Shown here: positions 1 to 32,000 of the stretch, in pieces
Position numbering within the stretch: the stretch's first letter is position 1
How the letters are laid out: every line of letters begins with the position of its first letter
Origin: Candidatus Methanoperedens sp.
Lineage (GTDB): Archaea > Halobacteriota > Methanosarcinia > Methanosarcinales > Methanoperedenaceae
Reading direction: 5' to 3'
Assembly (NCBI GenBank): GCA_027460535.1
Contig: JAPZAR010000006.1
Location: 60,001 to 92,000, forward strand
Length of the DNA: 32,000 nt
Made by a program: the position numbers and the translations under genes
The notes under the pieces: model-generated
What the model was told of the DNA's origin: nothing
Seen by the model: only the letters and a program-made list of their open reading frames with translations
Database searches by the model: none

Positions 1-1
1 A

Positions 2-250
2 GCGGAGGTAACCGGTATCACCGAAGGCAACGCTGCGGGTGCAAGAGGTCATGTAGACTGCATGGAGATCGTAAAGGACAGTGCTGTTGCTAAAGCCATT
101 CCTATTGTGAATGTTACGCATCCCCTTGCGAAAGTAACCCATGAAGCTGCTATCGGAAGCGTGGATAAAAGGCAACTTGAAACCCTGATGGCACACGGGC
201 TCACTCCAGAAGAGGCTGTGGACGTGATCGTAAAAGGGATATTGAAATAA
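2..250 (+). CDS. SufB/SufD-family Fe-S cluster assembly protein, C-terminal fragment (5' end lies outside the window)
   Basis: The frame is open from nt 2 to the stop at 248-250. The tail VTHEAAIGSVDKRQLETLMAHGLTPEEAVDVIVKGIL fits the conserved SufB/SufD C-terminal pattern (THEA.IG....QL.YL..RGL.EEEA) as I remember it. Confidence 0.6.
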   Translation, partial: AEVTGITEGNAAGARGHVDCMEIVKDSAVAKAIPIVNVTHPLAKVTHEAAIGSVDKRQLETLMAHGLTPEEAVDVIVKGILK

Positions 251-397
251 AATATCACATAGGCCTATAGGAGACCTGAGTATGCGATTATCATATCAAA
301 TTTTCTTGATATTCAAGTATAATGTTTATTTTATAAACGTCTGTTTAGATTTAGCAGATATCAGTTGTATGAAAACACATAAGGAGAGAGGCGATAC

Positions 398-1498
398 TTG
401 AAAGAAATAACCGGTCGTTCCGGGGGAACAGGTAAAGGAAGTCTCAGTATAATAAGTAAGTTCCTGACCCTCTGGATCCTTCTCGCCATGGCAGCTGGCA
501 TAATTATTGGAGCAGTATATCCGCAGATAGCCAGGATATTGGATGCACATCGTATCGAGCAGGTCTCCCTGCCCATTGCGATAGGTCTTATATGGATGAT
601 GTATCCTCCTCTGGCTGGCGTGAAATACGAGGAACTCTCCAAAATGAAGAGGCAGGGAAAAGCCCTGAGCGCATCTATCATCCAGAACTGGATCATTGGT
701 CCCGTGCTGATGTTCTCCCTGGCATGGATCTTCCTCCCCGACCTCCCGGAGTACCGAATTGGCCTCATTTTGATCGGTCTCGCCCGCTGCATCGCCATGG
801 TTCTTGTCTGGAACCAGCTCGCAGGAGGGGACAACGACCTGTGCGCTGTCCTTGTTGCCATGAATTCTCTTTTCCAGGTAGCATTATATTCCGTGCTTGC
901 CTACGCATTTATCACAGTATTTTCCACATGGATAGGCGGCGCAGGAGCGGGAGCAATAGTCGATATATCGATCATGCAGGTCTCCAGGGCGGTTTTCATC
1001 TATCTTGGCATCCCTTTTATCGCGGGTATAATAACAAGGGCTGTTCTGATGAAAATCAAAGGAAAGGAATGGTACGATAATGTATTTATGGAAAAGCTTG
1101 GCCCGACTGCACTTATAGGGCTTCTCTTTACCATCATAGTAATGTTCTCCCTGAAGGGAGAGTACATAGTAGCCCTTCCATGGCATGTCTTCAGGATAGC
1201 AATCCCGCTCCTTGCATATTTTTCGATAATGTTCGGGCTTTCATTTTTCATGTCGCAGAAAATGGGCTTCTCCTATGAAGACTCCACGACTCTTGCTTTC
1301 ACCGCGGCAAGCAATAATTTCGAACTTGCCATTGCAGTTGCCATTGCGGTATTCGGGATAGGCTCCGGCGAGGCTTTCGCGGCCGTTGTCGGGCCGCTTA
1401 TCGAGGTTCCTGTGATGCTCGGGCTTGTCCATGTCGCCTGGATGGCGAGGGCGAAATGGTTTGACAAAAACGGTTTGCCACTATCAGTTAAGAGATAA
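398..1498 (+). CDS. acr3: ACR3-family arsenite efflux permease
   Basis: A 366-aa polytopic membrane ORF. It has FLTLWILLAMAAGIIIG near the N-terminus and AFTAASNNFELAIAVAIAVFG near the C-terminus, both typical of ACR3. The TTG start follows aaggagagagg; the start is uncertain. Confidence 0.85.
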   Translation: MKEITGRSGGTGKGSLSIISKFLTLWILLAMAAGIIIGAVYPQIARILDAHRIEQVSLPIAIGLIWMMYPPLAGVKYEELSKMKRQGKALSASIIQNWIIGPVLMFSLAWIFLPDLPEYRIGLILIGLARCIAMVLVWNQLAGGDNDLCAVLVAMNSLFQVALYSVLAYAFITVFSTWIGGAGAGAIVDISIMQVSRAVFIYLGIPFIAGIITRAVLMKIKGKEWYDNVFMEKLGPTALIGLLFTIIVMFSLKGEYIVALPWHVFRIAIPLLAYFSIMFGLSFFMSQKMGFSYEDSTTLAFTAASNNFELAIAVAIAVFGIGSGEAFAAVVGPLIEVPVMLGLVHVAWMARAKWFDKNGLPLSVKR

Positions 1499-1513
1499 AA
1501 GGAGGAATTTCAA

Positions 1514-1810
1514 ATGTCATGGTTCAACGAGAACACACCTGAGGTTGCGAAAGCGTTCTCTGAATTGAGAAATGCCGTCTATAAGGAAGGCGCCCTTGAC
1601 CAGCGCACAAAAGAACTCATCTCCGTGGCTGCGTCTGCACTCATGAGATGCGAGCGCTGTACCGAGATACACGCCGAGCGCGCAAAGAAACATGGTGCTA
1701 CCAACGAACAGATAGCTGAGGCAGTGGCATGTGCCATGTTCGTGGCTGCGGGTTCGCAACTGTCATGGAGCGAGGTGTATAGCAGAATAATGGAAGAAAA
1801 GCAGGAATAA
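1514..1810 (+). CDS. Carboxymuconolactone decarboxylase (AhpD-like) family protein
   Basis: 98 aa with LDQRTKELISVAASALMRCERCTEIH, the AhpD/CMD-type CxxC helix motif. A ggagg RBS sits 6-10 nt upstream. The gene is tightly coupled to acr3. Confidence 0.75.
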   Translation: MSWFNENTPEVAKAFSELRNAVYKEGALDQRTKELISVAASALMRCERCTEIHAERAKKHGATNEQIAEAVACAMFVAAGSQLSWSEVYSRIMEEKQE

Positions 1811-1891
1811 ATGGGATTACGAAAAAGCCTATCAAATCAGAAATATTAAAGACCTATCGAGGACATCTATCTACTAAGGGAGGAGAGTTCA

Positions 1892-2083
1892 ATGATAGAT
1901 AACACACCGGAAGAGATCATAGAAATGGCAGAAAGCCTTATGAAGGATATTTCGGATTCAAAAGATAATCTTGACATTACGTCGACGGCAAGTTTTGTGG
2001 ATAGATGTGCCCAGGTGGTCAAAATCCTTGCAGAAAGCGTGGCAGAGCTTCATCAGCGCGTGGACGTGCTCACAGAGAAATAA
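1892..2083 (+). CDS. Hypothetical small acidic protein (63 aa)
   Basis: A strong SD (aagggaggag) lies just upstream of the ATG and a T8 run follows the gene. No family was recognised. Confidence 0.45.
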   Translation: MIDNTPEEIIEMAESLMKDISDSKDNLDITSTASFVDRCAQVVKILAESVAELHQRVDVLTEK

Positions 2084-2140
2084 TAAATCATCACCGATTT
2101 TAGCAGGATTCCAGAGATAAACGATAACGTTAAGCAATAA

Positions 2141-2148
2141 TTTTTTTT
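2141..2148 (+). terminator. Oligo-T (T8) candidate archaeal terminator
   Basis: A run of 8 T about 58 nt after the stop of the 1892-2083 ORF. Archaeal RNAP terminates at oligo-T tracts. Confidence 0.35.
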
Positions 2149-2333
2149 GTCTTCCAAAGTTTATCATATAATGAAGTGAGTAATGGAATAAATTCCTATG
2201 CTCCGGCATGGATACTTCGGGTTTTAATATACTGATTTGCGATTCTCGCGCAGGAAAAAATAATTATTTTATCCATACATACCCGGATAAGAATAATACA
2301 GGAGAAAGCAACGTAGTGAAACCTGAGAAAAAT

Positions 2334-3509
2334 ATGATCAAAAAAGATGTTATCATAATAGGAGCAGGTGCATCAGGCATGATGTGCGCCATTGAATCCG
2401 GAAAAAGAGGTCGCTCTGTCCTCGTTCTTGACCGCGCTTCGAAAATCGGGAAAAAAATTCGCATTTCGGGGGGTGGAAGCTGTAATTTTACTAATATAAA
2501 TACATCCCACATGAATTATTTATCAAATAATCCTCATTTCTGCAAGTCTGCGCTTTCCCGTTTTACTCCGGATGATTTTATCGCCCTGCTTGAAAAACAC
2601 GGCGTAAAATATCAGGAAAGAGAACAGGGTCAATTATTCTGCGCAAAAAGCTCGGAGGATATAATAAGAATGCTCCAGGATGAAAGTAATGATGCGGGTG
2701 TAAACATGATTTTAAATTGCCAGATCATGGATGTGAAAAAAGAATTATCTTTTATAGTATCGACTGATCATGGGATTTTTGAGTCGGAGTCGCTTGTGAT
2801 TGCTACCGGTGGATTGTCTTACCCACAGATAGGAGCTTCAGGCATCGGGTACAGGATAGCAAAGCAGTTCGGCCTAAATATTAAAGAGCCAAAACCCGCG
2901 CTTGTTCCTTTCATTTTTTCCCCGGAAGACCTGGCAAGGTTTGCCGAACTGAGCGGTATTTCAATTGATGCCGTTATCAAATGCAATAATATGGAGTTTC
3001 GGGGAAGCATCCTTTTCACTCACAGGGGACTTAGCGGTCCTGCAATACTTCAAATTTCATCATACTGGAAGGAGGGAGACACCATCGTTATCGATCTATT
3101 GCCTGATATTGATTTATACGGTATTTTCATGGCAAGACAGCAAAACAAAAGTAAAATTGAGATGCATAACCTGCTTTCGGAATATCTGCCTTTGCGATTT
3201 TCGAAGATATGGTGTGCCTTGAGTCTCCAGTCAAAACCGATCAGTCAATATAATGAAAAGGAACTCAGGAACATCGATCATCAGGTTCATAACTGGGAGA
3301 TCAAACCGGGATCTACTGAAGGCTTTGAAACGGCTGAGGTCACTCTTGGAGGAATTGACACGAATGAACTCTCATCCAAAACAATGGAATCCAGGAAAGT
3401 AAGAGGTCTTTATTTTACAGGTGAGGTCATAGATGTGACAGGGCAACTGGGGGGATACAATTTACAGTGGGCATGGGCTTCCGGTTTTGTAGCGGGACAG
3501 TATGCATAA
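2334..3509 (+). CDS. HI0933/BaiN-like NAD(P)/FAD-dependent oxidoreductase
   Basis: DVIIIGAGASGMMCA is a Rossmann GxGxxG motif. The internal RISGGGSCNFTN and C-terminal GGYNLQWAWASGFVAG are typical of the HI0933-like flavoprotein family. The ORF opens at 2208, but the conserved domain starts at the ATG at 2334; a GTG at 2316 after aggaga is an alternative start. Confidence 0.8.
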   Translation: MIKKDVIIIGAGASGMMCAIESGKRGRSVLVLDRASKIGKKIRISGGGSCNFTNINTSHMNYLSNNPHFCKSALSRFTPDDFIALLEKHGVKYQEREQGQLFCAKSSEDIIRMLQDESNDAGVNMILNCQIMDVKKELSFIVSTDHGIFESESLVIATGGLSYPQIGASGIGYRIAKQFGLNIKEPKPALVPFIFSPEDLARFAELSGISIDAVIKCNNMEFRGSILFTHRGLSGPAILQISSYWKEGDTIVIDLLPDIDLYGIFMARQQNKSKIEMHNLLSEYLPLRFSKIWCALSLQSKPISQYNEKELRNIDHQVHNWEIKPGSTEGFETAEVTLGGIDTNELSSKTMESRKVRGLYFTGEVIDVTGQLGGYNLQWAWASGFVAGQYA

Positions 3510-3543
3510 GACAATGGAAGAAATACTGGAATCCGCAAACGCA

Positions 3544-3550
3544 TTTTTTT
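3544..3550 (+). terminator. Oligo-T (T7) candidate terminator
   Basis: A T7 run 35 nt after the stop of the flavoprotein gene, in the convergent intergenic gap. Confidence 0.4.
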
Positions 3551-3605
3551 ATTCTGGTATTCATAGGGGCGAATATTTCAGGAACGCATTACAGTTCTTT
3601 CCCGG

Positions 3606-4172
3606 TTATTTTTTTGCAGGCTGATAGACAAGTAAAATATTCCCCGAATTAAACGTCATTGTTCTTAAAAGTTTAAGATCAATCCTGTCCTTGATGTGTT
3701 TTAATAATGGTTTGCCATTGCCTAAGATAACAGGATTCACTATAATCCGGTATTCATCAATTAAGCCAAGCTGTGTAAAAGTTGATACAATGCTGCCACT
3801 ACCGAATATCACCATGTCCTTACCGTGCCGCTGTTTCATTTTTGCGATTTCTTCCGGGATTACCTCTTTAACCAGCCTGGCATTTTTCCATTCAACTTTT
3901 CCCAGAGTCTTTGAGAAAACAATTTTGGTCATATTATTTATTTTGTGAGCAATTTCAAGATCGCTCTTTGAAGTTGATGCAACCGCGGCAGGCCAATAAC
4001 TTTCAAAAAGCTGATAAGTCACTCGTCCGAATAAAATAGTATCGACCGTATTAAGTAGATCGATGGCATACTGGTTGAATTCTTCATCCACGATATGCCA
4101 ATCTATTTCCCCATTAGGTCCTGCAAAGAATCCATCAAGTGTTACCATCTCGGATACAATTATTTTTCTCAT
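3606..4172 (-). CDS. RibD C-terminal domain / dihydrofolate-reductase-like protein (paralog 1, type I)
   Basis: MRKIIVSEMVTLDGFFAGPNGEIDW and ILFGRVTYQLFESYWP are hallmark motifs of PF01872-type DHFR-like proteins. Size is 188 aa. Confidence 0.8.
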   Translation of the reverse strand: MRKIIVSEMVTLDGFFAGPNGEIDWHIVDEEFNQYAIDLLNTVDTILFGRVTYQLFESYWPAAVASTSKSDLEIAHKINNMTKIVFSKTLGKVEWKNARLVKEVIPEEIAKMKQRHGKDMVIFGSGSIVSTFTQLGLIDEYRIIVNPVILGNGKPLLKHIKDRIDLKLLRTMTFNSGNILLVYQPAKK

Positions 4173-4183
4173 GCTAATCCTCC

Positions 4184-4591
4184 TTATTGATATGCTGAAT
4201 TTTCAAGAAGTGATTTTAACTTTTCCAGGTCCCTTGTGACTGCCTCTGCGTCCTTGGCAAACAATTGGTCTGATGTGCCCGGCCGCCGATACAGCGTGAA
4301 GATTAATTCACTGCCATCATTGTTGATAAATACGCGCATGGGATTATAGATTTTCGCTCCAGACGGCAAAGTGACGTCGTGATCCAGAATGCCGAATTTA
4401 TTTTTGTCAGCGAATTTAACTTTGACTCTTCCCATCGGGGATTCGGCGATCCAGTCACCCTTGACATTCTTTATGGAACCGCTGAGTCCTGCGGCCCATT
4501 TGGGCAGATTCTCAGGATTTGAAACGAATTCGTAAACCTGTTCCGCCGACCGATTGATCGAAACACTGATATGCTGGGATTTAAACGTCAT
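4184..4591 (-). CDS. SRPBCC (polyketide cyclase/START-like) family protein
   Basis: 135 aa. The N-terminal I.RSAEQVYEFVSNPENLPKW pattern is typical of SRPBCC ligand-binding proteins. Confidence 0.55.
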   Translation of the reverse strand: MTFKSQHISVSINRSAEQVYEFVSNPENLPKWAAGLSGSIKNVKGDWIAESPMGRVKVKFADKNKFGILDHDVTLPSGAKIYNPMRVFINNDGSELIFTLYRRPGTSDQLFAKDAEAVTRDLEKLKSLLENSAYQ

Positions 4592-4617
4592 TAAAGTCTC
4601 TGTTCATATCTATTTCT

Positions 4618-5100
4618 CTATCTCTTGTTTGCCAGCTCATACGCTTGCTTTAAAGTTTTTATGTCAATTTTATCCATTTTAAGCATTGCAGCCATGACTC
4701 TTTTTGATTTCTCCGGGTCTTTGTCCTGCAACATCTCGACTAATACAACAGGAACGATCTGCCATGACACACCAAATTTATCTTTTAGCCAGCCGCATTG
4801 TTGTTTTTCTCCGCCTTCGGAGAGCTTCTCCCAAAACTTGTCTACTTCTTCCTGTGTCTGGCAGTTCACGACAAAAGATATGGCTTGTGAGAAAGTGAAT
4901 TGCGGGCCGCCGTTAAGTGCTACAAATTCTTGCCCTTCGATTAGGAAACTCGCGGTCATTACCGTACCTTTCGGGCCTGGCCCTTCCTCTCCATATCGAG
5001 TAACGCTTATAATCTTTGAATTTTTAAAAATTGAAATATAAAATTTCATCGCCTCTTCGGCTTTGCCGTCGAACCACAAGAATGGGGTAATTTTTTGCAT
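4618..5100 (-). CDS. PhnB-like VOC/glyoxalase-fold protein (3-demethylubiquinone-9 3-methyltransferase-domain family)
   Basis: [37 protein letters not shown] and [16 protein letters not shown] make up the characteristic signature of this family. Confidence 0.75.
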
Positions 5101-5200
5101 ATGTATCTCCTTTCAGTTTTCTTGCTTTAAATTGTTTCTAGTTTGAAAAATGTTTTGTTCACAATTTTTATTTTTGTCATTTCATTCAAATTTATTCAAA

Positions 5201-5584
5201 TTAAACATTTGTCGGATATACAAACGCAGTTTCTTTTTCTTCTGTCTTTATAGGTCTTACTTCAACACTTGCAGAAGCAACGTACTCAAATTCGGGATTG
5301 TTTTTTGCAATGCTAATAGCTTCATTAATGTCATTTGCTAAAATATGGTAATATCCTACCTGGACATCTTTGCCTATTACAATAATATTTTCTTTCCACT
5401 CCTTATTTGTCCTGGTAATAATAACCCCTTCAAGTATGAGTGGTTGTGCGGCTATCAATTTATTTTGACTTTTTAAAATGTCAATATATATCTCACATTT
5501 TTTAATGAACGCCAGGTGTTCTTCAGCAGACAATGATGCTTTTGCTTCACCATCATTTCGTATAAGCAGCATAAATTCTTTCAT
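5201..5584 (-). CDS. YciI-like (YCII/DGPF) family protein
   Basis: 127 aa. MLLIRNDGE, GYYHILANDINEAISIAKNNPEF and VEVRPI fit the YCII-family pattern. Confidence 0.6.
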   Translation of the reverse strand: MKEFMLLIRNDGEAKASLSAEEHLAFIKKCEIYIDILKSQNKLIAAQPLILEGVIITRTNKEWKENIIVIGKDVQVGYYHILANDINEAISIAKNNPEFEYVASASVEVRPIKTEEKETAFVYPTNV

Positions 5585-5703
5585 ATTTTCATTTTATCCT
5601 TTTGTTAATTCTTTCGCAAGAAGTTCGTTGAGACGATCATATGAATATTTGACGCCTCTTTCCATGCCAGATTCTCAATCCATGCTAAATCCTCTCATCG
5701 CTT

Positions 5704-6279
5704 TCAGGCATGTCCGTATTTAAGCAAGACGATTCCATTTTTAAATGCTCTTGCTCCGAGAAGCTTCAGGTTCATCTTTTTAACGTCTTTGAATAAGCAT
5801 TTGCCAGCGCCTAAAATAACGGGGACGATCACAAGTTGGTATTCATCGATGAGACCGTGGTTTGCAAACTGTTGCACGATAGTACCGCTACCCAATATTG
5901 TGAAATCTTCGCCCTCCTGCTCTTTCAGCTTGATAATTTCTTCCGGCTTTATTTCATGAAAGAGCTTGATGTTTTTCCAATTGTGCCCTTCTTCCACATT
6001 CTGCAGCGTTTTTGAAAAAACTATCTTCGGGCTATTGTTCACAACCCGAGCCATACCCGGATCGTTCTTGATCGCATCCGGGGTGGGCCAGTAGCTTTTC
6101 ATCATCTCATAGGTCGTATGGCCAAAAATCAGCGTATTGCCTGATTTGGCCGCCTGCTCATGGGTATACGAATCGTATTCATCATCTTTTTTAATTGCCT
6201 TGAACCAATCTATCTCACCGTGTGGTCCGGCAAAGAAGCCGTCGACTGTCACGTGATTAAATACGCTTATTTTTCTCAT
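5704..6279 (-). CDS. RibD_C / DHFR-like protein (paralog 2, type I)
   Basis: MRKISVFNHVTVDGFFAGPHGEIDW and LIFGHTTYEMMKSYWP. Clearly paralogous to 3606-4172. Confidence 0.8.
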   Translation of the reverse strand: MRKISVFNHVTVDGFFAGPHGEIDWFKAIKKDDEYDSYTHEQAAKSGNTLIFGHTTYEMMKSYWPTPDAIKNDPGMARVVNNSPKIVFSKTLQNVEEGHNWKNIKLFHEIKPEEIIKLKEQEGEDFTILGSGTIVQQFANHGLIDEYQLVIVPVILGAGKCLFKDVKKMNLKLLGARAFKNGIVLLKYGHA

Positions 6280-6289
6280 ATTGCTTACC

Positions 6290-6880
6290 TCACGTACTCT
6301 GTGGTTGATAGGTAAGAATCACAACACCAGAACTTGTTGTCTTGCTGTCTACCAGTTTCAATTTTATGGGACCAACCCCGTTTTCAAACAGGCGCTTTCC
6401 ACTGCCCAAAACGAGGGGATGGATCATAAGAACATATTCGTCAACTATCCCAGCCTTCATCAGGGACTGCACCAGCTTCCCGCTGCCTGGGACGTACAGA
6501 AACCCAGAACCAGGTTGCTGCTTCAGTTTGGCGACCTCTTCCTCGACATTCTTCTTGATCAGCATTGAATTGTTCCACTCTACCTTATCCAGGGTCGTAG
6601 ATACCACATATTTGGGTATGCTATTCAGTTTATGGCCTATTGGGTCATCTTCAGGCGCATTGGGCCAGTACGCGGCAAAGATCTGATAGGTCACCCGACC
6701 AAGGAGCAAAGCATCTGCAGCCGCTATCAGCTCACCTATAATTTTTCCCTTTTCAGCGTCGAAGTATGGCATTTGCCAGCCGCCGTACTTGAACCCTCTT
6801 TCCGTATCCTCCCAAGGATAACTCGGCGCCTGCATGATACCATCCAAAGTCAGAAAATCTCCTACAACTAATTTTTTCAT
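6290..6880 (-). CDS. RibD_C / DHFR-like protein (paralog 3, type II)
   Basis: MKKLVVGDFLTLDGIMQAP, GFKYGGW and LLLGRVTYQIFAAYWP. Paralogous to 7333-7947. Confidence 0.8.
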   Translation of the reverse strand: MKKLVVGDFLTLDGIMQAPSYPWEDTERGFKYGGWQMPYFDAEKGKIIGELIAAADALLLGRVTYQIFAAYWPNAPEDDPIGHKLNSIPKYVVSTTLDKVEWNNSMLIKKNVEEEVAKLKQQPGSGFLYVPGSGKLVQSLMKAGIVDEYVLMIHPLVLGSGKRLFENGVGPIKLKLVDSKTTSSGVVILTYQPQST

Positions 6881-6885
6881 GTCCT

Positions 6886-7328
6886 TTATCGCCCCTCGTA
6901 TGCCTGTTTTAAAGTTTTTATATCAATCTTTTTCATCTTGAGCATCGCCTGCATTACGCGATCGGCTTTCTCTCGATCGGGGTCATTGAGCAAGCGTGGC
7001 AGGGTAGTAGGAATAATTTGCCAGGAAAAACCGTATTTGTCTTGAAGCCAGCCGCACTGCTGGGCCTTCGGATCGCCGCCCTCACTGAGCTTATTCCAAT
7101 AATAGTCAACTTCTTCTTGCTTTTCGCATTCTACATAGAAGGATACGGCGCCAGATGGCTTAAAGAACTGACCACCGTCGAGGGCCATAAACCTTTGCCC
7201 CTCCACTTCAAACACAGCGGTGAGGACTTTTCCCTCCATGCCTTTCATCGGTCCAACCAAAGGCCCCTCGGGATAGCGTTTTTATCAAACCATAAGAAGG
7301 GAGTTATTTTTTGCTTGAAGGTAGCCAT
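6886..7328 (-). pseudogene. PhnB-like VOC protein, internally deleted and frameshifted paralog of 4618-5100
   Basis: The ATG at 7328 encodes [18 protein letters not shown], matching [14 protein letters not shown] of the intact paralog, then reaches a stop. The remainder, RYPEGPLVGPMKGMEGKVLTAVFEVEGQ... to [14 protein letters not shown], continues in another frame as track ORF 6886-7260. About 20 codons of the N-terminal region are missing. Confidence 0.6.
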
Positions 7329-7332
7329 AATT

Positions 7333-7947
7333 TTACTCCTTTAGCGCAAACGATCCCGTCTTTAGGTCTCCGGCGGGTTCATAGGTAGCTATGATCACAC
7401 CGGTAGTAGAAGTTTTGCTATCAATCAGCTTGAGATTAACCGGTTGCGTTCCCTCACCAAACAGCCGCTTGCCCTTCCCTATAGTAACCGGGAAAATCCA
7501 TAACCGAAACTCATCGATAAGATCATGTTTAAGCAATGTTTGAATAAGATTGCCGCTACCGTGCACCTGGAGTTCGGGCCCTTTTTGCTCCTTGAGATTT
7601 CTGATTGCCTGCGCCACGTTTCCCCTTACCAGTGTGGAATTATTCCAGGTCACTTCTCCAAGGGTTCTGGAGACAACATACTTCTTGACGCTGTTCAATT
7701 TGTCGGCAACCGGGTCATCTTTAACGTATGGCCAGTGCGCAGCAAAGATTTCATATGTCTTCCTGCCCAATAATAACTCAGAAGGCTTTGCCATAGATTC
7801 GCCCATTACTTGCCCCATCATGTCATCCCAGTAATTGACCGTCCATCCGCCGTAGGTAAAACCGCCGGTCGGATCTTCCTCCGGTCCCCCGGGTGCTTGC
7901 ATAACGCCATCAAGCGTTACAAATGTGCTTACAATAAGTTTTCTCAT
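7333..7947 (-). CDS. RibD_C / DHFR-like protein (paralog 4, type II)
   Basis: MRKLIVSTFVTLDGVMQAPGGPEED, GFTYGGW and LLLGRKTYEIFAAHWP. Confidence 0.8.
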   Translation of the reverse strand: MRKLIVSTFVTLDGVMQAPGGPEEDPTGGFTYGGWTVNYWDDMMGQVMGESMAKPSELLLGRKTYEIFAAHWPYVKDDPVADKLNSVKKYVVSRTLGEVTWNNSTLVRGNVAQAIRNLKEQKGPELQVHGSGNLIQTLLKHDLIDEFRLWIFPVTIGKGKRLFGEGTQPVNLKLIDSKTSTTGVIIATYEPAGDLKTGSFALKE

Positions 7948-7965
7948 AATGTTTTCTCCTTTTAA

Positions 7966-8475
7966 TCATTTCAGGCTTTCAGCAAGCTTGTCGAAGGATT
8001 CGTTCCAGCCAACTTCCGTCAAATCGCTCATCTGGCCCTCAGGGATGCCGACATGTCTCAAAGTCATCCTTGTTTTGCCATCATGTTCTTCGAATGTCAA
8101 AGTCACCTGCAATTCTAACGGGAAGTCTGCGCTCAAACCGTAGTAGGTGGCCGGGACCACATTGCCTTTCTCATCTGCAAAGCTATCGGTGCAGACGATA
8201 CGCTCTGGCTCAACTATTTCGCGATAGAAACCAGTGCTCCAAAAATCCTGTCCCTCGGGCGATCGCATGCAAAAGAGATAGGCTCCACCCACGCGGAAAT
8301 CGATTTTGCAGAAAGGTGACATAAAGTTTTTTGGCCCCCACCAGCGCTTCACGCGTTCGGGATCTGTCCACGCCTTCCACACAAGCTCACGCGGTGCGTC
8401 AAAAATTCGCGTTATGGCGATCTCCCGCTCCTTAGTCCTCTTTATGGCGTTGCTTTTTGCTTTTTTTTCGGTCAT
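7966..8475 (-). CDS. SRPBCC protein of the Aha1/AHSA1-domain type
   Basis: ITRIFDAPRELVWKAWTDPERVKRWWGP, GGAYLFCMRSPEG and GWNESFDKLAESL are typical of Activator-of-Hsp90-ATPase-homolog-1-like SRPBCC proteins. Confidence 0.75.
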   Translation of the reverse strand: MTEKKAKSNAIKRTKEREIAITRIFDAPRELVWKAWTDPERVKRWWGPKNFMSPFCKIDFRVGGAYLFCMRSPEGQDFWSTGFYREIVEPERIVCTDSFADEKGNVVPATYYGLSADFPLELQVTLTFEEHDGKTRMTLRHVGIPEGQMSDLTEVGWNESFDKLAESLK

Positions 8476-9011
8476 ATCTATTCCCCCTTGGTTGTTCTAA
8501 CGAATCAAGTCCCTTGCCCCCCGCTGACTCCCGGCGGTGAACAAAGAAAAACCCGCCCGGCAGCCACTCGTGGCTCGTTGTCATGATAATTTCTCCCCAC
8601 AAATACACTATTTAGTTTAATCTTCATAATAATAAAGTATTAGATTGCCATTCTTCAATTTCTCAATTATTTTACTACATGCTAAGAAAAACCAAAAAAT
8701 CATATGAACCTAGAAAGTATGATAATGTTTCATTTCTTGCTTTATTTTCTAATCGCTATTCTCCTAGCTCTATCCATGTCCCGATTTTAGCACCACGATT
8801 GTTATTCTGGTTCAAGATATTCCAATGGATGCACAAAACACGATCGTCTGCAGTCAGAAATCCCGACCGAGGAGGCTTGCATATCTTGCTAACTCCTGAA
8901 AGGCAGGATGAACCAGTTCAAGTTGTTTTCCTGAATTGGCTGATGGTTCTGAAATCTGGTTTTACAATCCTATGACATTTTCAATTTCGAATGATAATCC
9001 AACTCAAATAT

Positions 9012-9019
9012 TTTATATA
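9012..9019 (+). promoter_or_regulatory. TATA-box-like element (TTTATATA) for a probably leaderless transcript
   Basis: TTTATATA is centred about 26 nt upstream of the ATG at 9042 and there is no SD. This is the typical geometry of an archaeal leaderless mRNA. Confidence 0.35.
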
Positions 9020-9041
9020 TGATGAAAACCACTTCCTCATA

Positions 9042-9245
9042 ATGAAAAATCTCGATCGCATATTAGAACTGCTTCAAGACTCCAACTGGCATGGGGTTGA
9101 GGAGATAAATAATGAACTCCATCTGTCGGTAGATAGGTTGAATGAAGCGATTCGATTCCTGCTAGAATGGGGACTTATTGAGAAAGAAGAAGAGACTCTA
9201 AAAATAACAGTCGATGGACTGGAATATTTGGAACTTCAATTTTAA
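9042..9245 (+). CDS. Small winged-helix (wHTH) protein, hypothetical
   Basis: MKNLDRILELLQDSNWHGVEEINNELHLSVDRLNEAIRFLLEWGLIEKEE has a helix-turn-helix plus wing pattern. The track ORF starts at 8991, but the TATA geometry favours 9042. Confidence 0.4.
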   Translation: MKNLDRILELLQDSNWHGVEEINNELHLSVDRLNEAIRFLLEWGLIEKEEETLKITVDGLEYLELQF

Positions 9246-9502
9246 CCCAATATCCCGGCTACTTCCTCTAATCTTTTAAATAAATTTTCACCTTTTTCAG
9301 TTAACTCATAGCATACCTGGTCCTGATTAAAATTTATAATAAAACCTTTTTTTAATAGAAAATCTAGATATCCTTGGATATTTCCCCGCTCAAGATATGA
9401 CCGTTGAATTATTTGAGTCTTATTTAAATTTTTCTCTTCCTGTAATGCCTTTAGCATTTCTAAGATTATTTCAAATCTGCTCTCTTTTGCCATCCTTATC
9501 AC
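9242..9502 (-). CDS. Small winged-helix DNA-binding protein (HTH_45-like)
   Basis: 86 aa. FEIILEMLKALQEEKNLNKTQIIQRSYL, YLDFLLKKGFI and YELTEKGENL resemble archaeal wHTH proteins. GTG start. Confidence 0.5.
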   Translation of the reverse strand: MIRMAKESRFEIILEMLKALQEEKNLNKTQIIQRSYLERGNIQGYLDFLLKKGFIINFNQDQVCYELTEKGENLFKRLEEVAGILG

Positions 9503-10026
9503 TAAAGCAAAGACATCTTACCAATATATATATTTAATGATTAGTATGCTCATTATGATAGCCTTTAACATATTGGTGCGGATATTCTCATAAAAACCTA
9601 GGTATTTTTTGTAATCAATTTGTTCTATTCATAGTTTTAAAAAAAAAGATCTTCAGCAATCTACAATTTTAACGAGCATGAGCCATCCTGATGAAGTCAC
9701 TGACCACTGGATTGGAAAATCCGGGGCATTATTGTCTGAAGGCCCTAATTAAATTTGATTATATTTCAAAGATTGGATGACTGAATTAAATGAAGATTTA
9801 GAAATTTGCTCATATGATGTTATAGAGATTTGATTTGTATACCATGACGAAATTTAGATAATATTGGTGTTATTGATGCGAGCGTGTGGGTTTTTGGAGA
9901 GAGAGTATAACCATTTGTTAAGAGCGAAGTGAAAGTAATCAGACAATCAAGAAGCGACCGCTGCATGCCCACCATATCTCTATAAAACTCGCAGACTTTA
10001 TTACCCTTTAATTCGAATATTCCTTC

Positions 10027-10365
10027 ATGTATTACGATCTCCTCATCAGATTTGCGATAGGCGGCGCGGTGATAGCAGGGACTACCTGGATAGCAGAGCT
10101 GTTCGGCCCCAAATTAGGCGGGATAATAGCGACCATACCTGCCGTTACCATCGTAAGCCTGCTCATTGTGGGCAATGCCCTGGGGGAGAGAGCGGCCGTT
10201 GATTTCGCAAAAGGAATCGTGGTTGGGAACATACCATGGTTCGCCTACATTTTTGCCGTGATACTTCTCACCCAGCGGATAGGGCTGGTAAAAAGCCTTG
10301 CAGTAGGGCTGATGATATGGTTTTTGCTTGTGCCGCTGGCATCCAGGCTTTCACAGATGTTTTAA
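10027..10365 (+). CDS. DUF3147-like small membrane protein
   Basis: 112 aa with 4 predicted TM helices. LLIRFAIGGAVIAGTTWIAELFGPKLGGIIATIPAVT resembles DUF3147. Confidence 0.55.
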   Translation: MYYDLLIRFAIGGAVIAGTTWIAELFGPKLGGIIATIPAVTIVSLLIVGNALGERAAVDFAKGIVVGNIPWFAYIFAVILLTQRIGLVKSLAVGLMIWFLLVPLASRLSQMF

Positions 10366-10368
10366 ATT

Positions 10369-10403
10369 CCGTTACGGTATATTTTCAGAAATTTCCGTTA
10401 CGC
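10369..10403. repeat. Array 1 of the CCGTWACGS dyad motif (2 copies, 26 bp apart)
   Basis: CCGTTACGG at 10369-10377 and CCGTTACGC at 10395-10403. The array is intergenic, about 75-110 bp upstream of the RadA-like/PolB2 operon. Confidence 0.9.
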
Positions 10404-10477
10404 AATTTGTAATACTTTCACCCTGCTCTTTGCTCTTCGTATTATAGCTTGAAAACAGACGTCTAATTCTTAGAACG

Positions 10478-11164
10478 GTGAAAACTATGTACACCTCTTC
10501 CAGACAATTAAATCCTTTAATCGGAAGCTGTATCGACCCGGCAGGTTTCAAACCTGCATGTATAACAGTTATCGAGGGAACATCCACGCTCGTAACCGAT
10601 ACGCTTTTCGGCCTGTGCGCGCTTAAAGCGTGCGGTGGACATGACGTCATACTTGTAGATGGAGCAAATAGCTTCGATCCGTATGCAGTTTCAAGGTCGG
10701 TAAAGTTGCTTGGCCAGGATACAAGAAGCGCGCTATCCCGAATCCATGTAGCGCGGGCGTTTACAGAGTACCAGATGGATGCCATTATATGCGGGCTGCA
10801 TGATGCTGCGCTCCGGTGGCCTCCTTCACTGGTCGCAGTTTTGTACCTGTCCAATCTTTTCTCAACAGAAGACGGGAAACGCCTGTTCGATCCCCTGCTC
10901 AAAAATCTCCGGGATGTCACGCGGTCTTCCGGCCTTGTTACCGTGGTGACAAGCTTCGGAGGGAACTGGTGGGGAGACAGGATGCTTGCCGGGAATGCGG
11001 ATCGAGTGATCAGGATCGAAAAGACAAAAACCCATGTTAAGGTGAAGGATGGCGGTAACGTGTTCATGCACGTGCCTGTACCGCCGGGGCAGACGAAGGT
11101 CACTGATTTCATTGGAGGTGAGACGAATGGGCAGAACTGTGCCGAGCTTTCGGGTGCTGCTTGA
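10478..11164 (+). CDS. RadA/RadB-family RecA-fold protein with degenerate Walker A and B motifs (predicted inactive ATPase)
   Basis: The overall RadB-like pattern is present (ITVIEG, VILVDGANSFDP, IHVARAFTEYQ). The P-loop position reads GTSTLVTD, with no GxxxxGK[ST]. The Walker B position reads LVAVLYLSNLF, with no Asp. An ATG at 10487 is an alternative start. Confidence 0.65.
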   Translation: MKTMYTSSRQLNPLIGSCIDPAGFKPACITVIEGTSTLVTDTLFGLCALKACGGHDVILVDGANSFDPYAVSRSVKLLGQDTRSALSRIHVARAFTEYQMDAIICGLHDAALRWPPSLVAVLYLSNLFSTEDGKRLFDPLLKNLRDVTRSSGLVTVVTSFGGNWWGDRMLAGNADRVIRIEKTKTHVKVKDGGNVFMHVPVPPGQTKVTDFIGGETNGQNCAELSGAA

Positions 11165-11432
11165 AAGTATAGCCATTGAACTTACAGCCTTCCGAAGGGC
11201 GCTGCGCGGTTGTGACAGGGACGCATTTGACCGTATCATGAACATGTCCCGCAAACATGCGTCCTCGTCAACTGTCGCCCCGCTGCTTGATCCGATGGAC
11301 TCGATGTTCATGTCGATACTGATCGAGCAGCAAAAAGAGATAAACAGGCTGCAGGAGGCAGTATATGCATCTGCTGGATGTGCAGTACAACCGGGAGGAC
11401 AGCACAGTAACATGCTGGATAAAAAAGAATGA
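11127..11432 (+). CDS. Uncharacterised small protein of the PolB2 operon (101 aa)
   Basis: The ATG at 11127 follows ggaggtga with 6-nt spacing. The gene overlaps the RadA-like 3' end by 38 nt and the PolB 5' end by 68 nt. No family was recognised. Confidence 0.5.
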   Translation: MGRTVPSFRVLLESIAIELTAFRRALRGCDRDAFDRIMNMSRKHASSSTVAPLLDPMDSMFMSILIEQQKEINRLQEAVYASAGCAVQPGGQHSNMLDKKE

Positions 11433-13512
11433 TGCCTGCCTGCCTGTAAAAGAGACATACTATCCTGAAATATATGTCACTGGCGGCTCTGAGCTGAAAT
11501 CCCTGATAGCTACCATCCCTGGTGTTGTTGACACAGGTTTCCAGGATAAAAAAACGCATCTCTCAGGTGGATTGGAGCGTCTCATTTCTGTGAGGGTGAA
11601 GAGCACAGATGCAATATACGAAATAGCCGGGATGCTCGAGGCGCGCGGATGCATGCTGTATAACATCGACCTTGACCCGGCACGGCAGTACCTGCTTTCG
11701 AAAAACCTGTTCCCCATGGCAGATCTGGATATGGATGACCGGTATTCGATGGATTACACTATCCCGCATCTTAAGATCATGGAGCTGTCGGTAAAGCCAA
11801 AGAAGCAGCACGGAATAACCACCATGGACGACCCTATTGGCAGTATTGCCCTGGGAGAAAGCGTACTTGAAAGCGATGAAAACATGATGCTGGACGAACT
11901 TTCCAGACTAGTGGCAAAAGAAGACCCGGATATCATTGCCACAAACGGAGGCGACAGCTTTGACCTGCCCTATCTCTACCACAGGGCCGAACTCGCTGGC
12001 ATCCCGATGCAGCTTGGGCGCATGCGCGGCAGGGATCCCAAAAAGGGCAGGTCGTACTTCAGCTACGGCAGGATAATCTACAAACCCGAAGGATACGTCC
12101 TTTCAGGCAGGCTGCATCTTGACAGCGCATCGTTCATGTACAGGGAAGGCGGCCTTTCAGGGCTAATCGATCTTGCGCGCATCACGGGTATACCGATGCA
12201 AGACCTGTCTCGCATAAGCCCGGGCAGCGCTGTGACGGCGCTGCAGGTCAACCAGGCTCAAAGGGATGGCGTTCTAGTTCCATGGAAGCGCAACCTTGCG
12301 GAGGACTGGAAGACGGCTCTGGAACTCCTGATAGCCGACCGTGGCGCGCTTGTGATAGAGCCGCGGGTCGGGCTGCACGAGAATGCGGCTGAGATTGATT
12401 TTGCATCCCTTTTTCCCAATATCATGGTCACCAGGAACATCTCACCTGAGACCGTGCTGTGCGGATGCTGCCTTGACTCGAAAACGCGGGTGCCCTTTAC
12501 AGGCTATAACATCTGCGAGAAGCGGATCGGGCTCATACCCAGGGTGCTCAAGCCCCTCATCGAACGGCGCATGGCATATAGGAAGCTGGCGCGAGAGGAT
12601 ACTTTGAGGGCAGAGGAATACGAAATGAAGCAGAACCTGCTCAAGTGGCTCCTTGTCACGAGCTTCGGGTACATGGGTTACAACAAGGCGCGCTTCGGCA
12701 GGATAGAATGCCACGAATCTATCACGGCGTACGGCCGCGAGATACTGCTGCAGACGATCGACCTGGCAGAGGAGATGGGCTTTGAGATACTTCACGGGAT
12801 AGTGGACAGCCTGTGGGTTAAAGGTAATGGCGTTGAAGAGCTGTGCAGGCGCGCCAGCGAGCGCATAGGGATATCGCTTGAATACAAAGGAGAATTCAAG
12901 TGGATCGTCTTCCTGCCGAATAAATCCAACGGCACGGGCGCGCTAAACCGCTACTACGGCGTTATGGGGAACGGGAAGTTGAAAGTGCGGGGAATAGAGT
13001 TGAGGCGCAGCGATACACCCGCACTAATGATAAGGCTGCAAGAGGACATTCTGGCATGCCTTGCGCGCGCTGAGGATGCAGAAGGGTTCTACCGCGCAAT
13101 CCCCGATGCGCTCAGGATACTGCGGGAGTATTCTAAGAAGGTGCTTGCTGGGGAATGCAGCATTGAAGATATGATCTTTACAGCCCACGTATCCCGCGAA
13201 CTTCCGGAGTACAGGCAGTCCAACAACAATACGGCTGCTCTCAGGCAGTTCCAGAAAGAAGGTATTGCGATACATCCCGGTCAGAGCGTCAGGTACGTGC
13301 TCACGGACCATGCCTCGAAGAGCTACATGAAGCGCGTTAAGATCGCGGAGCTTGTGAATGAGAACACGCAGTACGACCGAGGGAAATACTACGAGCACCT
13401 GCTCAGAGCCGCAGAGAGCATCCTTTTGCCATTCGGATATACGAAAGAGAGGCTGGACGGGTTGATGCACGGGAATATGCAGGCAAGTCTGGAGAGATGG
13501 ATTATACGATGA
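11365..13512 (+). CDS. polB: Family B DNA polymerase, PolB2-like, with altered catalytic motifs
   Basis: Exo II is intact (NGGDSFDLPYL). The Exo I position reads KIMELSV instead of FDIE. Motif A is DFASLFPNIM (canonical DxxSLYPSII). Motif B is KWLLVTSFGYMGY (KxxxNSxYG with N changed to T). Motif C is HGIVDS instead of YGDTDS. Confidence 0.85.
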   Translation: MHLLDVQYNREDSTVTCWIKKNDACLPVKETYYPEIYVTGGSELKSLIATIPGVVDTGFQDKKTHLSGGLERLISVRVKSTDAIYEIAGMLEARGCMLYNIDLDPARQYLLSKNLFPMADLDMDDRYSMDYTIPHLKIMELSVKPKKQHGITTMDDPIGSIALGESVLESDENMMLDELSRLVAKEDPDIIATNGGDSFDLPYLYHRAELAGIPMQLGRMRGRDPKKGRSYFSYGRIIYKPEGYVLSGRLHLDSASFMYREGGLSGLIDLARITGIPMQDLSRISPGSAVTALQVNQAQRDGVLVPWKRNLAEDWKTALELLIADRGALVIEPRVGLHENAAEIDFASLFPNIMVTRNISPETVLCGCCLDSKTRVPFTGYNICEKRIGLIPRVLKPLIERRMAYRKLAREDTLRAEEYEMKQNLLKWLLVTSFGYMGYNKARFGRIECHESITAYGREILLQTIDLAEEMGFEILHGIVDSLWVKGNGVEELCRRASERIGISLEYKGEFKWIVFLPNKSNGTGALNRYYGVMGNGKLKVRGIELRRSDTPALMIRLQEDILACLARAEDAEGFYRAIPDALRILREYSKKVLAGECSIEDMIFTAHVSRELPEYRQSNNNTAALRQFQKEGIAIHPGQSVRYVLTDHASKSYMKRVKIAELVNENTQYDRGKYYEHLLRAAESILLPFGYTKERLDGLMHGNMQASLERWIIR

Positions 13513-13571
13513 ACGCAGATAATGCAGAATTATCAATGGTATCCGTGTTATGTTGATATTTCATTCGTTTA

Positions 13572-13634
13572 CCGTAACGGTAGTTTTGGCTATAAATTCC
13601 GTTACGCAATTAATTACTAAAATACCCGTAACGG
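13572..13634. repeat. Array 2 of the CCGTWACGS dyad motif (3 copies, 27 bp apart)
   Basis: CCGTAACGG at 13572-13580, CCGTTACGC at 13599-13607 and CCGTAACGG at 13626-13634. The array starts 60 bp after the PolB stop. Confidence 0.9.
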
Positions 13635-13817
13635 CGTTTGTCAGATTATTTTTATTTAAATCTCTTATTTTAATTTATAGCAGGACTTCTATGCCTGGCC
13701 CAATAGTTCCTACCCATAAAACGGATTGAAGTTTCTTTGAACAATCATTTTTTTATGCTGGGAATAAAAGAACCGCGCACAACATAAGTTTATAAACTCA
13801 AAGGATTACCTCGAAAT

Positions 13818-13997
13818 ATGAACCTAAAATATAAATTCAATCCCAAAATGCAACTGGCGTACGGAATATTTGGATTTCTGTCTGCAATAATCATAATCTA
13901 TATTTTCACTCATACCATAAACTGGGGTGTTGGCCTTGGTGTAGGTACCGGGAACTTCATTATTTCGGGATTATGCGATTTCCAGGAATGTGGTTAA
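13818..13997 (+). CDS. Possible small membrane protein (59 aa, 2 TM)
   Basis: An ATG-to-TAA ORF read by hand, just below the 60-aa track cutoff. It has two hydrophobic segments (GIFGFLSAIIIIYIF and GVGLGVGTGNFIISGL). No RBS was recognised. Confidence 0.3.
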   Translation: MNLKYKFNPKMQLAYGIFGFLSAIIIIYIFTHTINWGVGLGVGTGNFIISGLCDFQECG

Positions 13998-14076
13998 GGT
14001 ACCCGAAGAAAAAATGTCGTATAATATACCTTATACGCAGTTTTTATATACATAGAATAACAAAATATAGACTGTT

Positions 14077-14913
14077 ATGCCAGATGACCTGCCTCCAGCA
14101 TTAAAAAAACTCGAGACCGAGATGAAACTGCGGGGATTCTCAAAGCAGACCTCAAAGATGTACCTTTTCTATAACACTAAATTCCTTGAGTATATAAAAA
14201 AACCTCCCGAAGATGTAACCGAAGATGACATCAAAGAATTCCTTGCAAACAAAATAGCCGATGATCTACTTTCAAATGCTTCAATAGCATTGGTCAAATC
14301 CACCCTAAAATTTTTTTACACTGATATGCTCGGAAAAAATATTTCCATGATAAGGACACCGAAGGCGTCAAAAAAATTGCCGGTGGTCCTGAGCCGCAAA
14401 GAAATAAAACATCTGCTGGATAACACGCAGAACCTGAAGCATAAGCTCTTGATTGAGCTTCTTTACTCCACAGGGCTCCGGCTTTCGGAATGTATTAACC
14501 TGAAATACTCAGACATGGACATGAACGACGGAATCGGGTGGGTGCGCCTGGGAAAAGGCGCAAAGGATAGGATATTTATTGTTTCAGAATTGTTCAGGAA
14601 GGACCTTATGGATTACAAGGAAAAAATTCGCGCCGATGGCAAGGGTTATATTTTTTCAGTTAACGGAAAGAAAATGTCCCCGCGAGGCATCCAGCATGCG
14701 ATAAAAGTCTCAACGGAACGTGCCGGCATCGAGAAACCGGTGCATGTACACACCCTCCGCCATTCGTTCGCCACACATCTGCTCGAGAACGGTGTAGATA
14801 TCAGGAAAATCCAGAAGTTACTGGGGCATTCCAATCTGCAGACAACTCAGATATATACCCAGGTTTCATCGGAAGAGATAAAGAAGATAAAAAGCCCGCT
14901 GGATACATTGTAG
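14077..14913 (+). CDS. xerA: Tyrosine recombinase XerA (XerC/D family)
   Basis: The N-terminal SAM-like core-binding domain reads LRGFSKQTSKMYLFYNTKFLEYI. The catalytic region reads GLRLSE and HTLRHSFATHLLENGVDIRKIQKLLGHSNLQTTQIYTQV (the R, HxxR, H and Y residues). 278 aa is typical of archaeal XerA. Confidence 0.85.
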   Translation: MPDDLPPALKKLETEMKLRGFSKQTSKMYLFYNTKFLEYIKKPPEDVTEDDIKEFLANKIADDLLSNASIALVKSTLKFFYTDMLGKNISMIRTPKASKKLPVVLSRKEIKHLLDNTQNLKHKLLIELLYSTGLRLSECINLKYSDMDMNDGIGWVRLGKGAKDRIFIVSELFRKDLMDYKEKIRADGKGYIFSVNGKKMSPRGIQHAIKVSTERAGIEKPVHVHTLRHSFATHLLENGVDIRKIQKLLGHSNLQTTQIYTQVSSEEIKKIKSPLDTL

Positions 14914-14936
14914 ATATCAATTGCTCCGCAGTCGAT

Positions 14937-15224
14937 TTATTTTATCACTTCGACCATTATTATCCCGGGCATCTTCTCTTTCAGTGTTGACTCCAGTGCT
15001 GCGGCTATGGTACTTACAGGTATCTGGCATCTTCCGCATCCAACACCTTTCCTTGTTTTATATTTCCGCAGGAAATTACTGAATGTAACTGGCACCGAAG
15101 TCCTCGTGATCCTCACCTTTACGATGCCATTTGCAACATTAACCAGTTCGATATCTCCGCCGTCTGCCTGAAGGCTTTTTCGGAAATCGGACAGTATCTC
15201 ATTCAATGTTTCTGCAGATTCCAT
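14937..15224 (-). CDS. NifU C-terminal (Nfu)-like domain protein
   Basis: 95 aa. LQADGGDIELVNVANGIVKVRI, a CGRC motif and a KEKMPGI tail fit the Nfu/NifU_C pattern. Confidence 0.55.
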   Translation of the reverse strand: MESAETLNEILSDFRKSLQADGGDIELVNVANGIVKVRITRTSVPVTFSNFLRKYKTRKGVGCGRCQIPVSTIAAALESTLKEKMPGIIMVEVIK

Positions 15225-15269
15225 GATAGATAATTGCCCTCATACGTAATAATTTTCATCATGACAATG

Positions 15270-15332
15270 CCGTAACGTAATATAGTATAGATTTTTCCGT
15301 AACGGGATTAATATCTAAAAATACCGTAACGG
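15270..15332. repeat. Array 3 of the CCGTWACGS dyad motif (3 copies, 27 bp apart)
   Basis: CCGTAACGT at 15270-15278, CCGTAACGG at 15297-15305 and CCGTAACGG at 15324-15332. The array lies upstream of the NifU-like gene and immediately left of the 213-bp tandem array. Confidence 0.9.
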
Positions 15333-15360
15333 AATAAATTATATTGTTTGAAAAGGAGGA

Positions 15361-15906
15361 TAGTGGGCAGAATTGGGGATTATGGTGGTGGTAAAAAAGA
15401 ATCTTTTCTGCCCACTATAATTCGTATGTATACGAATTAAAGTATAAATAGTTTACGTTTGCTGTAAAAACCATGAATCTCATTGCGATCCATCGAGATC
15501 GACTGGATAATTTGCGGGTATGTAACACAGAAAAATTTACAGTTTGAATGCCAACCTTGCTGAGATAAGATTTTAGTGGGCAGAATTGGGGGTTATGGTG
15601 GTGGTATGTAAAAATAGTTTTTCTGCCCACTATAATTCGTATATATACGAACTAAAGTATATATAGTTTACGTTTGCTTTAAAAAATGAATTTCATTGCG
15701 ATCCATCGAGATAAACTGGATAATTTGCGGGTATATAACACAGAAAAATTTACAATTTGAATGCCAACCTTCCTGAGATAAGATTTTAGTGGGCAGGAGG
15801 GGTTTATGGTGGTGGTATATAAAAATAGTTTGTCTGCCCACTATAATTCGTATATATACGAATAAGTATTTAAGGTTTACGCATTACGTAAAATTGAAGA
15901 TTTCAT
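15361..15906. repeat. Tandem repeat, about 2.5 units of 213 bp, each with a 12-bp-stem inverted repeat and a 20-bp AT palindrome
   Basis: Units start at 15361, 15574 and 15787. Each contains TAGTGGGCAGAA, a 33-35 nt spacer, then TTCTGCCCACTA, followed by AATTCGTATRTATACGAATT. The third unit degenerates after about 15866. Confidence 0.9.
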
Positions 15907-15920
15907 AATATCAGACTTTC

Positions 15921-15983
15921 CCGTAACGCAATATTTTGATATATTTTCCGTAACGGATTAATATGCCATAAATAGCGTTACGG
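15921..15983. repeat. Array 4 of the CCGTWACGS dyad motif (3 copies, 27 bp apart)
   Basis: CCGTAACGC at 15921-15929, CCGTAACGG at 15948-15956 and GCGTTACGG at 15975-15983. The last copy abuts the TATA-like element of the small-ORF/UbiD operon. Confidence 0.9.
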
Positions 15984-15987
15984 AATA

Positions 15988-15994
15988 TTTATAT
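15988..15994 (+). promoter_or_regulatory. TATA-like element (TTTATAT) upstream of the 16019 ORF / UbiD operon
   Basis: Centred about 28 nt upstream of the ATG at 16019 with no SD, which suggests a leaderless or short-leader transcript. Confidence 0.35.
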
Positions 15995-16018
15995 GTTTCT
16001 GTAACTCATTAAGAGTAT

Positions 16019-16270
16019 ATGGCTGAGAGAAAATACACACGGTGGAAAAAATGCCTGATATGCGACGATTTTGTGAAACTGATGTTTCCCGAAGACGCCA
16101 GGGACATGCTCATAATCTACGAACCTCAGGAAGGGATGAGCGATGAATCGAAGAACTGGAAAAAGAGACAGCTTGGATATGTCCACAAGGTTTGCCTTAA
16201 GAAAGCAAATTCGATGTTAAAGATTAAATCTGTTGAACCTGGGGACAGTGGTGTTGCCGAGGTTGTATAG
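16019..16270 (+). CDS. Small Cys/His-containing hypothetical protein, translationally coupled to UbiD
   Basis: 83 aa. CLIC and HKVC could form a zinc-binding site. The stop TAG overlaps the GTG start of UbiD (ATAGTG). Confidence 0.4.
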   Translation: MAERKYTRWKKCLICDDFVKLMFPEDARDMLIIYEPQEGMSDESKNWKKRQLGYVHKVCLKKANSMLKIKSVEPGDSGVAEVV

Positions 16271-17733
16271 TGGCTTACAAAGATTTACGTGAATTTATAG
16301 AAGTTCTTGAAAAAAAAGGTCTGTTGAAACGGATCACGACCGAGGTCAGCGCAGAGCTTGAAATAACTGAAATTCTTGACAGAACAGTAAAAAACAACGG
16401 TCCGGCACTGTTATTTGAGAATGTAATGGGCTATAAGGTCCCGGTGTTGGCCAATGCCTTCGGGACTATGGCACACATGTGTCTTGCTCTTGGTGTAAAT
16501 AACCTGGACGAAATCGGGGAGAGAATCCATAACCTCCTGCAATTTGAAGCACCCTCCAGCCTGTGGGAAGGGATTAAAATGATCCCGAAGGTTGCAGAGA
16601 TCACCTCATTCCCTCCGAAACATGTGAAAAGCGGACCCTGCAAGGAAGTCACACTCAAGGAAGGCTTTTCTCTCGATGATTTTCCGATATTGAAATGCTG
16701 GCCAGAGGACGGTGGCCGCTTCATCACTCTCCCTCTTGTATTCACAAAAAATCCAAAAACCGGGAAGCAGAACGTGGGGATGTACAGGATGCAGGTCTAC
16801 GACGGCAAAACGACGGGCATGCACTGGCACATCCACAAACACGGCGCACGCGATCATACGGATGCAGGGAAGGAGGGAAAAATGGATGTCGCTGTTGCCA
16901 TAGGTGCCGACCCGGCCGTCGTCTACTCAGCCACTGCGCCGCTCCCGGACAATATCGATGAGATGATGTTAGCTGGATTCCTCAGGAAAAAGAATGTGGA
17001 GCTTGTTAAATGCGAAACTGTCGACCTCTATGTACCCGCTCATGCCGAAATCGTACTCGAAGGATACGTAGATGCAAAAGAGCGGCACATCGAAGGGCCT
17101 TTCGGGGACCATACCGGATATTATTCGCTTGCCGACGAGTTCCCGGTGTTCCATATAACCTGCATCACCCACCGCAAGAACCCGATATACCACGCCACTG
17201 TTGTTGGGATACCCCCGATGGAAGACGCATACTTCGGCAAAGCCACGGAAAGAATATTCCTTCCACTCATTAGAGCGCAGCTTCCCGAGATCGTGGACAT
17301 TAACCTTCCGGTAGAGGCAGTATTTCACAACCTCTGCATAGTCTCAATAAAAAAGCGCTACCCCGGCCATGCTAAAAAGGTCATGTTCGCCCTCTGGGGT
17401 ATGGGGCAGATGATGTTCGCAAAGACGATAATCGTGCTGGATAATGACGTGAACGTGCAGGACATGAAGGAGGTACTGTGGGCAGCAACCACACGCATGG
17501 ATCCGGCAAAGGATGTTGTAATAATCGACAAAGCACCCACCGATACACTTGACCATGCCTCGCCTCTTCCCAATCTTGGCTCAAAAATGGGTATCGACGC
17601 CACGCGAAAGGGGCCGGATGAAGGGTTCAACAGGGAATGGCCTGATGCTTTGAAAATGGATGAGGGCGTAAAAGCACGTGTCGATTCAATATGGGAAGAA
17701 CTTGGAATTAGATTTATCACTAAAACAACATAG
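16270..17733 (+). CDS. ubiD: UbiD-family (prFMN-dependent) aromatic acid decarboxylase
   Basis: 487 aa. YKDLREFIEVLEKKGLLKRI, GMYRMQVYDGKTTGMHWHIHKHGA and GPFGDHTGYY form a classic UbiD-family signature. Confidence 0.9.
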   Translation: MAYKDLREFIEVLEKKGLLKRITTEVSAELEITEILDRTVKNNGPALLFENVMGYKVPVLANAFGTMAHMCLALGVNNLDEIGERIHNLLQFEAPSSLWEGIKMIPKVAEITSFPPKHVKSGPCKEVTLKEGFSLDDFPILKCWPEDGGRFITLPLVFTKNPKTGKQNVGMYRMQVYDGKTTGMHWHIHKHGARDHTDAGKEGKMDVAVAIGADPAVVYSATAPLPDNIDEMMLAGFLRKKNVELVKCETVDLYVPAHAEIVLEGYVDAKERHIEGPFGDHTGYYSLADEFPVFHITCITHRKNPIYHATVVGIPPMEDAYFGKATERIFLPLIRAQLPEIVDINLPVEAVFHNLCIVSIKKRYPGHAKKVMFALWGMGQMMFAKTIIVLDNDVNVQDMKEVLWAATTRMDPAKDVVIIDKAPTDTLDHASPLPNLGSKMGIDATRKGPDEGFNREWPDALKMDEGVKARVDSIWEELGIRFITKTT

Positions 17734-17772
17734 TTCAATATTCTTATATCTTTGAAGCGTAAAGGTAATTAG

Positions 17773-19119
17773 ATGCTCGACATAATTATTTCACTGTTTA
17801 CCATATTTCTGTATACTGCGCTTGGGACTTATGTTCTCACAAAAAATCCGCACGACCGTACAAATAAGATATTCGCTATTCTCATGCTTGTTTTTATCAT
17901 ATGGTCAGTGGGGACTTACAATGTCGGGATCGCGGCAAATAACATACCTTTGAATGAGGCGATTCTATACATAAAAATCCAATTAAGTAGCGCGATCATT
18001 GCACTGGCCGTGCTGGTTTTCTTTGCTCTTTCCTTTACAAAATCTGAAGGAATTTTTAAAAATCCTCTTACTTACCTCACGATCTTACCATCGGTATACC
18101 TGCTGTACCTGATATGGTTTTCTGATGTGCGAGGACTTCCAGTTAACATTTTTTCCGCAATCCCGGGGGCAAAAGAGGAGTTCTTCCTTTTTTCTACAAT
18201 ATTTGCCGTGGCCGGCATTTTTCTGCTATTGAAATATTACAACGCAAGTAAATACAAAGAGCATGAACAGGCAAAACTTATTTTGATAGGTGTTATAGCA
18301 GCCATCCTTACTGCAATCATAGCAAACATAGTACTTCCCATGTTCTTCGGCATATATGACCTGCAGCTATCAACTATCGGACCGGCGGTGATGGGTATCT
18401 TTTTTGCGTATACTGTTTATCAGTACGGTCTTTTCATAAGACCAATGCCAGAGCTTTCACCTACATCTTTTTGCGGCGCATCGTGCACATTATGCGACGA
18501 ATATCTTAACGATAATTGCAGGGGATGCAGATTCGATAAGGATAGATACACCAACTGCGAGATCTACGGCTGTTTGAGGGAAAAAGGGTATTCAGATTGT
18601 GGCGATTGCCCGGAAATAATTACCTGCATAAAAAGAAATAAAAAACATAAAATATGTTATGAATCAAAGCCAAAGTATAACCTGAAAAAAGGTTTCACAT
18701 ACTTTACGAAAGGGAATGCCCTGGGCTATGACATCTTTAGGGATGCGCTCAGTTGCAGTGCTTTCGGTCTTATCGCCTCCACTGTTCCACCGCAACAAAT
18801 AAAGGAGACATACGGTCTCACAACGACCCCGATAGTTTGGATATCGGATGAGGTCATTGAAATGGGTGTAAGACCAAATAACCTGGGGCGTCTGGGAATA
18901 ATACTGGTCAATTTCATGAAAAAAATCGATAATGGGGTAATTCTCCTGGACGGCGTTGATACCCTGCTCGCCATGAACGATCTTAACAATGTGCTCGGAT
19001 TTGTCCAGATATTGAACAATACAGCACGAATAACAGGCAGCCGGGTGATCATATCGACGTCCCTGGAGGGTGAAGACCTGAACAGAGTGAAAGAGGGTAT
19101 GGAGTACATAAAGGCTTGA
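17773..19119 (+). CDS. Membrane protein: N-terminal 7TM region + Cys-rich DUF3795-like module + C-terminal DUF835-like domain
   Basis: About 7 hydrophobic helices occupy aa 1-220. The Cys-rich block reads CGASCTLCDEYLNDNCRGCRF...CEIYGC...CGDCPEIITC (DUF3795-type spacing). The tail TPIVWISDEV...GVILLDGVDTLL resembles DUF835. Confidence 0.55.
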   Translation: MLDIIISLFTIFLYTALGTYVLTKNPHDRTNKIFAILMLVFIIWSVGTYNVGIAANNIPLNEAILYIKIQLSSAIIALAVLVFFALSFTKSEGIFKNPLTYLTILPSVYLLYLIWFSDVRGLPVNIFSAIPGAKEEFFLFSTIFAVAGIFLLLKYYNASKYKEHEQAKLILIGVIAAILTAIIANIVLPMFFGIYDLQLSTIGPAVMGIFFAYTVYQYGLFIRPMPELSPTSFCGASCTLCDEYLNDNCRGCRFDKDRYTNCEIYGCLREKGYSDCGDCPEIITCIKRNKKHKICYESKPKYNLKKGFTYFTKGNALGYDIFRDALSCSAFGLIASTVPPQQIKETYGLTTTPIVWISDEVIEMGVRPNNLGRLGIILVNFMKKIDNGVILLDGVDTLLAMNDLNNVLGFVQILNNTARITGSRVIISTSLEGEDLNRVKEGMEYIKA

Positions 19120-19132
19120 AAATGTTTAGAAT

Positions 19133-19690
19133 ATGAGGACGACGGATACGGAGCCACCGGTGAAGCTGAAGGGAGATGTGCCTCAGCAAATCCTTACGAA
19201 AGATATCCCTGTGACCAGTTTGATAATTAAATATATATTAATAAATATAAATATTCAAAATATATTGTTTTTACTTGCTTTCATAGCATATGGTATCGGG
19301 GACGGTATAACAGCAGTTTACATGATGGATAAAGCAGGGCCAATGATTGAGACAAACCCTTTTGTGCGTTTCATGTACGTTACCTCTGGTGCTGAGGGCG
19401 TTATGAGTTTAAAAATAGGGTTCACCATATTGATATTATTCTTTGTCTGGATTATCTCAAGACGGAAAAACATTTACTGGACAATCAATGGTTTCCTCTC
19501 TGCACTGTGCATAGGTGGGATAATGGCGATGAGGGCGAACCTGATGGCTGCGAATGGAACTACGCCCCCTTCTCCAGATTCAATCGTATTAACCTTCTTG
19601 CTCCTGACAGTATTGTTCGTCATGATCGGCGACCAGATGGACAAACTCAGTATTCCGAGAAAGCGACAAAATTCAACAACAACGTCTTAA
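19133..19690 (+). CDS. Membrane protein, DUF5658-like; start uncertain
   Basis: GIGDGITAVYMMDKAGPMIETNPFVRFMY resembles the DUF5658 pattern (D..T......E.NP), and there are 4 TM segments. The first ~44 codons cross a very AT-rich, promoter-like stretch, so an in-frame TTG at 19265 may be the true start. Confidence 0.45.
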   Translation: MRTTDTEPPVKLKGDVPQQILTKDIPVTSLIIKYILININIQNILFLLAFIAYGIGDGITAVYMMDKAGPMIETNPFVRFMYVTSGAEGVMSLKIGFTILILFFVWIISRRKNIYWTINGFLSALCIGGIMAMRANLMAANGTTPPSPDSIVLTFLLLTVLFVMIGDQMDKLSIPRKRQNSTTTS

Positions 19691-19730
19691 TAGTCGTTCT
19701 TATCCGTTTTTGATCGTGGGTAGGATTTAT

Positions 19731-20495
19731 TCAATCTTTGCTCAGTTCCTCGCCGCCATGATATATTTGCTGGGCGGCGGCATATATATCTTCCATACCT
19801 GAACCATAAGTCGATGAGACCGGGATTACGGTCTGGCCCGCGCCAAATGTTCTGAGGGCGGAAAGGAACTCAATGCTCAATTGGCTGCGCATCGTGGGTT
19901 GTTCGTTGTGGATAGCTTCATCAAGTTCCATTGAATCGCTGCTCCAGCTCAATATTCTCTGGCGCTCATCCTCTTTCAGAAGATCTGATTTGGTGAGAAT
20001 ACTTACAAAAGGAATGTTAAATCTGACCTGGACAGAGGCTCCTTGAAGCATCAATGAGATAAAACCGGATGGATTTCTTGAAATGACGGGATCATAGAGA
20101 AAACCGATGATAGACTGCTGGGCCCCAAAAGATTCAATCAAGTATTTTCCAGATTGCCGCAGGACAAATAATTCCATCTGGCCCGGGGTATCAAAAATAG
20201 CGTATTCTGCTTCAAAACTTTCAATTATTTCTTTCATTTCATTGATATTCATTGCAAGCATATCAGCAGCTATGATCTGTGCCCCGTTAGGTCCGACGCC
20301 ATGCTCTTTCATGATATCACGCAACTTTACCCACTCCCTGATATCCACATCAGGAACGTAAGGCGCGTTTTCAATACCAGGGTCAAGGTTAATTGTTACC
20401 GCATCATACCCCTTGCTCTCCATCCAGCCAGCATAGGCACCTGTGAGGGATGACTTGCCGCTTCCTGCCGAACCGATAAAATAAAGGTTAATCAT
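19731..20495 (-). CDS. GPN-loop GTPase
   Basis: Walker A reads IGSAGSGKSSL, the GPN motif reads GVGPNGAQI, and FDTPGQMELF is present. At 254 aa this is a typical archaeal GPN-loop GTPase. Confidence 0.85.
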   Translation of the reverse strand: MINLYFIGSAGSGKSSLTGAYAGWMESKGYDAVTINLDPGIENAPYVPDVDIREWVKLRDIMKEHGVGPNGAQIIAADMLAMNINEMKEIIESFEAEYAIFDTPGQMELFVLRQSGKYLIESFGAQQSIIGFLYDPVISRNPSGFISLMLQGASVQVRFNIPFVSILTKSDLLKEDERQRILSWSSDSMELDEAIHNEQPTMRSQLSIEFLSALRTFGAGQTVIPVSSTYGSGMEDIYAAAQQIYHGGEELSKD

Positions 20496-20536
20496 TTGTA
20501 TCAGGGGGATAATATCGGTGATAAGAGAAAAGATTT

Positions 20537-21415
20537 GTGATGCTCGCTAAACTGAAGTTATATGCGGATTTTGTAGTCATCAAGCATACCCTCTTCGCGA
20601 TTCCTTTTGCTTACCTTGGCGCATTCCTTGCAAGCAGGGGAATTCCGGAGCTTCGAATCCTTTTCTGGGTAGGGCTTGCGTTTCTCGGAGCACGCAGCGC
20701 GGCAATGGCACTGAACAATCTTATCGATAAGGATATCGATGCAAAAAATCCCAGGACCGCCAGCCGGGAGTTGCCTTCAGGAAAGATAAAATTATACGAA
20801 GTATGGGGAATCATTCTGGTTTCTTATGGGCTGCTATTCTATTCTGCTTACAGATTGAACCCTCTATGCCTTCTATTGGCACCCATTATCCCTGTTACTT
20901 CGATCATATATCCATATCTGAAGCGGTTCAGTCCAGTGACGCATTTTGTATTGGGGCTCAACCTTGCATATGCACCCGTAGGGGGCTGGCTTGCAGTCAC
21001 GGGCGAGTTTGCAATTCCTTTCGGCGCTGCGGAGCTTGGAATGCTGCTGCTGCTGTTCGCGGTCACTTTCTGGGTGGCCGGGTTTGATATGATCTATTCG
21101 CTGCAGGACATTGATTTTGATGAAAAGAACAGGCTTTATTCCATACCTTCTGTTTTCGGGGTGAAAGCGGCGCTTGGGTTGTCGTTCGCGGCGCATGTTC
21201 TGATGGTGGCGTTGCTTGTCGGGCTTATGTATGTGCTGAAACTCGGGGTGGTTTTTAAGGCAGGGCTTGTGATCATCGCTGCGCTGATATGGTATGAGCA
21301 TACGCTGGTAAAGGTTGATAATTTTAACAATGTCCCTGTGGCGTTCTTTAATGTGAATGCGGCGGTGAGTCTGTGCTTGCTGTCTTTTACGGCGGCGGAT
21401 GTGCTTGTGAAATAG
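20537..21415 (+). CDS. ubiA: UbiA-superfamily aromatic prenyltransferase
   Basis: About 8-9 TM helices. The first Asp-rich motif is ALNNLIDKDIDAKNPRT and the second is DMIYSLQDIDFDEKN. Confidence 0.85.
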   Translation: MMLAKLKLYADFVVIKHTLFAIPFAYLGAFLASRGIPELRILFWVGLAFLGARSAAMALNNLIDKDIDAKNPRTASRELPSGKIKLYEVWGIILVSYGLLFYSAYRLNPLCLLLAPIIPVTSIIYPYLKRFSPVTHFVLGLNLAYAPVGGWLAVTGEFAIPFGAAELGMLLLLFAVTFWVAGFDMIYSLQDIDFDEKNRLYSIPSVFGVKAALGLSFAAHVLMVALLVGLMYVLKLGVVFKAGLVIIAALIWYEHTLVKVDNFNNVPVAFFNVNAAVSLCLLSFTAADVLVK

Positions 21416-21417
21416 CG

Positions 21418-22401
21418 CATCTTTTTAATACCAGTAATCAGTATTCAACTTCTTCAGCAATTTCCGTAAATGTCTCTATTCTTGCAGCAAGGGCTGCCAG
21501 ATCTTCGGGATGGATCAGAGGACCTCCAAGGATTTCTCGCAAGCCAGCCTTCTCAAAATTCTTGTTCATGCCAGTATTACTTCTTTTTTCTGTGATTGCG
21601 TCGTTATTGTTCCATTCCTTACTCTGAGACGTTCTTGTCTCTGAACTCGCCTCTTTATATGTAATTATTCCGGAAACCCCAAATTCTATTCGAATTCGAG
21701 CTTCCTTATAAGATTCTTGATCAGTAACACCTGATGCATCAAAATTTGTATCAAACGTGGAAAGGGTCCCCTTCTGTACATATGCACCAATTTCCCAATC
21801 TTTATAAAATCCCTTTGTCGTCTCAGCCATCAGATGTGTTCCACGTATAACAGCTGCCTCACCAAATATGCCTTCGAAGGTCAAATCCTTTATATTTTTC
21901 TTCTTGACCATTTCCTTAACACCTGATAAAGCCCCAAAGAAAGCGGCAAAATCTTTCGGACCAAATGACGAAACATCAAGTTTAGCGCCGCATTCCTTCA
22001 TGGCTCCAAGAGGGTTCTCAAGGGCAAACAAGAAAAATTCATCACTTTTAATTGCCTTTTCAACAAAACGCTTCAATCCAATAGATCGCACAGGGATGGT
22101 TATGCAGATCCTTTTTTGTTTATTCATACTTATCACTCCACTCTCATCGGGATTCTTTCACCCTGCCGCTGGTGATTATTCTTGACATTACCACCACATA
22201 ATGGATTTTCAATCCCGCTCAAATACAAATTGTCATGAGCATGTAAATATCTTTCGGTATTATAATTGTAAAATAGAACTTGTTATTTCACCGTTGTTAC
22301 CCAGAATCCAAAAATCCCTTCTACTTCAATCTCAATAAATTCGACCCGATGAAAATTTGTGGCATCTAAGATCTTAATTTCACCCTGCATCTATTCCACT
22401 C
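21418..22401. repeat. Segmental duplication, copy A (~0.98 kb), paired with 23900-24840
   Basis: By hand alignment, the nucleotide sequence is nearly identical over both ends of the NHLP-like gene and about 265 bp of its upstream region. The gene interior is diverged and carries indels. Confidence 0.85.
21438..22136 (-). CDS. NHLP/Nif11-leader-like domain protein (232 aa), candidate radical-SAM substrate/precursor, copy A
   Basis: The N-terminal LKRFVEKAIKSDEFFLFALENPLGAMKECGAKLD resembles the nitrile-hydratase-leader/Nif11 leader pattern (..KAwkDpeF...L..NP..al.e.G..L). A Gly-Gly lies in ...GLREILGG/PLIHPEDLAALAARIETFTEIAEEVEY. An SD (ggagtga) lies upstream of the ATG. Confidence 0.5.
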   Translation of the reverse strand: MISMNKQKRICITIPVRSIGLKRFVEKAIKSDEFFLFALENPLGAMKECGAKLDVSSFGPKDFAAFFGALSGVKEMVKKKNIKDLTFEGIFGEAAVIRGTHLMAETTKGFYKDWEIGAYVQKGTLSTFDTNFDASGVTDQESYKEARIRIEFGVSGIITYKEASSETRTSQSKEWNNNDAITEKRSNTGMNKNFEKAGLREILGGPLIHPEDLAALAARIETFTEIAEEVEY

Positions 22402-22491
22402 GCCCGGCGCATCCTCTCCACCGCATCCGCCGAGCCATCTTCACCCAGCCTGAGCGCCGGGAGTAATGCGCCGCCCAGAAAGACTTTATAT

Positions 22492-22521
22492 ATCTGCGTT
22501 CATCTGCGTTTATCTGCGGTT
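22492..22521. repeat. Three tandem 10-bp repeats ATCTGCGKTY
   Basis: ATCTGCGTTC, ATCTGCGTTT and ATCTGCGGTT lie head to tail in the gene-free gap between copy A and the radical SAM gene. Confidence 0.85.
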
Positions 22522-22792
22522 CGTATGTCCACAGGAGGTTGCTTCGGTAACATATCGGCGCCGCTCTGTCTGAATTATTATCAAAACTTCCAAATCCTGC
22601 TTCATCTGCGCCAGCCCATGCGCCTCCTCCCCACCGGTATCTTCCTCACCTCAAATTCATTGCGCCTCTCCCTCAACCACCACTTGCGCACACTCTCTTT
22701 TAAAAACGTTGGGGTCTATGCCTTATGTAAAGATATCGTACAACCATAAGATACAACTACGTCAGTAACAAAATGATGTCGATGAATATATT

Positions 22793-22798
22793 AAAAAA
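22793..22798 (-). terminator. Oligo-T (T6 on the minus strand) candidate terminator after the radical SAM gene
   Basis: The minus strand reads CTCTTTTTTAA, 27-32 nt past the rSAM stop codon. Confidence 0.35.
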
Positions 22799-22824
22799 GA
22801 GCGGGAGAGTTGGCAGGGCTGGTA

Positions 22825-23895
22825 CTATGTAAGCGCTGTTTCCGCCTTAAGAGCCTTAATTTCTTCCGAGGTTCGCATATGATCGTAAAGGCATCTTTCC
22901 AAAGAGATTTCTATGGCTTTTTCATGACCAAATTCTGAAAGCACTGCCCTGCAATCTTCTCTCGTAAGGATTTCGCTGCATAAATGGCAATTGTTAACAT
23001 ACTGTTTTCGAAAAGGGATATCGGGGTTCTTCTTGAGAATAAACTTCATGAGCCCATAAGGCCCCTCAAGCGCAAGCCAGTTAACGATGAGGTCTTTATG
23101 CGCCATGATTATCAGTTCTTCTAATTTATATTCATCAAGGGTGCCAAAAACAATCTCCTCAACCTTTCTCGGGACCATTCCACAACAAATAGAAAGTTCT
23201 TTGCGCGGAGTTATTACAATTCGTTTAAGGATGGACGAACACGGAGCTTTCCAGTGATTCTCGCATGGAGGATAGAGTATTTCCTCGTCGGGAATCAGGT
23301 GCATGTTCTCCGCTATAGGTACCGTGTATCCTGTATCGACCAGATTGTTGTCTGGATTTTTCTTCTTTGGATCGAAACGAGAAAGCTTGTATCCCAAAAA
23401 TTTTTCGAGGTGATCCAGCGAAATAGTGCAGTTTTTCATAATTTTATGCCCGATAAGACAGGGAAGCCCAACTTCTATGCAAGCATCATTTGCGTATTTT
23501 ATCCTTTCAAGGGGTATGAACTCCTGATGATAATCGTCGCAGCTGAGGTTTATTTCCTTTAACCCTGCTTCTTTGTATGACTTCATGGTGTCTCTTGCCA
23601 CTTCAGGCGTTCTTGCCCAAAACGCATTTGTAACTATTCTTGTTAAGAGTCCCTTTTTGGCACAATATTTTACACTATCGAGGAGATCATCCCCAAGAAG
23701 AAAAGGCTCGCCTCCCGTAAAGACTACCAGTTCCAGTTTTCCAAAAGAATATACCTCATCCACTATTTCGATCATATCCTTTAGAGAAAGACGTTCTGTA
23801 TGCTCTGGACCGCACTCTGCCCCGCAGTACCTGCAGCTTATCGGGCACTGGTATGTGGTGGAAAAGACAAGGCTGGAAAGCATATCATCTCTCAC
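22825..23895 (-). CDS. Radical SAM enzyme with a Cys-rich C-terminal extension
   Basis: YQCPISCRYCGAEC is the CxxxCxxC radical SAM cluster motif, and VVFTGGEPFL is the SAM-binding GGE motif. The C-terminal half has at least 8 Cys (PPCENHWKAPC, ICCG, NNCHLC, EDC, ERC), enough for auxiliary Fe-S clusters. I do not see the canonical SPASM CX2CX5CX3C. The start is GTG at 23895, with an alternative ATG at 23883. Confidence 0.85.
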   Translation of the reverse strand: MRDDMLSSLVFSTTYQCPISCRYCGAECGPEHTERLSLKDMIEIVDEVYSFGKLELVVFTGGEPFLLGDDLLDSVKYCAKKGLLTRIVTNAFWARTPEVARDTMKSYKEAGLKEINLSCDDYHQEFIPLERIKYANDACIEVGLPCLIGHKIMKNCTISLDHLEKFLGYKLSRFDPKKKNPDNNLVDTGYTVPIAENMHLIPDEEILYPPCENHWKAPCSSILKRIVITPRKELSICCGMVPRKVEEIVFGTLDEYKLEELIIMAHKDLIVNWLALEGPYGLMKFILKKNPDIPFRKQYVNNCHLCSEILTREDCRAVLSEFGHEKAIEISLERCLYDHMRTSEEIKALKAETALT

Positions 23896-23899
23896 TGAA

Positions 23900-24840
23900 C
23901 ATCTTTTTAATGCTAGTTATCATTATTCAACTTCTTCGGCAATTTCCGTAAAAGTCTCTATTCTTGCAGCAAGGGCTGCCAGGTCTTCGGGATAGATCAG
24001 AGGACCTCCAAAAATATCTCCCAAGCCAGCTTTGTCAAAATTCTTGTTCCAGCCATTAGTACTTTCTCTGTTTCTGATAGCATCCTGTTTGTCCCATTGC
24101 TTATCCGAACCCGAACTTGTCTCTTTACTGGGATCTGCAAATGTATTTCCTATAATTTCCTATCGACCTCGAAATATTTATCACTCGTTGAAAGAACCTG
24201 TTTTTGGGAATATGCGCCTATTTCCCAATCTTTATAAAATCCCTTTGTCGTCTCAGCCATCAGATGTGTCCCACGTATAACAGCTGCCTGACCGAATATG
24301 CCTTCGAATGTTAAGTTCTTTATATTTTTCTTCCTGACCATTTCCTTAACACCTGATAAAGCCCCAAAGAAAGCGGCAAAATCTTTCGGATGGAATGATG
24401 ATGCATCAAGTTTAACGCCACATTCCTTCATGGCTCCAAGAGGGTTCTCAAGGGCAAACAAGAAAAATTCATCATTTTTAATTGCCTTTTCAACAAAACG
24501 CTTCAGTCCAATAGATCGCACAGGGATGGTTATACTGATCCTTTTTTGTTTATCCATACTTATCACTCCACTCTCATCGGGATTCTTTCACCTTGCCGTT
24601 GGTGATTATTCTTGAAATTACCACCACATAATGGATTCTAGATCCCGCTCAAATACAAATTGTCATGAGCATGTAAATATCTTTCGGTATTATAATTGTA
24701 AAACAGAACCTATTATTTCACCGATGTTACCCAAAATCCAAAAGTCCCTTCTACTTCAATCTCAATAAATTCGACCGATGAAAATTTGTGGCATCTGAAG
24801 ACCTTAATTTCACCCCGCATCTATTTGTAATTCCACACTC
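23900..24840. repeat. Segmental duplication, copy B (~0.94 kb), paired with 21418-22401
   Basis: See copy A. The left edge lies 5 bp from the rSAM start codon and the right edge about 10 bp before the rnp4 ATG. Confidence 0.85.
23923..24566 (-). pseudogene. NHLP/Nif11-leader-like gene, copy B: frameshifted and internally shortened paralog of 21438-22136
   Basis: The N-terminal part (track ORF 24150-24566) differs from copy A at 9 positions over the first ~118 aa and stops at 24150. The conserved C-terminal part, ...NGWNKNFDKAGLGDIFGGPLIYPEDLAALAARIETFTEIAEEVE*, is readable only in another frame (23923-24159). The net length difference from copy A is 55 nt. Confidence 0.6.
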
Positions 24841-24850
24841 ATTAAACCTC

Positions 24851-25156
24851 ATGCGCAAAAAACAGAAAGATTGGGCAAAGGACATGGCGCACCAGCGAAT
24901 CGTCAGGCTTTTTGAGCTTGCTGGCCAGGAATTCAGAACGCATCCCGAGCGCAGCGACAGGTATGTGAGGCTGGCAAGGCGCATAGGGATGAGATACCGC
25001 GTCAGAATCCCGGAAGGGCTGAAACCGCGAATTTGCAAACACTGCCATGCTTATCTGGTCCAGGGGGTAACTGCACGCACAAGACTCCAGGGAACCCATA
25101 TTGCAACGACCTGTACAGCCTGTGGAAAGCAGATGAGACGCCCTTATCATGCTTGA
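24851..25156 (+). CDS. rnp4: RNase P protein component 4 (Rpp21 homolog)
   Basis: AHQRIVRLFELA and RYVRLARRIGMRYRV, plus the zinc ribbon CKHC...CTAC. The track ORF begins at a GTG at 24788, but the conserved part starts at the ATG at 24851. Confidence 0.8.
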   Translation: MRKKQKDWAKDMAHQRIVRLFELAGQEFRTHPERSDRYVRLARRIGMRYRVRIPEGLKPRICKHCHAYLVQGVTARTRLQGTHIATTCTACGKQMRRPYHA

Positions 25157-25171
25157 AGGAAAGGCATCAAT

Positions 25172-25612
25172 TTACGGTTTTTTGAATGTTATCTGGGAAA
25201 ATCCTATCTTTTCATTGAACATCCTTTCTGCCTGGATATCCAATTCCATAATAAAAACCTCAAGCACCATGAACGCCTCTGCCTTTTTTCTGATACAGCC
25301 CATTGTCAGTCCTTTGCTGCTGCCTGCCGTTGCATGAAGGTGTATTTTAGGGGAGCCGTTTTCCATGGATATATTGCCAGCTCCGATGATCTCTCTCACG
25401 TCACTAAATTCAGACCAGACTATGTCTGGCGGAACAGATTTCTCACGTGGTCCTGTAACCAGCTTTGCCTCTCCCATTGCCCCGATCACCATGAAGAAAG
25501 CTAATGTTATATCTTCCTTGAGCGCCAGACCCGTTAACTCATTTAGCAAATCTTCGCCATGGTCAACCCTGACCATAAATACCCTGCCAATTGAACCCTT
25601 TCGATAATCCAT
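25172..25612 (-). CDS. PPC (DUF296) domain protein, putative DNA-binding
   Basis: GRVFMVRVDHGEDLLNELTGLALKEDI, GAMGEAKL and IHLHATAG fit the PPC/DUF296 pattern. Confidence 0.7.
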   Translation of the reverse strand: MDYRKGSIGRVFMVRVDHGEDLLNELTGLALKEDITLAFFMVIGAMGEAKLVTGPREKSVPPDIVWSEFSDVREIIGAGNISMENGSPKIHLHATAGSSKGLTMGCIRKKAEAFMVLEVFIMELDIQAERMFNEKIGFSQITFKKP

Positions 25613-25670
25613 GCACTGATTTACATCTGGTTTATTTTAAACCTTGTGATTTTTGCAAGTCGCAACTAAT

Positions 25671-25682
25671 AAAAACTATATA
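25671..25682 (+). promoter_or_regulatory. TATA-like element (AAAACTATATAC) upstream of tRNA-Val
   Basis: An AT-rich TATA-like box centred about 28 nt upstream of tRNA position 1. Confidence 0.4.
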
Positions 25683-25706
25683 CTCCAAAGAACATGTAAG
25701 CCCGGA

Positions 25707-25780
25707 GGGCCCGTGGTCTAGTCGGTTATGACATCGCCTTTACATGGCGGGGATCCGGAGTTCGAATCTCCGCGGGCCCA
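25707..25780 (+). tRNA. tRNA-Val: tRNA-Val (anticodon UAC), no encoded CCA
   Basis: Folded by hand. The acceptor stem is GGGCCCG/CGGGCCC. The D arm is GTCT-AGTCGGTTA-TGAC. The anticodon stem is TCGCC/GGCGG with loop TTTACAT. The T arm is CGGAG-TTCGAAT-CTCCG, with discriminator A. Confidence 0.9.
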
Positions 25781-25944
25781 TTTGCCAGTTCTACTTGTTC
25801 AAGCATTGTAATTAAGGTACAAATAGGTACTTCCTTCGAAAATGATAAGATTTATGTATTATTAATGAGAAACAAATATCAAGGGTAATGCATAAGTTAT
25901 TACTTTTGCATAAAGTCTAATTTAAAGAGAGTGGAGGAAATTTC

Positions 25945-27333
25945 ATGAGAAATAAAAAGGTTACTTATGTTTTAGTGTCGCTGCTAATCATTGCCGGGTT
26001 GATCGCGGCTGGTTGCGTGGGCCCAAATCAATCCGCTGCGCCCAAACCAACAGTAAACGAAACAATTGCTGTCCAGCAGTCCACTGAAAACGATCGCATG
26101 ATAGATCAAAATGCCAAAACGATGATGGAACAGGGCAGGCAAATCTTTCGTTTTGACACTTTCGGCGATGAAGCCTTCTGGGGCGATTCTCTTAAGCTGC
26201 ATCAGGCCATCGCAGGCACGGCTAATGGTGGCGTGGGACCGGGCGTGAGCCCGAAAACAGCTTTAGCTGTAGGTTTAAAAGTCGATATGGATGCGCTTCC
26301 GAAAGAACTGGTTGATAATCTGAAAGCTGGCAAAGTCAATCTGGATGACCCGGCCACTACGCTTGCGCTTCTTAAGCTGAACGCTGTTGTTGGAGTTAAT
26401 GGTTCATTTGATAATTCTGGAAAACTCAGTTCAATTGGAATTACATGTGCTCTTTGCCACTCAACAGTAGATGATTCGTTCTCTCCGGGCATTGGCCACC
26501 GCCTGGATGGCTGGGCAAACCGCGATCTTAACGTTGGAGCAGTTGTAAATCTTTCCCCCGATCTTACATCTGTAGCCAAAATTCTGGGCGTTCCTGAAGC
26601 TACAGTGCGAAAAGTACTCAACAGTTGGGGTCCAGGGAAATTCGATGCAGAGCTTTTCATGGATGGTCCCGCCAAAGCTTTCCGTCCGGATGGAAAGTCA
26701 GGAGCCACACTGATCCCGCCAGCGTTCGGTCTTGCAGGCGTGAACCTTCATACCTGGACAGGATGGGGTTCCGTACCACACTGGAATGCATTCGTCGCCA
26801 ATCTGGAGATGCACGGTAAGGGGAATTTCTTTGACCCTCGATTGGATAATGCATCTCAGTTCCCGATAGCTGCTGCTAATAGGTTTGGTCATGTGACTAT
26901 CGATCCTGACCAGGATATGATTACTTCAAAGCTTCCTGCCCTTCAGTTCTACCAGCTTTCCATTCCCGCTCCCAAGCCACCTTCAGGCAGTTTCAACGAG
27001 GAGGCAGCTAAGCGGGGGGACGAACTCTTTGGAGGGAAGGCCGGTTGCGGCAAGTGCCACATCGAGCCTCTGTGGACGGAGCCAGGCTGGAATATGCACA
27101 AGCCCAGTGAAATCGGTATCGACGATTTCCAGGCTAATAGAGCGCCTGATCGAAGTTATCGCACATCTCCGCTAGCGGGACTCTGGACTCATCAGAAAGG
27201 TGGCTTCTACCATGATGGTCGCTTTGCCACTCTTAGGGATGTGGTAGATCACTACAACAGCTTCTTTAAACTGAACCTGACCTCACAGGAAGAGAATGAC
27301 ATTGTCGAGTATCTGAAGTCAGTCCCGGACTGA
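25945..27333 (+). CDS. Diheme c-type cytochrome, predicted lipoprotein (CCP/MauG-like?)
   Basis: The signal peptide carries a lipobox (LIAAGC). There are two CXXCH heme-binding motifs (CALCH and CGKCH). Assignment to the peroxidase-like family is tentative. Confidence 0.65.
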   Translation: MRNKKVTYVLVSLLIIAGLIAAGCVGPNQSAAPKPTVNETIAVQQSTENDRMIDQNAKTMMEQGRQIFRFDTFGDEAFWGDSLKLHQAIAGTANGGVGPGVSPKTALAVGLKVDMDALPKELVDNLKAGKVNLDDPATTLALLKLNAVVGVNGSFDNSGKLSSIGITCALCHSTVDDSFSPGIGHRLDGWANRDLNVGAVVNLSPDLTSVAKILGVPEATVRKVLNSWGPGKFDAELFMDGPAKAFRPDGKSGATLIPPAFGLAGVNLHTWTGWGSVPHWNAFVANLEMHGKGNFFDPRLDNASQFPIAAANRFGHVTIDPDQDMITSKLPALQFYQLSIPAPKPPSGSFNEEAAKRGDELFGGKAGCGKCHIEPLWTEPGWNMHKPSEIGIDDFQANRAPDRSYRTSPLAGLWTHQKGGFYHDGRFATLRDVVDHYNSFFKLNLTSQEENDIVEYLKSVPD

Positions 27334-27465
27334 GTCACTTGGGCCGCTGGAGTTGAGAAGAAAATCGAGAAATATCATTAACGCACTCAAAGGCAGAAAC
27401 GCTGTCAGTCGAACAACCTCAAAAAAGTGATTCGATAATATGTGATGAAGCTTCCCAGCGGGCTC

Positions 27466-27472
27466 TTTTTTT
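27466..27472 (+). terminator. Oligo-T (T7) candidate terminator
   Basis: A T7 run about 130 nt downstream of the cytochrome stop and before the epimerase gene. Confidence 0.3.
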
Positions 27473-27546
27473 AAGGATTAAACAGCTGTTTCTTTACAGG
27501 TTGAATCCACAGTATTTAAATATTTCTCTGACGCAAAAGGTAACCA

Positions 27547-28485
27547 ATGAAGAACCAGAAAGTGTTGATTACCGGGGGTGCAGGTTTCATAGGGAGCAAT
27601 CTGGCAGAGGAACTGGCCTTGGAAAACGAGGTTGTTGTCCTGGATGACCTCTCCACGGGAAAGGGTGAAAACATTAAAAAGCTTACCGGGAAAGACAATT
27701 TCAAGTTCATCCGGGGAAGCATTACCGACCTCGAATTGCTGCAAAAAATATCGGAGGGCATTGACTATGTCTTTCATCTCGCAGCCAAACCAAGCGTTCC
27801 AGAGAGCATAAAAGACCCCATATCAAGCAATGAAGTCAATATTAACGGGACTCTGAACCTGCTGATCGCTGCCAGGGACCATGATGTCAGGAAGGTGGTC
27901 TACTCATCCTCCTGTGCAGTTTATGGAGATGCAAATGCTATGCCGGTTAGTGAAATGGCGGCGGTATGCCCTAAATCCCCCTACGCAGTAGCCAAGCTCA
28001 CAGGCGAATATTATGGGAGGGTTTTTACCGAGATATATGACATACCAGTGGCATCTCTTCGATATTTCAATGTTTATGGGCCGCGCCAGGATCCGAATTC
28101 CGAGTACGCCGCAGTCGTACCGAAGTTCATAAGCAAAGTAATGGGCGATACACCGCCGGTGATATATGGGGATGGGCTCCAGACAAGGGATTTCGTTTTC
28201 GTCAGGGATGTGGTAAGGGCGAATATCCTGGCATCAAAAACCGGGGTTACCGGGGAGTTCAATATAGGGGGAGGGAATGGGATAACGATACTCGAACTGG
28301 CTGATAAAATAAATGATCTATGGGGGAAAGATATCAAGCCCTTCCACGAAGGGCAAAGAGAAGGGGAAATAAAACACAGCTGGGCCGATATATCAAAAGC
28401 CAGGTCTTTCGGCTACGAACCCGCGTATTCGCTGAAAGATGGGTTAAGGGAAACAATAAGATGGTACAGTAATGAAACCATCTGA
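27547..28485 (+). CDS. NAD-dependent sugar-nucleotide epimerase/dehydratase (extended SDR)
   Basis: VLITGGAGFIGSNL (Rossmann fold), the catalytic YAVAK (YxxxK) and SLRYFNVYGPRQ are typical of UDP-sugar 4-epimerase-like enzymes. Confidence 0.85.
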   Translation: MKNQKVLITGGAGFIGSNLAEELALENEVVVLDDLSTGKGENIKKLTGKDNFKFIRGSITDLELLQKISEGIDYVFHLAAKPSVPESIKDPISSNEVNINGTLNLLIAARDHDVRKVVYSSSCAVYGDANAMPVSEMAAVCPKSPYAVAKLTGEYYGRVFTEIYDIPVASLRYFNVYGPRQDPNSEYAAVVPKFISKVMGDTPPVIYGDGLQTRDFVFVRDVVRANILASKTGVTGEFNIGGGNGITILELADKINDLWGKDIKPFHEGQREGEIKHSWADISKARSFGYEPAYSLKDGLRETIRWYSNETI

Positions 28486-28636
28486 AATATTCTGAACGGG
28501 AAAACATATTCGGGGGTCTCAAGTGAGGAATGCGATCAAAGATTTGATCAGCAGGCGGCCCCCAATATCCGGCGCATATATGGTGTCTGGATATTAAGAC
28601 CACTTTACTACCCGGAAAGCTTATTGAGATATTAAT

Positions 28637-29308
28637 TTACTTTTTTTTAACTTCCACAACATCAGACGCGGTGAATGGGGTGCCTGCAGGACTATTCTTT
28701 GCTTCAAGGAGCCATGTATATTTGCCAGCGACTCTGGGGCTGGTGAGCGTGCCTTTAGACAACTCTACTTTTACCATTTCGTGACTCAATATGGGACCTG
28801 CTATTCCACCGAGAGAAAGGTTGAGGTAACCAGGGGTGCCAGAAGTTGGCTTGGTAAATTTGAGAGAAGTAGTACCGATGACCATGTTCGTCATAAGTAG
28901 ACCTCTCTTGGTTCTATAAGTATGACCGGAATCCGTTGAAAATCTTACATCAACGGTTTCATTTGCTGTGTTGTTTGAAATTATATAGATTATTACTTTA
29001 GATTTATTCATCTTATTGAACCAGGTGTATTTGATGACTGTTTTGCCCGGCGAGGGAAGACCGAACGAATAACCCTTTGGAATTGTTGCATTAAGGAAAA
29101 AAAATCCGCCAGGAGGGGCGCTTTCTGCTTGCATGTTGGCTTGATATTCATGATCAGAAGAACTAACGACGGTAACATGCGGCTCTATGCTCAGTTTTAT
29201 ACCTTGATCAGGAGCCTGCGCAGGCACCAACATTACCATTATTAAAATCGGAGATAAAACCAAAAATGTTAAAACAGACCGCGATAAATTGTTATACTTT
29301 TTATACAT
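28637..29308 (-). CDS. Secreted hypothetical protein (223 aa)
   Basis: An N-terminal signal peptide (LTFLVLSPILIMVMLVPAQA) followed by a sequence rich in predicted beta strand. No family was recognised. Confidence 0.5.
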   Translation of the reverse strand: MYKKYNNLSRSVLTFLVLSPILIMVMLVPAQAPDQGIKLSIEPHVTVVSSSDHEYQANMQAESAPPGGFFFLNATIPKGYSFGLPSPGKTVIKYTWFNKMNKSKVIIYIISNNTANETVDVRFSTDSGHTYRTKRGLLMTNMVIGTTSLKFTKPTSGTPGYLNLSLGGIAGPILSHEMVKVELSKGTLTSPRVAGKYTWLLEAKNSPAGTPFTASDVVEVKKK

Positions 29309-29501
29309 ATTAATCTCCTTTTACTTCGAAAATATGAAAGCTCCACCTTAATCCACTAAAATCAAATACAGCTCTTTACTATTTATACTCATCGGTATAA
29401 CTATTATAAATATTATATTAATTATAATGATAATCCCCATGTATCGAGACGATAGTTTTATCACATATGTAAAAGAATGTGATTCCCGGGAGGCTCTAAA
29501 A

Positions 29502-30329
29502 ATGTGGTTCTTTAATAACAAGCCGCTGGGCATCGCAATATTTTCCATGACCCTTGCAATTCTTTTTTTCTCCATCATCCCGGCATCTGCAACCACAGTA
29601 ATCTCTCTTGACAATACCGTTGATACTCCTGACAGGACAGTGACATATCAAGATAAGAACTATGAACTACAAGATGTGGGCGCGTATCTTATCGGTGAGC
29701 CTGTTAACATAAGTGTTAATGTCACGGATATAAATAGCTTCCAGCTCTCGCTTCTGGATATGAAAGAAGATTTCCTCTGGAACAACATGGTTTATTATAC
29801 CGGGGGAAAGGCTGAAATGATCATGCCTGCATATGTGGTTACCATCCCTGGCACCTACATCTATGCAGTATTCTATCAGGGAGACATGGTGGCCTTCAAA
29901 CCCGTGGTTTTCTCTCAAAATAAAATTACTATTTCACCGGACAGGACTACAGTCGCTCCCGGAGGCTCGCTGCATATCAAAGTCAAAGTTATCCCGGATA
30001 CCAGCATGCCCGTTAAGGTAGTGCTTGCAAAAGATAGCAGTAGCCTTGAATATCCCGTTAACCGCACCCATGAAGGGTCATATGAAACTGAAATAAAGTT
30101 ACCTATGAGCGCCTACGGCAGATTTTCTTTATATGGCGCTATAGTATCGGAGAATAAGGTCATGGGAACTGATGAATTCATGGGGATTTCTAATGCAGGT
30201 ACTATAAATATAACCGACATTCCCCAGTCTGGGCTTCCCTCAAAATCTGGTGACTACTCTTTATTGACAATTCTCTTCGTATTTCTTGCCGGACTTCTTC
30301 TTCTGGTATTCAGAAAAGGAAAGAGTTGA
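29502..30329 (+). CDS. Secreted/cell-surface hypothetical protein with a C-terminal membrane anchor
   Basis: The ATG at 29502 follows gggagg. The signal peptide ends in ...IIPASA. The C-terminal TM helix LLTILFVFLAGLLLLVF is followed by a basic tail RKGKS. The track ORF starts earlier, at 29427. Confidence 0.5.
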   Translation: MWFFNNKPLGIAIFSMTLAILFFSIIPASATTVISLDNTVDTPDRTVTYQDKNYELQDVGAYLIGEPVNISVNVTDINSFQLSLLDMKEDFLWNNMVYYTGGKAEMIMPAYVVTIPGTYIYAVFYQGDMVAFKPVVFSQNKITISPDRTTVAPGGSLHIKVKVIPDTSMPVKVVLAKDSSSLEYPVNRTHEGSYETEIKLPMSAYGRFSLYGAIVSENKVMGTDEFMGISNAGTINITDIPQSGLPSKSGDYSLLTILFVFLAGLLLLVFRKGKS

Positions 30330-30396
30330 CAAACATAATACTCTTGATTTCCGGATTGAAGAGGTTATCTTTTTTTTATTTTGCTTTTTCCGTAAA

Positions 30397-30719
30397 TATG
30401 GGGATGAAGCTTTTGATAGAGCGATGGAAATGCTAAAACACATTGACGTAAGAATCGATAGAGTGAGGCTTGATAAAAATTACAGCCTACCATCTTATGT
30501 TGATAGATTCGGGAATGCCAGGGTCTATGTCATTCCAAGGAAAAATGCGACATTGAGAGGAAATGGAAGGATACGATGAAGGAGTTTGTGGATAATACAA
30601 TTCCATACCTTGAACAATATTATTTGAGAAATAATTCTGAATCTGGATTTTCGGCGGATAAGAGATGGTTCGGGTGGAAAGTGGGACAAAAAGGGATGAT
30701 CGGATTGGTACTGCTTTAA
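30397..30719 (+). mobile_element. Remnant (C-terminal part, frameshifted) of a DDE transposase of the IS4/IS5 type
   Basis: VRLDKNYSLPSYV...VYVIPRKNATLRG resembles the second-Asp region. After a frameshift near 30576, YYLRNNSESGFSADKRWFG matches the Y-(2)-R-(3)-E-(6)-K signature. The N-terminal catalytic part is absent, and I saw no terminal inverted repeats. Confidence 0.5.
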
Positions 30720-30863
30720 CCTGCACTGGCATCTGGCATAATTTGTTAAATCTGTACCCTGCTTAATTCTATCCCACAGCCGTGGTTACCCTAAGATATT
30801 AGTAATACTGAAAATCATATACTATTAAGGCTTCAAAAAATATATTGCGTGGAGGTTAGAAAG

Positions 30864-31367
30864 ATGGCAAGTATCGAAGATATTCCTTTAGAGAAAAGAT
30901 GGGAGATCGCGGCAAAATCAGCAAGTGCCATGCCGCTTATGTATGACATGCACTTTCGGAAAGTTCTTGGTGAAAAGTATGATGAGATCGAGCAACCGCT
31001 ATGGATCGAATTGGGCAAGGAATTGAAGAACTTTGCAACAGCAATGGGTCTGCCCTCAAGGAATGCAAAAGAGGTCAGCGATATTTTCAGGATTGCAGGA
31101 ATGACCCTGTACGGACCTGAATTCAGATTCGAGATGTTAGAGGAGTCAAAAGAAAGGGTCGTGGGAAGGGTAGTTGAGTGTCCTATGCTCAACAGGGCAA
31201 GGGAAATGGGTTTAGATCCGGAAACAGTTGCCCTGAGAGCATGTGTGACATTTAATAGATCAGCTGTTGAGAACCTGAATCCCAAATACACCCACAAATT
31301 AAACGCTAACATGTGCAGCGGAGACAGGTCATGTGAGATGGTCATCGAACGCCAGAATAATGTCTGA
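30864..31367 (+). CDS. Hypothetical protein, possibly of the ATC-hydrolase-like family
   Basis: The ATG at 30864 lies 7 nt after ggaggt. VVECPMLNRAREMGLDPE...CVTFNRSAVENLNP...MCSGDRSCEMVI resembles the L-2-amino-thiazoline-4-carboxylate hydrolase (PF14196) pattern as I recall it. Confidence 0.4.
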   Translation: MASIEDIPLEKRWEIAAKSASAMPLMYDMHFRKVLGEKYDEIEQPLWIELGKELKNFATAMGLPSRNAKEVSDIFRIAGMTLYGPEFRFEMLEESKERVVGRVVECPMLNRAREMGLDPETVALRACVTFNRSAVENLNPKYTHKLNANMCSGDRSCEMVIERQNNV

Positions 31368-31719
31368 CTCCTGGAGAAGCAACTTTAGGGCATTTTACTC
31401 CCCAGTTTTAATATTAGTCTTGGTCGTATAAAATTTGGCTTTTTGATATGGATTTTAGTATTCAAATGAGTTATCGGTTCTGATAACCAAAATCTATTAA
31501 TATCATTAATGTGAAAATGTAATATTGGAGAGCAAACCGGGTTGATCATGTCTGGACTTACTATGGCCTGTAAGCCCGGAATGATATAGAAATGCCAAAC
31601 ATGGGTAAAGCCATGTGCGGATTAACTATGGATTTGGTTCCCGCCCGGGCTTGAATCCATTCATGAACTATTTTTGTCAAGGCATCTGTCCCTGGCGAAC
31701 CGCGGGACAGCGAATCAAT

Positions 31720-31950
31720 TCACTTCTTGAATTCATAGATGTCTGGCCATTTCTCCGGAGGCGTAAGTGGTGGGGGATATTCTGGAAATGGATGAACACC
31801 TGTCTTTAATTCTTTCTTTTTCAATGCCATCATGCCGGCTCTTATCAAGGCGATAATGGCGTCTTCCTTTTCCTTGTAGATCCCCCGTGATACCAAATTC
31901 TCTATGCCTTCCTCTAAATCTTGAGGCAGATGGATAGTGATTTCTTCCAT
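31720..31950 (-). CDS. Ribbon-helix-helix (CopG-like) small DNA-binding protein
   Basis: EEITIHLPQDLEEGIENLVSRGIYKEKEDAIIALIRAGM is a beta-strand/helix/helix pattern typical of RHH antitoxin or regulator folds. Confidence 0.5.
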   Translation of the reverse strand: MEEITIHLPQDLEEGIENLVSRGIYKEKEDAIIALIRAGMMALKKKELKTGVHPFPEYPPPLTPPEKWPDIYEFKK

Positions 31951-32000
31951 GAATCTAATTCAGCCTGTCTTGCCAAATAGGTTTCCAAAATTGGTTACAT

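Follow-up and report, generated by a model that had tools for sequence, protein, structure and literature searches.

The repeated CCGTWACGG sites around dif/xerA, the chromosome-dimer-resolution locus, in methane-oxidising Methanoperedens archaea are most likely docking sites for a putative co-regulator of the surrounding genes, and not a replication origin. The phased arrays formed by these sites probably serve as operators or upstream elements of a putative lineage-specific, cooperatively binding regulator of a small Methanoperedenaceae-specific gene set.

Dyad sites in the window

The repeated sites in the window, a 32-kb stretch of a Candidatus Methanoperedens MAG, are real: CCGTWACGS gives 16 strand-matches against 0.33 expected (0 of 100 dinucleotide shuffles reached 16), and for the 7-bp core CGTWACG the count is exactly 11, where chance predicts 1.39 and no shuffle exceeded 4. 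No core lies outside four arrays, which bears out the 11 copies of a preliminary description, and gene calls place all four arrays between genes, as it had stated. Cores start at 10370 and 10396 in array 1, a step of 26 bp, and follow one another at 27-bp steps in array 2 (13573, 13600, 13627), array 3 (15271, 15298, 15325) and array 4 (15922, 15949, 15976), matching the spacings first reported. Two copies call for correction: the one at 15270-15278 reads CCGTAACGT, ending in T rather than S, and the one at 15975-15983 matches CCGTWACGS on the minus strand and not on the plus strand. The extended consensus originally proposed, AAWTTCCGTWACGSAAT, is near the family-wide consensus, the 19-bp dyad AAATYCCGTWACGGRATTT.

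Array 1 (10364-10408; two 19-bp dyads, cores 10370-10376 and 10396-10402) is placed between the stop codon of a DUF3147 membrane-protein gene (10027-10365, plus strand), whose promoter carries dyads in relatives and none in the window, and a plus-strand operon 3' of the array (10487-13512). Gene calls with Pfam and NCBIfam matches resolve this operon into RadA-like (10487-11164), DUF8156 (11127-11432) and PolB-family (11365-13512) genes, with a GC content of 50-56%. Upstream of RadA-like genes, dyads stand at the same place as array 1 in other loci, two or three in L083, L130, L158 and L181 and one in L166. Array 2 (13567-13639) and array 3 (15265-15337) hold three dyads each, 27 bp apart. Array 4 (15916-16006) consists of three dyads followed by a TATA-like sequence, TTTATATG (15988-15995), and by the decayed remnant of a fourth dyad, TGTAACT (16000-16006), 24 bp past the third; most relatives have an intact dyad at this last position. 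Array 4 is followed on the plus strand by sm83 (16019-16270) and UbiD (16270-17733), which together span 16019-17733.

Conservation across Methanoperedenaceae

The comparison set comprised 77 array-bearing Methanoperedenaceae sequences, including the window. Arrays of 2-12 sites contain 510 of the 547 cores, and their steps are mostly 27 bp (277 of 363), followed by 26 bp (52), 25 bp (12), 24 bp (11) and 28 bp (7). Scans of GTDB representatives and of a complete metagenome collection, which covered groups of at least three exact cores, found true arrays only in Methanoperedenaceae, and the viral contigs scanned contained no true arrays. The preliminary description had proposed looking for the arrays at orthologous loci and asking whether the motif is confined to this locus or defines a regulon; the arrays proved to be a family-wide trait of the xerA neighbourhood, standing at the promoters of one gene set, with isolated single sites at only about background frequency.

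Across some 70 independent contigs, the conserved part of the arrays is restricted to the dyad AAATYCCGTWACGGRATTT and the spacing, while the linkers are random. Adjacent linkers are no more alike than base composition predicts, and the arrays are thus not recent tandem duplications. Terminal dyads are conserved equally well on their outer and inner flanks, from which it follows that each dyad is a whole symmetric site. Selection bears only on the dyad and its spacing. It is highly improbable that the arrays are functionless tandem-repeat DNA of a type frequent in Methanoperedens elements, or that they are a selfish repeat which spreads locally. Copy number does vary from 2 to 12 between genomes, and Methanoperedens-associated Borgs are rich in tandem repeats; such repeats are, however, virtually absent from host genomes (PMC9879509). 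Ordinary repeats in the same scans keep their whole unit, whereas here the linkers are random, core and spacing are kept family-wide, and placement with respect to promoters is conserved.

The conserved dyads and spacing with random linkers, and the background frequency of single sites, support the broad view first put forward, in which phased dyads mark where a protein binds cooperatively; the three binders first named for it are not supported. The 19-bp palindrome would be the complete site of a DNA-binding protein that is a dimer with two-fold symmetry. Adjacent dimers would have to touch each other or form part of one higher oligomer, because single sites seem not to suffice: two or more, set in the fixed 27-bp register, appear to be needed.

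Promoter geometry and putative target genes

The genes accompanied by arrays are xerA with dif, a dCTP-deaminase-like gene, DUF3147, the RadA-like/DUF8156/PolB2 operon, tgtA and the sm83-UbiD operon, together with a conserved non-coding element. They share no single obvious theme, DNA metabolism genes standing beside UbiD, tgtA and a membrane protein. The arrays would attach to the core promoters of this set as operators or upstream elements, in two geometries read, like the TATA boxes and transcription start sites themselves, from sequence only. At DUF3147, the conserved 35-nt block next to array 2 and the NifU-like gene, the proximal dyad stops about 14 nt short of a TATA-like box, on the upstream side, so that its centre would fall near -49. 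In 12 of 17 relatives, the TATA box of sm83-UbiD lies between two intact dyads spaced 22-24 bp apart, the promoter there reading CGTAACG-GCATCTTTATATATTCC-CGTAACG-N12-17-ATG. Dyads bracketing a TATA box are the classic archaeal repressor geometry, which blocks TBP/TFB or RNA polymerase, and a repressor arrangement may thus be envisaged for sm83-UbiD.

The sites also follow a relocated promoter. In the BLZ-type clade, which takes its name here from the Methanoperedens BLZ bioreactor genomes, sm83-UbiD follows xseAB and has no xerA less than 10 kb away, yet it retains both TATA-bracketing dyads; the xerA of this clade is found on another contig, with arrays of its own. The sites thus follow promoters rather than chromosomal position. 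Similarly, the dCTP-deaminase-like gene retains its array 12 kb from xerA (contig CABMCA010000002.1). Binding, its cooperativity and an effect on transcription are what we infer from this combination of phasing, symmetry and promoter attachment.

The dyads are very unlikely to be recombination sites, in which adjacent half-dyads across a linker would form 11-6-11 Xer-like cores for XerA or another tyrosine recombinase and swap gene cassettes in an integron-like manner. The geometry does fit, since 28-bp units sharing one base would give the 27-bp period, and conservation in the linker is lowest over its central ~7 nt. A tyrosine recombinase gene is flanked by arrays, and inter-array content varies: the PolB2 module, at this place in 9 of the 77 sequences, is present or absent, the NifU-like gene, a 97-aa membrane protein or S8e may be found, and a 108-nt element has 1-3 copies. 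Yet the conserved outer half-sites of terminal dyads mark the dyad, not the inter-dyad unit, as the selected site; the putative arms, WACGGRATTT, are unlike those of the genuine dif 400 bp away, CTGCGTATAA; spacing narrows to 22-24 bp precisely at the sites with a TATA box between the dyads; and no cassette boundary was seen to be inverted or duplicated.

The dif/xerA locus

Array 2 has orthologues of 2-12 dyads in more than 20 relatives. The 35-nt block TATTTTTATTTAAATCTCTTATTTTAATTTATAGC (13647-13681, plus strand), recognised by its conservation in relatives, starts 12-16 nt past the last dyad of this array and is promoter-like, so that a promoter function may be supposed; it is 80-97% identical in about 45 relatives, in the invariant order array, block, dif, xerA. 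The dif-like site (14014-14041), ATGTCGTATAA-TATACC-TTATACGCAGT in an 11-6-11 arrangement, lies 35 bp 5' of the xerA ATG and is followed by TTTTTATATAC. A regular expression with CGTATAA/ATTATAA-N6-TTATACG/TTATAAT arms matched 19 GTDB-species-representative and about 13 metagenome loci, and a variant with CTGTATATAA arms, outside the expression, is visible in several more. Architecture and inner arms agree with published archaeal dif sites (PMC2958812, PMC11840125), and the site is a newly recognised putative dif beside Methanoperedenaceae xerA. The xerA gene (14077-14913, plus strand) matches NF040815 recomb_XerA_Arch with 263.8 bits (cut-off 220) as well as Pfam Phage_integrase; orthologues of 72-97% identity occur in 42 of the other array-bearing sequences, and HNH accompanies dif/xerA in some genomes.

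An orthologue of array 3 lies directly downstream of xerA in most relatives. In the window, a NifU-like gene (14937-15224, minus strand) diverges from it, with its ATG 46 nt from the proximal dyad; this gene is specific to the window's lineage at that position. Beyond array 3 is a 213-bp tandem repeat in 2.5 copies (15361-15881, plus strand), the first ~108 nt of which form a family-conserved non-coding element with GTGGGCAG...CTGCCCAC arms, an TTCGTATATATACGAA palindrome and TATTTATAG. The preliminary description had overlooked both the dif site ringed by arrays and the family-wide link of arrays with the xerA neighbourhood.

This setting raises the alternative of a chromosome-architecture element, in which the arrays would serve to load proteins that coat the DNA around dif, any effects on transcription being secondary; the coat could be an SMC roadblock or domain boundary, provide accessory sequences for XerA synapsis, or act as a replication-fork barrier. 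Most genomes have all their arrays within 5-15 kb of the conserved dif beside xerA, a clustering that a purely gene-regulatory model leaves unexplained; the interval between dif and the nearest array is often constant, at 160-180 bp, and the target genes are functionally mixed. In T. kodakarensis, TrmBL2-bound DNA flanking dif is a Smc-ScpAB boundary, and in haloarchaea the xerA operon is preceded by dif (PMC11840125). The alternative is nevertheless unlikely, as the dyads accompany both the sm83-UbiD promoter, which has moved to a different contig and is separated from xerA by more than 10 kb, and the dCTP-deaminase-like gene at a distance of 12 kb. Dyad placement relative to TATA boxes is precise to the base pair, array-to-dif distance ranges from 160 to ~480 bp, and M. 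nitroreducens has no upstream array.

A replication origin, with the dyads as ORB/mini-ORB elements for Orc1/Cdc6 or as initiator iterons, is already largely refuted and extremely improbable. The locus has AT-rich intergenic DNA and a switch of gene orientation and GC skew near 9.5 kb, and the TTCC..GGAA of the dyads resembles ORB cores, if loosely. However, the 32-kb window and the flanks examined contain no orc1/cdc6 or rep gene, there is no unwinding region flanked by inverted ORBs, and the 525-bp AT-rich gap at 9502-10027 lacks ORB-like repeats. The sites are perfect palindromes in strict phase, positioned by TATA boxes, with unconserved linkers rather than direct repeats, and in the BLZ-type clade they occupy separate neighbourhoods. 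Moreover, the locus carries dif, which lies opposite the origin in euryarchaea whose origin is mapped (PMC2958812).

A candidate regulator

The two wHTH genes at 8991-9502, also put forward earlier as binders, have no homologue in the other 76 array-bearing sequences. A weak candidate, with a modest chance of being the regulator, is sm83, an orphan 83-aa zinc-finger microprotein (C-x2-C...H-x2-C) whose gene overlaps the UbiD start. In its favour, its promoter carries the tightest operator. Its distribution shows the same restriction as the arrays: a search of 5.8 billion proteins gave 55 clusters, with identities of at least 68% throughout, and one of 1.84 billion proteins gave about 3-4 genuine representatives. 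The AlphaFold model is poor (pLDDT 62), and a fold search with it returned no match. A small dimer could hardly reach a neighbour 27 bp away, and translational coupling to UbiD suggests that sm83 could instead be an enzyme partner.

Comparison with known systems

Among the closest parallels are cooperative multi-operator promoters of archaea, such as the three tandem operators of A. fulgidus MDR1, the three regularly spaced boxes of Ss-LrpB and the GGAA-N6-TTCC pairs of NrpR, where the regulator's own gene is often a target. As here, palindromes occur in small phased groups that overlap BRE/TATA or lie a short way to either side of it; function needs cooperative occupancy, as it would for the arrays. 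The CCGTWACGG motif is unrelated to any of these, and its GC-rich core with AT flanks is the opposite of Lrp-type boxes. The arrays also differ in having up to 12 sites, an unusual 27-bp register (~2.6 turns), nearly all targets in one chromosomal neighbourhood and a binder that is only putative.

MetJ met boxes and other ribbon-helix-helix operators are also compact palindromes, 8-9 bp long and with CG/TA at the centre, met boxes being repeated two to five or more times, and derive affinity from contacts between neighbouring dimers. Met boxes, however, abut at 8-bp spacing, so that 27 bp would need a much larger or bridging oligomer; no ribbon-helix-helix gene was identified for the arrays. 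Archaeal ORB/mini-ORB elements and plasmid iterons are likewise short repeated protein-binding sites in AT-rich intergenic DNA, but ORBs lack symmetry and even spacing, lie on both sides of an unwinding region and are found next to orc1/cdc6, and iterons are direct repeats beside a rep gene; the arrays show none of these traits.

The centromere-like SegB sites of archaea, 13-bp palindromes TCTAGA-S-TCTAGA, resemble the dyads in being odd-centred and clustered in several copies beside one locus, with two or three adjacent sites in some protected regions (PMC12284271). They differ in sequence, are also scattered genome-wide without a strict 27-bp phase (PMC12284271), and gene calls and domain searches in the window place no segA/parA gene near the arrays. 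The TrmBL2 boundary of Thermococcus kodakarensis is similar in that protein-coated DNA flanks dif, a coat that is only hypothetical here, and haloarchaea also have dif beside xerA (PMC11840125). TrmBL2 binding is, however, largely sequence-unspecific and filamentous, without phased specific dyads (PMC11840125), whereas the dyads described here track promoters even when separated from dif.

Dyad arrays in the window

The motif CCGTWACGS yields 16 strand-matches in the 32-kb window where 0.33 are expected. For its palindromic core, CGTWACG, the count is exactly 11 and the expectation 1.39. All 11 cores are intergenic and fall into four arrays within 5.6 kb. In array 1 the cores start at 10370 and 10396, 26 bp apart, while the spacing is 27 bp throughout array 2 (13573, 13600, 13627), array 3 (15271, 15298, 15325) and array 4 (15922, 15949, 15976), and a decayed fourth dyad, TGTAACT (16000-16006), lies 24 bp past the last of these. 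The preliminary description had reported eleven copies in four intergenic arrays with a 26-27 bp phase, which is borne out in count, placement and positions; minor corrections concern the copy at 15270, whose final base is T rather than S, and the decayed dyad that follows array 4. The sequence GCGTACGGAATATTT (13857-13871), within a lineage-specific 59-aa ORF, is the dyad minus one base, perhaps the relic of a former member of an array.

Around the arrays the order is DUF3147, array 1, a RadA-like/DUF8156/PolB-family module, array 2, the 59-aa ORF and xerA, and then a minus-strand NifU-like gene, array 3, a tandem repeat of 213 bp, array 4 and sm83, an 83-aa ORF (16019-16270, plus strand) whose stop codon overlaps the start of UbiD. 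The xerA gene is assigned by NF040815 (263.8 bits, cut-off 220); an identical protein is labelled Candidatus Methanoperedens sp., and the search for XerA homologues returned Methanoperedens sequences only, all at 78% identity or more. The PolB-family protein has an identical copy on contig JAPZAT010000035.1 (GCA_027460495.1). Its module (10487-13512) has a GC content of 50-56% compared to about 42% around it, and occupies this position in some genomes of the family only; elsewhere, PolB is followed by a 324-aa secreted-type protein. Two further features of the window may be recorded. A run of paralogous small genes on the minus strand (3606-8475) comprises five RibD_C-like, two 3-dmu-9_3-mt-like, one polyketide-cyclase-like and one AHSA1-like gene. 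The 7TM-DUF835 gene is called as one 448-aa product in the window (17773-19119) and in the collected sequence L002 (16409-17755), and as two pieces of 350 and 67 aa in the NCBI MAG copy (L001, 16409-17648), a split that a frameshift or a difference in assembly probably explains.

Anatomy of the arrays across the family

Among 77 array-bearing Methanoperedenaceae sequences, 510 of 547 cores stand in arrays of 2-12, and the 37 singletons are about as many as chance would give. The step between cores is 27 bp in 277 cases, 26 bp in 52, 25 bp in 12, 24 bp in 11 and 28 bp in 7. The conserved unit is a 19-bp dyad, AAATYCCGTWACGGRATTT, followed by a linker of about 8 nt. Linkers of adjacent units are 0.30-0.39 identical, which is no better than base composition predicts, and the arrays are thus not recent duplications. 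The same value contradicts a reading of the arrays as functionless junk repeats. An ordinary tandem repeat of the Borg-like kind would be expected to have similar whole units, as do the true tandem repeats recovered in the same scans, whereas the linkers here are random. The dyads are perfect palindromes in direct phase, and the terminal ones are conserved on their outer flanks as well as on their inner flanks, so that each dyad constitutes a whole symmetric site. Judged by this pattern of conservation, dyad core, flanks and spacing are kept by selection. Since at least two sites are needed in register, we infer that neighbouring dimers bind cooperatively. The suggestion of a cooperative binder on phased dyads is supported as regards symmetric sites and register; the candidates named for it, namely Orc1/Cdc6, iteron-binding initiators and wHTH proteins, are not supported.

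One gene set recurs beside the arrays, as established by tblastn and ORF clustering over the 77 sequences. It is led by xerA (43 sequences), followed by sm83-UbiD and a dCTP-deaminase/dUTPase-like gene (Pfam DCD) with 15 each, the RadA-like/DUF8156/PolB module with or without the 324-aa secreted-type protein (9), an HNH-like gene in front of xerA (7) and tgtA (6); DUF3147, S8e and a 97-aa membrane protein are further members. Conservation in relatives, which had been put forward as a check, is seen both in the arrays and in the genes near them. The other array-bearing sequences have no counterpart of the window's two wHTH genes, its 59-aa ORF or its NifU-like gene.

A pattern of three cores, scanned over one genome per GTDB species, matched at least 120 stretches. 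Among the matches listed, 32 stretches come from about 28 Methanoperedens/Methanoperedenaceae assemblies and frequently have several arrays within 8 kb; the others listed, from unrelated genomes including Thermoplasmata and Streptomyces, are ordinary tandem repeats and not dyad arrays. One such case is CP070629.1 ('Thermoplasmata archaeon bin983'; L012, L020, L095 and L109 in our collection), a single 3.6-Mb chromosome which carries 25-bp tandem repeats with CGTWACG in four places; their entire unit is conserved, and they are hence unrelated to the dyad arrays. A stricter pattern, run to completion over 241 million metagenome records, gave 62 stretches. Every one of these whose linkers are AT-rich and whose register is 27 bp, one unplaced contig apart, contains the genes or non-coding blocks described here or matches them. 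The scan of viral contigs gave zero matches. A literature search for the motif strings returned only primers and unrelated matches, and no paper naming the motif. The dyad arrays are a real, strongly conserved and previously undescribed architecture, most likely cis-regulatory.

A probable dif site upstream of xerA

A 28-bp inverted repeat of 11-6-11 form, ATGTCGTATAA-TATACC-TTATACGCAGT (14014-14041), precedes the ATG of xerA by 35 bp and is followed by TTTTTATATAC. It is conserved family-wide with arms of two kinds, CTGCGTATAA and CTGTATATAA. In architecture and in its inner arms it agrees with the published dif sites of P. abyssi, ATTGGATATAA-TCGGCC-TTATATCTAAA (PMC2958812), and T. kodakarensis, TTTTGATATAA-TGTACC-TTATATGACAA (PMC11840125), and in haloarchaea dif is likewise found upstream of the xerA operon (PMC11840125). 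The repeat is therefore the probable dif site of Methanoperedens, and the arrays would surround the locus of chromosome-dimer resolution. As the site directly precedes the TATA-like box and ATG of xerA, binding of XerA at dif could autoregulate the gene. That the dyads are themselves Xer/dif-type recombination sites is contradicted by their arms, for neither the dyads nor the inter-dyad units have the ATAA/TTAT inner arms of the 28-bp site, and also by the conservation of the terminal outer half-sites.

Dyads follow predicted promoters

Promoters, TATA boxes and transcription start sites are here predicted from sequence. In the invariant order upstream of dif, the array is followed after 12-16 nt by a 35-nt block, then by 110-400 nt, dif, the TATA-like box and xerA. 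Across the family the block, TATTTTTATTYAAAYCTCTTATTTTAATTTATRGC, shows 80-97% identity and by this measure is conserved beyond the need of a plain promoter; its version in the window (13647-13681) reads TATTTTTATTTAAATCTCTTATTTTAATTTATAGC. At DUF3147, the 35-nt block and the NifU-like gene, about 14 nt separate the end of the proximal core from a putative TATA-like box downstream. The sm83 promoter has the form CGTAACG-GCATCTTTATATATTCC-CGTAACG-N12-17-ATG in 12 of 17 loci, whereby two dyads at 22-24 bp bracket the predicted TATA box and the downstream one falls between TATA and start codon. A dyad so placed, or a pair bracketing the TATA box, occupies the textbook position of an archaeal repressor.

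The 213-bp tandem repeat (15361-15881) comprises 2.5 copies, and its first 108 nt or so form an element found throughout the family, which has invariant GTGGGCAG/CTGCCCAC arms separated by some 50 bp, the palindrome TTCGTATATATACGAA (TTCG-N8-CGAA), TATTTATAG and TTTAC-N7-GTAAA. The palindrome recalls MsvR boxes. A small ORF or RNA was rejected, given indels that are not multiples of three, no conserved frame and no covariation, and the element is left as a set of putative DNA-level motifs.

A clade that we call BLZ-type, after the bioreactor genomes of Methanoperedens BLZ, has sm83-UbiD on a 140-kb contig, where it follows xseA/xseB and the nearest 10 kb contain no xerA; the operon retains the two TATA-bracketing dyads. 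In this clade xerA, on another contig, retains four upstream and two downstream dyads together with the 108-nt element. The idea of a strict single locus was accordingly dropped. In a contig of a related genome, the dCTP-deaminase-like gene also keeps its array of three dyads although xerA is 12 kb away. These cases indicate that the dyads travel with promoters, which speaks for an operator/regulon model rather than for a role that depends on how far the sites lie from dif, and arrays in separate neighbourhoods rule out a single origin-like element. A rival reading is an architectural role centred on dif, in which the arrays would act as an SMC roadblock, as accessory sequences or as a fork barrier; their clustering around dif speaks for it, as does a precedent (PMC11840125), yet it is weakened by the dyads that stay with the relocated sm83-UbiD and dCTP-deaminase-like promoters. 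As expected of operators, the arrays hold a fixed position relative to predicted core promoter elements and are conserved with the promoter rather than with chromosomal position. Most likely, they are operators of a lineage-specific cooperative regulator of a gene set centred on xerA/dif.

Candidate binding proteins

The two wHTH proteins of the window had been proposed as binders, and one is Sso10a-like (54.9 bits, below the cut-off of 60), but neither gene is conserved near arrays elsewhere. The DUF8156 and RadA-like proteins are unlikely, with very weak matches and a module missing from the locus in many array-bearing genomes, and XerA is unlikely because the arms of dif are unlike the dyad.

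The orphan microprotein sm83, a putative zinc-finger protein, carries an invariant C-x2-C...H-x2-C motif (C12, C15, H56, C59), shares the phyletic range of the arrays and has the tightest dyad arrangement of the set at its own promoter. Homologues in two large protein libraries are confined to Methanoperedens-type sequences, apart from one weak 61-aa relative. Against its candidacy stand a poor AlphaFold model (pLDDT 62) with no Foldseek match below E = 0.1, its small size for a 27-bp register and its translational coupling to UbiD; nor does it have a sequence match in Pfam, NCBIfam, PADLOC or PDB. As the binder of the dyads, sm83 is a weak candidate. Less probable still, and offered as a speculation, is that sm83 and the arrays form a lineage-specific, self-regulated switch which would polymerise with a 27-bp period over the promoters of genes for dimer resolution and genome maintenance (dif/xerA, HNH, dCTP-deaminase-like and RadA-like/PolB2), constituting a hitherto unknown SOS-like or cell-cycle regulon of anaerobic methanotrophic archaea, with a coat around dif that might shape a chromosome domain.

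Implications and comparison with known systems

Methanoperedens (ANME-2d) is an uncultured methane oxidiser of environmental importance, and to our knowledge almost nothing is known of its gene regulation and chromosome maintenance. The present work supplies a precise cis-element, a 19-bp dyad in a 27-bp register, which can be used as it stands in DNA-affinity capture or DAP-seq on the enrichment cultures already available, and locates a probable family dif site overlapping the xerA promoter. The small, defined candidate regulon ties together dimer resolution, dNTP metabolism and an inactivated-PolB module. Should an orphan microprotein or a dif-acting filament-former prove to be the binder, it would be an archaeal regulator or chromatin organiser of a new type.

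The arrays differ from the known systems with which they might be compared. CRISPR arrays have 24-37-bp repeats, 30-40-bp spacers, a leader and cas genes, whereas the dyad measures 19 bp and its linker 8 bp, with no cas genes and no Rfam match; gathering and permissive Rfam searches returned only a tRNA-Val elsewhere and noise in the array region. A partition site of the parS, sopC or SegB type was rejected, as the window and its flanks hold no ParA/SegA-type ATPase or adaptor gene, their only P-loop neighbour being a GPN-loop ATP_bind_1 protein beside UbiD; the published SegB motif does not match the dyad. A replication origin or iterons, both raised in the preliminary description, fail every defining feature tested. 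No orc1/cdc6, rep or parA gene occurs in the 32-kb window, a Cdc6/AAA initiator is absent from the Pfam/NCBIfam matches of its ORFs and from the called genes of six collected sequences (L001, L002, L186-L189), and the AT-rich gap at 9502-10027 holds no ORB-like repeats, which together with palindromic sites and scattered arrays tells against Orc1/Cdc6 on ORB or mini-ORB elements. Plasmid iterons are direct, non-palindromic repeats of 17-22 bp beside rep, whereas the dyads are palindromic, have unconserved linkers and lack a rep gene. In ORB origins, an AT-rich unwinding element is flanked by inverted, asymmetric ORBs, in contrast to perfect palindromes in direct phase, and each such origin is one compact element, whereas the window holds four arrays and those of the BLZ-type clade are distributed over different contigs.

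Follow-up and report, generated by a model that had tools for sequence, protein, structure and literature searches.

Tandem copies of a conserved hairpin element, most likely small regulatory RNA genes, near xerA in a Candidatus Methanoperedens genome

Between a NifU-like gene and the operon that contains ubiD, the genome of Candidatus Methanoperedens sp. (GenBank assembly GCA_027460535.1) holds a gap of 795 bp (15224 to 16019) in which one hairpin-bearing sequence is repeated in tandem. What does this repeat encode, if anything, and does it belong to this locus alone? The original prediction had seen here a 213-bp tandem array with a hairpin and a palindrome in each unit, lying in a gene-free gap of about 0.8 kb; it could assign the array to no known class, and proposed an iteron, DUE-type or partition locus, an array of small structured RNA genes, or a protein-binding platform. 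The layout was fully borne out. Tandem Repeats Finder reports a period of 213, 2.5 copies and 90% matches over 15361-15881, with units starting at 15361, 15574 and 15787, and the third unit departs from the repeat after about 15881. All positions are those of the window, that is, the whole stretch of 32,000 nucleotides analysed (contig JAPZAR010000006.1, positions 60,001 to 92,000). The array and its surroundings comprise:

15361-15881, no strand assigned: tandem array of 2.5 x 213 bp, made of three family cores and two copies of a genome-specific spacer (Tandem Repeats Finder, repeat search and covariance model)
15469-15569, no strand assigned: genome-specific spacer (the 'tail'), with a second copy at 15684-15782; it matches these two copies only
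14937-15224, minus strand: NifU-like gene, flanking the array
16019-17733: operon of an 83-aa gene and ubiD, flanking the array
14077-14913: xerA, encoding a tyrosine recombinase, near the array

Each unit opens with an inverted repeat (TAGTGGGCAGAA/TTCTGCCCACTA), which had been put at 12 bp and which in unit 1 is in fact perfect over 13 nt (15360-15372 with 15406-15418). It encloses a G-rich spacer of 33-37 nt across the units, and is followed two bases further on by the palindrome AATTCGTAT(G/A)TATACGAATT at 15419-15438, 15634-15653 and 15845-15863. The tail of about 100 bp that the original prediction called conserved is indeed common to units 1 and 2 (93% identity), but 48 other genomes of Methanoperedens contain nothing that truly matches it. 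Since it lacks a counterpart there, the 213-bp period is a recent local duplication (units 1 and 2) that copied a core together with a private 100-bp spacer. That the array is an assembly artefact is unlikely, because the units differ from one another by about 9% and because arrays of two to three units occupy the same locus in other genomes.

What is conserved is thus not the 213-bp repeat but a core, about 120 nt long, that extends between AGGAGG and GTTTACG..TGTAAA. When 50 copies drawn from many genomes are aligned, the plus strand reads AATAGGAGG-TAGTGGGCAG-GGGGATTATGGTGGT-A6-(T-rich)-CTGCCCACTA-CAATTCGTATATATACGAAC-AAAGTATTTATAGTTTACG-N6-TGTAAA; conservation is bounded by a BRE-like block on one side and by CCUCCUAUU on the other. 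BLAST found copies of this core in 36 of 36 genomes of the same genus; 24 genomes of other families gave none. With a covariance model based on an alignment of core copies, it was recovered in all 49 Methanoperedens genomes, at 2-11 copies each, single or in tandem, the arrays having periods of about 125-145, 170-215 or 275 nt. Three sister genera of the family were matched as well (E 1e-14 to 1e-24, values that are rough), and two other families of the order gave weak and divergent matches of similar architecture, whose E-values are likewise rough. Within the window the model matches 15350-15474, 15563-15689 and 15776-15898. The whole genome (2.9 Mb, 37 contigs) has nine matches on six contigs, and three further single copies (C11:76061-76191, C30:60360-60479 and C13:4187-4309) each match the unit over its first 76-112 nt only. 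The core was not found in viral contigs and has only 15 matches in metagenome contigs, while a loose hairpin pattern run across all genomes returned mostly chance palindromes in bacteria. In agreement with the earlier view that no known class fits, Rfam, searched with 14500-16800 and an E-value limit of 10, holds no matching family; its top match, an unrelated Tetrahymena snoRNA, scores 23 bits against a threshold of 100 bits.

Copies of the core sit at orthologous sites in 4-11 species. The arrangement of xerA, array and ubiD seen in the window recurs in at least nine genomes; in seven to eight genomes the core fills the whole gap between a convergent pair of genes for a THUMP-type methyltransferase and a class-III aminotransferase, and in four it directly follows hdrB. 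Other neighbours are housekeeping genes (MCM, IlvD, TatC and enolase). Because the neighbouring proteins fall into a few recurrent sets, the family appears to be old and positionally stable rather than a spreading transposon.

The inverted repeat can fold, on the minus strand of unit 1, into an RNA (z = -5.6) whose 13-bp stem carries an open and unpaired C-rich loop and whose tail, UCCUCCUUUU, is left free. Its arms are almost invariant within the main family. In divergent members, by contrast, the whole stem has been replaced with pairing kept, as in AAGATAAGCGGG/CCCGCTTATCTT, TGATGAGCGG/CCGCTCATCA, TTGTGAGCAGGTT/AACCTGCTCACAA, GATGGGCAGG/CCTGCCCATC and GGTGGGCAGGGGA/TCCCCTGCCCACC; such replacements were found in L192, L188, L181 and L203, and all divergent members keep the plus-strand loop G-rich and then A-rich. 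The original prediction had taken non-compensatory changes in the stem of unit 3 as a hint of a DNA-level element, and had proposed covariation across genomes as a check. The changes in unit 3 turn out to affect only the outer two pairs, and the check came out positive: among 87 aligned copies, both partners vary in 8 of the 11 modelled pairs, which none of 500 shuffles reached, although the alignment was fitted to the model, so that the count leans towards structure, and the covariation of the main family comes from a dozen divergent members aligned in this way. The hairpin therefore seems to have been kept through compensatory changes in the divergent copies. Since stems are replaced yet stay complementary, and since the loop ranges from 27 to 50 nt, the pattern argues for a hairpin formed by a single strand and against a site where a rigid dimer binds the duplex.

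On which strand would such an RNA be made? Wobble pairs were tried as a guide and proved ambiguous, both orientations being represented: mid-stem pairs that read A.C on the plus strand and G.U on the minus occur in 4-6 copies, and a plus-strand G.T in three copies in the main stem and in 33 of 80 at the innermost pair of the palindrome. The start and stop signals, unlike the wobble pairs, appear to decide for the minus strand. There, 55 of 65 copies have a TATA box, differing from TTTAWATA at no more than one position, at a distance of 18-27 nt from the base of the hairpin, and this set includes members of a subfamily with unrelated sequence between box and hairpin; a plus-strand box at the matching place is present in 1 of 65. 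In unit 1 the minus-strand box ends 24 nt ahead of the hairpin base. The block of TATA box and BRE-like element is the most conserved part of the family, it shares its form with the tRNA promoters of the same genome, and conservation reaches no further out than the BRE-like GTAAAC, also in copies without its dyad partner. The TATA region is nearly symmetric, with BRE-like A-rich blocks on both sides, so that transcription might also leave the element on the plus strand. The hairpin, promoters and palindromes are placed as follows:

15360-15418, minus strand: hairpin of unit 1, with a 13-bp stem and a 33-nt loop that reads AAGAUUCUUUUUUACCACCACCAUAAUCCCCAA on the minus strand
15419-15438, no strand assigned: palindrome AATTCGTATGTATACGAATT of unit 1, putative operator between TATA box and start point
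15443-15457, minus strand: promoter of unit 1, with TATA box at 15443-15450 and BRE-like GTAAAC(G) at 15451-15457
15634-15672, minus strand: palindrome (15634-15653) and promoter of unit 2, with TATA box at 15658-15665 and BRE-like GTAAAC at 15666-15671
15845-15881, minus strand: palindrome (15845-15863) and promoter of unit 3, with TATA box CTTAAATA at 15867-15874 and BRE-like GTAAAC at 15875-15880

At the other end, minus-strand T-runs of at least four within 30 nt past the hairpin occur in 21.5 of 36 independent flank clusters, against 7.2 for A-runs and 10.3 +/- 2.5 in shuffles; about 40% of the copies have none. The motif CCTCC or CTCCT follows the hairpin within 14 nt on the minus strand in 38 of 65 copies. 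A further, conserved run of five to eight U residues lies inside the loop, about 22 nt past the predicted start, and could stop transcription prematurely. In the sense strand of long ORFs, however, T6 occurs 439 times (A6, 1224 times) and is not depleted beyond base composition. T6 is thus no absolute stop, and the U-run in the loop need not be fatal to the transcript; for the same reason short T-runs are weak evidence for termination.

The palindrome is found in every copy of the family. The pattern TTCG-[AT]8-CGAA has eight sites in the genome, against about 0.4 expected as estimated from base composition. Four of them lie outside the family, beside gene starts (C15:20765, C31:26746, C24:106809 and C11:233837), and the genes concerned encode a Cys-rich protein (335 aa), a radical-SAM/SPASM protein (406 aa) and a DUF1858 protein (68 aa), the fourth being an ORF of 171 aa. 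All four sites have the same order: TATA box, 2-7 nt, palindrome, ribosome-binding site and start codon. The minus strand of the core repeats the order of TATA box and palindrome, with 6-7 nt between them as at the protein genes, and this agreement in order and spacing lends independent support to the minus-strand direction. TTCG-N8-CGAA is probably an operator, and its distribution suggests that one regulator controls these protein genes and the RNA genes together. The protein-binding platform proposed earlier is thus supported in part, through the 20-bp palindrome alone, which has the place and behaviour of an operator, past the TATA box and ahead of the start point. Archaeal repressors of the NrpR, MDR1, Phr and TrmB types have operators between the TATA box and the start point. 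The palindrome of the core resembles these in lying directly past the TATA box, in reaching the start point and in being shared by several promoters; it differs in that TTCG-N8-CGAA matches no regulator that could be assigned.

Taken with moderate confidence, each unit is most likely a gene of about 120 nt for a small regulatory non-coding RNA, with its own promoter and operator and read from the minus strand, so that the window would hold three siblings. Of the possibilities first raised, an array of small structured RNA genes is thereby the one favoured, by the family-wide promoter at the right distance, the T-runs after the hairpin and the compensatory changes of the stem. From these signals we infer that an RNA is produced, where it ends and what it may target. 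The predicted products are:

15348-15418, minus strand: predicted small RNA 1, about 71 nt, with hairpin, UCCUCCU tail and U4; ends predicted
15351-15359, minus strand: CCUCCU resembling an anti-Shine-Dalgarno sequence (15354-15359), then U4 (15351-15354)
15531-15633, minus strand: predicted small RNA 2, about 100 nt, with hairpin at 15570-15636 and a pyrimidine-rich tail to U5 (plus-strand A5 at 15531-15535); ends predicted
15744-15844, minus strand: predicted small RNA 3, about 100 nt, with hairpin at 15787-15843 and a tail to U5 (plus-strand A5 at 15744-15748); ends predicted

Read in transcription order, the element would begin with the BRE-like GTAAAC and the TATA box, followed 6-7 nt further on by the palindrome TTCG-N8-CGAA, the probable operator, which would extend up to the start point. 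Transcription would start at the base of the hairpin of 10-13 bp and pass into a large open loop with the U-run and then a conserved C-rich stretch, ACCACCAUAAUCCCC. A pyrimidine-rich 3' tail (UCCUCCU in unit 1) would follow, and then a short U-run as putative terminator. By analogy with sRNA154 and sRNA41 of Methanosarcina mazei, the exposed C-rich loop and the tail probably pair with G-rich ribosome-binding regions of mRNAs and lower their translation, and the RNA would be switched together with the genes under the same operator (radical-SAM/SPASM, DUF1858 and Cys-rich proteins). The 16S rRNA of this organism ends in GGAUCACCUCCU, and the tail of unit 1 matches its last six bases, the anti-Shine-Dalgarno CCUCCU. 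A search of the genome for complements of 15-mers from the loop (up to two mismatches) found them at about chance frequency and singled out no specific mRNA target. The stretch ACCACCACCAUAAUCCCC on the predicted small RNA could serve as a probe target.

The two M. mazei RNAs are intergenic and form stem-loops whose unpaired anti-RBS loops mask the RBS of target mRNAs; they are restricted in lineage and regulated by condition (PMC5867862). The core shares with them the order Methanosarcinales, the intergenic position and the stem-loop, its RNA being a prediction. It differs in having no detectable sequence or Rfam relation to them, in its single hairpin with a very large loop and CCUCCU tail, in its multiple (2-11 per genome) and often tandem copies, and in the conserved palindromic operator of its promoter. 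Among bacteria, LhrC1-5 of Listeria and RsaE/RoxS are multicopy sibling small RNAs whose exposed C-rich loops pair with Shine-Dalgarno regions. Like the core, they are present as a number of almost identical genes, partly in tandem and each under a promoter of its own; each also has a terminator, for which the core has a putative counterpart. Yet they have sigma-70 promoters and terminators of a hairpin plus U residues, where the core has an archaeal BRE/TATA promoter and a putative oligo-U stop, and their sequences are unrelated to it.

In Methanoperedens (ANME-2d), methane oxidation is nitrate- and metal-dependent, and to our knowledge no pure culture of it exists yet. Our literature search found no published description of regulatory or small RNAs from this genus. 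Should the small-RNA reading hold, every genome of the genus would contain a conserved, operator-controlled, multi-copy family of small RNAs, which would offer a handle on post-transcriptional control in Methanoperedens and, through TTCG-N8-CGAA, a candidate regulon. The covariance model can be used for annotation, and the family would account for single, tandem or inverted repeats of about 100 bp that are otherwise mistaken for replication origins, ends of invertible segments or transposon remnants.

The same DNA could also act without any functional RNA, as a cassette that joins a regulator-binding and promoter module to a bidirectional oligo-T terminator or insulator between often convergent genes, the A-run/T-run loop within the GC-rich inverted repeat being the stop. 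We regard this as unlikely, though it explains the placement of the copies and several observations speak for it. Many copies fill the entire gap between convergent genes, the upstream plus-strand gene ending 0-23 nt before the element at 13 loci and the minus-strand gene 2-45 nt after it at about ten; the loop always has an A-run followed by a T-rich stretch; and the near-invariance of arms and palindrome within the main family, like the sharing of the palindrome with promoters of protein genes, would suit a DNA site. Against it stand the divergent stems, unrelated and yet complementary around loops of variable length, which point to a single-strand hairpin. A terminator, moreover, needs neither a TATA box at a fixed distance of 18-27 nt nor a conserved C-rich loop of 15 nt, and arrays of two to three units occur where no gene runs into them, as in the window.

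A bolder version of the small-RNA reading sees in the family a regulated, multi-copy mimic of the 16S rRNA 3' end (a hairpin plus ..AUCCUCCU, with a second, C-rich anti-RBS stretch in the loop). Once a single repressor lets go, it would vie with ribosomes for Shine-Dalgarno sequences across the genome and so act as a global brake on translation, specific to Methanoperedenaceae and co-regulated with radical-SAM and iron-sulfur-related genes. Where genes converge, this DNA would in addition stop transcription from both sides. This is speculative, and we think it quite unlikely.

Very unlikely, too, is a structured RNA of the plus strand, a 3'-UTR or leader composed of AGGAGG, a hairpin with G-rich loop, a palindrome hairpin and a TTTACG..TGTAAA hairpin, and transcribed by read-through from upstream or from a duplicated promoter at 15293-15345. 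The element does begin 0-23 nt past a plus-strand stop codon at 13 loci, the plus fold is slightly more stable (-23.6 kcal/mol), and a copy of the promoter region of the 83-aa gene (D4) lies directly upstream of unit 1. In addition, the innermost pair of the palindrome would be U.G in those 33 of 80 copies, and the third dyad mostly closes with G.U. Yet the good upstream TATA box that such a transcript calls for was seen in that single copy of 65, and the copies within arrays, as well as those 300-580 nt from the upstream gene, have no evident driver. A T-run within 30 nt follows in only 2 of 65 copies, the A.C mismatches in mid-stem fall on this strand in 4-6 copies, and the BRE-like motif that closes the conserved block has a meaning on the minus strand only.

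That the core is a mobile or recombination element, either a MITE or REP-like hairpin moved by a Y1 transposase or a set of accessory or pseudo-dif sites for XerA, is highly improbable. The array does lie 450 bp from xerA, a dif-like site at 14016-14043 contains the TCGTATA/TATACGA half-sites of the palindrome, the genome encodes four Y1 transposases, and the element is multi-copy and hairpin-bearing. Bacterial REP and BIME sequences are likewise short intergenic hairpin repeats, often placed after or between convergent genes and sometimes in tandem. REPs, however, number hundreds of copies, lack a promoter and owe their mobility to RAYT transposases, whereas the core has few, positionally conserved copies with a TATA box at a fixed distance, and none of the nine copies in its own genome adjoins a Y1 transposase gene. 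An IS end or MITE family, which the original prediction had named as a finding that would overturn it, is contradicted by the small number of copies, by their orthologous positions in many species and by the lack of terminal repeats or target duplications around the core, whose inverted repeat is internal and which reaches 60 nt beyond it; absence from viral contigs points the same way. As to Xer sites, dif consists of two 11-bp arms and a 6-bp spacer and is unique per genome, while the half-sites of the palindrome stand 8 bp nearer to each other than those of the dif-like site (CG-to-CG span of 12 nt against 20 nt) and most copies are far from xerA.

In favour of the iteron, DUE-type or partition locus first suggested are the tandem and inverted repeats and the A/T-rich segment, all in a gap that has no genes, and a family-B DNA polymerase gene 2 kb away. 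This reading has almost no likelihood left, given 2-11 dispersed copies of about 120 nt per genome, many of them single and between convergent housekeeping genes, a 213-bp period private to this genome, no Orc1/Cdc6 domain in a scan of 17 larger ORFs from the window, and the presence of xerA and a dif-like site, which mark a terminus rather than an origin.

Coding functions were considered as well, and a reading of the aligned copies revealed no conserved ORF on either strand. Small plus-strand ORFs starting at the GTG after AGGAGG or at the ATG in GATTATGG were rejected: in L004 the frame stops after three codons, and the length of the loop varies out of frame. A 24-aa plus-strand ORF of the tail (15473-15547 and 15686-15760) begins exactly 23 nt past a TATA box, like a leaderless mRNA. 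We attribute it to chance: the tail is confined to this genome, and each of the four codons in which its two copies differ changes the amino acid.

A separate short motif, CGTWACG, is also abundant near the array. The window holds 11 such boxes, against 1.4 expected, arranged in phase in four groups that surround xerA and lie to either side of the array. Two triplets of CGTAACG make up the direct repeat D4:

15271-15331, no strand assigned: three CGTAACG boxes in 27-nt phase, between predicted small RNA 1 and the promoter of the NifU-like gene
15922-15982, no strand assigned: second CGTAACG triplet, on the promoter of the 83-aa gene

The motif CGTWACG is over-represented in the window (11 boxes observed vs 1.4 expected), and its boxes fall into groups with an internal spacing of 26-27 nt that bracket polB, xerA, the nifU-like gene, and the 213-bp repeat array.

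Features around the array (window coordinates)
10370-10402, 13573-13633, 15271-15331 and 15922-15982: groups of CGTWACG boxes
14016-14043: dif-like site, ATGTCGTATAA-TATACC-TTATACGCAGT, with two 11-bp arms (8/11 matching) and a 6-bp spacer
15473-15547 and 15686-15760, plus strand: two copies of a 24-aa ORF, MNLIAIHRDRLDNLRVCNTEKFTV
16019-16270, plus strand: gene for a protein of 83 aa carrying CxxC and HxxC motifs

The last two groups of boxes are triplets that overlie the promoters from which the nifU-like gene and the 83-aa/ubiD operon diverge; they make up a direct repeat, ca. 45-100 bp long, on either side of the array. CGTWACG boxes also adjoin copies of the element (the ca. 120-nt core of each repeat unit, read as a predicted minus-strand small-RNA gene) at the xerA-ubiD locus of other genomes (loci L009, L014, L015, L017, L022, and L034). 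The xerA gene occupies 14077-14913; 33 bp separate its upstream end from the dif-like site.

The 83-aa protein has no Pfam match; other Methanoperedens genomes conserve it in the leading position of their ubiD operon. Since its TATA box (15988-15995) ends 23 nt ahead of the ATG, it apparently is translated from a leaderless mRNA. In the repeat spacer, the 24-aa ORF starts exactly 23 nt past the TATA box of the element when that box is read on the plus strand, a leaderless-mRNA-like distance. This ORF is confined to the present genome, and its two copies differ in four codons, all four changes altering the amino acid and none being silent.

The palindrome of the element, in the form (G)TTCG-[AT]8-CGAA(C), is found again beside TATA boxes of protein genes in the genome (C15:20765, C31:26746, C24:106809, C11:233837, C25:34808, C27:107136, and C4:76834). 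Genes sharing it are candidates for a regulon under one putative regulator; they include genes for radical-SAM/SPASM, DUF1858, and Cys-rich 335-aa proteins. At C27:107136 the palindrome is followed by a degenerate look-alike of the element that lacks the hairpin.

A divergent subfamily has the same architecture as the element.

Copies of the divergent subfamily
C7:93042-93163, minus strand
C7:93197-93317, minus strand (in tandem with the preceding copy, 155 nt apart)
C18:26620-26737, minus strand

Their loop reads GGGGAGTGGGGGTTA on the plus strand, the arms differ from those of the main family, the TTCG palindrome is absent, and the TATA box stands at 21-23 nt. Similar copies are present in other families of the order (loci L181 and L190). 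The single copies of the element on C11 and C30 have in common a second conserved block, CAACCCCTTTATTTCnnTTGGAnAAATAAA..., ca. 250 nt upstream (L004, ~1260-1330; L005, minus strand, ~1800-1850), which contains a CCAACC/GGTTGG hairpin.

Follow-up and report, generated by a model that had tools for sequence, protein, structure and literature searches.

An EpeE-like radical SAM enzyme and its putative protein-sized substrate in Candidatus Methanoperedens

Locus layout and the A/B duplication

The window—the entire 32,000-nt stretch of Candidatus Methanoperedens sp. DNA analyzed here—carries on its minus strand a radical SAM gene, rSAM, between two paralogous genes, in the order B, rSAM, a 0.69-kb gap, and A. 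Read from the GTG at 23895, the rSAM ORF spans 22825..23895 (356 aa); homology places the start of the gene at the ATG at 23883 (22825..23883; 352 aa). B and rSAM are separated by 27 nt if rSAM starts at the GTG and by 39 nt if it starts at the ATG, and both the gene order and the 27-nt distance bear out the original prediction for this locus. Gene A (21438..22127, minus strand) encodes 229 aa from the ATG at 22127, with its stop codon at 21438-21440. Opening the ORF at the GTG at 22136, as initially proposed (21438..22136), would add three codons; since homologues begin with M[ND]KQKRI, we chose the ATG. The rSAM and A ORFs are both intact; gene B is disrupted.

The B region (23923..24557, minus strand) occupies the canonical slot directly upstream of rSAM and is a pseudogene. 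Its truncated ORF (24150-24557, minus strand; 135 aa plus TAG) ends at the TAG at 24152-24150, 138 codons from the GTG or 135 aa from the ATG. Three-frame translation revealed the tail IFGGPLIYPEDL... to be read in the -1 frame, within a minus-strand remnant (23923-24149) that comprises the C-module and the tail. In a tblastn search with an intact orthologue (P0003), residues 1-133 matched at 100% identity in frame 1 and residues 152-229 at 97% in frame 3. A contig that is 98.5% identical to the window (L045) has an intact 229-aa B, and aligning the two exposed a clean 55-nt deletion in the window's B, with the junction near 24159/24160; because this deletion shifts the frame, the conserved tail is no longer read in frame. 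The same truncated B product is present in another MAG (P0009). Of the two genes originally described, A thus stands as such, whereas B is a pseudogene with a 55-nt frameshift.

Positions 21418-22395 duplicate 23900-24825 at roughly 90% identity, and the copied stretch takes in ~260 nt ahead of the start codon; the direct repeats are spaced 2430 nt apart. The region upstream of A (promoter/5'-UTR; 22128..22395, minus strand) duplicates 24558-24825, the minus-strand region upstream of B, which is the original copy of the promoter/5' region and reaches into the 5' end of a divergent RNase P Rpr2 ORF (24788..25156, plus strand). The N-terminal segment and tail shared by A and B, part of the original description, proved near-identical in alignment. 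Judged from these sequence comparisons, A together with its 260-nt upstream region is a duplicate of B, and the two genes are not independent. In the ancestral arrangement, B would have lain directly upstream of rSAM; duplication would then have added, downstream of rSAM, a diverged second copy (A) that has a promoter of its own, and the later loss of 55 nt in B would leave A as the sole functional substrate gene. A sister Methanoperedens genome has a single intact A-like gene with rSAM at the same Rpr2-UbiA site.

Copy number varies elsewhere, too: one locus (L001) contains two tandem A-family copies, and the pair of copies flanking rSAM in the window probably recurs in L045, a contig that ends within the upstream repeat of a second A-family copy. 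At one sister locus, a papain/C39_2-like peptidase adjoins the cassette. Comparing A with the intact B paralogue gave dN/dS ratios of 0.19 for the N-domain and 0.15 for the tail (dN 0.03, dS 0.20), while the C-module accumulated 28 nonsynonymous versus 3 synonymous differences (dN 0.38, dS 0.16) and substitutions in the spacer were saturated. By this measure, both ends of A are under purifying selection (dN/dS 0.15-0.19).

Spread of the gene pair and architecture of the A family

The original prediction had suggested a survey of co-occurrence, and this survey uncovered consistent linkage. In a species-representative genome collection, an A-family gene detected by HMM abuts rSAM on the same strand at 29 of 36 rSAM-family loci, and at least three further loci carry, beside rSAM, a divergent ORF with an xPL[IVF]xP tail recognized by motif. 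Contig look-ups returned a 178-245-aa protein without a Pfam domain adjoining rSAM in six out of six cases. All-against-all comparison across 40 loci identified no third recurring gene, and neither a protease nor a transporter is conserved at these 40 loci. rSAM and the A family form a conserved gene pair. The cassette is scattered over more than 15 bacterial and archaeal phyla, mostly bacterial, with its closest relatives in the genome collection being Brocadia MAGs. It is not archaeal in character, contrary to the initial notion of an archaeal RiPP-type locus.

Membership in a known anti-phage defence system was considered and rejected: among the PADLOC defence models, only pVip matched, to rSAM core residues 11-124 (1e-11), with none matching A, and this match is limited to the generic N-terminal radical SAM core. 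A glycyl-radical protein with its activase, considered for the Gly ~27 residues from the C-terminus of a protein encoded beside rSAM, was likewise rejected; across the A family this Gly is replaced by V/A/T/S/E in 17/30 sequences, and there is no RVxG motif.

A word-indexed search put the A family at 21 proteins, and 49 representatives at 50% identity were retrieved among 1.84 billion sequences. Its members are cytoplasmic proteins of 170-250 aa with four parts: a helical, conserved N-domain that is a distant relative of NHLP-type RiPP leaders; a disordered, dispensable, hypervariable spacer between the domains; a variable module of ~40 residues with two conserved aromatic anchors; and an invariant Pro-Leu-(Ile/Leu) motif that leads into a C-terminal helix. 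We found no conserved Cys in the family, which disfavours thioether chemistry, and profile searches returned no similarity of A to PqqD/RRE families.

Within the N-domain of A, the NHLP-clan-like three-helix segment LKRFVEKAIKSDEFFLFALENPLGAMKECGAKLD (21978..22082, minus strand; residues ~16-50, ATG numbering) is predicted by AlphaFold with pLDDT above 90 and helices H19-30, H32-40 and H42-48 (GTG numbering). The best-matching NHLP-clan model, NF038399, hit 16 of 41 A-family members (best 4e-6) in profile searches, followed by the NHLP leader model TIGR03793 (12/41; best 7e-3), Pfam Frankia_peptide (PF14407; 8/41) and TIGR04509 (7/41), with all of these matches lying within this segment, falling below the curated cut-offs and spanning only ~35 residues. 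Gene A itself has no NHLP match; gene B matches NF038399 with E 0.019, at 15 bits versus a 40-bit cut-off. The Nif11 leader model (TIGR03798) matched none of the 41 members. By Foldseek, Os1348 (6LK7) was the only NHLP-type structure among the weak matches of A (TM 0.43-0.54 normalised to the target, E ~4.5, not significant). The leader resemblance originally proposed as NHLP/Nif11 hence persists as recurrent sub-threshold NHLP-clan matches, and its Nif11 half does not; we take the N-domain to be a remote, clan-level NHLP homologue—not a member—on a sequence signal that is weak but reproducible.

The variable C-module of A (21534..21647, minus strand; residues 161-198) is the candidate modified region. 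It contains the anchors W172 (..SKEW..) and F191 (..NKNF..); the K-x-W and NKNF motifs noticed at the outset are real and mark family-wide aromatic positions, occupied by F/W in 28/30 and 30/30 family sequences. The anchors lie 18-20 residues apart (36 in one subgroup), and the residues right after them are polar. Across the 30 sequences, we found no conserved partner residue in the form of a Lys, Asn or Arg at constant distance from an aromatic.

The C-terminal tail (21441..21533, minus strand; residues 199-229) comprises P203-L204-(I/L)205 and an amphipathic helix running to the C-terminus, and is the most conserved part of the protein (P at the first and L/M at the second motif position in 30/30 sequences each, I/L at the third in 28/30); without exception, the 30 proteins end 18-28 residues past the Pro. 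AlphaFold predicted the C-module and the middle to be disordered and the tail to be ordered (pLDDT 81-92); in the model, the PLI motif forms a beta-bridge and the helix packs on the N-domain, a docking that rests on a run with 41 sequences and an overall pTM of 0.55. A carries GG directly ahead of PLIHPEDL..., as had been described for both proteins; the tail of B is out of frame, and Gly-Gly is confined to close relatives of A rather than being family-wide. Only 13/30 members have Gly before the invariant Pro, and fewer have a second Gly. These counts, the conservation of the tail and its predicted packing speak against the earlier proposal of a core peptide following Gly-Gly. Given that it is both the most conserved part and modelled against the N-domain, the tail looks like a recognition or structural element, not a released core.

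Relationship of rSAM to EpeE/YydG

rSAM matches Pfam Radical_SAM (7.8e-15), and its best NCBIfam match is TIGR04078 YydG (E 1.5e-20), at 73.9 bits against an equivalog cut-off of 300 bits and limited to residues 8-133. The PoyD-type model TIGR04517 was absent from the best 25 of its 55 NCBIfam matches. In a PDB profile search, YydG scored 3.6e-20 and the next match 7e-6. The AlphaFold model (pLDDT 91.4) had EpeE (8AI1-8AI6) as its top Foldseek match (E 1e-17, TM 0.72-0.80, ~340 columns), with the next fold at TM 0.50 and SuiB and CteB at 0.40-0.53. Sequence identity to EpeE is 17-20%, and plain HMMER searches found no sequence match between the C-terminal domains; profile-profile alignment (hhalign) supported homology to the YydG family at 99.4-99.5% probability over 234-274 columns. 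AlphaFold and Foldseek together assign the protein a radical SAM core plus a one-cluster extended twitch ('T-SPASM') C-terminal domain, as in EpeE.

The cluster motif CX3CX2C comprises C17, C21 and C24, and the auxiliary-cluster/H-donor set C219, C237-C238 and C303xxC306 (GTG numbering). With hhalign, the five C-terminal cysteines align one-to-one with the YydG-family CPG-Cys, PCC doublet and CxxC, and the rSAM cysteines are invariant in 30/30 homologues. In this alignment, the CC doublet corresponds to the YydG-family doublet, which very likely holds the EpeE hydrogen donor Cys223, whose place within the doublet is deduced from homologue numbering. The mechanism of EpeE and the role of Cys223 have been described (PMC13012085, PMC8326336), with Asp210 as the proposed proton donor for thiol regeneration. 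In rSAM the position aligned to Asp210 (K224/R225 region) is variable—Q/E/K/N, then R/S—in an alignment made ambiguous by a gap.

rSAM is a full-length EpeE/YydG-type two-cluster enzyme and not of the PoyD/proteusin type. PoyD-type epimerases combine a single cluster with a C-terminal RRE (TIGR04517), unlike the EpeE architecture seen here; EpeE-type enzymes are without an RRE, and the two types share no significant homology (PMC8326336). The PDB searches, Foldseek and hhalign contradict the original candidate reading as a proteusin-like locus.

Candidate function of the cassette

This uncharacterised cassette sets an EpeE-like enzyme beside a small protein, most likely its substrate. Several copies per locus and a hypervariable segment between conserved ends support, at the sequence level, the A family behaving as precursor or substrate. 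We consider it reasonably probable that the locus is a minimal RiPP-like two-gene modification cassette that probably introduces D-amino acids into a substrate of protein size. The N-domain and C-terminal helix of A would form one folded unit recognised by rSAM. Within the C-module/PLI region, the enzyme would strip one residue, or a few, of the C-alpha hydrogen; a cysteine of the CC doublet would give hydrogen back on the opposite face, yielding D-amino acids. As the cassette is without a dedicated protease or exporter, the product may retain its protein size or undergo processing by unlinked functions.

The closest characterized parallel in enzyme terms is the epipeptide system of B. subtilis, consisting of the precursor EpeX/YydF, the radical SAM epimerase EpeE/YydG, the protease EpeP and the exporter EpeAB. 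Shared with it are the overall enzyme fold, CX3CX2C, the single-auxiliary-cluster C-terminal domain and a matching set of five cysteines with the CC doublet among them, as well as a substrate gene directly upstream of rSAM. In EpeX, each of the two modified residues comes right after an aromatic one—F-(D-Val) and W-(D-allo-Ile)—and the two conserved anchors of the A family parallel these aromatics, marking candidate sites. Unlike the 49-aa EpeX peptide, the substrate here would have 170-250 aa and a folded NHLP-like domain; the cassette (40 loci) is without protease and ABC exporter; its range takes in archaea and over 15 bacterial phyla, beyond the Bacillota to which epipeptides are described as confined; and rSAM, 17-20% identical to EpeE, reaches 74 of the 300 bits on TIGR04078 and varies at the position aligned with Asp210. 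Against reading rSAM as an epimerase, similar radical SAM folds can catalyse different reactions at such identity, and the enzyme lies far under the YydG cut-off with a variable Asp210-aligned residue. Against the EpeE parallel itself, EpeE epimerises hydrophobic Val/Ile, and the post-anchor residues in A are polar.

The same divergence from EpeE, in identity and at the Asp210-aligned position, would suit different chemistry within the same cassette, in which rSAM would crosslink or otherwise modify the conserved aromatics, for instance through aromatic-to-side-chain C-C or C-O bonds like those made by the streptide, darobactin and triceptide maturases. Two near-invariant F/W positions at fixed spacing are what crosslink sites should look like. 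Yet the aromatic-crosslinking maturases known so far belong to the SPASM enzymes and mostly have RRE domains; SuiB and CteB fit the fold far worse than EpeE (TM 0.40-0.53 versus 0.72); no Lys/Asn/Arg partner is conserved at a fixed offset; and the invariant CC doublet is that of the YydG family, very likely with the EpeE hydrogen donor. We regard such chemistry as fairly unlikely.

A classical proteusin-type RiPP, with a ~200-aa leader cut at Gly-Gly to release the acidic, conserved 25-aa tail as modified core, is improbable. The GG immediately before PLIHPEDL..., the NHLP-clan resemblance of the N-terminus, the invariant PL(I/L) motif as a possible modification site and the neighbouring papain/C39_2-like peptidase at one sister locus would fit it, but GG occurs in a minority of the family (Gly before Pro in 13/30), no protease or transporter is conserved, the enzyme is EpeE-type and not PoyD-type, and strong purifying selection on the tail and its predicted contact with the N-domain do not suit a variable released core. 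With proteusins (PoyA/OspA, PoyD-type epimerases) the cassette does share several traits: the N-terminal region of the substrate is large, structured and NHLP-clan-like, it is paired with a radical SAM enzyme for which action at C-alpha is predicted, and precursor genes can be multi-copy. The cassette differs in its sub-threshold NHLP match of ~35 residues, the lack of a conserved GG/GA cleavage motif at a leader-core boundary, the conserved helix after the variable part and the absence of further tailoring enzymes. More improbable still is that A serves as an accessory or scaffold, a recognition or chaperone partner of rSAM whose true substrate is encoded elsewhere. A is protein-sized with a confidently folded domain in the AlphaFold model, and a separate recognition partner is conceivable because EpeE-type enzymes are without an RRE; against this, no third gene recurs in the 40 loci, A is unlike PqqD/RRE families, and the several diverging A copies at a locus, hypervariable inside conserved ends, are precursor-like, not accessory-like.

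Minimal two-gene cassettes have precedent. SCIFF and its radical SAM maturase in Clostridia are likewise widespread, with a conserved substrate and neither a protease nor an exporter of their own; SCIFF, a short peptide rich in Cys, receives thioether links from a two-auxiliary-cluster SPASM enzyme, whereas the substrate here is without conserved Cys and the enzyme is EpeE-like. Os1348 of Pseudomonas sp. Os17 (6LK7), the namesake of the best NHLP-clan model for the A N-domain (NF038399), is, like A, a putative bacteriocin precursor that is protein-like and has no obvious classical core (PMC7726476). At 85 aa, it is without the polar spacer, aromatic anchors and PL-helix tail of A, and the genes encoded with it include one for a GNAT acetyltransferase but none for a radical SAM enzyme. 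As an EpeE-like enzyme adjoining the small protein that it most likely modifies, the cassette is a good experimental lead.

A radical SAM enzyme of the EpeE type

The radical SAM gene of the locus (rSAM; 352 aa) is recognised by Pfam through its radical-SAM core only, and the best NCBIfam model, that of the YydG epimerase, covers just the N-terminal half of the protein with a score far under the cut-off. Among PDB sequences, the Bacillus epipeptide epimerase YydG/EpeE was the top match (4.6e-8 for rSAM by itself; 3.6e-20 for its family profile, with PqqE next at 7e-6). An AlphaFold model of rSAM (pLDDT 91.4) matched EpeE along practically its full length (E 1e-17; TM 0.72 when normalised to the query and 0.78-0.80 when normalised to the target), with the next fold reaching a TM of 0.50.

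Plain HMMER searches (phmmer and hmmsearch) returned no match between the C-terminal domain of rSAM and EpeE, the likeness of this domain being detected only by profile-profile and fold comparison. Profile-profile alignment of the rSAM family with YydG-family proteins—represented by three homologues of 243-284 aa rather than by full-length B. subtilis YydG—gave a probability of 99.4-99.5%. The five invariant C-terminal cysteines of the rSAM family align one-to-one with the YydG family: C219 corresponds to the cysteine of the ‘CPG’ motif, C237-C238 to the ‘PCC’ doublet and C303xxC306 to the ‘CxxC’ motif. In EpeE, the C-terminal domain houses an auxiliary [4Fe-4S] cluster, and the C-alpha is inverted through a hydrogen atom donated by Cys223 (PMC13012085, PMC8326336). 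Since the CC doublet spans positions 221-224 in the YydG homologues retrieved, Cys223 very likely belongs to it. The enzyme is of the EpeE type and retains the full set of cluster and putative donor cysteines; an equivalent of EpeE Asp210 was not identifiable in the alignment to the YydG family. The PoyD-type epimerases of proteusins have a different, non-homologous architecture (PMC8326336).

A conserved two-gene unit and its local history

The ORF list contains the gene order that had been predicted: on the minus strand, between Rpr2 and UbiA, gene B (start at 24566 or 24557) is followed by rSAM (22825-23895), a 0.69-kb gap and the putative substrate gene A (21438-22136). Comparison with homologues places the true starts at ATG 22127 for A (229 aa), at 24557 for B and at 23883 for rSAM. 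A MAG-derived database protein (P0001) is 100% identical to gene A. Both flanks consist of ordinary chromosomal genes, namely UbiD, a 7TM/DUF835 protein, a GPN-type ATPase and UbiA on one side, and RNase P Rpr2, a PCC-domain protein and tRNA-Val on the other.

Elsewhere in the window, a 462-aa protein lacking Pfam matches (25945-27333, plus strand) begins like a lipoprotein (..AAGC), contains two CxxCH motifs for haem binding (CALCH, CGKCH) and is probably a di-haem c-type cytochrome. In a 448-aa membrane protein (17773-19119, plus strand), a 7TM sensor region (HisKA_7TM) is joined to DUF835 and to a DUF3795 segment rich in Cys. On the minus strand, 3606-7947 holds a cluster of four RibD_C-domain (dihydrofolate-reductase-like) paralogues, interleaved with a polyketide-cyclase-like and a 3-dmu-9_3-mt-family gene. 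At 11365-14913, a 715-aa family B DNA polymerase precedes a Xer-like tyrosine recombinase. The GC content dips at 5-6 kb, 9-10 kb and 15-16 kb, where it is about 33-36%.

The original prediction had counted the conserved tail of B as part of an intact gene; the tail sits in the -1 frame, and frame 1 meets a TAG stop after 138 codons counted from the GTG. Aligned with an intact orthologue (P0003), B is 100% identical across residues 1-133 in one frame, and residues 152-229 follow in a second frame with 97% identity. Relative to a contig (L045) that has an intact 229-aa gene B and is 98.5% identical to positions 26427-22237, the window shows a clean 55-nt deletion in B (24150-24160), with the TAG stop arising exactly at the junction. 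Because the same truncated product (P0009, 135 aa) is also annotated in a second MAG, the deletion allele is established in a population and does not reflect an assembly error. Rescue of B by pyrrolysine read-through or a programmed frameshift was rejected, as the tail lies in the other frame whatever happens at the TAG; recoding is also ruled out by the intact gene of the 98.5%-identical contig, which has exactly 55 extra nucleotides.

Gene A is not independent of B, since 21418-22395 is a ~90%-identical copy of 23900-24825. Along with the gene, ~260 nt ahead of its start codon were copied, plus a few bases from Rpr2: as seen from 22346-22395 and 24775-24825, the duplication reaches the first bases of the divergent RNase P Rpr2 ORF, so that a short Rpr2 5' fragment remains upstream of A. 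For the duplicated 5' region, Rfam returned no RNA element, its sole match being tRNA-Val, and promoter and terminator scans, run with bacterial models, stayed at background. L045 ends inside the upstream repeat of the second copy, so the duplication is older than the deletion in B. In the genome of a sister Methanoperedens (L043), the cassette again occupies the Rpr2-UbiA site, with one intact A-like gene immediately preceding rSAM. Considering the intact B of L045, the ~90%-identical duplicate and the single-gene sister locus together, the history likely ran from B-rSAM through duplication to B-rSAM-A, followed by the loss of B.

A unique spacer of 430 nt (22396-22824) without a convincing ORF separates the rSAM stop from the duplicated region; in the sister genome, rSAM is instead followed by a HEPN/nucleotidyltransferase toxin-antitoxin pair. 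The sister genome also encodes a 261-aa papain-like Peptidase_C1/C39_2 protein divergently upstream of its A-like gene (L043:5521-6306). This could be an optional processing protease; it has no counterpart in the window by tblastn, nor at the other loci.

The A family is rare, with 21 proteins returned by a word-indexed search and 49 representatives among 1.84 billion clusters; none of them is named or has a Pfam domain. The rSAM family is broader (at least 225 homologues), and all six contig look-ups of its members (6/6) revealed an adjoining 178-245-aa protein without Pfam matches, five times immediately upstream of rSAM and once downstream. Scanning a collection with a single genome for each species yielded 36 rSAM loci, every one from a MAG, in Brocadia, Sedimenticolaceae, several Desulfobacterota, Acidobacteriota, Nitrospirota, Phycisphaerales, Chlorobiota, Bathyarchaeota, Methanotrichaceae, Sericytochromatia, Armatimonadota, Chloroflexaceae and others. 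This survey of co-occurrence, suggested along with the original prediction, found the linkage kept: by family HMM, an A-type ORF abuts rSAM on the same strand in 29/36 loci, and in at least three of the others the upstream ORF ends in the same xPL[IVF]xP-helix motif. The pair is a conserved two-gene unit. All-against-all clustering of neighbouring ORFs uncovered no third recurring gene and no conserved protease or exporter in the cassette. The neighbourhoods are unrelated between loci and frequently contain integrases, transposases or toxin-antitoxin pairs, fitting a mobile two-gene module.

In a subgroup of four loci (L006, L014, L017, L040), the A-family gene lies downstream of rSAM, and the two conserved aromatic residues of the encoded protein are 36 residues apart versus the usual ~19, as if the intervening module had been duplicated. 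Some cassettes are decaying: a bathyarchaeotal one (L039) has rSAM split over three frames and an A-type ORF reduced to its tail, and no partner ORF was found at a Phycisphaerales locus (L021).

A partner conserved at its ends and variable in between

Alignment of 30-41 A-family members revealed a substrate-like protein whose ends are conserved and whose middle is variable. A basic N-terminus with an invariant Arg-Ile leads into a helical domain ending in FExIF, followed by a spacer that is very variable in length and missing altogether in some members, and by a polar module of ~40 residues with two aromatic (F/W) positions (28/30 and 30/30), usually 18-20 residues apart. In the tail, an invariant Pro is followed by Leu/Met, Ile/Leu and a helix, the C-terminus lying 18-28 residues past the Pro. 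The Gly-Gly ahead of this tail, which the original prediction had read as a possible core peptide, is confined to close relatives. AlphaFold models A with high confidence at residues 15-92 and over the last 30 residues (GTG numbering), with a beta-bridge between 52-53 and the PLI motif (207-208) and disorder across 95-195. Direct sequence search of the PDB gave no support for the A family, and Foldseek returned no significant match for the model.

Comparing A with the intact form of B, we obtained a dN of 0.038 and a dS of 0.20 for the N-domain, 0.03 and 0.20 for the tail, 0.76 and 1.6 (saturated) for the spacer, and 0.38 and 0.16 for the aromatic-anchor module. The module has 28 nonsynonymous versus 3 synonymous changes, and its dN/dS of 2.3 is, with few sites, not significantly above 1; the constraint on it clearly differs from that on its flanks. 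This contrast implies that the variable, core-like part is internal, and the tail appears to behave like a recognition or structural element.

As for the N-terminal segment, which the original prediction had likened to NHLP and Nif11 leaders, Nif11 models gave no match, and the NHLP resemblance stands in part: NHLP-clan models recur across the 41 members, whereas A and B themselves fall below every curated threshold. The recurring models were NF038399 (Os1348 family; 16/41, best 4e-6), TIGR03793 (12/41), Pfam Frankia_peptide (8/41, best 4e-5) and TIGR04509 (7/41), the only one outside the clan being the unrelated IniB_NTERM (5/41). The NHLP-clan matches fall on a three-helix segment (residues about 20-52), and the Foldseek matches of the A model, none of them significant, included a single NHLP-type structure, that of Os1348 itself. 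On this basis, we take the first ~35 residues of the helical domain as a putative remote, clan-level homologue of NHLP, not as a member. The further idea that the C-terminal tail completes an NHLP fold, with the middle as a beta-hairpin insertion, derives solely from the predicted beta-bridge and is unsupported at the sequence level: loop-deleted constructs of three members showed no gain against NCBIfam over reversed-tail controls (14.1 vs 14.4 bits).

Proposed working and significance

In the mechanism we propose, the enzyme would recognise the folded N-domain together with the tail and abstract a C-alpha hydrogen in the aromatic-anchor/PLI region, whereupon a cysteine of the CC doublet would quench the radical from the opposite face to leave one or more D-residues. 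In the epipeptide precursor EpeX, each epimerised residue directly follows an aromatic one: F-(D-Val) and W-(D-allo-Ile). This makes candidate sites of the two aromatic anchors, in the residues next to W172 and F191, or else of L204/I205 in the hydrophobic PL(I/L) motif (ATG numbering). The main rival to epimerisation is a crosslink at these aromatic residues. A triceptide-like aromatic-X-X cyclophane motif was rejected, as no particular residue is conserved two places past either aromatic. Thioether (sacti/ranthipeptide) chemistry was dismissed for want of a conserved Cys in the substrate, as was a glycyl-radical protein with its activase, the Gly not being conserved. Nor does a known defence system fit, the PADLOC matches being to the generic viperin core only.

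With epimerisation as the preferred reading, the cassette would work like an epipeptide epimerase and act on a proteusin-like, protein-sized substrate; by their defining criteria, it belongs to neither the epipeptide nor the proteusin family, and is best filed as a variant of radical SAM-dependent peptide/protein maturation systems. More speculatively, and in our judgement rather improbably, the internal variable ‘core’ may be a long disordered loop held between the NHLP-like N-domain and a back-docking C-terminal helix, into which the EpeE-type enzyme introduces D-residues or another C-alpha modification. The product would then stay protein-sized, intracellular, uncleaved and unexported, and the cassette would be a horizontally mobile, two-gene ‘modified small protein’ module shared between anaerobic bacteria and archaea, its function differing from that of classical antibiotic RiPPs and its substrate having an architecture new for radical SAM maturases.

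No NCBIfam, Pfam or PADLOC model covers either protein, and full-text literature searches returned no description of an EpeE/YydG-type enzyme with an NHLP-like substrate or of RiPP loci in Methanoperedens. Epipeptides have been described as restricted to Bacillota, and we know of only one characterised system with an EpeE-type epimerase. The present family carries this enzyme type into archaea and many bacterial phyla, where its partner is a protein-like substrate of an entirely different kind. Substrates of the NHLP clan, as in proteusins, were thought to pair with unrelated PoyD-type epimerases, so an EpeE-type enzyme beside an NHLP-like substrate bears on the evolution of peptide epimerase systems. 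Being minimal, with one enzyme and one ~230-aa substrate, the cassette is directly testable by co-expression. Should the protein-sized product carry D-residues or another modification, the cassette would offer a compact means of modifying proteins at specific sites. It would also be a first lead to post-translationally modified natural products or modified proteins in the methane-oxidising archaeon Methanoperedens.
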